In this document: positions 1 to 53,663 of the stretch, in pieces
How the letters are laid out: every line of letters starts with the position of its first letter
How positions within the stretch are numbered: position 1 is the first letter of the stretch
Virus record (IMG/VR): IMGVR_UViG_3300037424_000334
Coordinates: 1-53,663 of that record
Strand: one strand, 5' to 3'
DNA length: 53,663 nt
Source of the DNA: a virus
Taxonomy: Duplodnaviria > Caudoviricetes
The notes under the pieces: generated by a model
The model's input: the letters and a program-made list of their open reading frames with translations, nothing else
Database searches by the model: none
What the model was told of the DNA's origin: nothing
Translations under genes and position numbers: made by a program

Positions 1-91
1 CAGTTCAATGATTACCGGCCTCGTCCTTTTGGGTCGAACGGGTACAGTCGAAGCCTCCGGGCTCTCCAAACACACCGAGCTATAATCCCTT

Positions 92-164
92 TGCGGGGAG
101 GTTTGGCTAACCCAGCCGGTCTCATAAGCCGGTCACGACGGTTCGATTCCGTCCTCCGCAACCA
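92..164 (+). tRNA. tRNA-Met(CAT), initiator-like acceptor stem
   Basis: Acceptor TGCGGGG/CTCCGCA-A-CCA, anticodon arm CCGGT-CT CAT AA-GCCGG, TTCGA T-loop; 3xGC initiator motif incomplete. Confidence 0.85.
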
Positions 165-172
165 ATTCAAAT

Positions 173-247
173 GCGGGCGTGGTATTGGAGGCAGTGCCTC
201 GGAGTGCCACTCCGAAGATGCGAGTTCGACTCTCGCCGTCCGCACCA
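173..247 (+). tRNA. tRNA-Gly(GCC)
   Basis: Anticodon arm TCGGA-GT GCC AC-TCCGA; T-loop; encoded CCA. Confidence 0.9.
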
Positions 248-253
248 GACAAT

Positions 254-329
254 GCGTAGTTGGTCTTCGTGGCGAGGGCCTCTGGCTTCCAACCAGATGA
301 GGTGGGTTCGACTCCCACACTCCGCACCA
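254..329 (+). tRNA. tRNA-Gly(TCC)
   Basis: TCTGG-CT TCC AA-CCAGA; T-loop; CCA. Confidence 0.9.
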
Positions 330-334
330 AATAC

Positions 335-406
335 GGGCTTCCCTCCGGGGAGGAGTCGAGTCTTGCAAACTTGACGCGCAGGGTTCGACTCCCTGGAGGT
401 CCACCA
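335..406 (+). tRNA. tRNA-Ala(TGC), degenerate D-arm
   Basis: CGAGT-CT TGC AA-ACTTG; G3:U70 Ala identity pair; CCA. Confidence 0.85.
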
Positions 407-459
407 ATTCGTACACGGAATAGACGCTCCGTGTACTGACAAAAGGAGATTCGGGTTAC

Positions 460-535
460 GGGTGTGAAGCACGAAGGCAGTGCGCCAGTCTGTCTAACTG
501 GTTATGTGCGGGTTCGAGTCCCGTCACACTCGCCA
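460..535 (+). tRNA. tRNA-Asp(GTC)
   Basis: CCAGT-CT GTC TA-ACTGG; G73; CCA. Confidence 0.9.
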
Positions 536-539
536 ATAG

Positions 540-614
540 GGGCGGTTCGTATAGCGGCGAATACGGCTGTTTTACACGCAGCTTACGGGGGTTCGAGTCC
601 CTCACTGCCTACCA
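540..614 (+). tRNA. tRNA-Val(TAC)
   Basis: GCTGT-TT TAC AC-GCAGC; CCA. Confidence 0.9.
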
Positions 615-618
615 TCAC

Positions 619-694
619 AGGGGCTTGGTATAGATGGCTCGTGCCCGCGCCCGATAAGCGTGAGATGTCGGTTCGATTCCGGCAGCCCCAACCA
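619..694 (+). tRNA. tRNA-Ile(GAT)
   Basis: CGCGC-CC GAT AA-GCGTG (C33); A1:A72 mismatch; CCA. Confidence 0.85.
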
Positions 695-746
695 TCACCC
701 GCCGATAGGCAGCCGACAAGTTCAACGGGTCGGCGGGAGCGAATAC

Positions 747-835
747 GGAGTGGTCCGCTGTAGATGGACGGCACCCGGTCTCGAAAACCGGTGGGGTCCT
801 TACGGGCAGGGGTTCGAATCCTCACCGCTCCGCCA
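747..835 (+). tRNA. tRNA-Ser(CGA)
   Basis: CCGGT-CT CGA AA-ACCGG; long variable arm; G73; CCA. Confidence 0.9.
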
Positions 836-991
836 GTTCGGTCTCCCGCCAGCATCGGCCTGCGGGAGTTACGTCGGAGAGGCTTATCGCAAGGCTCCGA
901 GCCAATCATGAGAGTCTCGCACCGATGTGCCTGTGCGAGGAATCACAAGCACCCGAGGCGGGCCAAAAACGGCCTCGGACCCGTGACACAG

Positions 992-1078
992 GGACGGTTG
1001 CATGAGCGGCAAGTGGCCGGTTTGCTAAACCGAGGCAGCCGAAAGGCTGGGAAGGTTCGACTCCTTCACCGTCCGCCA
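992..1078 (+). tRNA. tRNA-Ser(GCT)
   Basis: CCGGT-TT GCT AA-ACCGA; variable arm CAGCC-GAAA-GGCTG; CCA. Confidence 0.9.
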
Positions 1079-1138
1079 ACACCGCACGAGATGCGGAGAA
1101 TGTGAGAGCTAATCGCCGCACGAGCGGCAAACGAATAC

Positions 1139-1221
1139 GGGTGCGTGGCGGAATTGGCATACGCGCTGTCTTGAGAAGGCAGTCCTCACGGTTGCAGGTT
1201 CGAGTCCTGCCGTGCCCACCA
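1139..1221 (+). tRNA. tRNA-Leu(GAG)
   Basis: CTGTC-TT GAG AA-GGCAG; Leu-type D-arm; CCA. Confidence 0.9.
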
Positions 1222-1225
1222 ATAT

Positions 1226-1300
1226 GCCGGTGTAGCTCAGATGTAGAGCAGCGCCTTTGTAACGCGACGGTCGGAGACTCAAGCACTTCCATCGGCACCA
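1226..1300 (+). tRNA. tRNA-Thr(TGT), degenerate T-arm (possible pseudo)
   Basis: Canonical TAGCTCAG..GTAGAGC D-arm, loop TT TGT AA, T-loop CTCAAGC lacks TTC; CCA. Confidence 0.7.
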
Positions 1301-1305
1301 GACAT

Positions 1306-1381
1306 GCCTTGTGTAGCTCAACGGTAGAGCAGCGCCCTCGTAAAGCGACGGCAGTGGGTTCAATTCCCACCCTCGGCACCA
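1306..1381 (+). tRNA. tRNA-Thr(CGT)
   Basis: Loop CT CGT AA; imperfect acceptor stem; CCA. Confidence 0.8.
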
Positions 1382-1386
1382 GTTAC

Positions 1387-1460
1387 GCCCCTGTCGTTCA
1401 GTGACAGGACTCCGCTTTGGTAAGGCGGATACCGGGGTTTGATTCCCTGCGGGGGCACCA
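1387..1460 (+). tRNA. tRNA-Thr(GGT)
   Basis: CCGCT-TT GGT AA-GGCGG; CCA. Confidence 0.88.
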
Positions 1461-1464
1461 ACAT

Positions 1465-1540
1465 GCGTGTGTGGCGAAACGGTAGACGCAGCGGTCTCAG
1501 AAACCGAAAGCTGGAGGTTCGAGTCCTCCCACTCGCACCA
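1465..1540 (+). tRNA. tRNA-Leu(CAG), short variable loop
   Basis: GCGGT-CT CAG AA-ACCGA; Leu-type D-arm GGCGAAACGGTAGACGC; A73; CCA. Confidence 0.88.
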
Positions 1541-1592
1541 ATTCGTATGCGATTTTGGCCATGAGAGGACCAGAATCGCATACAGACTAATC

Positions 1593-1669
1593 GCGACGGT
1601 CGTCTAGCGGCCAAGGACACTTGCCTCTCAAGCAAGAGACCACGGGTTCGAATCCCGTCCGTTGCTCCA
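1593..1669 (+). tRNA. tRNA-Glu(CTC)
   Basis: CTTGC-CT CTC AA-GCAAG; Glu-type TCGTCTAGCGG D-arm; CCA. Confidence 0.92.
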
Positions 1670-1705
1670 TCACTGTCACAAGAATGTATACATTCTTGGG
1701 ACAAC

Positions 1706-1782
1706 GCAGGGTTCGTCTAGCGGTCTAGGATGGTTGCCTTTCAAGCAATTAGACACGGGTTCGAATCCCGTACCCTGCCCCA
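1706..1782 (+). tRNA. tRNA-Glu(TTC)
   Basis: GTTGC-CT TTC AA-GCAAT; CCA. Confidence 0.92.
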
Positions 1783-1838
1783 AATTCTTGTGAAGGGTAC
1801 AGCAGAATAAACTTGTGGAGGTCCGACAGAATAGACTT

Positions 1839-1927
1839 GAACCGGTGGTCCGAGTGAACGATGGCAGCGGACTCTTAATCCGCCGAGCGCAAGCCCAACG
1901 CAGGTTTGAATCCTGCCCGGTTCTCCA
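1839..1927 (+). tRNA. tRNA-Lys(CTT) with long variable arm
   Basis: GAACCGG/CCGGTTC acceptor; GCGGA-CT CTT AA-TCCGC; ~16-nt variable region; U73; CCA. Confidence 0.85.
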
Positions 1928-1966
1928 ATCCGTAACGGTTTTTCAGGAGGTGTAATCGTTTTTCAT

Positions 1967-2054
1967 GAACCGGTGGTCCGAGCGAACGATGGCGGCGGAC
2001 TTTTAATCCGCAGGCGCAAGCCCAACGCAGGTTTGAATCCTGCCCGGTTCTCCA
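1967..2054 (+). tRNA. tRNA-Lys(TTT) with long variable arm
   Basis: Near-identical paralog of 1839-1927; GCGGA-CT TTT AA-TCCGC; V-arm GGC-GCAA-GCC. Confidence 0.85.
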
Positions 2055-2055
2055 C

Positions 2056-2138
2056 ACGAGCGTGGCTGGAATGGTAGACGCGGCGGGCTCAAACCCCGCT
2101 TCTTCGGAGTGCAGGTTCGAGTCCTGCCGCTCGTACCA
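2056..2138 (+). tRNA. tRNA-Leu(CAA)
   Basis: GCGGG-CT CAA AC-CCCGC; V-arm with TTCG loop; CCA. Confidence 0.9.
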
Positions 2139-2142
2139 ACAT

Positions 2143-2218
2143 ACCCCTGTAGCGCGCTGGATGCGCAGCGAGCTTCTAACTCGCATGGGAGTGGGTTCGA
2201 TTCCTACCGGGGGTGCCA
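2143..2218 (+). tRNA. tRNA-Arg(TCT)
   Basis: GCGAG-CT TCT AA-CTCGC; CCA. Confidence 0.9.
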
Positions 2219-2227
2219 ACAAGGGAC

Positions 2228-2256
2228 TTGACACGCGGCGAAGGCTCGTGTATGGT
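2228..2256 (+). promoter_or_regulatory. sigma70-type promoter internal to the tRNA array
   Basis: TTGACA-17 bp-TATGGT; the same two boxes occur at 51442-51470 (-). Confidence 0.75.
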
Positions 2257-2411
2257 TCGCGAATGCTAGGGCAAAAGTAGTCAACCGAAGGGACGACGAA
2301 ATCAAGGCATCCGGCAGCCGTGTCGCTGGGGAGCATGGTCTAGGGCAAGCTCAACCCCCTCAGACCACCTTTAACCCGACCCGCAAGGGTCATCTCGATG
2401 GAGTGGTATCA

Positions 2412-2486
2412 TGCGGCGTAGCACAGAGGTAGTGCGGCGTGCTGTTAACACGACGGTCGTAGGTTCGATCCCTACCGCCGCAGCCA
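2412..2486 (+). tRNA. tRNA-Asn(GTT)
   Basis: GCGTG-CT GTT AA-CACGA; U1:A72; G73; CCA. Confidence 0.92.
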
Positions 2487-2556
2487 TCGACTCGCTCAAT
2501 TCGCAGCGACAGCATCAACGATTTTGTTGGCGACAGTCCTATCGCTAACCCTGTTT

Positions 2557-2642
2557 GTCAGGGTGCGTGAGTGGACGAAACGGTCGCGCTGTAAACGCGA
2601 TGGCTAGCGCCCGCGTTGGTTCGAATCCAACCCCTTTCACCA
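2557..2642 (+). tRNA. tRNA-Tyr(GTA)
   Basis: TCGCG-CT GTA AA-CGCGA; long V-arm; two acceptor mismatches; CCA. Confidence 0.85.
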
Positions 2643-2650
2643 GTTTCAAT

Positions 2651-2725
2651 CCGGAAGTAGCTCAGCGGTAGAGCGGAGGTCTGAAAAGCCTCGCGTCGGT
2701 GGTTCAACTCCATCCTTTCGGGCCA
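2651..2725 (+). tRNA. tRNA-Phe(GAA)
   Basis: GAGGT-CT GAA AA-GCCTC; CCA. Confidence 0.92.
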
Positions 2726-2729
2726 ATTC

Positions 2730-2805
2730 CTCCCCGTAGCACAGCGGAAGCGCATCGCCCTCCGAAGGCGAATGGACGCAGGTTCGAATCCTGTCGGGGA
2801 AGCCA
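2730..2805 (+). tRNA. tRNA-Arg(CCG)
   Basis: TCGCC-CT CCG AA-GGCGA; C1:A72; CCA. Confidence 0.9.
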
Positions 2806-2808
2806 CAG

Positions 2809-2884
2809 AGTCCCGTAGCTCAGAGGATGAGCATTCGACTACGAATCGAAACGGACGTGGGTTCGAATCCCACCGGGACCGCCA
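2809..2884 (+). tRNA. tRNA-Arg(ACG)
   Basis: TTCGA-CT ACG AA-TCGAA; A1:C72; CCA. Confidence 0.9.
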
Positions 2885-2887
2885 TAA

Positions 2888-2962
2888 CGCTGGTTCGTTT
2901 AACGGCAGGACCTCGCTCTCTGAAAGCGATGATCGCGGGTTCGACTCCCCGACCGGCAGCCA
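2888..2962 (+). tRNA. tRNA-Gln(CTG)
   Basis: TCGCT-CT CTG AA-AGCGA; C1:A72; CCA. Confidence 0.9.
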
Positions 2963-2965
2963 CAC

Positions 2966-3035
2966 TGGGAGTACCAAGGCGGTGAGCGCGCCTTTGAAGC
3001 GTGCGAGTTGGGTCCGAGTCCCAAGCTCCCGGCCA
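2966..3035 (+). tRNA. tRNA-Gln(TTG), truncated D-arm
   Basis: CGCGC-CT TTG AA-GCGTG; 70 nt; T-loop TCCGAGT; CCA. Confidence 0.75.
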
Positions 3036-3077
3036 ATCCTGCGCATAGGAAGGAATGCGCAAGTTTGAACTGTCTAT

Positions 3078-3155
3078 GCTGCGCGTAGTCTAATGGCCAA
3101 GACGCCTGACTGTGAATCAGGAGAAGACGTGGTTCGATTCCACCCCGCAGTACCA
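3078..3155 (+). tRNA. tRNA-His(GTG), alphaproteobacterial type
   Basis: CCTGA-CT GTG AA-TCAGG; G1:U72, A73; CCA. Confidence 0.88.
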
Positions 3156-3159
3156 ATGA

Positions 3160-3230
3160 GGTGCGTGAGCCAGAAAGTGAGGCGGCAGCTTGCAAACCTG
3201 CTGAAGCCGGGGCGGTACCGGCACGCACAT
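3160..3230 (+). tRNA. tRNA-Cys(GCA), degenerate T-loop, no encoded CCA
   Basis: Loop TT GCA AA; U73; T-arm GCCGG-GGCGGTA-CCGGC. Confidence 0.65.
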
Positions 3231-3232
3231 CC

Positions 3233-3307
3233 GGGGGTGTAGCTCAACGGTAGAGCGGCGGCTTCCAACACCGCGCGTAGTGGGTTCGACTCCTACCTCC
3301 CTCGCCA
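3233..3307 (+). tRNA. tRNA-Trp(CCA)
   Basis: GCGGC-TT CCA AC-ACCGC; canonical D and T arms; G73; CCA. Confidence 0.9.
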
Positions 3308-3367
3308 TTCCCTTGATTTCCTCCGATCCCCGTGGCAATCTCCCGCGCGAGGGTCGGAGGAACAAGC

Positions 3368-3787
3368 ATGGACATGAACGAAATTCGCATGAGCGCCTTC
3401 CAGATCGTGGCCGGGCGCTTGAACAACGAGTGGGCTACAATCGACGATCTCCTTGCGCAGACTCAGAAGATCGTCGGCTATGTGGTGGACCCGGACATCA
3501 CCGAAGATGAGAAGGACGTGGTGCTGGAAAACCGCAAGGCGCGCGAGGAGCGTAACATCGGTCGCGCGATGCGAGACCTCGTGAGCCGCAGTGCGCCGTT
3601 GCCCAAGCGCCGTTGGAACCCCGACATCGAGCCTCCGGCAGACGAGCCGGGCGCTGTCGGCGAGACCGCCGTTGTACATCCGCCGAACTTGGAAAAGCCT
3701 AGCGAGCGCTACGAGGAACCCGCTGAGAGCGACATCCTTCCGCAGCATTTTCGCCCCCTGGTTCCCGAGAAGGAGATTCCGTTTTGA
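3368..3787 (+). CDS. hypothetical protein
   Basis: GGAGG RBS before ATG at 3368; phage-typical codon use; coupled to next ORF. Confidence 0.7.
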   Translation: MDMNEIRMSAFQIVAGRLNNEWATIDDLLAQTQKIVGYVVDPDITEDEKDVVLENRKAREERNIGRAMRDLVSRSAPLPKRRWNPDIEPPADEPGAVGETAVVHPPNLEKPSERYEEPAESDILPQHFRPLVPEKEIPF

Positions 3788-4023
3788 GCCCGCTCGGCCT
3801 TTACATCTCGAACTGGCTGGCCAACGGCCCCGGTTTGATCCAAGGGTCGTCGCCGGATGACTTGTGGGCCAAGGCGCATCTTGCGTCCGGCCTGGAGCAC
3901 CATGCAACCCAGCAAGAGTTCATCGACGCGCTCGACCGCGCCGGATACCGCGCGCAGCCGCGCCGGTTCCGTGGCGAGAACGTGTGGGTGCTCGCGCTGC
4001 CGGAAAAATTCAAAGGGATGTGA
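3784..4023 (+). CDS. hypothetical protein
   Basis: TTGA start/stop overlap with upstream gene. Confidence 0.6.
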   Translation: MSPLGLYISNWLANGPGLIQGSSPDDLWAKAHLASGLEHHATQQEFIDALDRAGYRAQPRRFRGENVWVLALPEKFKGM

Positions 4024-4024
4024 C

Positions 4025-4429
4025 ATGGCAACACACCGCAGCCTCAAGGCGATTCTGAAGGAGACGACTCAGGTCCACGGCTCTGTAGACATCGCGCCTC
4101 AGATCGACAGCACCGTCACCTACGCCGGTATCGTTCGCGAGAGCCCGGTGGACATCCTGTACGAGCGCAATCCCGTCACCGGCCAGCGCTACATCAAGGT
4201 CAAGGTCTGGTGCAAGACGAAGCCCGGCCTGTTCCGGTTCACGCACATCAAGGTCGCCGGATCGGAGCGCGAGATGCAGCAGAAGTGCGGCGTCGTGGCA
4301 GGCGTCATGGCCGAGCAGCTTTGCGCGCTCTACGGCAACCTCGCGGCGGAGCCCTCGGAGTGCGCCAAGTACGCTGGTCGCCACTTCCATGAGCTTTGCG
4401 AGCATCTGCGCAGACAGAACGCCGCGTAA
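4025..4429 (+). CDS. hypothetical protein
   Basis: ATG 1 nt after upstream stop; strong GC3 bias. Confidence 0.7.
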   Translation: MATHRSLKAILKETTQVHGSVDIAPQIDSTVTYAGIVRESPVDILYERNPVTGQRYIKVKVWCKTKPGLFRFTHIKVAGSEREMQQKCGVVAGVMAEQLCALYGNLAAEPSECAKYAGRHFHELCEHLRRQNAA

Positions 4430-4466
4430 TCGTCCGTACACTGATTGTCAATGATTCGGGGTTGCT

Positions 4467-6092
4467 ATGTACGAGCCTGGGAAAATCCCGGACCTCGAAG
4501 ACTGGGAAGTCCTCGATAAGAAGTTCTGCGGTGGGTTCAGCGAGGGACGAAACCTCGTATGGTGGCTCGTGGCCGACGATTCCGAGCGCGGGAGCACTTG
4601 GCACCCGTTTCTTGTAGACGACGACATGCGGACCATCGTGGAAGCCCCGGCGTGGGCTCCACTTCCCGGCTCGCAGATGGTTTTCCTCTCCTCGCCTGTG
4701 TTCGAGACGCTCTACGAAGGAAATCGCGGCGGCGGCAAGTCGGAAATGCTTCTGTTCGACTTCGCGAAGGATGTCGGCAAAGGCTACGGCGATAACTGGC
4801 GCGGAATCCTGTTCCGCAAGCAGTTGGGCGACCTCGACGAGATGGTTCGCAAGGCCGAGATGCTTTACGGCAAGCTGTTCCCCGGATTCCGCTTCCTCCA
4901 TTCGAAATCCGACTACGCGGCGGTCTGGCCGACCGGAGAGCGCCTGCTGTTTCGCCACTTGGCGAATGAGGAGGAATACCAGGAGTACCACGGCCATCAG
5001 TACCCGTGGATCGGCTTCGAAGAATTGACGCAGTGGGAGAATGACAAAGCGTACCGTAAAATGTTCTCGTGCTGCCGCGCGACGGCGCAGGGCGTGCCGA
5101 CGCGCATCCGCGCAAACACGAACCCGTCCGGCGTGGGCCATAACTGGGTGAAGAAGCGCTTCCGGCTTCCGCGTATGAGCGGACGCATCATTCGCGTGCC
5201 CGGCGAGGAGCCGCGTGTCGCGATTCGCTCAGACCTCCGCGAAAACTTCCCGCTGCTGCATAGTGATCCCGGCTACCCTGCGCGTATCCGCGCCGCCGCG
5301 TCGAGCCCCGCCGAGGCGAAGGCTTGGGCGGACGGAGACTGGGACGTTACATTCGGCGGCATGTTCGACGATCTCTGGAAAAAGGAAATCCACATCATTC
5401 CGGACATCAAGCCGAGTGCGGCCCCGCGCGGCTGGAAGTTCTCGCGCGCATACGACCATGGCCAGAGCAAGCCCTTCGCTTACGGCCTGTGGGGCGAGAG
5501 CAACGGCGAGCCCATCCGCATTCCAATGAAGGACGGCGAAGGGAAGCTCGTCGGCTATCGCCACATCGGAAATGTGCGCGGCGATCTCATCCTGTTCAAG
5601 GAGTGGTATGGATGCAAGGACGGCGAGGACGACACGGGTGTGCGAATGCTCGCCACGGCTATCGGCGAAGGCATCCGCGACCGCGAGAAGGACTGGGGAG
5701 TCTCACATCGCGTGAATGCCGGACCGGCGGATACGGAAATCTGGTCGAAGGACAATCGCGGCACGCAGCGCGCCCCGGTAGACGATTTCGAATCCAAGCT
5801 CGGCATCGACTGTTTCGAGAAGGCGGACAAGTCGCCCGGCTCGCGCATTCGTGGCTGGCAGACGATCCGCGAGTTCATGGAGGGATCGAGTCCTGGTCCG
5901 GATGGCTCGCGCGAGAAACCCGGCATCTTCATTTGCGAAGGGTGTATCCATTGGATCGAACTTGTGCCGCCGACACCGCGCGACCCGGCGAACCAGGATG
6001 AAATCCCGGATAAGTATGAGGATCACCTTGGGGACATGACCCGATACCGCGTGATGTGGAGCCATTCTTTCATGGGCCAGTCCCACTTCTAG
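4467..6092 (+). CDS. terL: terminase large subunit
   Basis: Walker A EGNRGGGKS, Walker B IGFEE, NTNP coupling motif, nuclease motifs AYDHG and EDHLGD. Confidence 0.93.
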   Translation: MYEPGKIPDLEDWEVLDKKFCGGFSEGRNLVWWLVADDSERGSTWHPFLVDDDMRTIVEAPAWAPLPGSQMVFLSSPVFETLYEGNRGGGKSEMLLFDFAKDVGKGYGDNWRGILFRKQLGDLDEMVRKAEMLYGKLFPGFRFLHSKSDYAAVWPTGERLLFRHLANEEEYQEYHGHQYPWIGFEELTQWENDKAYRKMFSCCRATAQGVPTRIRANTNPSGVGHNWVKKRFRLPRMSGRIIRVPGEEPRVAIRSDLRENFPLLHSDPGYPARIRAAASSPAEAKAWADGDWDVTFGGMFDDLWKKEIHIIPDIKPSAAPRGWKFSRAYDHGQSKPFAYGLWGESNGEPIRIPMKDGEGKLVGYRHIGNVRGDLILFKEWYGCKDGEDDTGVRMLATAIGEGIRDREKDWGVSHRVNAGPADTEIWSKDNRGTQRAPVDDFESKLGIDCFEKADKSPGSRIRGWQTIREFMEGSSPGPDGSREKPGIFICEGCIHWIELVPPTPRDPANQDEIPDKYEDHLGDMTRYRVMWSHSFMGQSHF

Positions 6093-6167
6093 CTGCCGGT
6101 TGACTTCCGGGGGCTCCGCGTTCAGATTCAAGGGGGTGGCCCGCTTTGGGCGCGAGGGCTAGTGGAC

Positions 6168-7733
6168 ATGGCATATTCGACGAAAAAAGACGCTGCGCAA
6201 GACGGGAAGAACGCGGTCGCAGAGCCGTGCTCCGCCTACAATTACATGATCCCGAAGTGGGAGATGATGGAAGCCCTCCTCGGTGGCACGGCGACGATGC
6301 GCCAGTGCCCGGAATACCTCCCGCAGCACTCCGCCGAGGACATCAAGGACTACGACGCGCGCCTCGCGAACACCACCCTCTACAACGTCACCGAACTCAC
6401 GTTGAACAGCCTTGTCGGTCGTGTGTTCCGCGAGCCCATCACGTTGAACGACGATATTCCTTCTCAGATCATCGACATCGCCGAAAACATTGACGCGCAG
6501 GGCACCGACATTTCGACGTTCTGTTCGCAGTGGTTCCGCGAATCTATGGCGAAGGGCTTTGCGCATGTGTTCATCGACATGCCCTCGATCTCCGACGAGG
6601 AGAAGAAGACGCGGACCAAGGCTGACGACCTCAAGGAGAATCGTCGCCCATTCTGGTCGCTCCTCAAGCCCGAGAATGTGATCTTCATGTACTGGGAAAA
6701 GAGCGGCGGCATCGAGAAGCTCGCGCACGTTCGTATCGTGGAGTGTGAAGTCACGCTCGACGGATTCGTGGAGACATACCGCACGCGCATCCGCGTTCTC
6801 ACGCCGGGCACCTGGGCGCTGTGGGAAAACAAGAACGAGGGCAAGAAGGGTCGCAAGCCACAGTGGGAAGAAGTGGAATCTGGCACCTACGACATCGACG
6901 AAATCCCCATCGTGACATTCTACACCGACAAGCGTGGACCGATGATGGCGAAGCCGCCTCTCGAAGACCTCGCGTATCTGAACATTCGTCACTGGCAATC
7001 CACTTCGGACCAGATGAACGTCCTCACGGTCGCCCGCTTCCCCATGCTGGCCGCGAGCGGCACCGCCGTAGAATCCGGCAAGTCCTCCATGCCTATCGGC
7101 CCGCGCCAACTTCTCACGATGCGCGACCCGAACGGGCGCTTCTACTACGTCGAACACACGGGCCGCGCGATCACCGCCGGTAAGGAAGACATCGAGGGCC
7201 TTGAGGACCGGATGTCGGCTTATGGCGCGGAGTTCTTGCGCCGTCAGATTTCAGGACGCACCGCGTTCGAGCGGAACATGGACACGAACGAAGCCATCTC
7301 GCCGTTGAAGGCCATGGCGACTCTGTTCGAGAGCGCCGTCCGCCAAGCGCTGGAGATCACGGCGGAGTGGCTCAGCATCGACGAAGGCGGCACCGTCAAG
7401 GTCAACAAGGAATACACCGAGACCGAAGACAAGGCCAGCCCGATGCAGATTCTCGGCGAGGCCCGCAAGCGCGGCGACATCTCGGTTGAGACGTGGATCA
7501 CCGAAGCGATCCGCCATCACATCCTCGACGACACCATCGACGTTAAAGCCGAAATCGGTCGTCTCAAGTCCGAGGCGAAAGAGGGTCCGCACCCGCCGAC
7601 CTACTACGCGGCGCAGTTGCAGGTCCAAGGTAAGCTGGCGGAGGACGGCGAGGTCACCACTGACGAGGGCGATCAAAAGGTCCTCCCGAAGGGTAAGAAA
7701 GCGAAGCCCGCAGCAGCGAACGCACCAGTATAA
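6168..7733 (+). CDS. portal protein (DUF4055-type)
   Basis: LLGGTATMR..YLPQ..Y..RL, KPPLEDLAYLNIRHWQSTSD motifs; follows TerL. Confidence 0.88.
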   Translation: MAYSTKKDAAQDGKNAVAEPCSAYNYMIPKWEMMEALLGGTATMRQCPEYLPQHSAEDIKDYDARLANTTLYNVTELTLNSLVGRVFREPITLNDDIPSQIIDIAENIDAQGTDISTFCSQWFRESMAKGFAHVFIDMPSISDEEKKTRTKADDLKENRRPFWSLLKPENVIFMYWEKSGGIEKLAHVRIVECEVTLDGFVETYRTRIRVLTPGTWALWENKNEGKKGRKPQWEEVESGTYDIDEIPIVTFYTDKRGPMMAKPPLEDLAYLNIRHWQSTSDQMNVLTVARFPMLAASGTAVESGKSSMPIGPRQLLTMRDPNGRFYYVEHTGRAITAGKEDIEGLEDRMSAYGAEFLRRQISGRTAFERNMDTNEAISPLKAMATLFESAVRQALEITAEWLSIDEGGTVKVNKEYTETEDKASPMQILGEARKRGDISVETWITEAIRHHILDDTIDVKAEIGRLKSEAKEGPHPPTYYAAQLQVQGKLAEDGEVTTDEGDQKVLPKGKKAKPAAANAPV

Positions 7734-7745
7734 CAGGGGTCATAC

Positions 7746-8240
7746 ATGACAGTCGTGGCGTATTCGAGCAAGCATCGCGTGATGGCGGCTGACAGCCGGT
7801 TCTCTGACAATTCCGAACTCGGGCTCCATGTCACCCACGGGCAGAAAATCTTCCGGCTCAAGAACGGCGCGTTGCTGGGCACCGCCGGGGATGACGACGC
7901 CCGCGAGCTTATGGTTTTGCTAGGCAAGGCTACTGCGCGAAAGATGCCTTCTCGCGAACAACTCGCTGAAACGAAGACGGAGCTTCATGGGATCATGGTA
8001 TTCCCCAAAGGCGAGGTCTTCATCATCGACGTGCGGTATATCGAACGCGATGGCGACGGCGAGTGGACCGGTATCGTTACGCCCATCCTCGATGATGTTG
8101 TCGCGGTAGGCCACGGAATGGAGTTTGCCTACGGGGCGATGGACAGTGGCAAGGACCCGCAGGCCGCAGTTCGCGCCGCCTGCAAACGTGACTCCACTTG
8201 CGCGCTGCCTGTGCAGTGGGAAAGCATCGACGCGAAATGA
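7746..8240 (+). CDS. HslV/proteasome-like Ntn-hydrolase
   Basis: N-terminal MT, AADS, KI, G-x-AG and AVGxG..AYGAM motifs. Confidence 0.75.
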   Translation: MTVVAYSSKHRVMAADSRFSDNSELGLHVTHGQKIFRLKNGALLGTAGDDDARELMVLLGKATARKMPSREQLAETKTELHGIMVFPKGEVFIIDVRYIERDGDGEWTGIVTPILDDVVAVGHGMEFAYGAMDSGKDPQAAVRAACKRDSTCALPVQWESIDAK

Positions 8241-8488
8241 GTAACGTGATCCCCATCGTGACGGATACAGGCATCGTTGAACTCCTGGAAGCGGCGCTGC
8301 GCCGCGCCAAGGAAGGCCGTGTTCTCTGTCTTGCTATCGCCGAGTATGGCCCAGCAGATGGGAGCCCTAAGCGGGAGGTGCGCGTTTCGTATCAGGAGCC
8401 GAACGGCGATCCGCTCGCGATCCTGGCCGTGGCCGGTGGATTGGCGAAGCTCCAAGCCCATGCTCTGGAAGATGTGCAGACCTCATGA
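8237..8488 (+). CDS. hypothetical protein
   Basis: ATGA overlaps at both ends. Confidence 0.65.
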   Translation: MSNVIPIVTDTGIVELLEAALRRAKEGRVLCLAIAEYGPADGSPKREVRVSYQEPNGDPLAILAVAGGLAKLQAHALEDVQTS

Positions 8489-9054
8489 CCGACGCGCTTG
8501 CCGTAATCAACACCGATCACTTCGACACGCTTATCCTCGCGGGCACTCTCGACGAGAAGCGCAAGCACATCTTCCTGCGCGTGCTCGCCGAGACCGCGAA
8601 CCTGAAGCTGGCTGCGAACGCCGCCGGATACAAGAACACCGCTGCCATCAATAAAGCACGTAAGAACGACGCGGCGTTCGATGCTGCTGTGATCGAAGCG
8701 GCGGAAGCCGCAGCCGACATGTTGGAAGCGGAGGCCGTGCGCCGCGCGACCCAGGGTGTGAAGAAGAATGTGTTCTTCAAGGGTGAGAAGATCGACGAGG
8801 AGATCAATTACAGCGACTCGCTCCTTGCGCTGCTTCTGAAAGCGGCCAAACCGGAGAAGTACAGCGAGCGCGTGCGCCAGGATACGAATGTGAACGTGCG
8901 CGTCGGCATCGCTGTGCTGCCTTCCACCTCCAAAAGCCTGGAGCACTGGGAGCGGGAATCTGTGGCGGTTCGCGCTGCGCAGAAGCTCTTGCCGGGCAAC
9001 GAAGCGCTCGATGCAGAATACACCGAAGTCACGCCGAAGCTGACGCGAGGTTGA
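8485..9054 (+). CDS. putative terminase small subunit
   Basis: HTH-like N-terminus; LEAEAVRRA-GV..VFFKG..YSDSLL.LLLKA.KPEKY motif. Confidence 0.7.
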   Translation: MTDALAVINTDHFDTLILAGTLDEKRKHIFLRVLAETANLKLAANAAGYKNTAAINKARKNDAAFDAAVIEAAEAAADMLEAEAVRRATQGVKKNVFFKGEKIDEEINYSDSLLALLLKAAKPEKYSERVRQDTNVNVRVGIAVLPSTSKSLEHWERESVAVRAAQKLLPGNEALDAEYTEVTPKLTRG

Positions 9055-9079
9055 CAGATGGTGCGGAATCATGTAAGTG
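9051..9079 (+). promoter_or_regulatory. putative sigma70 promoter for scaffold gene
   Basis: TTGACA-17-TAAGTG. Confidence 0.45.
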
Positions 9080-9112
9080 TCATTCTAATCATCCAGAGGA
9101 GGGACTAGGCCT

Positions 9113-9940
9113 ATGTGGGATTTCATCAAGAACGCTACCGTTGACAGTTTGGATTCGGTGCCGGAGCAATTCCGGTTCCTCTATGCCGAGGGGGCCGACA
9201 AGAAGTTCACGATCTCCCCACAGGCCAAGCCCATCGTCGATGCCTACACCGGCACGAACGCTTCACTCGAAAAGACCCGCAAGGACCTCGCGGCAGCGAA
9301 CGGCGAGTCCGCTTCGCGCCGGGTGACCAAGACAGCGGTCATCGAGTTTGCGAAGAAGCTCGGCCTGGAGAACATCGACGAGGAGAATCCTCTCGCGGCG
9401 CTCGAAACGCACTACACTGATTTGGTCGGCAAAATCGGTAAGGGCGGCGAACTCAAGGTCAACCTTGAGAACATCAAAAAGGATTACGAGGCCCGCAACA
9501 AGTCGATCTCGGATGCTGCGGCGGCGCAAGTCGCCACGATGCAGGCCTCCCTCGACGAGCACATGATCGGCGGCACCACCCTGGCCGCGCTTACGAAACA
9601 CGGCGGCAACCCCGCGTTTCTCACCGACATCGTGGCAAAGCGCGCCAAAGTTGTGAAGGACGAGAACGGCAAGTACAGTGTTCGCATCATGGACGATGCG
9701 GGTTCACCGCGCTCGGACGGGGCTGGCGGCTGGCTCAACATCGACGGCTACGTCGCCGAATTGAAAGGCAACGCGACTTACGGCGCAGCGTTCGCCAGCG
9801 AGACCAAGAGCGGCACCGGAGTCAAGCCGGGTGCGAGCCAGCAGACCCAGCAGAAGAAGCCGGGCGAAGAGAAGACGGCCAACGAGAAGATCGCAGCCGG
9901 TCTCGCGAAGGTGGGCAACTACCAACGCGGTGCCGCATAA
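9113..9940 (+). CDS. head scaffolding protein
   Basis: VDSLDSVPE.FR.LY N-terminus, coiled coil, C-terminal EKIAAGL; precedes MCP. Confidence 0.8.
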   Translation: MWDFIKNATVDSLDSVPEQFRFLYAEGADKKFTISPQAKPIVDAYTGTNASLEKTRKDLAAANGESASRRVTKTAVIEFAKKLGLENIDEENPLAALETHYTDLVGKIGKGGELKVNLENIKKDYEARNKSISDAAAAQVATMQASLDEHMIGGTTLAALTKHGGNPAFLTDIVAKRAKVVKDENGKYSVRIMDDAGSPRSDGAGGWLNIDGYVAELKGNATYGAAFASETKSGTGVKPGASQQTQQKKPGEEKTANEKIAAGLAKVGNYQRGAA

Positions 9941-9961
9941 AGTCCGGTTTATTTCGAGATT

Positions 9962-10001
9962 GAATCGAGGGCTCCGTATAAAACCGGAGCCCTTTCGATT
10001 C
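9962..10001 (+). terminator. stem-loop / likely terminator
   Basis: GAATCGAGGGCTCCG...CGGAGCCCTTTCGATTC inverted repeat. Confidence 0.55.
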
Positions 10002-10009
10002 GTGATGGG

Positions 10010-10038
10010 TTGACTTTCCAGTTTCCGTCTGCTATGTC
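10010..10038 (+). promoter_or_regulatory. putative promoter for major capsid gene
   Basis: TTGACT-17-TATGTC. Confidence 0.5.
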
Positions 10039-10208
10039 TCGCAATCGAAGGCGACTTCGTTCCGAGGACAGGTCCTCGTTGAGTGAAGTCGAGGTAAGAC
10101 TTCTCCGGGTGATCCGGGGCTGTCAGGAAGGCGGTGGGATACCGCGCCTCTCTGCCAAACCCAGGTTTTGTCACCGCGCCACAGGCGCATCAACCGGAGG
10201 CTCCTCCC

Positions 10209-11189
10209 ATGCCCACAGTCACCCTTGCAGAATCCGCAAAGCTCGCACAGAACGAACTCGTTGCTGGCGTGATCGAGAACATCATCACGGTGAACCGCTT
10301 CTATCAGGTTCTCCCGTTCGATGGCATTGAGGGCAACGCCCTCGCGTACAACCGTGAAAACGCACTCGGCCCGGTCGCAACGGTCGGCGTGGGTGACACG
10401 GACGGCGACATCGGCGCAGGCGCAACGACTGGCAACAACCAGACCGAGCGTCAGGCTGCGAAGGACGCCGCAACCTTCACGCAGGTTACCAGCACCCTGA
10501 CGACCATCATGGGTGACGCGGAAGTCAACGGCCTCATCCAGGCGACTCGTTCGGGCGACGGCAACAACCAGACCGCCGTTCAGATCGCATCGAAGTCCAA
10601 GAGCGCTGGCCGCAAGTACCAGGACCTCCTCATCAACGGTGACGGCACGAACTACACGTTCGCCGGTCTCATCGCGCTGTGCGCGGCGGGGCAGACCATC
10701 GACACTGGCGTGGACGGTTCCGCGCTCTCGTTCGAACTCATGGACGAGACCATGGACGCCGTTATCGACAAGGACGGCGAGGTGGACTACCTCACGATGA
10801 ACCAGCGCGACATCCGCAGCATGAACAAGCTGCTGCGCGATCTCGGCGGCACGTCGGCGATGGACGCAATCCAGTTGCCGAGCGGCGCAGAGGTTCCGGC
10901 TTACCGTGGAACGCCTGTGTTCCGTAACGACTACATCCCCATCGACCAGGATCAGGGCACGAGCGTGGGCGTATGCTCCACGATCTTCGCCGGAACGCTT
11001 GACGACGGCTCGCGCCAGCACGGCATCGCCGGACTGACGGCCAGCCAGCAGGCCGGTGTCCACGTCGTCGATGTCGGCGAGTCCGAGACGAAGGACGAGC
11101 GCATCTGGCGTGTGAAGTGGTACGCCGGGCTCGCGCTGTTCAGCGAAAAGGGCCTCGCAATGGCTCCGGGTATCAAGGTCCCGGTCTAA
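10209..11189 (+). CDS. major capsid protein
   Basis: MPTVTLAESAKL..ELVAGVIENII..LPF..IEGNALAYNRE and RVKWYAGLALF motifs, resembling YuA/phiJL001-like capsids; GGAGG RBS. Confidence 0.92.
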   Translation: MPTVTLAESAKLAQNELVAGVIENIITVNRFYQVLPFDGIEGNALAYNRENALGPVATVGVGDTDGDIGAGATTGNNQTERQAAKDAATFTQVTSTLTTIMGDAEVNGLIQATRSGDGNNQTAVQIASKSKSAGRKYQDLLINGDGTNYTFAGLIALCAAGQTIDTGVDGSALSFELMDETMDAVIDKDGEVDYLTMNQRDIRSMNKLLRDLGGTSAMDAIQLPSGAEVPAYRGTPVFRNDYIPIDQDQGTSVGVCSTIFAGTLDDGSRQHGIAGLTASQQAGVHVVDVGESETKDERIWRVKWYAGLALFSEKGLAMAPGIKVPV

Positions 11190-11204
11190 GACCTGAAATG
11201 AGCG

Positions 11205-11233
11205 AGGGCCGGGTTTACAAGACCCGGCCCTTC
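11205..11233 (+). terminator. stem-loop after MCP
   Basis: AGGGCCGGGT-TTACAAG-ACCCGGCCCT. Confidence 0.6.
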
Positions 11234-11271
11234 CTCTATCCTCCAATCTCAAGTTTATCGGGAGGCCACCC

Positions 11272-12243
11272 ATGGCTGCGACTCCGTACCTCATTCAAAT
11301 GCCTTCGCTCGACTCTTGGCCCGCTCGTGCGCTCAAGAACGGTGTGTCGGCAATGGCGATCAACGCTGAAGCAACTGCCGACGTGAAGGCGATGGCGAAG
11401 GCGGCGAACGATGGTCCGGGCGCTGCACAGTGGGACAACGCCACCGTCACTGCTATCGCGGCTGCCGCCGATCTGAACGGATGGGGCCTGCGTCTCAAGA
11501 TTTCGAGCCCGACTGGAAACGTCATCTTCGACGAGACTGTTGAAGCTGCTGGCGCTGCTGTCGGCATCACGGCAGCGACGGGAATCCTCACGCTCGCTGG
11601 TATCCCGGCGGACGGAGACACGGTTACCATCGGCTCCACGGTCTACACCTGGGAGACCGGTGCAGTTGACGCGGCCTTCAAGGTGAAGGCTGAAACCAGC
11701 GCCGCAGTCAGCCTTGTACATCTCGTGAAGGCGATCAATCTTACCGGCGTCGAAGGCACCGACTACGGTGCGGGCACCACGATCCACCCGACTGTCAGCG
11801 CGGCTGACGGCGCGGGCGACACTGTGGACCTCACGGCCAAGACACTCGGCACGGCGGGCAACTCGATTGCCACGACCGAGGTTGGCGCGAACACCTCGTT
11901 CGGCGCGGCCACGCTTACCGGTGGTGCTGATGGCACGGACGTTCTTTCTTCCCTCGCTTCGCTCATGATGACCGCCCTCAACGCGACCGCCGACATCGCG
12001 GGCGCAGCGTTCACGTCCTCGACGAACGTCCTCACCGTGGCCGCTGCGAGCGATGTGCTCGGCGACCACCTCGTCGAAGCGATCATGGTTCCGCCGGATG
12101 CCGAGGAGAATGATGTCGGCGTGCCCGGCTTCGTGACTTCCATCACCGATGGTGGTCTCGCGTCGGCTGCGTTGTCGGTTGACTTCGCCGCCGACAACTA
12201 TGCCGTTCCCAAGGTCTTCGCGCTTCTCGGCGCGGCAACGTAA
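11272..12243 (+). CDS. virion structural (head decoration-like) protein carrying the 117-aa module
   Basis: Ala/Thr-rich; paralog of 12257-12850; directly after MCP. Confidence 0.75.
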   Translation: MAATPYLIQMPSLDSWPARALKNGVSAMAINAEATADVKAMAKAANDGPGAAQWDNATVTAIAAAADLNGWGLRLKISSPTGNVIFDETVEAAGAAVGITAATGILTLAGIPADGDTVTIGSTVYTWETGAVDAAFKVKAETSAAVSLVHLVKAINLTGVEGTDYGAGTTIHPTVSAADGAGDTVDLTAKTLGTAGNSIATTEVGANTSFGAATLTGGADGTDVLSSLASLMMTALNATADIAGAAFTSSTNVLTVAAASDVLGDHLVEAIMVPPDAEENDVGVPGFVTSITDGGLASAALSVDFAADNYAVPKVFALLGAAT

Positions 12244-12256
12244 ACAGGAGGCAACC

Positions 12257-12850
12257 ATGCCCGCATACGCAGTGACTTTTGACGAGGCCGAGTTCTCCGG
12301 CGTGGGTTCGCGCAATGGCGTGCGTGGTGCTGTCGTATTTGCGGCAGACGCCAATGACGCCAAGGCGCTCCTCAAGGCGCAGGGTGCAGCGGACATCGAC
12401 GCGGCCTGGGATGGCGCGACCTACACGGAAATCGCGGCAGGGGCAAACTTCGTCGGCTGGACGCTGCGTGTTGCCGTGACGCACCCGACCACGCACGCCG
12501 AAGTCTACGACATCGAAGTCGTGGGCGCAGGCGCGAACGACACCGTGGACGAGATCGCCGCCCTCATGGTCACGGCTCTCGAAGCTGCCGGTGCTGCATT
12601 GCTCACGCCGTCCTATGACGCCGGAACGAACATCCTCACCGTGGCCGCGATTGGTGACGCCATTGGCGACCACAACCTCCAGGCATTTTGGTACCCGCCG
12701 CAGGACGCCGTGAACGAGCGGCGCATTTCGGTGCCGGGCTTCATCGGCGCAATTGTGGATGCCGGAGTCGCGGCTGCGGTTCTGACGGTTACCCTCGGTG
12801 CCGACGCGAAGACGGTCCCGGCAGTCACCACGATGTTCAAAGGGGAGTAA
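12257..12850 (+). CDS. virion structural protein, paralog lacking the module
   Basis: Shares NGV, WDxAT, GWxLR, TNxLTVAA, GDH and VPGF motifs with upstream gene; AGGAGG RBS. Confidence 0.75.
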   Translation: MPAYAVTFDEAEFSGVGSRNGVRGAVVFAADANDAKALLKAQGAADIDAAWDGATYTEIAAGANFVGWTLRVAVTHPTTHAEVYDIEVVGAGANDTVDEIAALMVTALEAAGAALLTPSYDAGTNILTVAAIGDAIGDHNLQAFWYPPQDAVNERRISVPGFIGAIVDAGVAAAVLTVTLGADAKTVPAVTTMFKGE

Positions 12851-12898
12851 TATTCACTGCACAGTGAATTTCAGCGGGCGCTGAAAAGGGAGGAATGA

Positions 12899-13492
12899 AT
12901 GAAATTGACAGTTGTGCTGTCCGGCCCTCGGGCTGGATTTACCGGGACGCTCAAGCGTCATAACTTCGTCAAAGGGGAGACCGTCATCGAAGGAACTCCC
13001 CAGCAGGTTGAGGCCGCAGCGCGGTACTTGGCCAGAACGCATCAAGCCTTCCCGGCGGGCTCCGCCGAGTTGAAGGCGCGGATGAAAGGGAAAGCTAATG
13101 GGGTTCAGCATCTCGTTTCGGCAACTGGCCAACCGGGGAATCCAAACGGTGTACAAGGTCACGTCGATGGACAGACCGGGCCGATTCAAGCCCAAGGAGA
13201 TGTTCAACGCGATGGACATGATTCCGGACAAGCCCCCGCAGGGCGAGAGGGGCTGGGTGCCGGTGGGAGTGGACAGTCGGACTCCGGGCTTCACCCGGAC
13301 AAAGTAAAGGCGATCCGGAAAGCGATCCGCGATCTCGACCCGAAGGTCGATGAGCACTGGAGCGACGAAGGCTTGCCCTCCATCGAAGTGGTCTCGGCGG
13401 TGACCAACGACAAGAACGTGACGCGCCGGATGATCGAAGTGGTGGAGCCGAAGTTCAATCGTGAAGCTGCCAAGGAGGCGGCGGAACTGTAA
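12899..13492 (+). CDS. hypothetical head-region protein
   Basis: RBS GGAGG; C-terminal LDP..DEHWS.EGLP motif. Confidence 0.7.
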   Translation: MKLTVVLSGPRAGFTGTLKRHNFVKGETVIEGTPQQVEAAARYLARTHQAFPAGSAELKARMKGKANGVQHLVSATGQPGNPNGVQGHVDGQTGPIQAQGDVQRDGHDSGQAPAGREGLGAGGSGQSDSGLHPDKVKAIRKAIRDLDPKVDEHWSDEGLPSIEVVSAVTNDKNVTRRMIEVVEPKFNREAAKEAAEL

Positions 13493-13494
13493 GG

Positions 13495-13523
13495 TTGCCT
13501 TGCACGGAAGTGCAGCGTATATT
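13495..13523 (+). promoter_or_regulatory. putative promoter
   Basis: TTGCCT-17-TATATT. Confidence 0.45.
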
Positions 13524-13552
13524 CAACCGGTGCCAATCAATAGGAGATCGAC

Positions 13553-13843
13553 ATGGCCGAAGCCCTCTACCTCATTTCCAAGGACCGCCTCGGCGGAGCC
13601 GAAACCTTCCTGAACGGCGTGAACGCTGTCATCATCAATGCGGACGACGGCGCGACTGCTGCGGTCCGCAAGGCTGCGGCTGCTGCCGCCGCTTCGACGC
13701 ACTTCGGCGTGACCTTCCCGGCCACGTACTTCGACACCGAGCAGCTTATCACTGCGGCGTCGGGCGTGCTGAACGACGCGGGTGACGCTTATATCCTCCT
13801 CACGAGCGAGGGCACCGCGAAGGCGAAGGTTGAAGGCGCGTAA
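13553..13843 (+). CDS. small structural protein, related to the N-termini of 11272 and 12257
   Basis: NGVNAVIINA motif; RBS AGGAG. Confidence 0.7.
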   Translation: MAEALYLISKDRLGGAETFLNGVNAVIINADDGATAAVRKAAAAAAASTHFGVTFPATYFDTEQLITAASGVLNDAGDAYILLTSEGTAKAKVEGA

Positions 13844-13846
13844 TCC

Positions 13847-14047
13847 ATGGCTCGGATGCGTATCCCGAGAACGAAGGCTGGCAAGCGGGCTAAGGTTCGC
13901 AAAGTTATGCACGAGTTCAAAGCGGGTGCGCTCCACTCCGGCTCCAAACGTGGTCCCCGCGTGCGGAGCCGGAAACAGGCCATCGCAATCGCTCTCAGTG
14001 AAGCCGGGATGGCTCGCCGCAAGCGTCGGTCACGTAAACGCTATTAA
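13847..14047 (+). CDS. DUF6496-like small basic protein
   Basis: KVMHEFKAGALHSG..VRSRKQAIAIALSEA. Confidence 0.8.
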   Translation: MARMRIPRTKAGKRAKVRKVMHEFKAGALHSGSKRGPRVRSRKQAIAIALSEAGMARRKRRSRKRY

Positions 14048-14059
14048 CAGGAGAGTAAC

Positions 14060-14470
14060 ATGGCCTTGAACCTCAAGTATTCCGCGCTTCTGCGCAATGC
14101 GAAGCTCGACGCGATCACGACTCAGATCGGTACCTCGGCGCTCATCCGCATCTACGACGGCTCGCAGCCTGCAACCCCCGAGACCGCGATTGGAGCCCAG
14201 GTCCTTCTGGCCGAACTCACCGGTAACGCTTCGGCGTTCGCGGCGGCGGCTTCCGCTGGCGTGCTCACGGCCAACGCGATCACGCAGGACTCTTCGGCGA
14301 ACAACACCGGCACGGCGGCGTGGTTCCGCATTCTCACCAGCGGCGCGGTAGCGAAGATCGACGGCACGGTTGGCTTGTCCGGCACGGACATGATTATCAA
14401 CAACACGTCCATCGCTGCCGGTCAAGTCGTGTCCTGTTCGTCTCTGACGATCACCAACGGCAACGCTTAA
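14060..14470 (+). CDS. virion protein (putative head-fibre/spike base)
   Basis: RNAKLDAI..IRIYDGSQPA..NNTGTAAWFRI..DGTVG motif; precedes the repeat fibre gene. Confidence 0.65.
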   Translation: MALNLKYSALLRNAKLDAITTQIGTSALIRIYDGSQPATPETAIGAQVLLAELTGNASAFAAAASAGVLTANAITQDSSANNTGTAAWFRILTSGAVAKIDGTVGLSGTDMIINNTSIAAGQVVSCSSLTITNGNA

Positions 14471-14526
14471 AGCGAAGGTCGCGACGAGTAGCCCCATCGC
14501 TCGTCGCGATCATACGGCGGTGACTC

Positions 14527-16236
14527 ATGGCTGTTGGACACGATGCCGTAAGTGAAAGCCATACCGGCACAACCGGCTCCGCTAGCCAAGCATCTTTCAC
14601 TTGGAATCACACGCCTGTGGGTACCCCGCGCGGCGTGTTGGTCTACACCTTCGTCAATGCAAATGCAGACAACGCTCTGTCTGTAACTTACGGCGGCGTG
14701 TCGATGACGGCTGTCCCCGGAGGGCGTGCAGTTGACACCGCTGTTGAGGCTGGGGACTGCAAAGCGTGGTTCTTGGGGTCAAACATTCCTACCGGTGTCC
14801 AAGCGGTCGTCGTAAACCGCACCAACAATGCCAACGTCATGTACGCCATCGCTGTCACTCAGACGGCTGGGTTCGACACTGAAGCTACAGGCGTGGTATT
14901 GCAGCAGGAAGACCAAGCTCCTGCGCAGGCGAATGTAGACGACGGTTCTGTGTCAGGCACGAATAGCGTTCGTTACGCTGCGGGTAACTACGGTGGGTCC
15001 GGCCTTCCTGGTATCGGTGCTAACAGCACGTCCATGATTGGCATTGACTTCGGCACAAGAACTATTGGAAGCGTTCGTGAAACAACAGCCGGTACGGGTT
15101 CGCGACCGGTTGGGTTCGCGGCGGCTTCAGAAGACTGGGCTTGCGTTCTCCTGGCCGTCAGAGAGCAGGTTATCACGCTCAGCATGGCGACTACGGAAGC
15201 GGGCGACACGATGTCGGCCACCGTTGCTGTGGCTATCGACAACACCGCTGCGCTCGCCGAAGCTAACGACACGATGTCGGCAGCAGCAGAAGTCGCTATC
15301 GACAACACCGCTGCCCTCGCGGAAGCCAACGACACGATGTCGGCCTCGGCAGAAGTGGCTATCGACAACACCGCTGCCCTCGCCGAAGCTAACGATACGA
15401 TGTCGGCTTCTGTCGAAGTTGAGGAAGGTGGCATCACCACGTCCGCTGCGCTCGCAGAAGCGGACGACACGATGTCGGCCTCGGCAGAAGTCGCTATCGA
15501 CAACAACGCTGCGCTCGCCGAAGCTAACGATACGATGTCGGCCTCGGCAGAAGTCGCTATCGACAGCACCGCTGCGCTCGCCGAAGCTAACGACACGATG
15601 TCGGCCTCGGCAGAAGTCGCTATCGACAGCACCGCTGCGCTCGCCGAAGCTAACGACACGATGTCGGCCTCGGCAGAAGTGGTTATCGACTCGACTGCCG
15701 CACTCGCGGAAGATAACGACACGATGTCGGCCTCGGTTGGCGTGGAGATCGTGGTGAGCGCCGCTCTCATTGAAGCGGACGATGGAATCCTTGTGCAAGC
15801 CGCAGTGGGTGATGTGGCGACGTTTTCGGGAGCGCTCGCGGAAGACAACGACACGATGTCCGCTTCGGCTGCCGTTGCTATCGACTCTACTGCTGCGCTC
15901 GCGGAAGACAACGACACAATGTCCGCTTCGGCTGCCGTTGCTATCGACTCTACTGCCGCACTCGCGGAAGATAACGACACGATGTTGGCCTCGGTGGGTA
16001 CCGAGGTCACTACATCCGGAGCGCTCGCTGAGTCGAACGACACGATGTCGGCCAACGCCTTCACCGGCTCCGGAGACGCGCTGTCTGGCGCTTTGGCTGA
16101 GACCGGAGATACGATGTCGGCGGTCATCTTCCAGTTCACGGTTTCCCAAGGGATCAAGCTGCCCACGACAGATTCCGAATCTGATTGGAATGTAGTCGTG
16201 CCGGGCGGCAGAGACTTCGGCGTGAAAGCGGCGTAG
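14527..16236 (+). CDS. putative head fibre: beta-rich N-domain plus 15 x ~21-aa repeats
   Basis: Repeat AALAE(A/D)NDTMSASAEVAID(N/S)T. Confidence 0.7.
   Translation: MAVGHDAVSESHTGTTGSASQASFTWNHTPVGTPRGVLVYTFVNANADNALSVTYGGVSMTAVPGGRAVDTAVEAGDCKAWFLGSNIPTGVQAVVVNRTNNANVMYAIAVTQTAGFDTEATGVVLQQEDQAPAQANVDDGSVSGTNSVRYAAGNYGGSGLPGIGANSTSMIGIDFGTRTIGSVRETTAGTGSRPVGFAAASEDWACVLLAVREQVITLSMATTEAGDTMSATVAVAIDNTAALAEANDTMSAAAEVAIDNTAALAEANDTMSASAEVAIDNTAALAEANDTMSASVEVEEGGITTSAALAEADDTMSASAEVAIDNNAALAEANDTMSASAEVAIDSTAALAEANDTMSASAEVAIDSTAALAEANDTMSASAEVVIDSTAALAEDNDTMSASVGVEIVVSAALIEADDGILVQAAVGDVATFSGALAEDNDTMSASAAVAIDSTAALAEDNDTMSASAAVAIDSTAALAEDNDTMLASVGTEVTTSGALAESNDTMSANAFTGSGDALSGALAETGDTMSAVIFQFTVSQGIKLPTTDSESDWNVVVPGGRDFGVKAA
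15181..16130 (+). repeat. ~63-bp coding tandem repeat, 15 copies
   Basis: Recurrent GACACGATGTCGGC core; some copies near identical. Confidence 0.9.
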
Positions 16237-16295
16237 GGTTGAGGATTTAATACCGGCGTGGTAGTCATATAGGCTAATTTCCAGAGAGCGCGACC

Positions 16296-17294
16296 ATGCA
16301 CCAGTTGCCCGATCTTCACCCGATGATTGCCGTTTCGCAGAGTAAGACCCTCGCCGTGGATTTCGGGGGTGTTCTGCCGAGCGGAGTGACACTCGTGGTA
16401 GTGCCTTCGGCCCCCACGATCACCCTCACAACGGATAACGGCACCGACGCCACTCCGCAGGATCGGCTCACGGTGGGTCCGTCCATCGGGACCCTCAGTG
16501 TTGCTGACGGCGGAACCGGAGTCGCGAACGCGGCGCTGTTCTTCCAGTTGTCCGCTCTCGTGCTCGGGGCCTCGTATCTCCTGGTGTATTCGTCCTATGC
16601 GAGCAACGGCGACCGGATCGCAGCGTTCAACCATATTCGCGCAGTAGGACCGGCGTCAGTCACGCTCGTGGCCGAAGACGGCTCTGGCGATCCCACCGCG
16701 AACTCGTACATTGATGTCGCATTCGCTGACACGTACCACTCCAATCGCGGGAACGAATACTGGATGGCGCTGTCGCTCAACAACAAGAAGGCGTGCCTCA
16801 TTCGCGCGACCGACTACATCGACAAGCGCTTCGGCGACCGCTTCCGTGGCTTCCGGATGCAGAAGGACCAAGCGCTCGCATGGCCGCGTCTGTCGGCGTT
16901 CGATGACGACGACTTCACTCTGGATGATGTCCCGACTGGTCTCCAGAAGGCCACGGCGGAGTATGGCTTGCGCGCCGCTATCTACAACGTGCTCGCGCCG
17001 GACCCGGTGCGGACGACGCCGAGCCAGGACATGAGCGACGAGGACACTCCCAACGAATCGAGCGCCGAGCTTATCGTCGGGCCGCTCAAGTCCAAGACGG
17101 AGAAGGTCGGGCCGATTCAGAAGTCCGTGACCTACGAGGGCGTGTCGCAGCTTACGCAAGCGAACCAGCGCAGCACTCGCGCCGGTCAATCCACCACCCT
17201 GAACGACATCTACATTCCCCAGTATCCGGAAGCGGACCTCCTCATTGAACGTCTTCTCGACAATGAGACCTCGACCAGACTGGAGCGTGCGTAA
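16296..17294 (+). CDS. head-tail adaptor (DnaT-like) with extra N-terminal domain
   Basis: Internal LVAEDGSG...ANSY...ADTYH..RG, ATDYID and QALAWPR motifs. Confidence 0.8.
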   Translation: MHQLPDLHPMIAVSQSKTLAVDFGGVLPSGVTLVVVPSAPTITLTTDNGTDATPQDRLTVGPSIGTLSVADGGTGVANAALFFQLSALVLGASYLLVYSSYASNGDRIAAFNHIRAVGPASVTLVAEDGSGDPTANSYIDVAFADTYHSNRGNEYWMALSLNNKKACLIRATDYIDKRFGDRFRGFRMQKDQALAWPRLSAFDDDDFTLDDVPTGLQKATAEYGLRAAIYNVLAPDPVRTTPSQDMSDEDTPNESSAELIVGPLKSKTEKVGPIQKSVTYEGVSQLTQANQRSTRAGQSTTLNDIYIPQYPEADLLIERLLDNETSTRLERA

Positions 17295-17677
17295 TGGCTT
17301 TCGATTACGCTGGACTGGCTTTGATGGCTCAGCAGCTTATCGCGGACGCTGGGCGCGAAGTCACGTTCGCGCTCAAGTCGCGCACTCCGGCTGACACCAA
17401 CAAGCCATGGCGCGGCGGCGACCCTGTGGCCGCTACAGAGTTCTCCGGCATCCCGGCTGCCATCGTACCGATTGAGTTCGTGGATCAAGAGAAGCAAGTC
17501 CTGAAGCGTCAGGCAGCGGCGACGTTGTACGTCTCGGCTCTGGAGTTCCCGGATTCGTTGGACGTGAAGCAATTGGATACCGTCGATGACGGCCTGTGGA
17601 CGTGGCGAGTGATCTCCGCACGCCCGATCATGCCGGGTGCAGTTCCGGTCATCTACGAGATGCTCCTGGAGGGGTAA
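17294..17677 (+). CDS. head-closure/stopper protein
   Basis: FDY..L...A..LI...GR.V; P.D..KPW; position after adaptor. Confidence 0.7.
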   Translation: MAFDYAGLALMAQQLIADAGREVTFALKSRTPADTNKPWRGGDPVAATEFSGIPAAIVPIEFVDQEKQVLKRQAAATLYVSALEFPDSLDVKQLDTVDDGLWTWRVISARPIMPGAVPVIYEMLLEG

Positions 17678-17678
17678 C

Positions 17679-18134
17679 ATGCCGGTCGATAATGTTGCCG
17701 AAGCTCGCGATTTCGTCATGGAGATCGTGAATACTGCATGGGCCGCGTCGGCAGAGCCCGCTGGCTATCCCGCCGCCTATGGAGCGTGGCCCCCGCCGCT
17801 GTTCTTTCAGGACGTGCCGGATGACGTGCCGAATGGGACTCCTTATGCGCTCGCGTCCATCCAGCACCGTGGCGGTGGGCCGGTAGCCATCGGAGACGCT
17901 GGACTTCGGCGCTTTCGGGCCGAAGGGACGATCACGGTGACCGTATGGGCTCCCCATGGCGATGGGTTGACAACTTCGGACCATCTCGTCACAATCGCGC
18001 AGGATGCCCTCGAAGCTCGTCACACTCCGGACAAAGTGTATTTCCGTCATGTCCGCGTTGTCGATGATGGCCGAGACGGAGCGAACAGCAAGGTTCGGGT
18101 CGTTGCCGATATTGACTACGACCGGGTGAAGTAA
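17679..18134 (+). CDS. tail terminator protein
   Basis: IG...RRFR..G.ITV.V.AP.G.G motif; precedes tail tube. Confidence 0.7.
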   Translation: MPVDNVAEARDFVMEIVNTAWAASAEPAGYPAAYGAWPPPLFFQDVPDDVPNGTPYALASIQHRGGGPVAIGDAGLRRFRAEGTITVTVWAPHGDGLTTSDHLVTIAQDALEARHTPDKVYFRHVRVVDDGRDGANSKVRVVADIDYDRVK

Positions 18135-18145
18135 CGGAGGCTGCA

Positions 18146-20095
18146 ATGGCAGAAGTTGAAAAAATTGACTCCAATAGCACTGGCCTTCGTTTCTGCGAAG
18201 AAGAGTCCATGGGAGTGCTTCCCGCTGCGGCAGACCAAGTTTGGTATCCGCTTGAGCCGAACAGCTACTCGGACTTCGGCGGTGAGGTAACGACTCTCGC
18301 ACGGCGTCCGATCAATGCGAGCCGCCAGAACCAGAAGGGCGTCGTAGTTGACCTCGACGCGAGCGGCGGTCTCAATCAGGACCTCACGCAGAACAACACC
18401 ACGCGCCTGGAGCGCGGGTTCTTCTTCGCGGACATTCGCGAAATGTTCGACACGCAATCCATCGACAGCGCAGTGAGCGACGTTGACTCGGCGCTCGCCG
18501 CCGACGACACATACAACCTGTTCAACGGAGACGATCTCGCAGCGCCGAAGATTCAGGCGCAGTCCCTCGTCCTCGCTTCCGGCTTTGACACCGCTGCGAA
18601 CAATGGTGTCTACGTGGTCAACAGCATCGCCCGCGTTCGGGCCATCGGCACTCTCACGGCGGCAGCCAACGTCAGCGATGGTGACACGGTGACCATCGGG
18701 ACGACCGTCTACTCCTTCGAGACCGGCGCGCTTGACGCGGCTTACAAGGTGCTCGTAGGCGCGACGGCTTCCGACAGCTTGGATAATCTCATCGCGGCGA
18801 TCAATGGCGCAGCGGGTTCGGGCACGCTGTACGCAACCGGCACGGTTGCACACACTCTCGTGACGGCGGCTGCCGGAGCGGGCGACACGATGGACGTGAC
18901 GGCCATCAGCTACGGCACGGGCGGCAATGCCATCGCCACGACTGAAGTTGCGGCGCAACTTTCGTGGGGCGGTGCAACGCTTACCGGCGGATCGGCTGCC
19001 ATCGACGTAGACGCGAGCTTGACGGATGAACTCGCTCCGACTTCGGCTGCCCGCGTTCAGGTGGTCGGCTATGAGTTCGCAGTTGGCACTCTCGACGTGA
19101 GCATGGCTTCCACGCTTCCGCGCCTCGTGCGCGCGAGCGGTGCTGTGGATTTCACGACCCTTGGACTCGTGGCCGGGCAGTTCATCTTCATCGGTGGTGA
19201 TGCCGCTGACGAGCAGTTCGTAACCGACGCCAACAATGGGTGGGCTCGTATCCACTCGCTTGCGGCGGCTTACATCGAACTCGACAAGACGACGAGCACG
19301 ATGGTCGCCGAAGTCGGTGCTGCCCTGACGATCCGCATCTTCCACAGCAAGGTCCTCAAGAACGAGACCGCCGAAAGCGATCTCATCGTGGCTCACTCGT
19401 TCCAGTTCGAGCGTTCGCTGGACAAGAAGGACACGGCGATTGCGGGCAAGCAAGGTGAATATCTCGTCGGCGGCTACATGAACGAATACACGATGAACAC
19501 CAAGCAGGCCGACAAGCTCAACGTGGACATGACCATCGTCGCCATCGACAACGAACAGCGCACGCAGGCGCAGGGGCTCAAGTCGGCCACCGCTCCGGCT
19601 ACCGCTGCAACGCTGGTGTCGGAAGACGCCTTCAACACGACCTCGCATGTTGCGCGCCTCCGCATGACGGTCCTCGACCCGGCGGACGCCAACCCGACGC
19701 CGCTGTGGGGCTTCTGCACGGAGTTCACGATCACGATCAACAACAACGTGACGCCCGCAAAGGCTGTCTCGCGTCTCGGCGCATTCGCCGTGACGGCTGG
19801 GCAGTTCGATGTCGGCGGCGACATCACCGCCTACTTCTCGGACGTGGCGGCAGTGTCGGCGGTTCGCGCCAACGAGGACGTGTCCTTCGACGCGATCTTC
19901 GCCCGTGACAACTACGGCGTGGCCTACGACGTGCCGCTCTGCGCTCTCGGTGACGCTCGCCTCAACGTCGAGCAGGACGCGCCCATCATGCTGCCGCTCT
20001 CGATGAGCGCCGCTGAGGACCGCACGTTCCACCACACGCTGCTGAAGACGTTTTTCAACTACCTGCCGGACTTGGCGATGCCGTCCAGCGGATAA
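18146..20095 (+). CDS. major tail tube protein carrying the 117-aa module
   Basis: KIDSN.TGLR..EE, WYPLEPNSYSDFGG, RQ.KG.VVDLDASGG (YuA-like tube). Confidence 0.88.
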   Translation: MAEVEKIDSNSTGLRFCEEESMGVLPAAADQVWYPLEPNSYSDFGGEVTTLARRPINASRQNQKGVVVDLDASGGLNQDLTQNNTTRLERGFFFADIREMFDTQSIDSAVSDVDSALAADDTYNLFNGDDLAAPKIQAQSLVLASGFDTAANNGVYVVNSIARVRAIGTLTAAANVSDGDTVTIGTTVYSFETGALDAAYKVLVGATASDSLDNLIAAINGAAGSGTLYATGTVAHTLVTAAAGAGDTMDVTAISYGTGGNAIATTEVAAQLSWGGATLTGGSAAIDVDASLTDELAPTSAARVQVVGYEFAVGTLDVSMASTLPRLVRASGAVDFTTLGLVAGQFIFIGGDAADEQFVTDANNGWARIHSLAAAYIELDKTTSTMVAEVGAALTIRIFHSKVLKNETAESDLIVAHSFQFERSLDKKDTAIAGKQGEYLVGGYMNEYTMNTKQADKLNVDMTIVAIDNEQRTQAQGLKSATAPATAATLVSEDAFNTTSHVARLRMTVLDPADANPTPLWGFCTEFTITINNNVTPAKAVSRLGAFAVTAGQFDVGGDITAYFSDVAAVSAVRANEDVSFDAIFARDNYGVAYDVPLCALGDARLNVEQDAPIMLPLSMSAAEDRTFHHTLLKTFFNYLPDLAMPSSG

Positions 20096-20138
20096 TTCGG
20101 GGTTAACGACGCCGCCCGGCGGATAATTCGGGCTTAAC
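20088..20138 (+). repeat. 20-bp direct repeat x2, CtrA-box-like
   Basis: GCGGATAATTCGGG(G/C)TTAAC at 20088-20107 and 20119-20138. Confidence 0.8.
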
Positions 20139-20151
20139 CAGGAGGAAGTGC

Positions 20152-20595
20152 ATGAGTGATGTGAATGGCAGCGTCCTTGCTATGTTCGCAACGAACAAGG
20201 ACGCGGAGAAGAAGGGGAAGTGGATTGAGGTAGGACCGGCCAGCTTTTTGATTGCGCGTGCCGGTGGCTCCAACACGAAGTTCGAGCGGGCAGTATCCGC
20301 CGTCCTTCGCCCGCATCAACGCCGCATTCAGAACGGCATGATGAGCAACGCCGAAGCGGAGAAGCTCTCCATCGAGCCCTTCGCTGAAACCGTGCTCCTC
20401 GACTGGAAGAACGTCCGGGCTGCGGTCCAGGACGAGACCAACGAGTGGGTTGTCGGTGAGCCGATCCCGTTCTCGAAAGAGAAGGCCGTGAAGGTCCTCG
20501 ACGAGAACCGTGACTTGTTCCGGTATCTGTTGGAAGAGTCCCAGCGGCTCGCCAACTTTGCGCCGGAGTTCGTGGCGGACGCCTCGGGAAACTGA
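20152..20595 (+). CDS. tail assembly chaperone (G)
   Basis: FATNK.AE..G.W..IARAGG.N..F; ends in GGGAAAC-TGA. Confidence 0.85.
   Translation: MSDVNGSVLAMFATNKDAEKKGKWIEVGPASFLIARAGGSNTKFERAVSAVLRPHQRRIQNGMMSNAEAEKLSIEPFAETVLLDWKNVRAAVQDETNEWVVGEPIPFSKEKAVKVLDENRDLFRYLLEESQRLANFAPEFVADASGN
20586..20592 (+). other. -1 programmed ribosomal frameshift site G GGA AAC
   Basis: X XXY YYZ heptamer just before the stop; -1 frame is open into ORF 20616-21014. Confidence 0.85.
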
Positions 20596-21014
20596 CATCG
20601 GTCCTCCTCTACGAGTTGGAGCAGGGACCGACCGAACAATTCATCATCGACCAAGCCCGGAAAAATCGGGCTCCGATTCCGGATAGGATTGCGAATGCCC
20701 CGGTGCTTCAACCGGGGCTCGCATTCTACTACCGGGCCTTCCTCGCGCTCTCATCGTGCCGTCCTATCGGCATGGCCGAGGGTCGCATTCCGTGGACTGC
20801 TGTGAACGACTACGCCGTCCGGTATGGCTTGGACGAGGAGGAGCTTGACATCCTCTGGACCCTAGTCTGTGAGATGGATACCGTGTATATTCGCCATCAG
20901 CAGAAACGGGCTAAGATCGCACCCTCGAAGGGGAAACCGACTTCGGACAGTTCGAAGACGGACTCCAAGCCGGGTCCGCGCATCATTCGCCCACCACGGA
21001 AGAAGACCCGGTGA
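20592..21014 (+). CDS. tail assembly chaperone frameshift extension (GT)
   Basis: AFLALSSCR..GM..GRIPWTA...YA motif; reached by -1 shift. Confidence 0.8.
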   Translation: MTSVLLYELEQGPTEQFIIDQARKNRAPIPDRIANAPVLQPGLAFYYRAFLALSSCRPIGMAEGRIPWTAVNDYAVRYGLDEEELDILWTLVCEMDTVYIRHQQKRAKIAPSKGKPTSDSSKTDSKPGPRIIRPPRKKTR

Positions 21015-21484
21015 TGGCACAGCCCTTCGAAAATCTTCCTCTCATTTTGTCGCGCCGCCAGCAGGAGATGATCCGGCTGGTGAACGGCATTGTGCAGAAG
21101 GCTGCCTTCGAAGGCGGAGCGTATCTCGTGCGCGAGACTCCGGTGAAGCGCGGCATTGCGCGCTCGAACTGGGTGGCCAGCCTGGACCAGCGGTTCAGCG
21201 CGGTTCTCCCGGCCTACAGCCCGTATCCGGCTCTCGACAATCGTCCGGCCCCGATCTCCATGAAGTTCGAGTCTGCGAACGCCCTGGCGGCTGTGGCGCA
21301 GCATACGGCGACGACTGCGCGGTTCGACTCGCGCCGGAATCGCACCGTGTTCATCCAAAATAACGCAGACCACATTGCCGATCTCAACCGGGGGCGCTCG
21401 CAGCAGAGCGCTGCCGGGTGGTTCGACAAGTGCGCTAATGTCGCGAAGGCGGGCATTCAGGGCATGTGGAGATTGAAGAAGTAA
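21011..21484 (+). CDS. tail completion/neck protein (HK97 gp10-like)
   Basis: TPV..G.ARSNW..S; IQNN..HI..LN.G.S.Q. Confidence 0.75.
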   Translation: MMAQPFENLPLILSRRQQEMIRLVNGIVQKAAFEGGAYLVRETPVKRGIARSNWVASLDQRFSAVLPAYSPYPALDNRPAPISMKFESANALAAVAQHTATTARFDSRRNRTVFIQNNADHIADLNRGRSQQSAAGWFDKCANVAKAGIQGMWRLKK

Positions 21485-21488
21485 GACC

Positions 21489-24182
21489 ATGGCAACAGAA
21501 GTCTTGGAACTCGTAATCGTCACGCGCGGCGCAGGTCCCGCCGCCGGACAGATTAATCAGATCACGCGGTCGGCGAACGTCGCGGCGACTGCGCTGCGCT
21601 TTCTGCGTAACGCCCTCGTCGTGTTCTCGGCCATCCGCGCTTTCTCCGGCATCACCGCGCTCGTGGACTCCTTCACGGAGATCACGACGAAGTTGAAGCT
21701 CGTGACGAACTCGACTGAGGAGCTTACCGCCGTGACGCAGGCGTTGTTCAATGTGTCGCAAGAGACTCGAACTTCGTTCGAAGCGAACGTCTCGCTGTTT
21801 AATCGCGTTGCCCGTGCCACGACCGGCCTCAACCTCAACTACCAGCAGTTGATCGACACGACGCGAACCGTGTCGCAACTCATCAAGATCAGCGGCGCGA
21901 CCACGCAGGAATCGACGGGCGCTCTCATTCAATTCTCGCAGGCCCTCGCGTCCAACCGACTGTCCGGCGACGAACTGCGTACCGTGCTTGAACAGTTGCC
22001 GCGACTCGCGGACGTGATCGGCAAGGAGTTCGGAATCTCCGGCGCTTCACTGCGCGCCCTGGCGAACTCGAACCCCGGCATCATCACGACTGAGAAGATC
22101 ATGCGTGCCCTGGCGAACGCCGGAGCCGAGACCGGTAAAGAGTTTGAGAAGGTTGTGCCGACCATCTCGGACGGCTTCACCCTTGTGAACAATGCTCTCA
22201 CGCTGTTCATCGGGCGCGTAAACCAAGCTGGCGGTATCGGCGCGTTCCTGTTCGAAGTCCTCGCGAAGATCGCGGAGAACATCGACCTCATTGTCGTCGG
22301 GCTTACGGTGCTCGCCGCCTTGACGGTTTTCAACTTCCTTGCCAGCCAAGTCGTGGCCTTCGCCACAGCGACCGGCACCGCCCTCGGCGTGGTCCTCCGG
22401 CTCGTGAACTTCCTCACGTTCAGCATCGCCACCCTCACGCGCGGGCTTATCCTGCTGGGGACGGCGTTCCTGACGAACCCGTTCTTCCTTGCTGCGACGC
22501 TTATCGTCGGCGCTATCGTAACGGCATTCTTCGTTCTCGGCGGCACCATCGAAGACGTGACGAAATCTTTCGGCGGTCTCAAGAACGCGGCTAACGTAGT
22601 CCTGGCGGGTCTCATGACCTTTGTCGAGATCGTGTTCACGCGGTTCGACCTGTTGGGCAAGGCCATCATCGAGCCCTTCGTTGACGCCTTCGACATTCTC
22701 GGCAAGCTCCTCGGCGAGTTCCTGGACTTCATGTCCCGTGCGCTGAAAACCGTCAGCTTCGGGGCTATCGACCTCGGCGAGTGGGACGTTCAGATCAACA
22801 CCGCGACCAACTTCGCGTCCGGTGCAGGTGCAGAACTCGGTAAGGCTCTGTCCGAGAGCTACCAGAAGAACCTCGCTCTCGATCCGGTCGGTTCGCTCGT
22901 TAAATTCGGTAAAGACGGGCTCGCCGCTCTGCGTAAGCTGTTGACCGGTGGCCAGATCGACAACAGCGTGCTCCAGAATAAGCCGCCTGCGGGGCTGCCG
23001 GGGGCCGAGCTTGACACGGGCGCAGATAAGCGCGCACAGCTTTTGCAGCAACTTGAGAATTTCCTTGCGCGCATCAGTCCGAAGTTCGACATCAGTTCCA
23101 AGTTGCTCAAATTGCGCACTCTGTTTGAGGAGGCCCTTGATGCTGGCGTGCCGGTGGCCGAGTTGTTCGCTCGTATCGGCGGGTTCCCCGAGGCTCTCAA
23201 GCGTGTGGAGCGCGAAGAACTCGGCGTTGGCAACGCGACAGCGTACTACACTGAGCGCGTGGACTTGTTGAACGACGCTCTCAAGCGCAACATCATCAAT
23301 CAAGCTGAGGCCACGGAGGCACTTCGCAAGAACCGCATGGAGTTCCTTGAATCTCAGCGCGACATCGCCAGCGGAATCGAACTCGCCCAGCTTAAGAAGG
23401 CGGACACGTTGTCTAACAAACAAGCCATCGCGACCGATGTAGTTGGGGACGCCCTCAAGGAGCGCACCGCGTTGGAGACGTTGACGATCCAGGTGGAGGC
23501 CCTCAACGAGGCGAAGCGCCAAGGCGTCATCACGAATGAGGAGTTCACCAACTCCATGCGTGAGTCCCAGCTTGCAGCCCTGGCCGGACAGAAGGACGCC
23601 CTCAGCGGCTTCCAGCGTGGCATCCTGCTGGTTCAGAAGGACCTCGCCGACGTAGCGTCGAAGGTGGCCGATATTGTCGTGGGGTCGTTCAAGAAGCTCG
23701 AAGACGCGCTCACGTCGTTCGTAACGACCGGAAAGCTCGACCTCGGCGACCTGTTCAACTTCATCTATGAGTCTCTTATCCGGCTCGCCATTCAGCAAAG
23801 CATCATCAAGCCGCTCTCTGACTTCCTCGGCGCTGGCGCTGGAACGGCAGGCGGAGGTGTGGGCGGTGGAGGATTCGATTTCGGCGCTCTCCTCTCGTCG
23901 GTCGGCTCGGCGCTGTTTGGCGCAGCGAACGGCGCACAGTTCATGGTAGGCGGCGCAGGCGGCACGGACAGCCAGCTTGTCGCGTTCCGTGCATCGCCGA
24001 ATGAGCGCGTCACGGTGGAGACTCCGGAACAACGCAATCGCGGAGAGGCTACCCAGCAGAACATCAGCATGACGTTCAACATCAACGGGGTCACGGACTA
24101 CGATAGCTTCCAGCGGTCGGAGGACCAAATCTACACTCGTGCCGCAGCGCGCCTCCAGCGTGCCGCAGCGCGCAACGGGTAA
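21489..24182 (+). CDS. tape measure protein
   Basis: Tape-measure N-domain QFSQALASNRLSGDELRTVLEQ; hydrophobic middle; C-terminal GGAGGTDSQLV..ASPNERV. Confidence 0.93.
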   Translation: MATEVLELVIVTRGAGPAAGQINQITRSANVAATALRFLRNALVVFSAIRAFSGITALVDSFTEITTKLKLVTNSTEELTAVTQALFNVSQETRTSFEANVSLFNRVARATTGLNLNYQQLIDTTRTVSQLIKISGATTQESTGALIQFSQALASNRLSGDELRTVLEQLPRLADVIGKEFGISGASLRALANSNPGIITTEKIMRALANAGAETGKEFEKVVPTISDGFTLVNNALTLFIGRVNQAGGIGAFLFEVLAKIAENIDLIVVGLTVLAALTVFNFLASQVVAFATATGTALGVVLRLVNFLTFSIATLTRGLILLGTAFLTNPFFLAATLIVGAIVTAFFVLGGTIEDVTKSFGGLKNAANVVLAGLMTFVEIVFTRFDLLGKAIIEPFVDAFDILGKLLGEFLDFMSRALKTVSFGAIDLGEWDVQINTATNFASGAGAELGKALSESYQKNLALDPVGSLVKFGKDGLAALRKLLTGGQIDNSVLQNKPPAGLPGAELDTGADKRAQLLQQLENFLARISPKFDISSKLLKLRTLFEEALDAGVPVAELFARIGGFPEALKRVEREELGVGNATAYYTERVDLLNDALKRNIINQAEATEALRKNRMEFLESQRDIASGIELAQLKKADTLSNKQAIATDVVGDALKERTALETLTIQVEALNEAKRQGVITNEEFTNSMRESQLAALAGQKDALSGFQRGILLVQKDLADVASKVADIVVGSFKKLEDALTSFVTTGKLDLGDLFNFIYESLIRLAIQQSIIKPLSDFLGAGAGTAGGGVGGGGFDFGALLSSVGSALFGAANGAQFMVGGAGGTDSQLVAFRASPNERVTVETPEQRNRGEATQQNISMTFNINGVTDYDSFQRSEDQIYTRAAARLQRAAARNG

Positions 24183-24190
24183 GGTGAGCC

Positions 24191-24817
24191 ATGAGCTTTC
24201 ACAATGTACGACTTCCGGAAGACATCGAGAAGGGCGCAGAGGGCGGACCCGGCTTCAACACGACCGTGCTCAAGCTCTCATCCGGCTACGAGCGCCGTAA
24301 CATCAACTGGGAGCGCGAGCTTGGCGAGTGGGACATTGCCTACGGCATCCAGCACAAGGAAGACCTCGACGCGGTTATGAACTTCTTCTACGTGCGGCGC
24401 GGCAAGGCATACGGATTCCGTTTCAAGGACTGGTCGGACTTCGAGATCGGAGCAACCGGAAGCCCGCACACCATCGCGACCGGCGACGGGGCTACGGCGG
24501 CGCATCAGGTTTACAAGACCTACACCGATGCGGGCGGCACGTTCCAGCGCAAGATCACTCGCCTCGATCCCGATTTCCCTATCCAGGTGTACGTGGACGG
24601 CGTTCTGAAGACGCTCACCACGCACTACACCGTGGACTACGACACAGGAATCATCACCTTCACAGGCGGCAACATCCCTACTCTCGGCCAAGTGATCGCG
24701 GTTATCGCGTGGTTCGACGTGCCGGTGCGCTTCGACATCGACAAGCTGCGCGTCCGCATGGAGTGGGAGGACGCGATGGAGATTCCGAACATCCCCATCG
24801 TAGGCATCAAGGAGTAA
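24191..24817 (+). CDS. distal tail protein DUF2460 (RcGTA g12-like)
   Basis: MSFH.VRLP..I..GA.GGP.F.T; G..YGFRFKDWSD; FDVPVRFD.D. Confidence 0.92.
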   Translation: MSFHNVRLPEDIEKGAEGGPGFNTTVLKLSSGYERRNINWERELGEWDIAYGIQHKEDLDAVMNFFYVRRGKAYGFRFKDWSDFEIGATGSPHTIATGDGATAAHQVYKTYTDAGGTFQRKITRLDPDFPIQVYVDGVLKTLTTHYTVDYDTGIITFTGGNIPTLGQVIAVIAWFDVPVRFDIDKLRVRMEWEDAMEIPNIPIVGIKE

Positions 24818-24820
24818 CTT

Positions 24821-26263
24821 ATGCCGAAAACTATTTCCGTAGGGCTCGATTCGCATCTTCAGGGAATCGTAACCACGTTGGCACGGTGCTGGAAGATCAC
24901 GCGCCGCGACCAGACGGAGTTTTTCTTCACCGACCACGACGTTGCGATTGAGTTCCCGGTAGGCAGCGGCGACATCTACATCGCGTGGGGCGGGTTCAAT
25001 TCCACCGCCGTCGCGAACAACGCATCGCTAAACGTGGACAATCTCACCGCCTCCGGGTTCTTCGACGACGCCACCATCACCGACGAGGACATCAAGGCGG
25101 GCCTGTTCGACTATGCTGAGGTCCGGCTGTTCGTCGTGAACTGGGCCGATCTCTCGCAGAACGAGCTTAAGATGCGCCGTGGCTGGCTGGGCGAAATCGT
25201 GACTTCGCCGTCCGGCATGTTCAAGACCGAGCTTCGCGGCATGACCCAGGTCCTCGCGCAGACGATCATCGAACTGTTCGGGCCGGAGTGCCGCGCCGAC
25301 CTTGGTGACTCTCGCTGCAAGATTCCCATTGACCCGGCTGTGCGGTTGAACGCCACCGTGTACGAGGAGGGCGACTTCATCAAGGTTGCTACCGCCGCAG
25401 GTACCGACTACTCTGTGTATGAGAACGTGATCTACGTCGCGCTCAACGACGGGACCACGGCGGGTTCGCCACCGGCATTCGATACGACGCCGGGTAACAC
25501 GACACAGGACGGCGGCGTGGCCGCGACCGGAACGCTTACGCTCACCGGCAATGCCGCGAACACGAACACCGTCACGACCGGAGATAAAGTTTACACTTTC
25601 CAAACGGTTCTCACGGACGTGGACGGGAACGTCCTCATCGGCGCTACGGCGAGCGACAGCATCGACAATCTCATCGCGGCCATCAACCTCGGCGCGGGCT
25701 CCGGCACGGTGTACGCGGCTTCCACGACGGCTAACGGCTACGTGAGCGCGGCGGCTGGCGCTGGTGACACCATGGACGTTACGGCCCTCGTCTCCGGGGA
25801 CGCTGGCAACGACATCGCCACAACGGACAACAATGCGAACATGGCCTGGGGCGGCGCATCACTTAGCGGCGGCATCAGCGGCGTTCTGTGGGAGGCCGTG
25901 ACGGCATGGTCGCGCGATTTCGAAGTGGCGACGGTCACGGACCGTTTGGAGTTCACGATCACAGTAACGGAGCCCCGCGCGGTGGACGGCTGGTTCGACG
26001 GCGGCGTGGTCGTGTTTGATGGTACCAGCGACAATGCAGGCCGTGCTTTCGAGATCAAAACCTGGGACCAAAGCAGCGGGCAAGTCGTCCTGTTCCTGCC
26101 GGTTGGCTTTGACATCCAAGTAGGCGATACTGGGCACATCTACCCAGGGTGCGACAAACGAATGGTCACATGCCGGGACAAGTTCAATAACATCCTCAAC
26201 CGTCGCGCCGAGGACTACCTGCCTGGACGTGACGGGGCCTTGGAGACCCCGAATGCCCACTAG
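24821..26263 (+). CDS. baseplate hub DUF2163/BR0599 (RcGTA g13-like) with insertions
   Basis: TTLARCWKITRRD..FTDHD; CRADLGD.RC; GCDKR...C..KFNN..N. Confidence 0.92.
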   Translation: MPKTISVGLDSHLQGIVTTLARCWKITRRDQTEFFFTDHDVAIEFPVGSGDIYIAWGGFNSTAVANNASLNVDNLTASGFFDDATITDEDIKAGLFDYAEVRLFVVNWADLSQNELKMRRGWLGEIVTSPSGMFKTELRGMTQVLAQTIIELFGPECRADLGDSRCKIPIDPAVRLNATVYEEGDFIKVATAAGTDYSVYENVIYVALNDGTTAGSPPAFDTTPGNTTQDGGVAATGTLTLTGNAANTNTVTTGDKVYTFQTVLTDVDGNVLIGATASDSIDNLIAAINLGAGSGTVYAASTTANGYVSAAAGAGDTMDVTALVSGDAGNDIATTDNNANMAWGGASLSGGISGVLWEAVTAWSRDFEVATVTDRLEFTITVTEPRAVDGWFDGGVVVFDGTSDNAGRAFEIKTWDQSSGQVVLFLPVGFDIQVGDTGHIYPGCDKRMVTCRDKFNNILNRRAEDYLPGRDGALETPNAH

Positions 26264-26681
26264 AGACGAGTTCATCGCGCAGGCACGCACGCACATCGGG
26301 ACGCCCTTCAAGCATCAGGGGCGTTTGCCCGGTATTGCGCTCGACTGCGTAGGGCATCTCGTGCTCGCCCTGAGCGCCATTGGCGTGCCGGTCGTGGACA
26401 CGAAGAACTACCGCCGTCACGCCGACTGGCCGGTGTTCATGGCGAAGCTGCGCGACCACGGCGAGTTCATCGGCGCGAGCCGTGAAGCCGTGCGGCCCGG
26501 CTGCATCCTCGCGCTCAAGGACGGCAAGTACCAGACGCACTGCGCCATCGCCGCGTTCAAGAACGGCGAGATGACGATCATCCACGCCTATGAGCCCTAC
26601 GGCAAGACTGTCGAGGAGCGCTTGACCTCCGCGCATAACGTGAAAGCCGTCTTCTGGCCGAACGGAGTGACCGATGGGTAA
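26253..26681 (+). CDS. NlpC/P60 tail peptidase (RcGTA g14-like)
   Basis: AR..IGTPF.HQGR.PG..LDC.G; H.A...IIHAY. Confidence 0.9.
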   Translation: MPTRDEFIAQARTHIGTPFKHQGRLPGIALDCVGHLVLALSAIGVPVVDTKNYRRHADWPVFMAKLRDHGEFIGASREAVRPGCILALKDGKYQTHCAIAAFKNGEMTIIHAYEPYGKTVEERLTSAHNVKAVFWPNGVTDG

Positions 26682-29600
26682 AATTGCGGTCACCATCATC
26701 GGCACTGTTGTCGGCGCGTACTTCGGCTATCCGCAACTCGGATTCTTGCTTGGGTCGCTCGTCGGCACGCTTGCGTTCCCGGACAAGGGTCCGAACATGA
26801 GCGGGCCTCGCCTCGACAATCTCATGGTCACGTCTTCGACGTATGGCCAGCCGATTCCGATTGTCTACGGTACGTTCCGCCTTGCGGGCAACATGATCTG
26901 GTCTAATGGAATCCGCGAAGTTGTCAGCAACGAAAGTGCGGGCGGCAAGGGAGGCGGCGGAGCCACGATTACGAATTACTCCTACCGGTGGTCAGGCGCA
27001 ATCGCAATCTGTTCTGCACCTGTGACAGGCATCGGCGGGCTTCTGCGTATTTGGGCGGACAGCAAAGTCGTGTACGATGCAACTGGCGCATCGCCCATCA
27101 TGAATAAGGATGGGTTCGTCTTCCGCATGTACCTCGGCGATGAGGAGCAGATGCCGGACCCGGCGTGGGAAGCCGCTGTCGGCGCGGGCAACCTCAGCGC
27201 CAATCGCGGCATCGCGTACATTGTGTTCGACGACATCCCGCTGCAAGACTATGGCAACCGCATCCCGAACTTCACTTTCGAAGTCGCGGGCACCGGAGCG
27301 ATTCCGGACACGACAACTGCGGATGCGGTCGCGAACATCGACACCTCTATCAGCCAGGGGCTCACGAACATTCTCATCCCGGACTGGGACCATAATGTGT
27401 TCTACCGGTTCCACCAGACGGACGGCATCCGAGTTTACAACATTTCGGACCGGCAAGAGATTCGTCGCGCGTCTGCGGATGAGGTCCTTGAACCGGATGC
27501 AGACTTCAGCCTCTCGTTCGGAGGTGCGGTGACCGTGGACAGCGCGGGCATGATCTACGCTGCGCTGTCCTTCCCCAGCAACAGCCGCCCCATCGCGGTT
27601 ATCAGCGGAAGCACTCTCCGCGAGATTGACCGTGCTACTCCGGGCAACGTCAACGGCCTCGATCCATCGGTAGACATGCCCGCTGCAAGTATCCTCTGCG
27701 TCTCCGAAGTGGCGACTCTTCTCGGACCCGCGCGGTGGCTGACTTCCTCCACGTTCCAGGGGGACTTGCAGTTCTTCGCGGCCTACCCGAATCCGCTCAC
27801 GTTCATCGGGTACAAGGCTATGGACCATGCCGACACTTTGGTGGTCGGCGGAAACCCGGAAGGCACGGGAGCCGTGGTATACGCGGCCACTTTCGACACC
27901 AGCGAAATCCAAATCCACAAGGTCATCATCCAGTCGAGCGCGTCGAACACGTTCAACAGCAGCGATAGCTCGAACTCCGGCCTCACCTCAACTCTGGTCG
28001 CCACGCTTCAGCCGCCGGACATCGAGAACTGGACTCACTTCCAAGATGTCGAGGGGATGTTTTGGGACGAGAAAGCTGAGCGCCTGTATCTCTATGTGAC
28101 CGGCCTGCGTGTTTCGTTCCTCGCTCCGAACAACAAGGACGTGCTTGTTCGGTTCAACCCGGAAACAGGCCTCGTCGAGAGAGTGTACACACTGGAAGGC
28201 GCAGCGGGCCTCAAGTTCAACAACACTGCGCAGGGTACGCTCCACAATCGGATCACCGACGAGCGCCTCGCCATCATTCGCGACAGCGGTGCCAACATCG
28301 CCAACGTGCAGGTTATCGACCTCGCCACGGGGGTGACGGAGGACACCGGCCCGTACAGCGTTATCTCCAGCAGTTCCGCCCAGGTCTACAACGGAAGCAC
28401 CGGGGAGATCATTCACGCGGTCACGCTCAACCCTGCGGGCACCGAAACCAACGTCATCATCTCGACAGGTCGTCGCATCGGCGTTCCGGCGCTCTTGTCG
28501 GACATCGTTACGGACCTCTGCGGGCGCGCGGGGTTGGAGCCCACGGACATCGACGTAACCGAACTCATCGACGAGGTGCCGGGCTACCTCATCAACGCGC
28601 AGATGTCCGTCCGCTCGGCAATTGAACCACTGGCCGTGGCATACAAGTTCGACGGAGTGGAAAGCGACTACTTGCTTAAATTCCTCAAGCGGGGCCGTGC
28701 CTCCACTCTCACGATCACGCAGGACAAGCTGAAGTTCATCGACGAGAACTCGGGCGATGTCATCCGCGAAACCCGTGTGCAGGAAGTGGACATGCCGGAG
28801 CGCGTCAGCGTCGTGTACGCGGACCCCGACCGTGACTACCAGCAGAGCACGCAGACGAGCAAGCGCATCACCAATCCGACGCCGACGATGTTCACGAAGA
28901 ACCAAGCGACGATGACGCTCCCCATCTCGCTCAGCGCGACCTTCGCGAAGCAATTGTCGTACACGATGCTCAACGTGTCGTGGATCGAGCGCATCGCCAC
29001 AGAGTTCCAGACCGGCTGGGAGTATCTCAAGCTCGATCCGGTGGACTCCATCACAATCAATCTGGACAACGGAACGGTCTATCGCGTTCGGCTTATCCAG
29101 GCTGACGTTGGCGTGGATTTGTCGAGCCAGTTCCAGGCCGTGAACGAGAAGGCGGCAGCGTACACTTCGGCGGCGGCCCTGGCGGGTGATACCGGCGGCT
29201 TCGAGTCTCCTGTGGTTCCGTCCATCAGCCTCACTCGCACGTTCATTTTCGATTCCCCGATGCTGCGCGACCAGGACGACCCCGGCCAGTTGCAGACGAT
29301 CATGTACTGCATGGCCGGAAACTATGGGCAGCCGAATTGGCCCGGCGCGGAGGTGCAGAAAAGCGTTGACGGGTCCTTCTACACTCGCGTCAGCGAAATC
29401 TTCACGAACTGCGCTTGGGGCGCGTGCGTCAACACGCTTGGCGATCCTGTGGGCAGTGCCTTCCTCACGGACGAGACGAACACGCTGTCGGTGTATATGT
29501 TCTCCGGAGCGTCCCAGCTTGAGAGTGTTACGCAGACGGAGATGGTGAACGGCGCGAACGGCGCGATGGTCATCAATCTCGACACGGGCATCATGGAGGT

Positions 29601-30201
29601 CATTCAGTTTCGCGACGTGTCGCAGAACACTGACGGCACGTATTTGCTTGAAGGACTTCTGCGCGGGCGTCGTGGCACGGACACCTACGCCTACACGCAC
29701 TCGGGCGAGGAGTTCTTCATCCTCCTCACTGATGCCGCCGTGGAGGCGTTCAAACTCGGCCTCGGCGAGATCGACGCAGAGCGTTACTACAAGGGCATCC
29801 AGTTCGGCACGCTGTTCGAGGACGCTGACGTGCAGGCGATCACGTCCATCGGTCGCCCGCTGATGCCTTACGCCCCGGTGAACTACGAGGTCGTGGACAA
29901 CGCCGGAGACTACGACATCACATGGGAGCGCCGCACGCGGCTGGCAGGCGACCTCTTGGATGGCGTCGGCGACGTGCCGTTGGGCGAAGTGACGGAATCG
30001 TATGAGGTGGACATCTACGATGGCACGGGCACCACTGTGCTCCGCACGCTCACGTCCATCACGACCGATGTGACTTACACCTCGGCCAACATCACCACGG
30101 ATTTCGGCACGCCTCCGGCTACGCTCATCATTTCCGTCTACCAAATGAGCGGGGCCGTGGGTCGGGGATTTGCCTACAAGACAGAAGTGACGGTGGCGTA
30201 A
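26674..30201 (+). CDS. central tail-tip/megatron (gpJ-like) protein
   Basis: GPRL..L....S.YG.PIP.VYG..R.AGN.IW; RIWAD; YGNRIPNF.FEV; LLRGRRGT; W.RR.R. Confidence 0.9.
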   Translation: MGKIAVTIIGTVVGAYFGYPQLGFLLGSLVGTLAFPDKGPNMSGPRLDNLMVTSSTYGQPIPIVYGTFRLAGNMIWSNGIREVVSNESAGGKGGGGATITNYSYRWSGAIAICSAPVTGIGGLLRIWADSKVVYDATGASPIMNKDGFVFRMYLGDEEQMPDPAWEAAVGAGNLSANRGIAYIVFDDIPLQDYGNRIPNFTFEVAGTGAIPDTTTADAVANIDTSISQGLTNILIPDWDHNVFYRFHQTDGIRVYNISDRQEIRRASADEVLEPDADFSLSFGGAVTVDSAGMIYAALSFPSNSRPIAVISGSTLREIDRATPGNVNGLDPSVDMPAASILCVSEVATLLGPARWLTSSTFQGDLQFFAAYPNPLTFIGYKAMDHADTLVVGGNPEGTGAVVYAATFDTSEIQIHKVIIQSSASNTFNSSDSSNSGLTSTLVATLQPPDIENWTHFQDVEGMFWDEKAERLYLYVTGLRVSFLAPNNKDVLVRFNPETGLVERVYTLEGAAGLKFNNTAQGTLHNRITDERLAIIRDSGANIANVQVIDLATGVTEDTGPYSVISSSSAQVYNGSTGEIIHAVTLNPAGTETNVIISTGRRIGVPALLSDIVTDLCGRAGLEPTDIDVTELIDEVPGYLINAQMSVRSAIEPLAVAYKFDGVESDYLLKFLKRGRASTLTITQDKLKFIDENSGDVIRETRVQEVDMPERVSVVYADPDRDYQQSTQTSKRITNPTPTMFTKNQATMTLPISLSATFAKQLSYTMLNVSWIERIATEFQTGWEYLKLDPVDSITINLDNGTVYRVRLIQADVGVDLSSQFQAVNEKAAAYTSAAALAGDTGGFESPVVPSISLTRTFIFDSPMLRDQDDPGQLQTIMYCMAGNYGQPNWPGAEVQKSVDGSFYTRVSEIFTNCAWGACVNTLGDPVGSAFLTDETNTLSVYMFSGASQLESVTQTEMVNGANGAMVINLDTGIMEVIQFRDVSQNTDGTYLLEGLLRGRRGTDTYAYTHSGEEFFILLTDAAVEAFKLGLGEIDAERYYKGIQFGTLFEDADVQAITSIGRPLMPYAPVNYEVVDNAGDYDITWERRTRLAGDLLDGVGDVPLGEVTESYEVDIYDGTGTTVLRTLTSITTDVTYTSANITTDFGTPPATLIISVYQMSGAVGRGFAYKTEVTVA

Positions 30202-30262
30202 CGGGTTGATTTGATTGTGACGGACGGTGTACTCTTGGATGATCGCGCAGAGGTGAAGTGAC

Positions 30263-30544
30263 ATGAACAAGCTCTATGACTTGGAAATCGACCTGTCGTC
30301 CAACGACGGCGGGCTCCCGCGCGACAGCTTTAAGGACTGGATGCGCGTCCATTTGCACGGCCATGCGGTGGAGCGCAAGGTGTCGCTGCCGCCGGTAATC
30401 GGCTCCGTGTACTTCCACAACACAGGCGGGGACGATGTCGTCCTTCGGCGCGGTGCGGCGCTTCCCATCCGCGTGGCGCGCGGGTCCATCATCCACGTCA
30501 TGCTGGATGGCTCCGCCGCTGGCATGTGGAAAGTGGAGGGGTAA
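30263..30544 (+). CDS. hypothetical protein
   Basis: GAGGTG RBS; fills the gap before the fibre gene. Confidence 0.6.
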   Translation: MNKLYDLEIDLSSNDGGLPRDSFKDWMRVHLHGHAVERKVSLPPVIGSVYFHNTGGDDVVLRRGAALPIRVARGSIIHVMLDGSAAGMWKVEG

Positions 30545-30547
30545 TCT

Positions 30548-31360
30548 GTGGGTAACCTGAACCTCACCGCTGTTGCGGCAAACCAGAATCAGAAGGAAGT
30601 CACGATCAACGACGCCGACGCGGCAATCGAATCCGCGTTGACTGAGACGCTGAGCATTGATCTGTCGGCAGGCAATCACACGCTCTCAAGTGCTGAGTAT
30701 ACCCGGAACTTCGGTTTCGTGACTACAGGCAATGCGGTATCGCGTGATCTCACCACTCCTGCTGTGGAGCGGACGGTGTGGATTAAGAACAGCGGCTCCG
30801 CAACGCTCAATATCAAGAGGGGCACGACGACTCTCACTCTCGCTGCTAGCGGATACGCTTTTTTCTACACGGACGGCACGGCGAACGGAATTGAGAAAGT
30901 GGACGTGACGCTGGGCGGCACCAATACTTTCTTGGCGCTGAGCGATACGCCAGCGAACTACACTTCTGCAAGCCGGAAGATTCTTCGGGTTAACGCTGCG
31001 GCGGATGCGGTGGAATTTGTGGACATGAGCTACACCCTGGCGTTCTACCAGGAAGCGCTTATGACAAATGCGCAGATGGTGTACAAGTTCATCGCCGTCG
31101 TTCCTTTCACGCTCCCGTCAGGGCTGTCTGGATCGCAAGCTCATGCGGAAGCGGCGTCCACCGGCAATGTCAATTTCGACATCCGAAAGAATGGCTCTGA
31201 CGTGGGAGACATCGTGTTCAATATTTCCGCTTCTGGCACGTTCACGCTCAGTAGCGACCAATCGTTCAGCGCGGGCGACCGGCTGACTATCACAGGCCCG
31301 GCTACTGCGGACGCGACCTTGGCAGGCGTGGCCGTGTCGCTCAAGGGCTATCTGACTTAA
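30548..31360 (+). CDS. tail fibre with DUF2793-like N-terminal anchor
   Basis: NL....ANQ.QKEVTINDA; FLALSDTP.NY motif; C-terminal beta-sandwich. Confidence 0.75.
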   Translation: MGNLNLTAVAANQNQKEVTINDADAAIESALTETLSIDLSAGNHTLSSAEYTRNFGFVTTGNAVSRDLTTPAVERTVWIKNSGSATLNIKRGTTTLTLAASGYAFFYTDGTANGIEKVDVTLGGTNTFLALSDTPANYTSASRKILRVNAAADAVEFVDMSYTLAFYQEALMTNAQMVYKFIAVVPFTLPSGLSGSQAHAEAASTGNVNFDIRKNGSDVGDIVFNISASGTFTLSSDQSFSAGDRLTITGPATADATLAGVAVSLKGYLT

Positions 31361-31373
31361 AGGAGAGGGACAA

Positions 31374-31955
31374 ATGCAGAAGTTCAGAGTGAATACGGGC
31401 GAGGCACAGATTCTTCACGAGCGCCTGTTCAAGACCGTAGACAGCCAGTGGGGCACGCTCGTCGAACGCGAGGAGCACGACATCAGCGAAGGCTACGACC
31501 TGAATGACCAGTCGAAGCGCCTTAACCTGTACCGGACATTGCGCGCTTTGGAAGGCAAGGACTACACCGTGAAGATCACGCGCGCCAGACTTGATACGTG
31601 CAATTGCACTCTCACGTACATTTGGACCACCGAGGAGGACCAGAACACGCGGCAGCACCACATGCACAAGTCGGAGAAGGTCTGCGGAGGCCACAAGCAT
31701 CTTGAACCCCATAGCAAGAGCCATTTCGACGAGGTGTTCGGCGAGAACAAGCACAAGAACATCTCCATTGCGGTGGTGGCTGCGCAGCTTGGCGTAGAGG
31801 AGCACGAAATCGAATGGGAGTTGGACCACAAGAATAACCGCGCACTCGTGTTGAGCCATCCTAAGCTGAGTGATGGGCAGGCTGCCGGTCGCGCAGAGAT
31901 TGCGCTTTTCAATCACCCGGACACGAAAAATCGTCCTGTTCGACTCAAGAGATGA
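31374..31955 (+). CDS. Cys/His-rich hypothetical protein (possible fibre chaperone)
   Basis: DTCNC...C..H motif; lies between two fibre genes. Confidence 0.65.
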   Translation: MQKFRVNTGEAQILHERLFKTVDSQWGTLVEREEHDISEGYDLNDQSKRLNLYRTLRALEGKDYTVKITRARLDTCNCTLTYIWTTEEDQNTRQHHMHKSEKVCGGHKHLEPHSKSHFDEVFGENKHKNISIAVVAAQLGVEEHEIEWELDHKNNRALVLSHPKLSDGQAAGRAEIALFNHPDTKNRPVRLKR

Positions 31956-31958
31956 CCC

Positions 31959-33179
31959 GTGGGCACTGTAACTCTCGTAGGCGGCGGACGTGGGGACCCG
32001 GTCAACCATCCGGCGGCTTCCACCACTAGCTACATCTTGACATTTGGCTATGCGTGGTCAACGGCCACCGAGGCTAATACTCAGTGGACGATTCAGGTCG
32101 CTGGCGACTTCACCAGCTTCGGTGCCCGTGTTGCCGGAAACACATGCAGCACTACTACGACTCTGCGGTTCCGTATTAACGGCGCTAATGCCAACAATGT
32201 CATCTCTGTTTCAGGCAGTTCAAACGGCTGGTTTGAAGATGTCACACCCAACACGGACACCGTGGCTCCTGGTGACTTGATCGGAATGACCATCACCAGG
32301 GGTACGGGGGCGGGGAACTTCTTCCTCGGCAACCCTAACATCTCTTTCGAAGCAGCTAGTGGCTCTGTTAGCTTCTTGGGCTGGTCGTCGGACTTGGTGT
32401 CGGGGCTGAACCACTCCGCCGCGAGCACTACTACCGAGCAGACTTGTTTCGGCGGTGACAGCGAAGCTACCAATGCGAACGCTCGCGTTGATCTCGAAGC
32501 TGCGGGAACTGCGTCGGATTTCGAACTGCGAGTTCTGTCTAACGCGCGTAGCACTACGACCACCGGCAACTTCTATATCAATGGCTCGGCGGTGAACCAG
32601 ACGGTATCCGTCACTGCTTCTTCAACGGGATTGTTTCAAGATACGACTAACACTGACGCCATTGTGGCGACGAACGACGTGTCGTTTGGATTGGTCACCG
32701 GCACTGGAACGGGCAACTTCTTTATCCAATGGTACCGCGCCCACATGACGAACACCACGTCGGCATTCGACATCGGTTGGGCGCGCATGACCGGCTCCAC
32801 ACTGCTGTACCAGCCTATCATGGGGAACGACGCTACCAACACGCTCTCGGACGCAGAATCCGCTGTCCCGTTCGCTTGTACCGCTTTGAATCTTCGTGTG
32901 CGTTTGACAGGTGCCGGTCATAGTGCGTATACATTGAGTCTTTCAATCAACGGGTCGGCAGGTAGCCAAGCGGTATCTGTAACGGCTGCTACGACAGGAG
33001 TGTTCTCAGACCTTGTGAACACCGATCCCCTCAATGATGGAGACGATCTCGCTTATGTGAAAAGCACAGCCACAATCACACAGCAGCGGTGGATCGCGAT
33101 GACGGTTGATCCCGGAAGTGGAATCACTCCGGGCAATGGCCCTGAAGTCCACCACTACAACACAGTCATCCTGGGGTAA
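31959..33179 (+). CDS. putative receptor-binding protein with 3 internal repeats
   Basis: Three ING...SV.....G.F.D..NTD repeats; visibly lower GC3 than neighbours. Confidence 0.7.
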   Translation: MGTVTLVGGGRGDPVNHPAASTTSYILTFGYAWSTATEANTQWTIQVAGDFTSFGARVAGNTCSTTTTLRFRINGANANNVISVSGSSNGWFEDVTPNTDTVAPGDLIGMTITRGTGAGNFFLGNPNISFEAASGSVSFLGWSSDLVSGLNHSAASTTTEQTCFGGDSEATNANARVDLEAAGTASDFELRVLSNARSTTTTGNFYINGSAVNQTVSVTASSTGLFQDTTNTDAIVATNDVSFGLVTGTGTGNFFIQWYRAHMTNTTSAFDIGWARMTGSTLLYQPIMGNDATNTLSDAESAVPFACTALNLRVRLTGAGHSAYTLSLSINGSAGSQAVSVTAATTGVFSDLVNTDPLNDGDDLAYVKSTATITQQRWIAMTVDPGSGITPGNGPEVHHYNTVILG

Positions 33180-33183
33180 GGCC

Positions 33184-33516
33184 ATGGCGCACGACAAGAA
33201 CGAAAGCTATTTCCACGGCGGCGGCATCATCGAGAAGACGCTGCGGTTCCTCAACCTGCTGGAGCCGGGGCACATGGTCCTGTCGCTCTCGAAGCTCGCG
33301 ATGTGGGCGAGCGGAGGAGTGCTGTCGTTTGTCGTCCTCGCCGACCCCTCGCCGACCACGGTGGCCGACCTCGCCGGGGCAGCGACCATGGCCGGGGGAG
33401 CCGTGGCCAACTATGGCTATCGCCGGTATTCGATGTACGCGAACGGGCAGAACCCCTACCCGCGCGCCACCCCGTTCATCCCGCCGAGCGATCCGCCCGG
33501 CTCCATGGAGGCTTAG
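33184..33516 (+). CDS. holin-like membrane protein
   Basis: Two hydrophobic segments; directly upstream of endolysin. Confidence 0.55.
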   Translation: MAHDKNESYFHGGGIIEKTLRFLNLLEPGHMVLSLSKLAMWASGGVLSFVVLADPSPTTVADLAGAATMAGGAVANYGYRRYSMYANGQNPYPRATPFIPPSDPPGSMEA

Positions 33517-33518
33517 CC

Positions 33519-33986
33519 ATGCGACAAATTGACCTCATCGTGATCCATTGCTCCGCGACCCACGCCGGGAAGGACTTTCGCGCCGCCGACATCGACAAGT
33601 GGCACCGTGCGAAAGGCTGGAACGGCATCGGCTATCACTTCGTCATCGACCTCGACGGCACAATTGAGACGGGCCGTCCGCTGGAGGTCGTTGGATCGCA
33701 TGTCCAGGGCCACAATTCGCGCAGCATCGGCATCGTATACATCGGCGGGCTTGGCGTGCTCGGCAGCCCGATGGATACGCGCACGCCTATGCAGCAGGCT
33801 TCCATGCTCAACCTCGTGACTCAGCTTCATCGGCAATTCCCCAACGCGCGCATCGTCGGCCATCGTGATCTGTCGCCGGACAAGGACGGGGACGGAATGG
33901 TCGAGCGTTGGGAGTGGATGAAGGAATGCCCATCGTTCGATGTCGGACAATGGGTAGAGGAAACGGGCATTTTGCGCGCGATGTGA
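33519..33986 (+). CDS. endolysin, N-acetylmuramoyl-L-alanine amidase (T7 lysozyme-like)
   Basis: IVIHCSAT, IGYHFVI, GSHVQGHNSRSIGI, GHRD, KECPSFDV. Confidence 0.95.
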   Translation: MRQIDLIVIHCSATHAGKDFRAADIDKWHRAKGWNGIGYHFVIDLDGTIETGRPLEVVGSHVQGHNSRSIGIVYIGGLGVLGSPMDTRTPMQQASMLNLVTQLHRQFPNARIVGHRDLSPDKDGDGMVERWEWMKECPSFDVGQWVEETGILRAM

Positions 33987-34048
33987 CGGGTTGCGGAATC
34001 TACTCGGGTAGGGGTACACTGACACAACCTAATCCGCAGGAGGACCCC

Positions 34049-34327
34049 ATGGACCTTACACCAACCATCATGCTGGTCGTCGCCTTCCTCACGAACGGCA
34101 CTCCGATTTACAGCGATTTCATTCTCCCCGAGGGGCACCCGTGCAACTTCGATGTCGCGGTGGACTACACTAAGCGCTTCACCGCAGCGTCCCTCGGCTC
34201 CGACTACTCGCTCCAGGAACTCGAAGGTGAGAAGCTGACGTACCTCTGCATCTCGATGCCAGCGGCTATCCCGCCCGGCCCGGCGATGGCTCCGCCCGCT
34301 CACATTCCGCAGGACGACGAAGCATAA
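34049..34327 (+). CDS. hypothetical protein, possibly exported
   Basis: AGGAGG RBS; hydrophobic N-terminus; two Cys; TTGCGG-18-TACACT upstream. Confidence 0.65.
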   Translation: MDLTPTIMLVVAFLTNGTPIYSDFILPEGHPCNFDVAVDYTKRFTAASLGSDYSLQELEGEKLTYLCISMPAAIPPGPAMAPPAHIPQDDEA

Positions 34328-34391
34328 TAGTATATCAAGCACGCGCTTTGATATACGGAACTGTATCATGGACCCAAGAGGAGTTCTCGTC

Positions 34392-34523
34392 ATGGACACC
34401 ATCGGCAAAATTTGGAAAGAAGGCACGGACCTCGTAATGGCGTACCCGAGTGCCGCGCTCGGACTGGCGCTCATCACCATCGGGCGCTGGATCGTGCAAG
34501 CCCTCATCTGGCTGTTCAGCTAA
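34392..34523 (+). CDS. 43-aa membrane peptide (absent from ORF track)
   Basis: GAGGAG RBS; MDTIGKIWKEGTDLVMAYPSAALGLALITIGRWIVQALIWLFS. Confidence 0.6.
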   Translation: MDTIGKIWKEGTDLVMAYPSAALGLALITIGRWIVQALIWLFS

Positions 34524-34532
34524 GAGGTCGCC

Positions 34533-34898
34533 ATGCCCCCGTTCCTCACCCTCGTCTTCGGACGACTCCTCGGCGCGAAGTGGTGGCTTCTGGCCATCGC
34601 TGTGACGGCGGCTGCGTCCTACGGGATCGGCTACATCGCCGCGCAGAAGCACTCGGAAGGCGTCCTCGCCGACAAGGTGATGGAGGGCTATGCGCGCGGC
34701 GTCGAGGCCCAGCGCAAGTTCGACGAGAAGGACCGCCAGGATGCCCGTGAGGACGCCGCAAAGCGCGAGGCAGCCAACGAGACACGCGAGGCGAAGCTGC
34801 GTGAGATCATCGCCACCCTGCCCACCCTGGTGCCCCGTAACGCGGCCTGCAAGCTCAGCGTTGATGCCGTGAAGCGGCTGAACGAGGTCGCCAAATGA
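34533..34898 (+). CDS. i-spanin (Rz-like)
   Basis: N-terminal TM, coiled coil, C-terminal C.L....V..LNE. Confidence 0.8.
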   Translation: MPPFLTLVFGRLLGAKWWLLAIAVTAAASYGIGYIAAQKHSEGVLADKVMEGYARGVEAQRKFDEKDRQDAREDAAKREAANETREAKLREIIATLPTLVPRNAACKLSVDAVKRLNEVAK

Positions 34899-35161
34899 GC
34901 CCGAGCGTTTTCCTCCGCCTGCTGTTCCTCTCCGTCTTCTCCGTGGCGTTGTTCGGCTGCGCACATGAAGTCCCCGTCGTGCTGCCGCCGCAGAAGTGCC
35001 ATCCCGCCGACGATCTGCCGCCCAACAAGTCCATCTCCATCGTACCCGAGCGCGAGCTTGAGAACGACGAAGTTTTCGCGGCGTGGCTCGGCGACCGTGG
35101 CCTGTGGGCGAAAGACGTGCAGGACTACAATTCGTTGTACCGGCAGTGCGTAGGGGACTGA
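34895..35161 (+). CDS. o-spanin (Rz1-like lipoprotein)
   Basis: Signal peptide with LFGC lipobox; Pro-rich; follows i-spanin. Confidence 0.8.
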   Translation: MSPSVFLRLLFLSVFSVALFGCAHEVPVVLPPQKCHPADDLPPNKSISIVPERELENDEVFAAWLGDRGLWAKDVQDYNSLYRQCVGD

Positions 35162-35162
35162 G

Positions 35163-35426
35163 ATGGCCAACGAAATCGACATTGAAGTCCAACGGAGCCT
35201 TGGACGCATCGAAGGCGTTCAGGAGCAAATCCTGAATGAGTTGAAGGCGACCCGAGAGTCCCTGGCCGCGCACATCGCGTCCGACGCCAAGGAGTTCAAC
35301 GCGCTCAAAGCCGACCGTGACCGCGCAAAGGGCGCTGGCTGGGTCATCCTCGGGATGCTGGGCTCACTCGCTGCGTTCGTCGGCAGCGCAGTTGTGGCCG
35401 TGCTCGGCGGCTGGCTGAAGTTCTAA
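35163..35426 (+). CDS. membrane protein (coiled coil plus C-terminal TM), holin/antiholin-like
   Basis: LGRIEG motif; KGAGW followed by TM; last + strand gene. Confidence 0.6.
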   Translation: MANEIDIEVQRSLGRIEGVQEQILNELKATRESLAAHIASDAKEFNALKADRDRAKGAGWVILGMLGSLAAFVGSAVVAVLGGWLKF

Positions 35427-35632
35427 CGAGTCGCCTTCGACTTCACTTTCCACAGAGCCGTGCCACCTCCCATGTGCGGAGCGTTAGCGACGACGTTCAC
35501 GTTCTGGCTCGTGATGTAGTCGGCCAGCTTTGTGATCTCGTCCGGCATCAAGTCATTTGCGGACACGGCGATGTCCACACTGACGGCGCGGTCTTTTATG
35601 ACGAGTTGAACGCGGCGGCGAATCGTCTTCAT
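35423..35632 (-). CDS. hypothetical protein
   Basis: Convergent stop overlap with the + strand gene. Confidence 0.6.
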   Translation of the reverse strand: MKTIRRRVQLVIKDRAVSVDIAVSANDLMPDEITKLADYITSQNVNVVANAPHMGGGTALWKVKSKATR

Positions 35633-35901
35633 TTCGGTTCTCCTTCAAGGTAGGCCACCACGACATCGAGGTGACAGTCCAGCGGTTTGCAGTGACATCC
35701 GAGTCGCTTTCCGCGCAGTCCTTCGACATATCGGCGGAACGTGTCGTCCACACGTACACGTTTGGAAAAATCGTCGGCGAAAAGAGCGATGGCCACTCGT
35801 CGCGTCCGGCGTCCGTTAGAAAACCGGTTTCCGAGAGGAGTGCCGCGACCGCAGTATACGTCAGCGGATTCTCGTGAGATATTAACGGCACGGGTTTTCA
35901 C
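35629..35901 (-). CDS. DUF4326 family protein
   Basis: DVYCGR...GN.F; LRGK.LGC.CKP..CH.DV; GTG start inferred. Confidence 0.85.
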   Translation of the reverse strand: MKTRAVNISRESADVYCGRGTPLGNRFSNGRRTRRVAIALFADDFSKRVRVDDTFRRYVEGLRGKRLGCHCKPLDCHLDVVVAYLEGEPK

Positions 35902-36127
35902 GGACGCCGCCGAAGTCCCACTCATGAACCAGGAACAGAATGCAGAGCCACTCGTTGAGCGGGATGTCGTCGAGGTTCGTGCGGTCGAAGCCCGGCTTGC
36001 TCCAGGTCCAGTCGTCATGCAGCGTCCAGCCCTTGTTCTCCAGGAACATCGTCGGCCCGCTGTCGCAGATACGGTCGCCGAACATCTTCCCCATTTCGTC
36101 GCGGAGCGCGTCAGATGCTTGGGGCAC
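35882..36127 (-). CDS. hypothetical protein
   Basis: Coupled ORF, Trp-rich. Confidence 0.6.
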   Translation of the reverse strand: MPQASDALRDEMGKMFGDRICDSGPTMFLENKGWTLHDDWTWSKPGFDRTNLDDIPLNEWLCILFLVHEWDFGGVRENPCR

Positions 36128-36317
36128 GGTCGTCCTCTTTCTCCAGGATGCAGTAGAACTGGTTCACCATCCCTGGATTGTTCACGTTCGCGGACTTGCG
36201 CTCGAACGCCTGCTTGAGCCGCCAACCATCGGAGGCCAAGTCATTGAGCGTGGGGCTCAGTTCCGTCTCGGGGATGAGGGCCGTTGTGTATCGCTTGCTC
36301 ACGACAGCATCGCCCAT
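36111..36317 (-). CDS. DUF4177-like small protein
   Basis: LNDLASDGWRL motif. Confidence 0.6.
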   Translation of the reverse strand: MGDAVVSKRYTTALIPETELSPTLNDLASDGWRLKQAFERKSANVNNPGMVNQFYCILEKEDDRAPSI

Positions 36318-36532
36318 GCGAATACACCTACGGAAATGATGATAGCGGCCCACATGAGGAACCGGCCAAAGCCGTCTTCCGCCTGCTGCGTGGTGCAGAC
36401 CATCGACGACGGGTTGAAATGCGCCCGTTCCTCCTCGGCACGGATGTAGTCGTATGACTTGCTGCATCCGTTGCAGCGCATGAGTCCTTCGCCGGACTCA
36501 TAGAATCCAGTGTTGTGTTCACAGCTTTGCAT
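36299..36532 (-). CDS. small Zn-finger plus TM protein
   Basis: CEH...CNGC; C-terminal hydrophobic helix. Confidence 0.55.
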   Translation of the reverse strand: MQSCEHNTGFYESGEGLMRCNGCSKSYDYIRAEEERAHFNPSSMVCTTQQAEDGFGRFLMWAAIIISVGVFAWAMLS

Positions 36533-37121
36533 TAGCACGATCCTCCGAGGCCATAAGGTCCAAAGCGTTGGTGATGATTGCTTGCAGTTCGGCTGGGGTC
36601 GCCTTGCGAACTTCGGCGCTGTCCCACCGCTCCCGATAGTATACGTTAGCGATCTCCTTGTCATCCCAGCGCCGGATGACCGTGATCGTGCCGTTGATTG
36701 CCGATGTGAGGTGGACTTCTTCGGCCTGCTGCGTGTAGGTCTGGCCGGGCCTGTACGTCTCGGTGGGCATCGGAGTCAGCATCACCTTCGAAGGCTCGCC
36801 GACAATGCAGCTACCGACGCCGCACTTGATCGGTTGCTTGGTGAACACCGCGCCGCCCCACGCATCAGCGGATACCGGTTGCTCGTGGTACCGGATGTTG
36901 CAAAGCTCGCCGGAGATGATCCCGGACTTGAAGCTCCACGGGTGGCTGTGATGGCGCGCGTCGTTCACCCACCGGAAGCGGTCGTCCCAAATGTGCAGGC
37001 GGTAGCCGTTGCCGAGTGGGAGCCGCAGCATCCCGAGTCCCTGGATGGTCCATTGATCGCTCTCGACAGAAATGGTGTGCCTAGCCAGAGCCCGGATGTT
37101 CTCGTCCTGAAAGATGCTCAT
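36519..37121 (-). CDS. cupin-fold (cysteine-dioxygenase-like) protein
   Basis: RLHIW...H.HPW.F.S.I..G.L.N; distal H in EEVH. Confidence 0.65.
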   Translation of the reverse strand: MSIFQDENIRALARHTISVESDQWTIQGLGMLRLPLGNGYRLHIWDDRFRWVNDARHHSHPWSFKSGIISGELCNIRYHEQPVSADAWGGAVFTKQPIKCGVGSCIVGEPSKVMLTPMPTETYRPGQTYTQQAEEVHLTSAINGTITVIRRWDDKEIANVYYRERWDSAEVRKATPAELQAIITNALDLMASEDRANAKL

Positions 37122-37345
37122 ACGCCCTCCTTGTGGAACGTCGTTTCGGCTTTCAGCACTGTTGCGATCTCGAACAGACAGTCCTCCTCGAACAGCGTGT
37201 TCGGTGCCGGGAAGAACCCGTATTTGCGCCAGCCGGGGTGCCAGCGAATCTCGCCTAGCACATGCCCGCCGCCCCACACTTCCCAAATCTTGGTTTTGCC
37301 GGACGGGCTGTTGGACTTGAACTCGAATTTAAGGTAGTTCTTCAC
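37118..37345 (-). CDS. hypothetical protein
   Basis: KTKIW.V..LGEIRW...WRKY.F.P motif; GTG start. Confidence 0.65.
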   Translation of the reverse strand: MKNYLKFEFKSNSPSGKTKIWEVWGGGHVLGEIRWHPGWRKYGFFPAPNTLFEEDCLFEIATVLKAETTFHKEGV

Positions 37346-38238
37346 AGCCCCATGTCCTCCGCCGGTCGGAGGCCGTCGAACACGCACGAGCGCGGAACGT
37401 CGTAGCCTCCCACGTCAATGAATTTGATGCGCGCGTACATCTTCATGATGATGTTCTCGCGGTCGTTCCACATCTCCTCGCGGTCATACGCGGTGAAGCC
37501 GGTGCCGCATTCGAATGGTCGCGGCCACCGTGTCAGATCGCTGAGGATGAGCGTGCCCATGCGGCCCTTGCCGGTCTTGCCCGCCTTTGCGCTCGACCGC
37601 TTCGCCTTGCCGCGCTCGTCGCGCGTGGCCTCGTTGTTGTTCTTCATCTCCTCGGTCATGCCGATAATCATAGCCTCGGTGTTCTCCCAAGGCTTCACTT
37701 TCAGCATTCCCGCTTCCTTGAGCGTGGAGCGCCCGAACTTGTACGGCGCGTCGGCGCGGCGCAGGATGAGCCCTTCGTGGCCGCTCGCAACGGCCTTCTC
37801 GAACAGGGTCTTCACCTCGGCGGCGCTGTGGACGACGTACTGTTCGACGAGCACCGCCCAGTCCGGCAGCAGATTCAGGAGAAACAGATTGGACAAATGC
37901 AAATGCCTCTCCTCGAACGATCCCGGATGATCGTATTTGTCGAACACGAAGAACTTGAAGTCCACTACCGCATCAGCCTTCCGGAGCTTGCTCACGGTCG
38001 CGCGGAAATCCACTGCCCCGTTGCTGCCGACGACTCCGATCTCACCGTCCAGACCCGCCGGGAGCGTGCTCAGCAGCTTCTCGACGTGCAGTGTGGTGAA
38101 GCGCTTCATCGAGCGTGTGCGCGGTCCGTGAGGCGTTATCACGCCGCGCATCCCGTCCATCTTGGTGGATGCGAGGAGCGGATACGGCAGCGCGCTGAGA
38201 TCGACCGTCTCGTTGAACGCGAGCATTGGTTCCTTCAT
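37342..38238 (-). CDS. ATP-dependent DNA ligase
   Basis: KMDGMR (motif I), LDGE, FFVFD, EGLILR, GRST, KVK. Confidence 0.93.
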   Translation of the reverse strand: MKEPMLAFNETVDLSALPYPLLASTKMDGMRGVITPHGPRTRSMKRFTTLHVEKLLSTLPAGLDGEIGVVGSNGAVDFRATVSKLRKADAVVDFKFFVFDKYDHPGSFEERHLHLSNLFLLNLLPDWAVLVEQYVVHSAAEVKTLFEKAVASGHEGLILRRADAPYKFGRSTLKEAGMLKVKPWENTEAMIIGMTEEMKNNNEATRDERGKAKRSSAKAGKTGKGRMGTLILSDLTRWPRPFECGTGFTAYDREEMWNDRENIIMKMYARIKFIDVGGYDVPRSCVFDGLRPAEDMGL

Positions 38239-38414
38239 GATTCTCTCCAGTACGGCGGCGTTGGGATAACCATCTCGCCCGGTGCTGCCGGGCAGAGCCG
38301 GTCACTGCGGCCATCGTCGTAGCCGTTCGTATAGCCGTTGTTGTACGACTGAACCCCTACGACATTGCCAGCCATGAAGGCGACCGCGAGCCAGAGCACG
38401 ATGGTGAGTTTCAT
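38235..38414 (-). CDS. small membrane protein
   Basis: N-terminal TM, Y..GY..G repeats. Confidence 0.55.
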   Translation of the reverse strand: MKLTIVLWLAVAFMAGNVVGVQSYNNGYTNGYDDGRSDRLCPAAPGEMVIPTPPYWRES

Positions 38415-38782
38415 GCGAGTCCCCGCCGCGATGGATTGAGCATGACGCCTGTGTTCGGCTCGACTGCAACGGCGCGGTCGTCCCACAGTTCGATCATTGC
38501 AAAGTCCTTGATGTTCGTCACCTTGAGCCGCATACCGATATGCTCGTCGCACCACTCGTGGATTGCATTTGTGATCGCGCATTGTCCGGCTGCCGCAACG
38601 CGCGGATTAGACTCAGCGATACGCGCCGTGAAAATGCGAACCTCATGGCCCTCAGCGATCCAACGCTTTACGCGCTCGACCATGGCAGGGATCGGAGGGC
38701 CGACGTGCTTCGAACCTTTCCATTCGGTGTAGTGCGCTAGAGTACCGTCTAGGTCAACTCCGATCCATCCGATGCTCGTCAT
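38411..38782 (-). CDS. HAD-superfamily phosphatase (PNK 3'-phosphatase-like)
   Basis: VDLDGTLA, FTAR, K, WDDRA. Confidence 0.88.
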   Translation of the reverse strand: MTSIGWIGVDLDGTLAHYTEWKGSKHVGPPIPAMVERVKRWIAEGHEVRIFTARIAESNPRVAAAGQCAITNAIHEWCDEHIGMRLKVTNIKDFAMIELWDDRAVAVEPNTGVMLNPSRRGLA

Positions 38783-39078
38783 ACCGGCAGTCCTCCGTTG
38801 CTGTGCGCGATCTCGGCGACAATCAATGAAGCCCGTTGTTCTCTAGCGATCTTCTCGCGCAGCCTGCGGATCGCAAGTTCCGCGTCGTCTAGCTCGCGCA
38901 GGAGCCAGTCGATGTTGGTCTCCTGTTGCTCGACCGGCAGCAGTGGGTTCACGCTGTCGTAGCCGAACGACATGATCTTGCCGATGGCCGACAGCACCTC
39001 TCCGAACTCCTCGACGAGATGTCCGAGGCGTTGGTCCTTCGTCTCGCGCAGCTTCACAAACTCGGGATTGGCCATCAC
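38779..39078 (-). CDS. MazG-like all-alpha NTP pyrophosphohydrolase
   Basis: LVEE.GE....IGK...FG; L..EL.D. Confidence 0.65.
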   Translation of the reverse strand: MMANPEFVKLRETKDQRLGHLVEEFGEVLSAIGKIMSFGYDSVNPLLPVEQQETNIDWLLRELDDAELAIRRLREKIAREQRASLIVAEIAHSNGGLPV

Positions 39079-39314
39079 TGCATTCCTTCTCTTATGATCC
39101 GGCGTAGGTTGGACCTGTTGTTCAGTAGGCTCCGAGGGTCTCCGGCTGGCGTGCCGGGATACACATGGAATCGCGACCGGCCATTCGGCAGGACGAACTC
39201 GACCGAGGGATGCTCGCCGCGCATCTTGAACTTGAACTCGATTACGCTGGCGCGGCCTAACTCTCCCAGTATCATGTCTTCGAACTCCCTGCGGCGGCGC
39301 TTGCTGCTACTCAT
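39075..39314 (-). CDS. HicA-like small protein
   Basis: GEH...TP.DPR...N.RS.LRR pattern. Confidence 0.5.
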   Translation of the reverse strand: MSSSKRRRREFEDMILGELGRASVIEFKFKMRGEHPSVEFVLPNGRSRFHVYPGTPAGDPRSLLNNRSNLRRIIREGMQ

Positions 39315-39910
39315 GCGGCGCTCCTCTGCGGGAAGCTGAGAATCTGCGCGTGCAGTGTCGGCACCGGCCCCGCGTTGTGCTCGCGCCGAACCTTCTCCTC
39401 GAAGTAGGCCTGCTTCGCGCCTTCCTGCTTCTTCATGATCTTGTCCAGCAACTCGTCGATGCTCTCGTCGTGCGGCAGGATGATCTGGCGCGGCGCTTCG
39501 AACGCGGGCCGGAAGTGGAACAGGTCCTCGAAGCCCTTCGGCATCGGTTCGCCGCAGTACGACACGACATGGGGGCGAGCGTCCACAGCGCGCCAGTCCA
39601 TCGGCCCACCCGGCAAGCTCCACGGCAGTTGAAGGTGCAGCCGGTGCGCGAGATTGATAGGGAGTTTGATGTCGTGGCGCTCCTCGAATCTCATACGCTG
39701 GTAGTCCCACTCCTCGATCCGAGTGAGCCCTTCAACTTGATGCTGCCGATGGCGGATTGCGATCCCCATCTCGCGCATCGAAGGGTCTTGGTGCGCGCTG
39801 ATCTCCCAGCCGTACTGTTGCAAGCGCAAAGTGTTGGTACTCCAGCCCGCCCACTCAAGAGCGATAGGCTGCCCCATGATACGTGGGCCGGAGTAACCAT
39901 CACCGTACAT
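39311..39910 (-). CDS. hypothetical protein
   Basis: WAGW...T..LQ..GW; RBS GGAG. Confidence 0.7.
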   Translation of the reverse strand: MYGDGYSGPRIMGQPIALEWAGWSTNTLRLQQYGWEISAHQDPSMREMGIAIRHRQHQVEGLTRIEEWDYQRMRFEERHDIKLPINLAHRLHLQLPWSLPGGPMDWRAVDARPHVVSYCGEPMPKGFEDLFHFRPAFEAPRQIILPHDESIDELLDKIMKKQEGAKQAYFEEKVRREHNAGPVPTLHAQILSFPQRSAA

Positions 39911-39914
39911 GCGC

Positions 39915-40100
39915 CTACTCCGCGCCGATGGTGGCGAGGAGAACTTCGTGAGCACGCCGAGCCTGCGCGAGGACGGCTTCCGCCTTCGCGATGGTCTCCA
40001 ACGACGCCTTGATCTTCGTCTTCGCGGCCTTGACGGCTTCGGCGCGAATCTCGTCGAGAGCGTCCTTCTCGACTTGCTTGATGTCCCCAAGAATGCTCAT
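39915..40100 (-). CDS. small coiled-coil protein
   Basis: RBS AAGGTG; helical sequence. Confidence 0.6.
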   Translation of the reverse strand: MSILGDIKQVEKDALDEIRAEAVKAAKTKIKASLETIAKAEAVLAQARRAHEVLLATIGAE

Positions 40101-40114
40101 GCTACACCTTCCTT

Positions 40115-40333
40115 TCAGTTCCAGTGGATTTGGATTGTGAACGGCAGCACGCGCTTCCACCATGGGCGTGCTCTCCGTGCGCGAATGCGCTCCTTCACGA
40201 CTGCAACGCGGGCCTTATGGGTCTCCTCGGCAAGCTCTTGCTCGGCTTCGCGGATGGCTTTGCCGAGAGGACTGTCCGGATGAGCCGTGCCCCCGTTGTA
40301 GTCACTGATAAGCGGCGAAGCCGGATTGCCCAC
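40115..40333 (-). CDS. hypothetical protein
   Basis: Fills gap in the operon. Confidence 0.55.
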   Translation of the reverse strand: MGNPASPLISDYNGGTAHPDSPLGKAIREAEQELAEETHKARVAVVKERIRARRARPWWKRVLPFTIQIHWN

Positions 40334-40335
40334 GG

Positions 40336-40581
40336 CTAGCTCCGCATTCCGAGCGCGGAGAGATAGAGGTCGAGGACCGCTTCCTGTTCCTGGCGCTCGG
40401 CCCTGTCGAGAGCGCGCAGACGAACGACCTGACGCAGAATCTTCGTGTCGAAGCCGTGGCCCTTCGCCTCCGCATAGACTTCACGGATGTCGGCTGAGAG
40501 CGCCTTCTTCTCCTCTTCGAGCTTTTCAATGCGCTCGACAATGGACTGCAATTGCCCTGCGGCGAAACCTGACTTTGCCAT
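40336..40581 (-). CDS. gapR: GapR/DUF2312 nucleoid-associated protein
   Basis: [50 protein letters not shown]. Confidence 0.93.
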
Positions 40582-40593
40582 GCTACCCTCCTG

Positions 40594-41196
40594 TTAGAAC
40601 ACGTTGCCTTCTTGCAAGTGTTCGGTTCCCAACTTTGCGCGAGCGTCTGCTGCCCGCTGTTTCCAGACGGTATCGTGGATCGTGAACGCGGCCTTGCGCA
40701 CCTCCGGCGGATACTTGTCGAGGAGCGCCTGCACTTTGAGGTGCGCTTCCGCCATCAGCTTGTCGAAGTCCTTGGCGCTCGGCGCGCGGTCGTCCTCCCA
40801 GTTGCCTTCGAGCATTCCGTCACGGAGCACCATGAGGGACGCGATGGCCTTGTCGATATGGTTCAGGCCGGAGTCCGGGTCGATGTCCTCGCCCTCCTGC
40901 CACGGCATGAGGTGGCCGCAGACCACGGCGTCGATATAGACCGACGCGCGGATGCCCGCGATGCGGTAGTTGTGCCGCCCGTACTTGAGCGCGCCTTCGA
41001 GCATGGCGATGCCGACGTTGACGAGCACGCGCAGCGGCAGGATGGAGAACCAACGCGCCTTGCGCATCCCCACCGCGTCTTTCGGGTTCGACGGCTTGCG
41101 GTCCCCCGTGGCCGTCTCGTTATTGGCGCGGCGACGAAGTTCGTCCAGTTCGTCCTTCGTCAATGCGGGTTCCCCCGAATGATTTGGTCCAACCAT
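40594..41196 (-). CDS. dATP/dGTP diphosphohydrolase (DUF5664)
   Basis: NPKD..G..K; GA.KYG..N.R; W..GED.DPDSGL.H. Confidence 0.85.
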   Translation of the reverse strand: MVGPNHSGEPALTKDELDELRRRANNETATGDRKPSNPKDAVGMRKARWFSILPLRVLVNVGIAMLEGALKYGRHNYRIAGIRASVYIDAVVCGHLMPWQEGEDIDPDSGLNHIDKAIASLMVLRDGMLEGNWEDDRAPSAKDFDKLMAEAHLKVQALLDKYPPEVRKAAFTIHDTVWKQRAADARAKLGTEHLQEGNVF

Positions 41197-41706
41197 CTAC
41201 TTCGTCCTCGGATCGTAAGTGAGTTTGTTCATGTTCTTCTGGAGGACTTCGCGGAAGTCGATGCCCAACTCCCGCATCAAGTTGAACGCATACCAGAAAC
41301 CGTCGCCGAGTTCAAGAACCAATTTGTCGCGGCGCTCTGGATTCATCGTGTCCTTCCTCGCGTGGTCATGGAAGTAGACCTTCTTGAGGACATCATCAGC
41401 CTCACCGAACTCGCCCGCGATACCGAAACCGGCCAGCAGGATGCGGTCGTCTCCCGCGTTGCCGGTTACGGACGGGTTGCGAATCTCGCCGCTGTAGTCG
41501 ATGAACAGCCCATACCAGCGCATGAACTCCTCCAGATCGAACGCATTGCGAGCCCTGAAGGCGTAGGTGTAGAGCACGCGGCGCGAACGCTTGAAGCGGT
41601 CCAGCGCGTCCGGGCCATGCTCCTTGAACTCAGCAGCCTCGATGGCCGCGATTTGCTCCTTGGTCTCGCGACCGGTCAAGCCATAGACCTGTTCAATCTG
41701 CATCAC
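41197..41706 (-). CDS. MazG-like nucleotide pyrophosphohydrolase
   Basis: GIAGEFGE..D..KK; ELGD..WY; N..KL. Confidence 0.85.
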   Translation of the reverse strand: MMQIEQVYGLTGRETKEQIAAIEAAEFKEHGPDALDRFKRSRRVLYTYAFRARNAFDLEEFMRWYGLFIDYSGEIRNPSVTGNAGDDRILLAGFGIAGEFGEADDVLKKVYFHDHARKDTMNPERRDKLVLELGDGFWYAFNLMRELGIDFREVLQKNMNKLTYDPRTK

Positions 41707-41875
41707 CCTTCCCTCCCTTGTGCAGCGCCTTGTAGAACGCCTTCGACTTCTTGAGCGCGAGGACTTCCTGTTTCCGTGCCCGCGACAGGGCTCCGCGCTC
41801 AGCGTTGGTGCGGGGCACCGCGTAAGTCCCTGCGGGACGCGAACTGCTGTGGTCTTCCGGAATGTCGTAGCCCAT
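41693..41875 (-). CDS. small basic hypothetical protein
   Basis: Start overlaps the upstream stop. Confidence 0.45.
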   Translation of the reverse strand: MGYDIPEDHSSSRPAGTYAVPRTNAERGALSRARKQEVLALKKSKAFYKALHKGGKGDAD

Positions 41876-42135
41876 CAGATAACCTGTTCCCACACCGCTG
41901 CGCTTTTGCCGCTGGCGTTCGTGCGGCGAAGCCCGCTGTCTCGGATGAGGCCCTCCTTGCGAAGCTCAGAAAATCTCGGTTGGATAGCTGGCACAGGCTC
42001 CTTGAGAAGGGCTGCCGCCTCATGAACTGTGTACGACCCCTTCTGCAAAAGGCGCTCGATCTCACGTCGAAGTGTATCAGCACGACCGCTACCTTCAATG
42101 GCTTCGTGTGCTTGTGCGCTCGTATCCATTTTCAC
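41875..42135 (-). CDS. winged-helix DNA-binding protein
   Basis: T..E.A..L......IQPRFSEL...GLI.DSG.RR...SG..A.VW. Confidence 0.75.
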   Translation of the reverse strand: MKMDTSAQAHEAIEGSGRADTLRREIERLLQKGSYTVHEAAALLKEPVPAIQPRFSELRKEGLIRDSGLRRTNASGKSAAVWEQVI

Positions 42136-42689
42136 ATGCCCGGTGTGAGAAGTGAGTAGGCGATCTCCGCCGCGTGCTTGAGCGTCGGCACGACGTAACC
42201 GGCGCAGGCGCGGAGGAAAACGTGATCGTGCGGGTTCTTGATGATCGTGGAGCCCGGCCCGTCAATCGGATGGGGCTCGACCGCGATACTGCGCGCATCC
42301 TCCATCACCATGATGAGCGGCTTGCGGTAGGCGTGTGCGAAGCCGAACTCGACGCAGGTCCCAACGGACACCCGCTTCGCGCCGAGGAAGCACGCGATCA
42401 TCGCATCGCAATTGCGCACGTCGTTGTGATCGCGCGTCAGAATGCCGTGCGGTGTACCGAAGCCGTGGAGCGACTCGTAATCGGCGGTGCCGGAGATGCA
42501 CTGATCCTTTTCCAGAAACTCCTTCTCGCGCATCGGCGAGAAGCAATGCAGCCACGGGTTCGCGCCCACGCGCTCGAACTGAATTTGGAAAAGGATGTCG
42601 GCGAAGTCCTTGCGCCAGCCGTAGCGGGCGCTGTTGTAATCACAGCCCGTGATCGGCCCGGCAAGATAGATGGTCTTGTTCGGATACAT
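42132..42689 (-). CDS. nucleoside 2-deoxyribosyltransferase / nucleotide N-hydrolase family
   Basis: IYLAGPI; RD..DV..CD; S.GT..E.G.A. Confidence 0.85.
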   Translation of the reverse strand: MYPNKTIYLAGPITGCDYNSARYGWRKDFADILFQIQFERVGANPWLHCFSPMREKEFLEKDQCISGTADYESLHGFGTPHGILTRDHNDVRNCDAMIACFLGAKRVSVGTCVEFGFAHAYRKPLIMVMEDARSIAVEPHPIDGPGSTIIKNPHDHVFLRACAGYVVPTLKHAAEIAYSLLTPGM

Positions 42690-42692
42690 GGT

Positions 42693-42830
42693 TTACTCCG
42701 CTTTCCAGGGTTTCAAATTGCGATGAACGGCGAACCGGAAAGGACCGAGCGCCCAAAGGGTTTTGTCGCGGATGTCCCACCGACCCTTAGCCCATGAGAG
42801 CGGCACGAACACGATGCTGTAGCCTTGCAT
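42693..42830 (-). CDS. small hypothetical protein (45 aa)
   Basis: ATG 1 nt from the upstream stop; fills gap. Confidence 0.45.
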   Translation of the reverse strand: MQGYSIVFVPLSWAKGRWDIRDKTLWALGPFRFAVHRNLKPWKAE

Positions 42831-42831
42831 A

Positions 42832-43368
42832 TCAGAGTCCCTTCTTGATGACGGCAAAGTCCGGTGCCGGACGCCCGGCCTCGTAATTCTCAAGCCACGT
42901 CCCCGGCGGACCGAGAGTACGCTGCACGATGTTCTTACCGGCGAGCGTGGCCGCATCGACACCACGCTTCATGCCGCTCGACCAGCCGAGGTCGATGTAG
43001 ACGGCCACGAGGCTCGCCCGGCGCATGATGTGCCAGCCGATGCCCATACCAAGCTCGCGTTCCGCCGGAATGTTGTCCAGAAGAACACCGGGCTGCGTGT
43101 AGAGCGCATGGCTGGCAACCGGCGCTTCGCCGCGCATGATGCTGTCGCGGATTGCGGCGCGCACATAGGCGAGGTTGCGTTCGATGTCGCCCGCGTAGGG
43201 GCTCTCGATCACGACCAACGGCTTGATCTCCGCCGGGTTGAATTGCTCGCCCATCTTCCCCACGTCGGCGGGGTTCATGCGGACGCCGGGATAGCCAGTG
43301 AAGCGGCCAGGGCCGTCGCACTTGCCGGGGTCGTAGCTGTCGAGATCGTATTCGTCAGAACTCATCAT
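42832..43368 (-). CDS. NDT-like Rossmann protein (DUF4406/DUF7768-like)
   Basis: ESPYAGD.E.N..Y.R....D...RGEAP.ASH.LY; ER..G; S.GM. Confidence 0.75.
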   Translation of the reverse strand: MMSSDEYDLDSYDPGKCDGPGRFTGYPGVRMNPADVGKMGEQFNPAEIKPLVVIESPYAGDIERNLAYVRAAIRDSIMRGEAPVASHALYTQPGVLLDNIPAERELGMGIGWHIMRRASLVAVYIDLGWSSGMKRGVDAATLAGKNIVQRTLGPPGTWLENYEAGRPAPDFAVIKKGL

Positions 43369-44032
43369 CGTCTCCTTCGGACATGGCGTAGAGCGCCCGT
43401 TCGCCGGGGGTTGCGTTGGGGCCGGGAGGCGGTGGCTTGTGTCCCACCGGAGGGGCCTTGACGGGTGCCTTCGTGACCTCCTTGCCAGCCGGGATGTCGC
43501 CGGGGATCGGACCCGTCAGCACCCTGGTTTCTCCAGGCTTCAGGGGAGCCCCCGTGGCCGGTTGTTTGGCGGGTTCAGCCTGAGCCGCCTGCCCAGGCAC
43601 GGCCTGGGTTTCCGGGGCTCCACGGGCCTTCCTAGGGGCTCTGGTGGCCGGTTGTTTGGCGGGTTTCTGCATGGCCAGGAGCCCCGCAATGGTCTTCTCC
43701 AGGCGCTCGATGTAGAGGTCCGGATCGTAGGCCACAGCCGGGCGGGCCGCGCCTAGAGACTCGAAGAAGGTCTTGTCCAGTTCTGAAACGTAGCCGTTCT
43801 CAGCCGCTTTCACGTTTTCGTAGGGGGCGACCACGGTGCGATAGAACTCCAGCCCGGCGCACAGCATGACGCCCATGACTTCATTCACGTTCGCATAGCT
43901 CACACCCTTCTTCGTCTCCATGACGTAGCGGTGCAGAAGGTGCGAGATCGCGTAGTTCAACTCCCCGGCATTCGACGGCATCGGGTTGATGAACTCCAGC
44001 GCGGTGCGCAACTCGGGCTTCACGTAAGGCAT
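43355..44032 (-). CDS. DUF6899-like protein with Pro/Ala-rich tail
   Basis: MPY.K; GELNY.I; E.YR..V.PYE..K..ENG. Confidence 0.7.
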   Translation of the reverse strand: MPYVKPELRTALEFINPMPSNAGELNYAISHLLHRYVMETKKGVSYANVNEVMGVMLCAGLEFYRTVVAPYENVKAAENGYVSELDKTFFESLGAARPAVAYDPDLYIERLEKTIAGLLAMQKPAKQPATRAPRKARGAPETQAVPGQAAQAEPAKQPATGAPLKPGETRVLTGPIPGDIPAGKEVTKAPVKAPPVGHKPPPPGPNATPGERALYAMSEGDDDEF

Positions 44033-44346
44033 CAGATCAACTCTCCGGTAGCACGATAGGCGGCAGAGCAAACTCCGTCGCATTCGGCGTGGCATTGCGG
44101 CGCGCAAGGTCCACATTCATCCCACCGAGCACGCCCGGCGCGGGTCGCGCGGAGATCGTGCGCCCTCTGCGATCTCTGGCACCACTCGGAGTGGCGCATT
44201 TTGATTCGCTCCCACAGCCCTGGATAGCCGCCGGGATTGCTGGCGCTGCGCGGGAATAGAACGTCCGGCAACCAGCCACCGCAGTCATTGCACAGCGCGT
44301 AGCCGAGCCCGATCCCTCGCGTGCTCTTGTGTTTGCAGTGAAACAT
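44032..44346 (-). CDS. Zn-binding hypothetical protein
   Basis: CKH...CNDC and further Cys pairs. Confidence 0.5.
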   Translation of the reverse strand: MFHCKHKSTRGIGLGYALCNDCGGWLPDVLFPRSASNPGGYPGLWERIKMRHSEWCQRSQRAHDLRATRAGRARWDECGPCAPQCHAECDGVCSAAYRATGELI

Positions 44347-44618
44347 CAAGGCCTCCAAACTTCAACGCGCGGGAAGTAGTGGTACCAGAGCGCAATGCCC
44401 CAGCATACGACTTCGATGGCGAGGAACCAGAAGGCGATGTAGCCCCAGCCGAAGGTACCGAACAGGAAGATGGAGTAGAGAATGCACGCGAGGAACAGAA
44501 GCCACTGAGTCACGAGCGGGGTGCCAACATCCTTGCCGAGCTTCCAGGTGCTCCAGGCCATCGGGATGCAGCCTGCGGCGAACAGAGCGCCGCCGATGAT
44601 ACCAATCAGTTCCAACAT
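44346..44618 (-). CDS. 3-TM PQ-loop/SemiSWEET-like membrane protein
   Basis: IG..GG.LFA...IP.AW.TWK; three TM helices. Confidence 0.6.
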   Translation of the reverse strand: MLELIGIIGGALFAAGCIPMAWSTWKLGKDVGTPLVTQWLLFLACILYSIFLFGTFGWGYIAFWFLAIEVVCWGIALWYHYFPRVEVWRP

Positions 44619-44680
44619 CCCGGACCCCTCAAGATTTCGCGCATACTGACACGGCTTGCGTCATGTGTCAAGCGAAATCC

Positions 44681-46393
44681 CTATGCCCGCCATTTACCCT
44701 GCCAGATCGTGATAATGGCGCGCTTGCCGTTCGCGTAGGTGATGATGTGCGAGTGCGACCACGATGATGCCCCGTGATTGTATTCGAGCTTGAGGAGCGA
44801 GGACGTGCCCGACTGATAGATGCCGTCGTTGATCCCGGCACTGTGGCTGTGCCCGATGTTCGCCTTGCGGCCCATCTTCGCGAGCGCCACGATGGAGCCC
44901 CGCGCGCCGTTAGCGCCCCGGTCGCCGTGCAGACCGCATTCGATGCCGCCACCCGCGTCCTCGCAGATGATGTACGAACTGTCCGCCGGAATGAAGTCGA
45001 TCTTGTTCCGCTTCTCGAACCCCGGCTCCGCGAGGCTGAGCGCAAGCTGGAAGTGATTCGGCTCCTCCTTGCGCTCGTCAATGTACTCATGCGTGGCGTC
45101 GTTGAGCTTTGACCAGAAGCGCGCGTTGACCGGATCGCGGCGACCGTCCTGCTGTTCGAGCCACTGGCCGATGTGGCGGTCATGATTCGCGTCAACGATG
45201 TGTGTAATCATCCACGGGCGCAGCGTGCAGAGGAGCACCGCCGCCGTCACCTTCAACTCCTTGAGCACGTCTTCCCTGCCGAGAATGTGGCGAAGGTACT
45301 GCTTGAAATTGCTCTTGATGTTATGGTGCGTCCGTGTGAAGAAGTCGAGGAGGTCGTGGTGGAACTGATGACGCGGGCGCAGCACGTCTACGAGTCCGCC
45401 CTCGCCCCACGTCACTTCCTTGACCACGGGGTCGATGCTGTATGCGTGCGTGTCTCCAGGATTGAACGCTTCGATGCGATTGCCGGTCGTGACAATGCCG
45501 TCCTTCACGCAGACATCGAGATCGTAGATCGTTCCATCGCTATCGCCGTTGATCTGGCGGCACCACCAGCTTCCGTCTTGGTCCACCTCAACGAGGAGCG
45601 CGCCATAGCAGTGATGGAACTCGGCCTTGAGCCCCGCGTCACGCTGGATGTAATTGCGCATCGTGAGCGTGCCGGTCGTATAGTTGAACTTCGTCGCTTG
45701 GTCCCGCATCGTGGCGACGGACTCCATCGCGATCTTGACGTGCGGAAAGATGCCGGACTTGCGGCCCGTGTACACCTGATAGCCGGAGAGCGGCTTCGCC
45801 TTCGTCGGCAGGATGTTCATCTCGCCGCAGAACACAAGGCCGGGCGCAACCTCGGCGCGCTCGTCCAGCAGGTACGGAGTCAAGCGGTCGTCCCACCACA
45901 GGTCTTGAACGCTTTTGAAATTCTCGGGGCGCGCAGCTTTCTTCGTCGCCGACTTCGCTGCGAACCAAGCCTTCTTGTCGCCGCGTGCGCCAAGGCCGTT
46001 CTTGATGTAGGCGAACCGGCTGACGTACAGCTTCGCGTCGTAGTGCGCCATGAGCGCGTGGATGTTGGTCCACAGGCCCTCGTGCATAGGAGTGTTGTTC
46101 TGCGCCGACGTGAACAGGAAGCGAGTCACGCCGCGCTTGCGCAATGGCAAGGTGACCGAGCTAAGAGCCTTCACGCGACCTTCGACCACCGGCTTGATCG
46201 TAGCGTCGATCTGGTCCCTGCGCTTGCGCCCCATCGGCAACGGCTCCATGACGCCCTCGGCCACCGCGAGATGGTACGAGGAGTGGACGGCGCTGTACTG
46301 CTTGCCCTCGCCGCGTGCGATGGCCTTGACGCTGCCGTACTTCTTGTAGAGTTTGAGGAACTGCTTAGGCGTATAGATGGGGCGCATGACCAT
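44681..46393 (-). CDS. T5 A1-like metallophosphoesterase/nuclease
   Basis: TSAQNNT, GD.H, HD..DF, ANHD, HGD.G.NG.RG, GHSHS. Confidence 0.7.
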   Translation of the reverse strand: MVMRPIYTPKQFLKLYKKYGSVKAIARGEGKQYSAVHSSYHLAVAEGVMEPLPMGRKRRDQIDATIKPVVEGRVKALSSVTLPLRKRGVTRFLFTSAQNNTPMHEGLWTNIHALMAHYDAKLYVSRFAYIKNGLGARGDKKAWFAAKSATKKAARPENFKSVQDLWWDDRLTPYLLDERAEVAPGLVFCGEMNILPTKAKPLSGYQVYTGRKSGIFPHVKIAMESVATMRDQATKFNYTTGTLTMRNYIQRDAGLKAEFHHCYGALLVEVDQDGSWWCRQINGDSDGTIYDLDVCVKDGIVTTGNRIEAFNPGDTHAYSIDPVVKEVTWGEGGLVDVLRPRHQFHHDLLDFFTRTHHNIKSNFKQYLRHILGREDVLKELKVTAAVLLCTLRPWMITHIVDANHDRHIGQWLEQQDGRRDPVNARFWSKLNDATHEYIDERKEEPNHFQLALSLAEPGFEKRNKIDFIPADSSYIICEDAGGGIECGLHGDRGANGARGSIVALAKMGRKANIGHSHSAGINDGIYQSGTSSLLKLEYNHGASSWSHSHIITYANGKRAIITIWQGKWRA

Positions 46394-46405
46394 AGAGAGG
46401 CTCCC

Positions 46406-46972
46406 TCAGAAGTCGAACTCGTTGTCAACCGGCTTGTCGTTCAGCAGCCCGAGAAGCGAAAGGCCATGGTACCCGATAAGCGCTGCATCGCATACCCCTT
46501 TGCACTCCTCCTTCGTCCAGTGCCCGCGCTTCGGCGTAAGCTCCTCAACCTGATTCGGCCAGAGTTCGCAGGCGCGTGGAATACAGACTTCCTTGTCGGA
46601 CTTGTTCGGCAGGCGCGCAGTTTTCTTCCAAGCAGCGGGCTCCACCATATCGAGCGGAATCTGCGCCGCGACAATCAGGCCGCGCATGAACCCGGCGCTG
46701 TAGCCGAACTTGAACATGGATGAGCCGCCCTGTTGCGGCATCGCCTGCACACGCTCGATGAATGCGTGACGCGGACGCGAGCCGGGCCATTCGATGAACA
46801 GCCGCTTGAACTCGTTCCACATCTGGCCGTAAAGAATTTCCTCGCCGCGTCCCTTCGCCGATTTCATGTGCGGCGTGCGCAGAATGCGGAGGCCCTGTCG
46901 GCTGACGCCAACGATTGCGCCAGTCTTCCCCGGATCGCCGCCGAGGACATACGGCTCTATGGAGAAGTTCAT
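46406..46972 (-). CDS. RuvC-like Holliday junction resolvase
   Basis: G.DPGKTGA; IERV.AMP.QG..SMF.FG; V.P..WK; DAALI. Confidence 0.88.
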   Translation of the reverse strand: MNFSIEPYVLGGDPGKTGAIVGVSRQGLRILRTPHMKSAKGRGEEILYGQMWNEFKRLFIEWPGSRPRHAFIERVQAMPQQGGSSMFKFGYSAGFMRGLIVAAQIPLDMVEPAAWKKTARLPNKSDKEVCIPRACELWPNQVEELTPKRGHWTKEECKGVCDAALIGYHGLSLLGLLNDKPVDNEFDF

Positions 46973-47544
46973 GCTGCGGCCTTCCAAACACCGCGACCGG
47001 TTTTTGCCAACACGCCGTCCAGTTCCAACTGGTTCACGGCAGCGTACACGGTCTGGTATCCCATGCCTGGGAAATTAGGCAGGATGCTCTGCATGGTGAA
47101 ATCTCCCGGCGCTCCCCGGATGAACTCATTGACGATGAAAGCGCGCACTCGGCCAGATTTGCTGTTCTCGTCGCGAACCCTGGTTCGACTGCGCCGTCCG
47201 GGGTGACGAGGCTTCGGCATCTCTGTGTCGGATGCGAAGTCCCGTTCGACCGTGACGACGATAGCGTCCTTGTTGATGCTGCGAGCTTCGCGCAGCAGGC
47301 CGGTCACGTCGATCTCCCGCGCTGCGCCGCCGTAGTTCATGGCGTGCATGTCAAGGAGGCCGAGCGCTACATGCAGGCCGGGCGCGAGGTCCTGTGCTTT
47401 CTCCGCGCTGATCTGAAACATGCGCCGCAGTTTGATGAGCGCGTCGAGAGTGACCTGTTGGTCCGCGCGCTTCTGCAACTCGGCGATGATTTCCTTGTCG
47501 GTGAGTTTCCACACCGGCAGGTTCCTGTTCTTCTCCGCGTTCAT
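46969..47544 (-). CDS. hypothetical protein with C-terminal winged-helix-like domain
   Basis: V..A...L...G.L.KTGRG.W. Confidence 0.6.
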   Translation of the reverse strand: MNAEKNRNLPVWKLTDKEIIAELQKRADQQVTLDALIKLRRMFQISAEKAQDLAPGLHVALGLLDMHAMNYGGAAREIDVTGLLREARSINKDAIVVTVERDFASDTEMPKPRHPGRRSRTRVRDENSKSGRVRAFIVNEFIRGAPGDFTMQSILPNFPGMGYQTVYAAVNQLELDGVLAKTGRGVWKAAA

Positions 47545-47546
47545 TG

Positions 47547-49688
47547 TCAGTCCTTCCGATAGCGAGTGCCGAACCATCCGGCAACTCCGATCACCATTCC
47601 AGGGCACCAAGTCGGAACGATGGACATCAAGCGATTGAACTCCTTCATGTCGCCGCCTGTCCCGATCTTACGCTCGCAAACAATTTCGTCATGCACGGTG
47701 AGGACGATGGGATAGCCCGCAGCTTCGACCCGGAACATCGCCTCGACCATGAGGTCGCGCGAGATAGCCTGCACGATGTTTTCGGTGAGCATCCCGCCGT
47801 AAGTCGAGATGCGGCCCCAGGCACCGCCACGCTTGTTGTCCTTGCCGTCGTAGTACAGAACGTACTTCGGCTTCCCGTTCCAGTTCCCGTCCTCTACGAC
47901 TTCAGGGTTGTAGTACCACAAACACCTGCCGTTTGGCAAGCGGCAAGCGAGCCAATTTCCAACCGTGCTGTTAACCACGGCGAAGGTGATGCCGCGATAA
48001 CTCTGCGCCTTGCCGGTGAGCACAGCGGCGATGGCCGTGTCCTCGATCTGGTACCAGAAGCGTACGATGTTCGGGTGGCCAGCGCGCCACGACTTCTTGT
48101 GGTCATCGACCTCCGCGTCTGTCCACTTGTCGCTGTCATCGAATTTGCGCCACGCGCCAACACCACCCTGGTAGCCGAACGCGAGTTCGCACGTCTTGCC
48201 GGTCTGGCGTTCTTTATGATGCGTTTTCTTTGTGAGACACGGATAGCCGAACACCGTTGAGGCCGTGGCGAGGTAGATGTCCTCGGAGCCTTTGTAGCCT
48301 TCCTTGCGGTCGATACCCGCGAAGGCGTCGAGCTTCCACTGTTCGCCCGCGACCCACGCGAGCACGCGCGCTTCGATGGCGGAGAAGTCGGAGACGAAGA
48401 ACTCGAAACCCGGCTCCGGTACGATGAAGCCGCGCAGCGCCGAGGCCAGCGCGTTGTACACGTCTCCGTAGATGTTTTCTACCCATTCCCAGTCAGATGT
48501 TTTGATGGCGTCGATAAGAATTTCCATTCCAATCGCGCCTGCGCCTTTGCGGTCCTTAAGGAACGGAGGAATGAGCACGCCGCTTTCGTCGCCGCGCGGG
48601 AAGTTCTGTGGCTGGATACCACGACCGGCCCACCGGCCCGTGCCTGCGCCGTGGTACATGAGGAGCCCACGAATGCGCCCATCAATGCAGCGCATCGAGA
48701 TGAACTTTTCGATCTTTGCGATGCTTGTCTTGCCGAGTGCTTGGCGGATTTCGAGCACACGGCGCACGACGGGACTGATGCGATCCTTTTTCTTGGGATC
48801 GAGCATGTCCTTCACGGTGTCAGCCGTGAGGTCCGAGAGATAGACACCCTGAGTCTCGCACCAATCCTTGAGACGGTCGCGCGTGTCGGCGGTCATCTCC
48901 TTGTCGCCAGTGATCTCCTTCAATTCGCGAAGCAGGTTCACCTCGACGGCTTTGCGGATCACGTCAGCGGCCATCACGGCTTCGATGTCGATGTAGACGC
49001 CGCGCTGATTGATTAGTGCGTCGAGGCACCAGACCTCGTATTCGTCTGACGGCAAATCGCGGATTGCGTCACCCAGCGCTTCCTCCGCGAGCACGTCTTG
49101 CTCGCAGTAGGCGTCGAGTTCCGCCATCAACAATTCGTCGTCGCACCAGTTCGGCCAGACCTTCTGCGGAATGCCCGCCTTGATCTCCGCCTTCGTGAGC
49201 TTCTTGATTTTCTGCGGCACGCACAGCTTCGAGATGAGGAACTTGCCGCGCTTGTCCTTGAGGATCGAGAGCCCGAGCGCGCGACCGGCTTTGTCGAGAT
49301 CGAGCGGAATGGAACGGTAGGCGCACGACGCCTGTGTGTCGGTCCAGTGCTCCGGCATCTTAACGCTGTACTGTTCCTCGATCATGTAGCGCCATACGGC
49401 TTTTTCGAATCCCGCGTTGTGCGCCTCGAAGGTCCAGCCCTCCTCGACGTACTTGCGCAGTTGATCCGGGAATGGTTCGCCGAGACGCGGACGCCAAGTG
49501 TGCATAGGCTTGCCCGCGCCGCGCTCCTTGTATTTGAGCACGAGGATGCGAGCGGACGGGTCCTGGCAGAAACGAACCGCGCCGACCTCTTTCAGATTGA
49601 GGACGCAGCGGATTTCGAAGTCGAGGATGATGCGTTTCGAATTGCGAAGCGCGGTCTGCCGGGCGGGATTTGCTGCAAAATCTACCAT
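47547..49688 (-). CDS. DNA polymerase, family A (SPO2/APSE-type)
   Basis: Exo DFE, HNA.FE, YCEQDV; TGRWAGR..QPQN; DFSAIEARV; RQ.GK..ELA.GY; VHDE. Confidence 0.95.
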   Translation of the reverse strand: MVDFAANPARQTALRNSKRIILDFEIRCVLNLKEVGAVRFCQDPSARILVLKYKERGAGKPMHTWRPRLGEPFPDQLRKYVEEGWTFEAHNAGFEKAVWRYMIEEQYSVKMPEHWTDTQASCAYRSIPLDLDKAGRALGLSILKDKRGKFLISKLCVPQKIKKLTKAEIKAGIPQKVWPNWCDDELLMAELDAYCEQDVLAEEALGDAIRDLPSDEYEVWCLDALINQRGVYIDIEAVMAADVIRKAVEVNLLRELKEITGDKEMTADTRDRLKDWCETQGVYLSDLTADTVKDMLDPKKKDRISPVVRRVLEIRQALGKTSIAKIEKFISMRCIDGRIRGLLMYHGAGTGRWAGRGIQPQNFPRGDESGVLIPPFLKDRKGAGAIGMEILIDAIKTSDWEWVENIYGDVYNALASALRGFIVPEPGFEFFVSDFSAIEARVLAWVAGEQWKLDAFAGIDRKEGYKGSEDIYLATASTVFGYPCLTKKTHHKERQTGKTCELAFGYQGGVGAWRKFDDSDKWTDAEVDDHKKSWRAGHPNIVRFWYQIEDTAIAAVLTGKAQSYRGITFAVVNSTVGNWLACRLPNGRCLWYYNPEVVEDGNWNGKPKYVLYYDGKDNKRGGAWGRISTYGGMLTENIVQAISRDLMVEAMFRVEAAGYPIVLTVHDEIVCERKIGTGGDMKEFNRLMSIVPTWCPGMVIGVAGWFGTRYRKD

Positions 49689-49706
49689 GCGACCTCAGCG
49701 GCAGTG

Positions 49707-49780
49707 TCAGGGAGGCGGGATTCGAACCCGCGTATCCGGTGTCCGAGACCGGAACTTTGACCAAGCTAAGCTACTCCCTG
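49707..49780 (-). tRNA. tRNA-Pro(CGG), no CCA, acceptor helix extended to 19 bp
   Basis: Minus strand CAGGGAG-TA-GCTT..AAGT-T-CCGGT-CT CGG AC-ACCGG-ATAC-GCGGG-TTCGAAT-CCCGC-CTCCCTG-A; C1:G72, A73. Confidence 0.88.
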
Positions 49781-49877
49781 ACACTGCCGCCGTGGTTAGA
49801 CGGCGGGGGCTGGGATGAAGCTCGTCGGGGTCAAAGCCTGAAACATTGCACGGACCTTCTAGGCAGCATGAGCCGCC

Positions 49878-49906
49878 TCTATACATTATCCTTCGCAACC
49901 TGTCAA
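49878..49906 (-). promoter_or_regulatory. putative promoter for the tRNA-Pro/polymerase leader
   Basis: TTGACA-17-TATAGA. Confidence 0.55.
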
Positions 49907-49934
49907 CCCAAATAAAGTACCGGCGCGGTCTGCT

Positions 49935-50126
49935 GTCGTCCCGGCTCTGACTCGTTCTGTCTGCTACCGCTTCAACGGACACGGGTGAGCCACCATTCCC
50001 GCCCACGGACTCTCATACGCCTTTCGGCACATAGGATGGCAGTCCCTAACTGAAAACATGCGGGAGTAGGATGCTACCACCCCAGGCTCCCTGTCCATCA
50101 CGCCGCCCGAGAGCGACTCCGACGAC
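49935..50126 (-). ncRNA. unassigned structured RNA candidate
   Basis: Nested pairings GTCGTC/GACGAC, GGACA/TGTCC, AGCC/GGCT, TCCCGC/GCGGGA, GGACT/AGTCC, GCC-GAAA-GGC. Confidence 0.45.
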
Positions 50127-50133
50127 GGACGTA

Positions 50134-50439
50134 TTACTGCGGCAGCACGCGCTGCGGTGCGCCGTGAAGCTCCATAGCCTGGACGCCGAGCGCCGTCACC
50201 TTGCGGATGTCATCGAGGCACGCAACGCCGCCGTCCGGTCGATACCATGCCGTGCGGGCGTCGGCCAGGACCTTCTCCATGCAAAGGATGAGTTCGCCCG
50301 GCTGCATTGCGGGACGGCCTTCGTGCCGCTTCGCGTTGCCGAGGCCGCGATCCTGATAGGTGCGCTCCGTGTCGAGAGCCGCGTAGACCTCTGCGCGCGT
50401 GGCGCGATAGACGCCGCCTGTGTTATTCACTTCGCTCAT
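50134..50439 (-). CDS. hypothetical all-helical protein (possibly MazG-fold)
   Basis: RBS AGGAGG; EVY.A.D.ER.YQD...IRK..AL.V..ME.HG. Confidence 0.7.
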   Translation of the reverse strand: MSEVNNTGGVYRATRAEVYAALDTERTYQDRGLGNAKRHEGRPAMQPGELILCMEKVLADARTAWYRPDGGVACLDDIRKVTALGVQAMELHGAPQRVLPQ

Positions 50440-50464
50440 GCTTTCCTCCTGTTGTTAAACTGAA

Positions 50465-50557
50465 CGACCATTCGGGGCCACATGCAAGTCTGTCCACACT
50501 TTAGCTCGTGACCTGTGGCAGTCTGCCGAGCATCTTGCATGTACCCCCGAATGATCG
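50465..50557 (-). ncRNA. long stem-loop RNA candidate
   Basis: ~23-bp stem CGATCATTCGGGG-G-TACATGCAAG / CTTGCATGTG-G-CCCCGAATGGTCG. Confidence 0.5.
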
Positions 50558-50659
50558 CTTCGGCGATTGACGCGCTGCGGTGTGGTCTCACCGGCAGAGC
50601 ATGACCCGGAAGCTGTGTCCCGCGTCTCTCACCTCATTCCCATCCGCGAGTCGTGGAAC

Positions 50660-51403
50660 TCAGAAGGGAATCTCTTGGTCCATACCGGCGGTCGGATCGT
50701 GGTCCGCCTCGCCGCCCACCACGCCGTCGAACCGGGACATGAGGGCACCGCCCTGCGCGCCGAACTTCGCGCCCTCCCGCGTGTAGCGGATCGAGTTGAG
50801 ATAGGGCGTCAGATAGCGCATACCACTCACGATGCTGGCCCGGATGTTCAGTTCGGCCACGGCGTAGTTGCCGCCGACGAACAGTTGCTTCGCGGCTTGC
50901 ATGTCAGAAGGGACAAGGCGATTGACTGCCTTGATCTTCTTGTCGGGGCCGACATAGGACAGCGCGGGAGGCTGCACTTTGTCGGTCACGTTGGACTTCA
51001 TCTGCATGAGACGAAGGCCCTTGTAGTGGCTCCCGTCCTTCTCCTTCGCCGCACGCGCCTCGGCCTTCACGTCACCGCGCTTGAGCGGCCAGCCTTTGAA
51101 CGCGACCCCGGCGAACGCCGCCGCGAGAGGACTCGGCTGCCCGGCGATTGCGGGTGCGCCCAGTTCCGGCCATGCTTCGACGGCCAACTCGCGGAGAAGC
51201 TGCTGAATGTCCACGTCAACGAGCACGTTGTTGCGGAGGACCTTGAACTTGACGAGGGATTCTTCGGTGAACATGCCCTCGACCGAGTAGACCCACTTGC
51301 CGGTTTTTACGCCCCGGTCGTCGGTCGTCTCACGAGACTCGATGAGAGACGGGTAGGACATGCGAAATTCGGGAGTAAGCACAACGCGACTATGGTTTGC
51401 CAT
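50660..51403 (-). CDS. ssDNA-binding protein (DUF2815, gp2.5-like)
   Basis: R.SYP.L; PLK.GD; acidic C-terminus DQEIPF; lies between DUF2800 and PolA. Confidence 0.8.
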   Translation of the reverse strand: MANHSRVVLTPEFRMSYPSLIESRETTDDRGVKTGKWVYSVEGMFTEESLVKFKVLRNNVLVDVDIQQLLRELAVEAWPELGAPAIAGQPSPLAAAFAGVAFKGWPLKRGDVKAEARAAKEKDGSHYKGLRLMQMKSNVTDKVQPPALSYVGPDKKIKAVNRLVPSDMQAAKQLFVGGNYAVAELNIRASIVSGMRYLTPYLNSIRYTREGAKFGAQGGALMSRFDGVVGGEADHDPTAGMDQEIPF

Positions 51404-51441
51404 AACTGATCTCCTTGATTAACTGACTTCGATGAGCGCGC

Positions 51442-51470
51442 ACCATACTCCGCGCGCAGACGATTGTCAA
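51442..51470 (-). promoter_or_regulatory. sigma70 promoter for SSB
   Basis: TTGACA-17-TATGGT. Confidence 0.75.
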
Positions 51471-51473
51471 GAC

Positions 51474-51587
51474 CTACTTGAACGTCCTCATGGCGCTGAT
51501 GAGGAGGAAAACCCAGGTCGTGATGAAGAACGCGCTCCAGTCGCTCTGGCTCATCGTCACCGTGTTGAAGTATTCGAATAGGGTCAT
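51474..51587 (-). CDS. 37-aa hydrophobic peptide (absent from ORF track)
   Basis: TGATG coupling; MTLFEYFNTVTMSQSDWSAFFITTWVFLLISAMRTFK. Confidence 0.45.
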   Translation of the reverse strand: MTLFEYFNTVTMSQSDWSAFFITTWVFLLISAMRTFK

Positions 51588-52843
51588 CAGAACACCGTAT
51601 CGGCGACTACGGCGGCTGCCATGTCGGCGGCTGTCGCTGCGTCGGCGCGCTGCATCAAGCCCACGGCGGGCTCGCGCGTGTCGTCGTCCGGCGCAAGGGT
51701 GATGCCGGTATCCGGCTTGAACGCGAACAGCGAGGTCATGGAATTGCCGCCGGGGAGCTTCTCGATCTGAGCCGGGCTCTTGAGCTTCGCGGGCTCGTAG
51801 GCCTTGTCGCCGACGTGCTTGGCTGCGTACTCCTCCTTTGTCAGGATGATGCGCCCGCCCTTGCCGTCGTCGATCTCCACCTTGTCCTTCCAGACTCGAT
51901 TGCCGAGTTTGTGGACGAGCTTCCAGCCGGGGATATATTCCTGCCGGTCGCGCATCCGAGTCATCGCCTCGCCGTCCAGGCCCATGAAGAACTTGTCGAA
52001 AATCGGCTTAAGGCTTTTCATCTTGCCGATTTGCTCGTTCGTGAACGAGGACGGGTGAGCGGCCACCGGCAGGGTTTTGATCTCGTTGAAGATCGCCGGG
52101 CACTTCGCCGTCGTGTTCGCAGGGCAGAACTTGCACCACTCACCCATGCAGAGCGGCGCGTTCGGATCGCGCGTAGCGCGCATCGCCGGGACAACAACGC
52201 CGACGAACCAGTCCTCCAGTTCCTTGGGCGTGAACTTCGCTTTGCGAAAATGATCGCGCGGGTTCGGCAAGCGAGGCTGCGCAATGATGAGTTCGATGAT
52301 GCGTGGCTCGCCTGCGCCGCGCATCTGCGGCGAGCGCATTTCATAGCTCATGTACCCGTACTCTTTCAACTGAGAGTCATCGGGATCGACGCGCACCATG
52401 CCGTACTTGAAGTCGAGAATGATGATGCAGACGCCCGGCACTTCGATACGGATGTCCGCCGTGCCATAGGCTTCCGGGTCAAGCTCGCTCTTGACGCGCG
52501 TCTCAACATGAAGGATCGCGCCCATCGGTTCGTACTGAGCGAACAGGTCGCGCACGAAGTTCAGATTCTTCTCGATGAGCGGAGTGTGGGCCTCGGTGAT
52601 GAGGAACTCCCACTTGGCCTGCTTGTACGTGCGGCCCGAGAACTCCCACGGCTCCATGTCCTTGAGCAGGCATTCAGCCGTGATGTTGTGCAGCACCGTG
52701 CCGAGCGCCGCTTCCTCCGACTCGCCGTCTTCCTCGGTGAGGCCGAGCTTCGCAATAAGGTTTGGGCTCCCAACGCAGTTGAGCCACCGGTAGGAACCCG
52801 AAGGCCCCAGGCGCGAGTGAACCGGAAGATTGATAGCAGTCAT
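51587..52843 (-). CDS. DUF2800 PD-(D/E)xK (Cas4-like) exonuclease
   Basis: HS.L.PS...RW.NC.GS; A..GT..H; GTAD..I.DFKYG; QL..Y; G.WC.FC.A...CP. Confidence 0.88.
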   Translation of the reverse strand: MTAINLPVHSRLGPSGSYRWLNCVGSPNLIAKLGLTEEDGESEEAALGTVLHNITAECLLKDMEPWEFSGRTYKQAKWEFLITEAHTPLIEKNLNFVRDLFAQYEPMGAILHVETRVKSELDPEAYGTADIRIEVPGVCIIILDFKYGMVRVDPDDSQLKEYGYMSYEMRSPQMRGAGEPRIIELIIAQPRLPNPRDHFRKAKFTPKELEDWFVGVVVPAMRATRDPNAPLCMGEWCKFCPANTTAKCPAIFNEIKTLPVAAHPSSFTNEQIGKMKSLKPIFDKFFMGLDGEAMTRMRDRQEYIPGWKLVHKLGNRVWKDKVEIDDGKGGRIILTKEEYAAKHVGDKAYEPAKLKSPAQIEKLPGGNSMTSLFAFKPDTGITLAPDDDTREPAVGLMQRADAATAADMAAAVVADTVF

Positions 52844-52922
52844 TTTCCACGACTCCTGCTGATTGAAAAGAACGGGCGGGGTTTGTAGCTTTCGCCGTGC
52901 CCCGCCCGCAGGCCCCTCCGCC

Positions 52923-53603
52923 CTAGATGTCCGACGCCGCCGCGAACTCTTTCACCTTCGCGTCGATCTCCGCTTTGTACTGCCCGAGCTTGGCCGGATC
53001 AATCTGTGCGATCTTCTCCGCGCCGAAGCTCCGGCTGATGGCCTTCACGGTCGGCGAGTCCAGCTTCTTCTCGCGGACGAGCGCCGAGACGTAGGCCGTC
53101 AGTTCCTCAGCCGTGGGCGCACCGGTTGCCTGGGCTGCGGTCGCCACTTGCGGCGGCGCTGCGGGCTTCGCGGGGGCCTTACTGCCGCCGTCGATGTCGT
53201 TCACTGCGGCAACGACCGGAGCCGAACCATCGGGGATGCCGAGTGCAGCCTGCGCCGGGTCAATACGGGCCTCGCCCGTACTGATGGCTTGGCCAGTGGC
53301 CGGGGCGTCGTCTTTCTTCTTGCGAGTGGTCGCAGGTTTCGCAGCCGAAGTGCCGCTTGCATTTTGCTCAGCGATCACAACCGCGCTGGCGCTCTGACCG
53401 ACTTCGACAAGGCCAAGTTCGGTAAGGACGATGGTCTTCGCCTCGCCAAGCAACTTCGTGGCGGCGACGATATGGTCCTGATCGGGATTGACGCCCTCGC
53501 TGATGGAGGCCGAGAACTCGATCTTCGCGTCGGCTGACTCGTATTTTGCAGGCTGACGTGACCGTCCATAGAAAACGGTGACGTTTGTGACTTGGATTTT
53601 CAT
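52923..53603 (-). CDS. hypothetical replication-module protein
   Basis: Two domains joined by an Ala/Pro linker; precedes DUF2800. Confidence 0.7.
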   Translation of the reverse strand: MKIQVTNVTVFYGRSRQPAKYESADAKIEFSASISEGVNPDQDHIVAATKLLGEAKTIVLTELGLVEVGQSASAVVIAEQNASGTSAAKPATTRKKKDDAPATGQAISTGEARIDPAQAALGIPDGSAPVVAAVNDIDGGSKAPAKPAAPPQVATAAQATGAPTAEELTAYVSALVREKKLDSPTVKAISRSFGAEKIAQIDPAKLGQYKAEIDAKVKEFAAASDI

Positions 53604-53663
53604 GCGACCTCCCTGAGAGATTCGAGATAGAGCGCCCTGCCCTTGTCAAAATCGACGTTGCGA

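Follow-up and report, generated by a model that had tools for sequence, protein, structure and literature searches.

An uncultured tailed phage carries related 117-aa segments in three of its virion proteins, a head-region protein, the tail tube and the baseplate hub, encoded by three in-frame stretches of 351 nt (Table 1). This raises the question of what the segment is and why a single particle should use it in several proteins. The window analyzed here is the whole stretch of 53,663 nucleotides, for which an earlier note had described the three stretches as homologous but too different to be recent duplicates. The translation of each was found to be an open 117-aa reading, and the three align without gaps, with identities of 68/117 (head-tube), 58/117 (head-hub) and 70/117 (tube-hub) and 47 columns invariant across all copies. 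An HMM built from the three copies and searched against the 749 six-frame open stretches of the window matched only these segments (E 3e-57 to 2e-56; next best E 1.5), and a search of the whole record likewise returned three matches. At the nucleotide level the copies share 56-64% identity, with 37-45% at third codon positions and longest exact matches of 10-14 nt. Both parts of the description thus hold, and the divergence points to old copies.

Table 1. Module copies, their carrier proteins and neighboring genes in the window
Feature	Coordinates	Strand	Size or position	Matches
Major head protein (context)	10134..11189	+		phrog_212 E 3.2e-67; PF17236 SU10_MCP E 2.1e-5
Head-region virion protein A, carrier of copy 1	11272..12243	+	323 aa	phrog_15312 'virion structural protein'
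Module copy 1	11575..11925	+	residues 102-218 of protein A	HMM E 3.3e-57
Paralogue B, uninterrupted 'empty site' form	12257..12850	+	197 aa	phrog_15312 full length, E 8.4e-31
Tail tube protein, carrier of copy 2	18146..20095	+	649 aa	PF18906 Phage_tube_2 E 1.6e-22; phrog_290 E 6.7e-63
Module copy 2	18641..18991	+	residues 166-282 of tube protein	HMM E 1.1e-56
DUF2460 gene, hub neighbor	24191-24817
GTA-type baseplate hub, carrier of copy 3	24821..26263	+	480 aa	PF09931 (8-168) + PF09356 (390-471); TIGR02218 E 2.5e-51
Module copy 3	25523..25873	+	residues 235-351 of hub	HMM E 2.4e-56
Phage-tail_3/Rcc01698_C protein, hub neighbor	26674-30201

Relatives of each carrier were examined for the segment. 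The gene for protein A lies directly downstream of the major head protein gene, and this synteny, together with the PHROG category 'head and packaging', suggests that protein A belongs to the head. Its phrog_15312 match is restricted to residues 222-318. BLASTP against paralogue B yielded two segments, residues 22-95 and 218-319 of protein A, at 39-40% identity; these flank the insert in A and abut in B, confirming the 'empty site' that the earlier note had recognized there, and 23 further relatives of B, like B itself, do not contain copy 1. The tube protein scores 80.8 bits against PF18906 (cut-off 27), with profile positions 2-266 spread across residues 10-622; 438 phage records hold its relatives, of which those of about 509-552 aa are without the insert, and the empty sites in tube orthologues are zero-length. 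The hub scores above the cut-offs for PF09931 (171.1 bits), PF09356 (73.3 bits) and TIGR02218 (174.9 bits, cut-off 80.5), and copy 3 sits in a variable stretch separating its two conserved domains, a stretch that is a Laminin_G_3 domain in PhiJL001 gp84 and has no insert in the hub of Tetraselmis viridis virus S20. Because paralogue B, its 23 relatives and certain relatives of the tube and hub lack it, the module is, on sequence comparison, a separable insert rather than a core part of its carriers. The zero-length empty sites suggest that its N and C termini lie close together.

The proposal of a plug-in domain is further supported by a confident stand-alone AlphaFold (AF2) model (pLDDT 96.9, pTM 0.91), an alpha/beta structure with a 13-residue helix. 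In a VIA fold search of 48,161 chains, the best match was residues 94-185 of the cyanophage A-1(L) sheath (8kee_A; Z 11.4, rmsd 2.4, 89 residues aligned). T7-type nozzle chains followed at Z 7.6-9.6, with the sheaths of phiTE (9cb9_A, Z 8.7), Mu (9khy_a, Z 8.1) and XM1 (Z 4.8); matches other than the best (Z 8-9.6) come near the common background given by the tool, whose best Z is 7-8. FliD (Z 5.9-7.1; 5h5v, Z 6.5) and residues 173-281 of P. aeruginosa FliC (Z 6.8) were matched within that background range. Foldseek against the PDB gave nothing at E<=0.001, although 8kee again ranked first (E 0.011), and a 123-sequence profile found no relevant match among 177,635 PDB sequences, only CopN at E 0.86. 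The module is accordingly predicted from its model to have the same kind of fold as the outward insertion domain of sheaths, the T7-type nozzle domain and the outer domains of FliD and flagellin, in line with a resemblance to sheath insertion and flagellin variable domains that had first been noticed by eye.

The likeness to these systems has clear bounds. Sheath insertion domains (A-1(L), phiTE, Mu, Milano, and the 'InD' of XM1) are, like the module, nested in a loop of their carrier, and they point away from the tube-binding core of the tail protein. Those that have been solved share only 17-22% identity with the module, and they reside in sheaths. The proteins that carry the module in the window belong instead to the head region, the hub and a non-contractile tail tube, and the sequence family of the module is also much more promiscuous than any description of sheath domains suggests. 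The InD of Vibrio phage XM1 is similar to FliD D3 (5H5V) according to its authors (PMC10457771). The outer domains of flagellin and FliD, nested in a conserved polymerizing core as the module is in its carriers, are likewise rich in Thr, Ala and Gly and poor in basic residues; in the module T+A+G amounts to 48% and K+R to 2.5%, a composition resembling exposed filament domains and in that respect a hint of adhesion. No sequence similarity to flagellin or FliD was found, the module is without the D0/D1 helices, and nothing connects the phage of the window to flagella.

Far from being peculiar to one genome, the module belongs, as judged by sequence searches, to a very large family, with 4,798 cluster representatives at E<=1e-3 and 2,938 at the stricter E<=1e-10. 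No Pfam family matched any of the three copies at E<=10 save DUF929, to which copy 1 showed a sub-threshold match (E 0.055), and the family has neither a Pfam or NCBIfam model nor a solved relative detectable by sequence. Among 82 carrier ORFs are six tubes, five Laminin_G_3 proteins and one sheath (PF04984/PF17482), and further carriers include head closure Hc3 (5), cement, adaptor, minor capsid, major head and head decoration proteins, tail fibers and the baseplate wedge. The co-occurrence with Laminin_G_3, Beta_helix and tail-fiber carriers can be read as a hint of adhesion, as can the tandem arrays, which are frequent, reach 13 units and look adhesin-like; sub-parts also repeat separately, and some small proteins hold a single module. 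Deployment in three proteins is not unique to this phage, since other viral contigs carry the module in two or three proteins each.

Insertion appears to have occurred repeatedly and independently, with phages moving the module between unrelated structural proteins. Related phages have it in the head slot only, in the tube only, or in both. The orthologous tube of IMG/VR locus L017 holds it at the same site as the window, residue 166, while in the tubes of Sonora and Simon it lies near the N terminus, and hubs carry it at two different sites. Modules in unrelated proteins of roughly 650 aa match the hub copy at 70-79% identity, and in a tree of 447 module instances the three copies of the window are scattered and non-sister. 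The suggestion that the module spreads by domain shuffling is thereby supported. This structural and evolutionary account, a self-folding insert of the fold class described above with a promiscuous distribution, is very probably correct.

To what does the phage owe the retention of such an insert? Between the tubes of the window and L017, identity is 72% in the module and 43-47% in the flanks, while identical four-fold synonymous sites number 18/54 and 29/89 against an expectation of 0.30, leaving module and flanks equally saturated. This difference against a saturated synonymous background indicates purifying selection on the module. Greater conservation than that of the carrier speaks against a receptor binder that evolves fast and is specific to its host. 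Conservation beyond that of the carriers, together with use in several proteins of one particle, implies a function worth finding.

We propose that three virion proteins of this YuA/PhiJL001-like siphovirus have each received, in a surface loop, a 117-residue, self-folding accessory domain. The module would be an add-on shown on the outside of the particle, dispensable for its carriers in that those of relatives function without it, and probably displayed across the whole virion. Many copies along head, tail and tip may form a generic, low-specificity adhesion surface that would hold the particle to a conserved component of cell surfaces or to extracellular polymers. Accessory adhesion is the leading, though tentative, reading of this putative function, with a probability of roughly 0.4.

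The hub offers a direct comparison. The hubs of RcGTA and roseophage R4C and gp84 of PhiJL001 share with that of the window an N-terminal attachment domain and a C-terminal BR0599 domain, and have as neighbors the DUF2460 distal tail protein and the Phage-tail_3/Rcc01698_C protein. The middle differs, consisting of a Laminin_G_3 domain in PhiJL001, of about 220 residues including the module in the window, and, as described for R4C and RcGTA, of an oligosaccharide-binding domain, about 80 residues long in R4C (PMC10276861). That the module occupies the site of these domains, the PhiJL001 one being ConA-like, is a further hint of adhesion. On the other side, such high conservation (50-79% identity) between phages whose hosts differ widely is atypical of a receptor-binding part and would fit a structural role equally well, and a shared fold shows no function.

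A precedent for dispensable add-ons exists in the Ig-like accessory domains of phages, of which Fraser and colleagues reportedly made the original survey. Those domains (Big_2, I-set, fn3) are, like the module, small, dispensable and present on many virion proteins, and promiscuity combined with empty sites is a pattern common to both. The module differs in its predicted alpha/beta fold, in being usually inserted internally rather than appended and in being often in tandem, and no Ig-like Pfam family (Big_2, I-set, fn3) matched any copy at E<=10. Ig-like domains are believed to pass from phage to phage and to assist adsorption (PMC10276861, PMC9230969), and the module may be their non-Ig counterpart.

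The main rival to adhesion is a structural brace, in which the module contacts neighboring subunits or other modules and thereby stiffens or stabilizes the head lattice, tail tube and tip, a mode of action also attributed to extra sheath domains and to cement proteins. The closest solved fold relatives are the sheath insertion domains, for which a review proposes tail stabilization alongside adhesion (PMC9230969), and the carriers are mostly lattice or ring proteins, cement and minor capsid proteins among them. Strong conservation would suit a fixed protein-protein surface, and in R4C an accessory domain near the head has been assigned to local stability, not adsorption (PMC10276861). Yet close relatives assemble without the module, indicating that it is unneeded for assembly; its differing sites within the same tube and hub families are hard to square with one specific lattice contact; and long tandem arrays and single-module small proteins are atypical of braces. 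We consider a brace rather unlikely.

The near absence of Lys and Arg and the simultaneous presence of the module on several abundant structural proteins would also be expected of a shield that hides conserved virion surfaces, those of tube, capsid and hub, from host defense sensors or proteases, and the tail tube protein is reported to trigger some defense proteins (PMC10981675). Such a disguise should vary fast, while the module evolves more slowly than its carrier, and an addition as conserved as this could readily be recognized in its own right; a shield is improbable. Least credible is a tolerated, stable passenger spread by recombination and kept without benefit to the phage, which the dispensability and mosaic presence of the module and junctions with only 7-nt chance matches and no transposition-like repeats might suggest, but which is at odds with the excess conservation over the tube at saturated synonymous sites, with three copies all intact though long diverged, and with a family of thousands in which 17 columns are conserved in >=90% of 123 sequences.

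Returning to adhesion, a broader version holds that the family serves tailed phages of many hosts as a universal coat, one conserved putative binding surface on head, neck, tube, sheath, fibers and hub, by which the whole particle and not just its tip would grip a single widespread ligand, for instance the flagellar filament or a common polymer of the envelope or extracellular space. This extension is doubtful; if true, it would constitute a second, non-Ig system of whole-virion adhesion beside the Ig-like domains.

Accessory domains of phages influence the places where particles attach, their range of diffusion and their stability, and offer natural, tolerated insertion points for engineering. 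The present analysis defines a compact, confidently folding module and pinpoints the 'filled' and 'empty' sites of a head-region protein, a tube and a hub. The family of several thousand members is missing from Pfam and NCBIfam, the current domain libraries, and a domain model would, at the minimum, annotate thousands of 'hypothetical' phage proteins. Paralogue B was modeled as well. A fold search with its AF2 model (pLDDT 78) gave no capsid-decoration match above background, and its residues 64-170 match the PDB domains found for the module, at Z 5-7.3.

Each of the three segments that the earlier note had read as copies of one module, carried by a head-region protein, the tail tube and the baseplate hub (table), was translated as an open stretch of 117 residues, and the three align without a gap. 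Pairwise identity is 68/117 between the head and tube copies, 58/117 between head and hub and 70/117 between tube and hub, with 47 columns invariant across all three. All 749 open stretches in the window's six reading frames were searched with a profile of the three copies, which returned exactly three places with E values of about 1e-57, the next best match having an E value of 1.5, and a search of the whole record, a linear IMG/VR virus entry of 53,663 bases estimated to be 82% complete, found the same three. The gap-free alignment and the profile values bear out the proposed homology and rule out a chance or low-complexity origin of the similarity.

Coordinates of the module carriers in the window and of a second shuffled module in two fetched loci (L002, L009)
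Feature	Coordinates	Module segment	Length	Protein or assignment
Module carrier 1 (protein A)	11272-12243	11575-11925	323 aa	phrog_15312 'virion structural protein'
Module carrier 2	18146-20095	18641-18991	649 aa	PF18906 Phage_tube_2 tail tube
Module carrier 3	24821-26263	25523-25873	480 aa	GTA-type baseplate hub (PF09931 + PF09356; TIGR02218)
Second shuffled module	L002:8875-9690	residues 162-271		PhiJL001 gp68
Second shuffled module	L009:286-2127	residues 127-198		Sphingomonas phage MMDA13 tail tube, third tube site

Protein A is encoded directly 3' of the major head protein gene (10134-11189), and its putative placement in the head draws on this position and on its PHROG category. The match to phrog_15312 covers the C-terminal third of protein A and the full length of the next gene product, paralogue B (12257-12850, 197 aa); the two are tandem paralogues (window 11272-12850), 39-40% identical. 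The 266 positions of the tube profile are distributed across residues 10-622 of carrier 2, while the hub is flanked by a DUF2460 distal tail protein and a Phage-tail_3/Rcc01698_C protein. Other genes of the window encode a terminase, portal, tape measure, DNA polymerase, exonuclease and ligase. Among isolates, the greatest protein similarity is to YuA/M6-like and NP1-like Pseudomonas phages, Stenotrophomonas phage Sonora and PhiJL001, and none is close in DNA.

The module is an insert in its carriers and not a core part of them. Aligned to paralogue B, protein A falls into two pieces, residues 22-95 and 218-319, which are contiguous in B, and all 23 further relatives of B found in a large protein collection (188-209 aa) are uninterrupted at the module site, confirming the empty site that the earlier note had described. 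Relatives of the tube are present in 438 phage records; YuA-, NP1- and phage-73-like tubes match that of the window in two pieces amounting to about 80% of the query, which is everything except the module, and multiple alignment places a clean gap at the module site in the tubes of JG012 (509 aa) and PhiJL001 (gp78, 552 aa). In the hub, the module sits in a variable stretch separating two conserved domains. At this stretch the hub of Tetraselmis viridis virus S20 is empty, and PhiJL001 gp84 (L008:298-2067), which is the type hub protein for PF09931, has at the same site a lectin-like (ConA-like) Laminin_G_3 domain (residues 260-396), which makes the middle of the hub a general cargo site. An 'oligosaccharide-binding domain' (residues 162-243) is described at this position in the R4C and RcGTA hubs in the available part of PMC10276861. 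Relatives lacking the module thus exist for the head, tube and hub proteins alike, which disposes of the alternative that the segment belongs to the core of all orthologues.

Beyond the window, the three-sequence profile was searched against representatives of 50% identity clusters and matched 4,798 of them at E<=1e-3; 2,938 reached E<=1e-10 and 446 reached E<=1e-30. Nearly all of the best 150 matches contain 2 to 13 full or partial copies, with one holding a single copy; single-module proteins of 115-205 aa number 285 at E<=1e-8. The N-terminal third of the module (positions 1-33) and the remainder (31-117) often repeat independently. Long arrays, found in seven fetched loci (L011, L012, L013, L016, L022, L023, L075) and two proteins (P0010, P0013), run from several N-units through one full module to several C-units, the units being its first ~33 and last ~87 residues. 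In L011, L013, L022, L023 and L075 the array gene lies immediately 5' of the gene for the Ad1 head-tail adaptor, a slot filled in the window (14527-16236) by a module-free protein of 569 aa (phrog_38872, with a weak coiled-coil-type Pfam match). At E<=10, Pfam offered no family for the module except a sub-threshold match of copy 1 to DUF929 (E 0.055), and no NCBIfam model matched at E<=0.1. The closest ESM Atlas clusters are viral and unnamed, with one candidate match to a crAss auxiliary capsid protein (score 0.89). Over 468 instances, Thr makes up 17.8% of the module, Ala 17.2% and Gly 13.0%, and Lys and Arg together only 2.5%.

The carriers are diverse. Most of the 82 non-redundant carrier ORFs taken from the 86 fetched loci match neither Pfam nor PHROGs; Pfam identified Phage_tube_2 in 6, Laminin_G_3 in 5, and a cement protein, a tail sheath, an SU10 adaptor and an XM1 minor capsid protein in one each, to which PHROGs added head closure Hc3 (5), major head proteins (3), sheath (2), tail fibres (3), a baseplate wedge and a head decoration protein. 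BFVD carriers comprise PhiJL001 gp68, two RcTitan proteins, one 'major tail protein' and one 'major capsid protein'. Eleven bacterial or archaeal assemblies from many phyla also match; these may be prophages or mis-binned viral contigs.

Both the insertion sites and the combinations of carriers vary, and, together with the non-sister placement of the copies, support the idea of domain shuffling put forward in the earlier note. In the tubes of the window and of L017, an IMG/VR locus, the module lies at residue 166; in those of Sonora and Simon (an unverified record) it lies near the N terminus, at residues 35-149 and 50-168. Hub relatives hold one to three modules, placed either as in the window or between hub residues 43 and 53. 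In PhiJL001 the carriers are gp68, whose gene follows that of the coat protein, and the Ad1 adaptor homologue gp75. Two carrier proteins each were found in PhiJL001 and Rhodobacter phage RcTitan (BFVD, tblastn), one complete 63-kb virus has the module in a gp68-like protein and its tube, and a further two viruses carry it in three adjacent proteins. In all, two or three carrier ORFs fall inside the fetched stretch in 10 of the 86 loci; L031-L033 are near-duplicates among themselves. The junctions show no repeats of the kind expected of transposon-like insertion, nothing longer than 7-nt chance matches being present.

The window's three copies are old and are not sisters. A maximum-likelihood tree was built from 447 distinct full-length instances, and any two of the window's copies come together in it only in clades of 288 to 447 leaves. 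The tube copy is 72% identical to the L017 module and the hub copy 70-79% identical to modules in unrelated ~650-aa proteins, whereas the window's own copies share only 50-60%. These ~650-aa proteins, encoded about 1.8 kb downstream of a major head protein in the fetched locus L024, are not tubes, as hhalign with the modules removed gave an E value of 0.37. At the DNA level the three copies are 56-64% identical, share 37-45% of third codon positions and have no exact match longer than 14 nt; the copies are therefore not recent duplicates, as had been surmised, and the same values, with the tree, rule out that they arose inside the genome by gene conversion or recent duplication.

The module is also more constrained than the protein that carries it. 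Between the orthologous tubes of the window and L017, 84/117 module residues (72%) are identical, versus 70/149 (47%) and 150/345 (43%) in the flanks. Where residues are identical, agreement at 4-fold synonymous sites is 18/54 for the module and 29/89 for the flanks, a fraction of 0.33 in each case compared with the 0.30 expected from composition. This equal saturation indicates that module and flanks diverged equally long ago, and it rules out recent horizontal replacement as the source of the high module identity.

An AlphaFold2 model was obtained from an alignment of the three copies with 120 short single-module proteins (pLDDT 96.9, pTM 0.91). It predicts an alpha/beta fold rich in beta-hairpins, with one 13-residue helix. 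Foldseek against the PDB returned no match at E<=0.001, its first rows being the sheath of cyanophage A-1(L) (E 0.011) and then that of Milano. An exhaustive VIA search over 48,161 chains matched the model to residues 94-185 of the A-1(L) sheath (Z 11.4, rmsd 2.4, 89 aligned), the T7-type nozzle proteins of P-SCSP1u, Kp7, T7 and HRP29 (residues about 148-248; Z 7.6-9.6), the phiTE (8.7) and Mu (8.1) sheaths, FliD D2/D3 (5.9-7.1), P. aeruginosa flagellin FliC (6.8) and the XM1 sheath (4.8); best Z values of 7-8 are commonly seen as background in this search, and only the A-1(L) match lies clearly above them. The available part of PMC10457771 describes an 'insertion domain' nested in the N-terminal domain of the XM1 sheath and resembling FliD D3, and the module matches this same FliD entry as well as the XM1 sheath. 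The likeness to sheaths and flagellin that had been noticed by eye thus appears to hold at the level of predicted fold class. Since a profile search of PDB sequences found no relative, the sequence family has no solved member.

What the module does is best explained, with a probability of roughly 0.4, by an accessory adhesion surface displayed many times over the particle. Adhesion is favored by the predicted outward-domain fold class, by the dispensability of the module in relatives, by a hub site at which relatives carry sugar-binding domains, by co-occurrence with lectin-like, beta-helix and fibre carriers, and by tandem arrays resembling adhesins. The strong conservation points to a widespread ligand and away from a host-specific receptor binder. 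Such conservation fits a structural brace equally well, a role already proposed for extra sheath domains in the available part of PMC9230969, and this main rival is possible but less likely. Predicted as a two-copy complex, the module scored 0.00 for self-association, which is evidence neither for nor against. That it shields the particle against defence sensors is improbable, and a neutral passenger, contradicted by the constraint on the module, is more improbable still.

The original survey of Ig-like domains on phage particles reportedly established that accessory domains can be promiscuous and dispensable. The available parts of PMC10276861 and PMC9230969 treat this as established for Ig-like domains, and that of PMC10457771 had already noticed the fold class in sheaths. 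No paper describing the module's sequence family was found in a literature search of incomplete coverage, limited to main texts without supplements (for example, for the Lydia tail tube), and the phiTE paper contained nothing that bears on it. New here are a specific, very large and uncurated sequence family with a predicted fold of the sheath-insertion type, the use of that family far outside sheaths (in tubes, hubs, adaptors, capsid and accessory proteins), the exact filled and empty sites, the placement of the module in several proteins of a single particle, and a tighter constraint on the module than on its carriers.

The module's fold may also underlie the head-region carrier itself. In a model of moderate confidence (pLDDT 78), residues 64-170 of paralogue B match the same PDB domains as the module, namely T7-type nozzles (Z 6.6-7.3), the A-1(L) sheath (6.1) and FliC (5.3), all within a range of Z 5-7.3 that is background level, and its helix-loop-strand motif resembles the module's. 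Derivation of the module from the C-terminal domain of protein A is without sequence support, though the local pattern is alike, as profile-profile comparison was not significant (E 0.061, probability 0.9%).

The tube gene of Simon (L096, UNVERIFIED; locus 2354-4568) is apparently split into overlapping frames, 2354-3421 and 3255-4568, by either a frameshift or a sequencing error. L088, a MAG labelled Lysinibacter sp., encodes at 1715-4003 a 763-aa tube with two tandem modules near its N terminus; this tube is very similar to that of the window (E 4e-127), and either the binning to an actinobacterium or the host assignment may be wrong. A second shuffled module was also observed: the C-terminal ~75 residues of PhiJL001 gp68 are 41% identical (E 7e-13) to the insert in the MMDA13 tube, and several IMG/VR proteins of 280-295 aa (L034, L014, L026/L027) carry the same domain after the 117-aa module.

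Follow-up and report, generated by a model that had tools for sequence, protein, structure and literature searches.

In IMG/VR DNA of an uncultured phage (Duplodnaviria; Caudoviricetes), a proline tRNA gene directly precedes the DNA polymerase gene polA, and the sequences on its two sides pair with each other into a helix that prolongs the acceptor stem as far as the Shine-Dalgarno (SD) sequence of polA. This helix is real and statistically exceptional in length. The explanation that we favor, and to which we would give close to an even chance, is that the locus yields a co-transcribed pre-tRNA and polA mRNA, and that the helix between leader and trailer steers the tRNA onto an unusual excision route by which the ribosome-binding site of polA is freed as well.

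A proline tRNA gene directly upstream of polA

The window, by which we mean the whole stretch of DNA that was analyzed, is the entire IMG/VR record IMGVR_UViG_3300037424_000334 (53,663 bp, linear, estimated completeness 82%). Matches to PHROGs assigned tailed-phage genes for terminase, portal, tape measure, and tail, and the minus strand carries a replication module in the order DUF2800 exonuclease, gp2.5-like ssDNA-binding protein (orf247), a 101-aa ORF, and family A DNA polymerase. The features of polA and the region upstream of it are as follows.

47547..49688, minus strand: polA, family A DNA polymerase, 713 aa (ORF list; PF00476)
49692..49696, minus strand: polA SD sequence GAGGU; the precursor helix pairs four of its five bases, and A49695 faces A49793
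49692..49706, minus strand: trailer arm CACUGCCGCUGAGGU, complementary, together with A73, to the leader arm; the polA SD lies within it (direct reading; folds)
49707..49780, minus strand: tRNA-Pro, anticodon CGG (ARAGORN, with the call at 49706-49780; Rfam RF00005; MFE folds)
49781..49796, minus strand: leader arm ACCACGGCGGCAGUGU, whose last 10 nt pair perfectly with the trailer (direct reading; inverted repeat I3; MFE and centroid structures)
49787..49806, minus strand: upstream hairpin CCGCCGU-CUAACC-ACGGCGG, a competitor for the outer part of the leader arm
49878..49906, minus strand: promoter-like TTGACA-17 nt-TATAGA, 98 nt upstream of tRNA-Pro (own scan)
49914..50051, minus strand: conserved non-coding element that ends in a hairpin and U-rich tract (identity to locus L006; adjoins the promoter-like site upstream)

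We consider the ATG at 49688-49686 to be the genuine start of polA because an in-frame TGA lies upstream (49697-49695) and because the N-terminus MVDF of the polA product is conserved, being common to the homologues P0002, P0006, P0009, and P0017 in alignment A1 (P0003 reads M-YQVDF).

ARAGORN called 27 tRNAs in the window, 26 of them in a plus-strand array (92-3307) and one, tRNA-Pro(CGG), on the minus strand. A sequence-only reading of this DNA had claimed a tRNA-Pro without an encoded CCA at this position, and ARAGORN, Rfam, and our direct reading all agree with that claim: RF00005 matches 49707-49780 over model positions 1-71 of 71 with 65.2 bits (gathering score 29; E 1.8e-13), and CCA is not encoded, A73 (49707) being followed by CAC. 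The gene had also been presented as the only Pro tRNA, about 46 kb from the array. It is indeed the only one among the 27 tRNAs, but both its uniqueness and the 46-kb distance may be artefacts of a fragment end, because the record is estimated to be 82% complete and the array starts at base 92.

Judging from its sequence, tRNA-Pro(CGG) looks functional, with a canonical cloverleaf, the nucleotides of the conserved tertiary interactions, and the bacterial ProRS identity set. The cloverleaf is retained in the MFE folds, and the tRNA alone folds at -30.3 kcal/mol. The conserved nucleotides that form tertiary interactions in tRNAs are U8, A14, G18-G19, and T54-psi55-C56; direct reading and the Rfam alignment show U8, A14, G18-G19, and a UUCGAAU T-loop, all in place. 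The identity set of bacterial ProRS consists of C1-G72, A73, and G35-G36 (anticodon NGG), and tRNA-Pro has C1-G72, A73, and G35-G36. Position 37, where G is the usual base in tRNA-Pro, is A. The codon read by anticodon CGG, CCG, is the main Pro codon of the phage and makes up 233 of the 397 Pro codons in 23 phage genes.

CCA is encoded in place in 25 of the 26 array tRNAs, and in the remaining one, a Gln tRNA (2889-2958), the 3′ end reads A and then GCCA, which bears out the earlier statement that nearly all array tRNAs encode CCA. Within the record, tRNA-Pro is the only tRNA without CCA at or beside its 3′ end, and it is also the only one whose leader and trailer are clamped together (0 of 26 array tRNAs). 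The acceptor sequence GCGGCAG is absent from all array tRNAs, and a Rfam scan of the tRNA-Pro flanks returned no second tRNA-like match at E ≤1; on these two grounds, a replacement tRNA lodged within the remains of an older tRNA gene was rejected. At the same E-value limit, no regulatory RNA family was matched except for a sub-threshold Tymovirus tRNA-like element (25 bits against a 40-bit cut-off).

The tRNA and polA genes lie on the same strand, with 18 nt from A73 to the polA ATG and 10 nt from A73 to the SD. From the 18-nt spacing, and from the finding that neither a consensus scan nor our own scan shows a promoter-like site within or after tRNA-Pro, we infer that the two genes are co-transcribed, in the manner of metY-nusA-infB or tufB. 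The likely start of the tRNA-polA transcript is the promoter-like site at 49906-49878. A perfect TTGACA occurs at five sites in the window, this one included, and two of the others, one in the tRNA array and one upstream of orf247, have the form TTGACA-17-TATGGT. A stricter consensus scan omits the site at 49906-49878, whose last -10 base is A, without the conserved final T. If polA is transcribed through tRNA-Pro, trimming of the tRNA 3′ end would make the 5′ end of the polA mRNA. One of the two options offered by the sequence-only reading was a pre-tRNA that, on being excised, leaves behind the 5′ end of the polymerase mRNA. This is the option that we favor, as it follows almost directly from the 18-nt and 10-nt geometry and from the upstream promoter-like site. 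Among the sequencing runs searched, no RNA-type run contained the region; X3 and X4 are labelled RNA-Seq but were rated as probably DNA.

The leader-trailer helix and the polA ribosome-binding site

On the minus strand, the leader reads ...CCGCCGU CUAACC ACGGCGGCAGUGU and then enters the tRNA, from C1 (49780) to A73 (49707), after which the trailer continues as CACUGCCGC UGAGGU CGC AUG. The acceptor stem (49780-49774 with 49708-49714) runs unbroken into ten Watson-Crick pairs formed by 49781-49790 with 49707-49698, so that 49774-49790 and 49698-49714 make a perfect helix of 17 bp (7 acceptor and 10 flank pairs, by direct reading). Beyond it come G49791-U49697 and then C49792-G49696, for 12 consecutive flank pairs counting the G-U. 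The perfect 17-bp inverted repeat, and the 19 bp obtained with the G-U and C-G pairs, had both been noticed before and hold on direct reading. After the mismatch of A49793 with A49695, the predicted fold adds ACC (49796-49794) paired with GGU (49694-49692), for a predicted total of 22 bp; in all, the flanks contribute ten perfect pairs and up to 15 pairs. The helix had been described as ending on the first G of the GAGGT SD, and C49792-G49696 is indeed paired there, but the predicted helix runs on and covers the SD, with four of its five bases paired. The resulting geometry is that of a processing stalk, in which a helix of about two turns encloses the tRNA and is continuous with the acceptor stem.

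Several measures set this helix apart. Inverted repeat I3 (23 nt, 91% complementary) ranks with the best inverted repeats of the window, and the two 16-nt arms form an inverted duplicate with 14 of 16 matches. The fold of the region has z scores of -4.3 to -5.1, and no shuffled sequence reached equal stability. As a control, we determined the extension of the acceptor stem for all ARAGORN tRNAs of the window together with those of 213 fetched loci (1.32 Mb). Among these 42 tRNA calls, the extension was 0 bp in 21, 1 bp in 20, and 12 bp (with the G-U) in tRNA-Pro alone, where the 15 calls from the loci represent fewer than 15 independent genes, as two genes (L215/L216) were fetched in duplicate and two of the contigs (L004/L005) are nearly identical. 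By simple arithmetic, the chance of ten extra Watson-Crick pairs is about one in a million per tRNA.

A terminator scan lists no intrinsic terminator after tRNA-Pro; downstream of the trailer the sequence is GAGGUCGCAUGG. The helix lacks a following U-tract, and for this reason a reading of it as a terminator was rejected. Elsewhere in the module, a second long helix is formed by 50465-50488 with 50534-50557 (24 nt, 88% complementary) and ends just upstream of the AGGAGG of the 101-aa ORF. Long helices ahead of an SD sequence recur in the polymerase module, in the form of the tRNA-Pro helix and of this 24-nt helix before the 101-aa ORF.

The SD of polA stands 7 nt before its start codon, counted between G49696 and the A of the ATG at 49688-49686, as had been reported from the letters. 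In the precursor models, the four paired SD bases have probabilities of being unpaired of 0.00-0.11, and opening the SD is predicted to cost 5.7-6.7 kcal/mol, compared with 3.1 kcal/mol when the leader is removed and 2.1 kcal/mol after a cut at the discriminator. In these models the SD of the precursor is dearer to open than that of the processed forms by only ~3.6-4.6 kcal/mol. After the discriminator cut, the two G's of the SD mostly remain paired within a weak hairpin downstream (probability unpaired 0.06-0.10), and no relief comes from cutting the trailer at 49700 (SD opening 5.4 kcal/mol). The predicted masking is modest, at ~4 kcal/mol: the SD sits where the helix frays, and the weak downstream hairpin re-pairs part of it.

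These values bear on the possibility that the clamp serves tRNA biogenesis only, protecting or chaperoning the CCA-less precursor and setting its excision route, with an overlap of the SD that merely reflects the landing site of the cassette and has no effect on the polymerase. Within the record the clamp does go with the missing CCA, and the models give a weak masking of the SD that processing lifts only in part, both as would be expected in such a case. The pairing, however, continues past 10 bp exactly through the SD, which would be needless for a tRNA clamp, and the tRNA folds well by itself (the -30.3 kcal/mol cloverleaf) and needs no folding help. On balance we think this account unlikely, albeit one that deserves serious weight.

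A different role for the tRNA would be that of a 5′ cap: RNase P would remove the leader and the CCA-less tRNA would stay in place for a while as a base-paired, tRNA-shaped 5′ end, shielding the polA mRNA from 5′-end-dependent decay with the SD open. With the leader removed and the tRNA still attached, SD opening is predicted to cost 3.1 kcal/mol, which would suit this role, and a CCA-less 3′ end is a poorer context for RNase P and RNase Z (PMC11143913). Nevertheless, a 10-bp pairing of the leader should block RNase P itself, and the 16-nt leader fragment would stay paired after the cut unless it were degraded, making the cap very unlikely in our judgment.

The upstream CCGCCGT had been proposed to create two competing folds, and this part of the proposal stands. 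Its pairing with ACGGCGG (49806-49800 with 49793-49787) gives a hairpin of -12.4 kcal/mol on its own, which competes for the leader arm and is the predicted structure until the trailer is transcribed, leaving the SD free meanwhile. When the upstream hairpin is enforced, the fold energy is -59.5 kcal/mol, versus -68.4 kcal/mol for the long helix, which is favored by 8.9 kcal/mol. A six-base stretch of the leader arm beside the hairpin stays free, and via this stretch the trailer should displace the hairpin quickly.

Such folds could in principle be the two states of a tRNA-shaped translational switch, set by tRNA processing, by a protein that binds the tRNA (ProRS or another), or by a defence nuclease that cleaves tRNAs. 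The folds are mutually exclusive, the upstream hairpin with its free SD forms first, and the tRNA body lies 10 nt from the SD, near enough that a bound protein could clash with the 30S subunit. A switch would be expected to combine folds of comparable stability with a conserved sensing element; here, the long helix prevails by the 8.9 kcal/mol given above and the trailer should displace the hairpin, no regulatory RNA family is matched, conservation is lacking, and there is no sign of a ligand or a sensor. We found no positive evidence for the cis-acting tRNA-shaped switch with a link to tRNA processing or tRNA-targeting host defences that the sequence-only reading had offered as its other option: the arrangement is absent in 161 relatives (see below), the two folds are ~9 kcal/mol apart, the masking is modest, and domain and PHROGs matches identified no defence or anti-defence gene beside tRNA-Pro. 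We regard the switch as very unlikely.

Related loci and the origin of the tRNA gene

Homologues of the polA product reach 89% (P0002) and 72% (P0003) identity and are otherwise at 63% and below, and the loci for which DNA was compared reach 62% at best. The polA alignment supplied 49 metagenome loci, 80 loci kept of 329 viral ones, and 80 kept of 595 from genome contigs. Among these 209 polA-matching loci, 161 contain the polA N-terminus and at least 150 nt upstream, and none of the 161 has a tRNA within 1 kb of polA; in three of them, an unrelated tRNA is found 1.1-2.1 kb upstream. Judged across these loci, tRNA-Pro at polA is lineage-specific and not conserved beyond the lineage.

The relatives keep the order exonuclease, orf247, gap, and polA, with a gap between orf247 and polA that ranges from ~80 nt to ~1.1 kb and that holds, for example, a gene for a PF09414 RNA ligase in L006 (62% polA identity) and a tRNA-Met in L015. 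In L006, a 140-nt non-coding element precedes the RNA ligase gene, and in the phage the matching element is followed by the promoter-like site and tRNA-Pro. As L006 holds its RNA ligase gene after the shared element, tRNA-Pro occupies a variable cargo slot. The element (49914-50051) is 86% identical to L006 1668-1807 over 141 nt, with the ~58 nt at its 3′ end identical, compared with only 62% identity for polA, and on this comparison it is the upstream border of the slot.

The variable slot lends some weight to a neutral origin, in which a recent insertion brought the tRNA together with, or by creating, an inverted duplication and the resulting pairing is functionless so far. All 161 relatives with upstream DNA do without the tRNA, the gap holds different cargo in L006 and L015, and the arms are inverted duplicates of each other with 14 of 16 matches. 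Near relatives, from two further metagenomic runs with near-identical DNA, show no arm variation, in the positions covered, that would reveal selection: X2 contigs are identical to the window over 49570-49720 and 49788-50040 (with 49721-49787 uncovered), and an X3 contig that covers 49777-50072, and so stops 3 nt inside the tRNA, differs by four letters and one gap, all outside 49777-49806. No meaning is attached to this contig end or to the hole in X2, since contigs do not reveal RNA ends and depth is low. These unchanged arms are uninformative on covariation because less than one change is expected per 16-nt arm at that divergence, and a young insertion would produce the same pattern. A joint in X2 (49314 to 50154) was dismissed as belonging to another organism.

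Against such an insertion, direct reading shows no direct repeat or target-site duplication outside the arms. The 10-mer of the arm occurs elsewhere in the window at chance frequency (5 matches with at most one mismatch, versus 6.2 expected), and the flanks contain no tRNA fragments. Furthermore, a useless block of RNase P on the only known tRNA for the commonest Pro codon should be selected against, and we hold a purely neutral origin to be improbable, though a rival to be taken seriously. Two related candidates were rejected. A mobile element with terminal inverted repeats (MITE-like) would fit the inverted arms, but there is no target-site duplication, and searches of the viral and genome collections with parts of the tRNA body showed no further copy; a prophage attachment site would leave only the 3′ part of a tRNA, whereas the whole tRNA is present and the 46 phage ORFs scanned against PHROGs include no integrase.

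Searches of viral and genome collections with parts of the tRNA body did not identify a donor. Blastn of tRNA-Pro against phage records gave three records at 75-78%. A pattern of the T-arm and acceptor matched two viral contigs, both carrying a tRNA-Pro(TGG) that is unrelated, encodes CCA, and lacks a clamp, the pattern of anticodon arm and T-arm had no match in genome contigs of 185,579 species, and that of D-arm and anticodon arm had none in IMG/VR viral contigs. For the locus as a whole, blastn of 49300-50300 against 50,697 phage records gave no match, tblastn of polA matched 1725 records, all below 60% identity, and polA as a single protein had no match among viral contigs.

Several relatives have strong stem-loops just upstream of the polA SD with no tRNA inside. 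In L054 a helix of ~20 bp surrounds 54 nt (z -4.0), in L055 a U-tract accompanies a hairpin of 16 bp (z -4.2), and L006, L008, and L056 have terminator-like hairpins in this position. A stable structure before polA may be a habit of the family, with a tRNA inside it only in this phage.

Proposed processing model and comparison with known systems

According to our favored model of excision directed by the helix, a lineage-specific tRNA-Pro(CGG) in the polA 5′ leader would be transcribed with polA. Before any processing, the 16 nt that precede the tRNA would pair with the 16 nt from A73 into a helix of 17 perfect base pairs, or 22 with the imperfect part, whose far end includes the polA SD. With the helix in place, maturation should not begin in the normal way: RNase P would be kept from the 5′ end, and RNase Z or exonucleases from the 3′ end that lacks CCA. 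Three reports point in this direction: pairing of the proximal leader with the tRNA 3′ end acts against bacterial RNase P, as an anti-determinant, from as few as 2-3 bp (PMC10731613), sequestering the leader in a hairpin turns off RNase P processing in E. coli (PMC8925977), and RNase P prefers CCA on the CCA-less Pro-Ser precursor of T4, the CCA-less 3′ end being a poorer context for both RNase P and RNase Z (PMC11143913). Because 2-3 pairs already slow RNase P, a ten-pair clamp on a CCA-less precursor should block the usual enzymes.

The precursor would instead first be cut in, or unwound at, the helix. By analogy, the likeliest agent would be an RNase III-type double-strand-specific endonuclease, since a helix of 22 bp that is continuous with the acceptor stem is the kind of substrate RNase III cuts, and the metY tRNA is freed from the metY-nusA-infB transcript by RNase III in E. 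coli (PMC6511841, citing Regnier and Grunberg-Manago 1989). No RNase III gene was found among the 46 phage ORFs scanned against PHROGs. RNase P cleavage, 3′ trimming, CCA addition by the host enzyme, and charging would then follow, and the same cut in the trailer would both create a polA mRNA 5′ end at most 10 nt upstream of the SD and remove the masking strand. The identity of the nuclease, the order of the cuts, and the gain in translation are what we infer in this scheme.

In a bolder version, which we consider rather unlikely, CCA-less viral tRNA genes would travel as cassettes in which a one-turn clamp acts as a portable excision signal for a double-strand-specific nuclease. Here the signal would be wired into the polA ribosome-binding site, and the polymerase could be translated only from transcripts whose tRNA the RNA-processing machinery of the host has already released. 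Such a checkpoint, licensed by processing, would couple the supply of translation components to genome replication.

If the clamp directs excision, bacterial or phage tRNA maturation would here begin with cleavage of a leader-trailer helix and not with RNase P, RNase E, or RNase Z. Such a clamp would also show how a phage can insert a tRNA gene into an essential gene's leader and still keep the gene active, and tRNA processing might be used to time or license polymerase synthesis. In practical terms, the locus would offer a compact natural design in which one transcript leads to tRNA release and to activation of a downstream ribosome-binding site. If the helix is an insertion scar, the phage has merely acquired a new tRNA in a variable slot. 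In the open-access literature searched, we found no description of leader-trailer clamps on phage tRNAs or of a helix-first maturation route for them.

A close parallel is the E. coli metY-nusA-infB operon, whose 1989 description reportedly places RNase III sites in hairpins downstream of the tRNA, with a cut that starts mRNA decay and a metY gene that encodes CCA. The phage locus differs from that system in that its helix is built from the tRNA's own leader and trailer and would unmask an SD, and in that its tRNA is CCA-less. The two resemble each other in having a same-strand tRNA directly upstream of protein genes; in metY-nusA-infB, they are co-transcribed, and an endonucleolytic cut releases the tRNA and sets the 5′ end of the mRNA (PMC6511841).

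The helix also resembles the RNase III stalks of bacterial pre-rRNA, in which the flanks of a stable RNA pair into a long enclosing helix (PMC10250234). Unlike these stalks, the phage helix encloses a 74-nt tRNA, continues its acceptor stem, and carries a ribosome-binding site on its trailer strand, and its cleavage is predicted by analogy. The T4 Pro-Ser precursor (PMC11143913) provides another phage proline tRNA that is CCA-less and relies on 3′ trimming and CCA addition by the host, with better RNase P cleavage once CCA is present. The T4 tRNAs differ in forming a dimer within a tRNA cluster, with a 3-nt spacer, no leader-trailer helix, and no downstream protein gene.

Pairing of the sequence 5′ of the cleavage site with the 3′ end is likewise a feature of the leader/3′-RCCA anti-determinants of RNase P and of synthetic RNase P riboswitches (PMC10731613; PMC8925977). 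The natural anti-determinants of E. coli extend the stem by 2-3 bp, compared with 10 perfect and up to 15 pairs in the phage, and the riboswitches are man-made and ligand-driven. Both tRNA-mRNA co-transcripts and leader-trailer processing helices are kinds of arrangement already known, and the phage locus would be a variation on both.

A conserved element and the cargo of the slot

The gap between the ssDNA-binding protein gene region and polA, the family A DNA polymerase gene, is a slot whose contents differ among related phages, and its upstream edge is formed by a non-coding element that is shared by the window and L006, a related phage locus.

Non-coding element at the edge of the slot
49914-50051 (-): non-coding element of about 140 nt, with its counterpart at 1668-1807 of L006

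The two copies are 86% identical, although the polymerases are only 62% identical, and their final ~58 nt do not differ at all. The 3' end consists of a hairpin followed by a U-rich tract, and one helix of the element carries a compensatory change between the window and L006 (U.G to A-U). No match to the element was found in Rfam, and a search of viral and genome-contig collections with its 31-nt core returned no matches. Given its location at the upstream border of the slot, the element could represent a small RNA or a structured leader, or it could be a junction produced by recombination.

In L006, the slot that holds the tRNA-Pro cassette in the window phage contains instead an RNA ligase gene (PF09414, E 4e-14; 1821-2369). 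The supply or repair of tRNA is a theme common to both cargoes, the RNA ligase and the tRNA-Pro. Elsewhere in the window, two adjoining genes on the same strand could, judging from their sequence matches, encode a nucleic-acid repair pair.

Putative repair genes
37342-38238 (-): ATP-dependent ligase (PF01068; PHROG DNA ligase)
38411-38782 (-): small protein with weak PHROGs matches to phosphoheptose isomerase (6.8e-10) and polynucleotide kinase (2.5e-7)

Stems before ribosome-binding sites and promoter-like sites

Strong stem-loops lie directly 5' of the polA ribosome-binding site in five related loci.

Stem-loops before polA in relatives
L054, 2381-2479: helix of roughly 20 bp, 54 nt enclosed
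L055, 2424-2461: terminator-like hairpin with U-tract
L008, 2435-2475: terminator-like hairpin with U-tract
L056, 2426-2451: terminator-like hairpin with U-tract
L006, 2400-2430: terminator-like hairpin with U-tract

Expression of polA may, as a rule, depend on read-through or follow processing. The window also holds a second long helix.

Second long helix
50465-50488 with 50534-50557 (-): 24 nt, 88% complementary, 45 nt enclosed

This helix stops ~25 nt before the AGGAGG and ATG of a 101-aa ORF (50134-50439), and the fold of the surrounding region has a z of -4.2; the modeled structure may represent a further processing or regulatory stem of the replication module.

Two promoter-like sites share one motif, and a class of phage promoters may comprise these two and the site preceding tRNA-Pro.

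Sites with CTTGACA-17 nt-TATGGT
2228-2256 (+): within the tRNA array
51470-51442 (-): in the gap 5' of the ssDNA-binding protein gene

Unusual lysine, glutamine, and proline tRNAs

In the ARAGORN drawings of two tRNA-Lys genes, the variable arm is long and the D-stem, of three pairs, is weak.

Lysine tRNAs
1839-1927 (+): anticodon CUU, 89 nt
1967-2054 (+): anticodon UUU, 88 nt

The long variable arm corresponds to a class II shape, which is not usual among lysine tRNAs, and the true identity and charging of both may differ from what their anticodons suggest. At the called end of tRNA-Gln(CTG) (2889-2958, +), an A is followed by GCCA, placing the CCA one base out of register with the ARAGORN 3' end; either the called boundary is wrong or the discriminator region is odd.

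Cellular proline tRNAs usually possess G37, which is methylated by TrmD, preventing frameshifting. Position 37 of the tRNA-Pro (window 49744) is A, not G, as it also is in two fetched, unrelated viral tRNA-Pro(TGG) genes (L004 and L005); these phage proline tRNAs may therefore dispense with TrmD-type methylation at this position.
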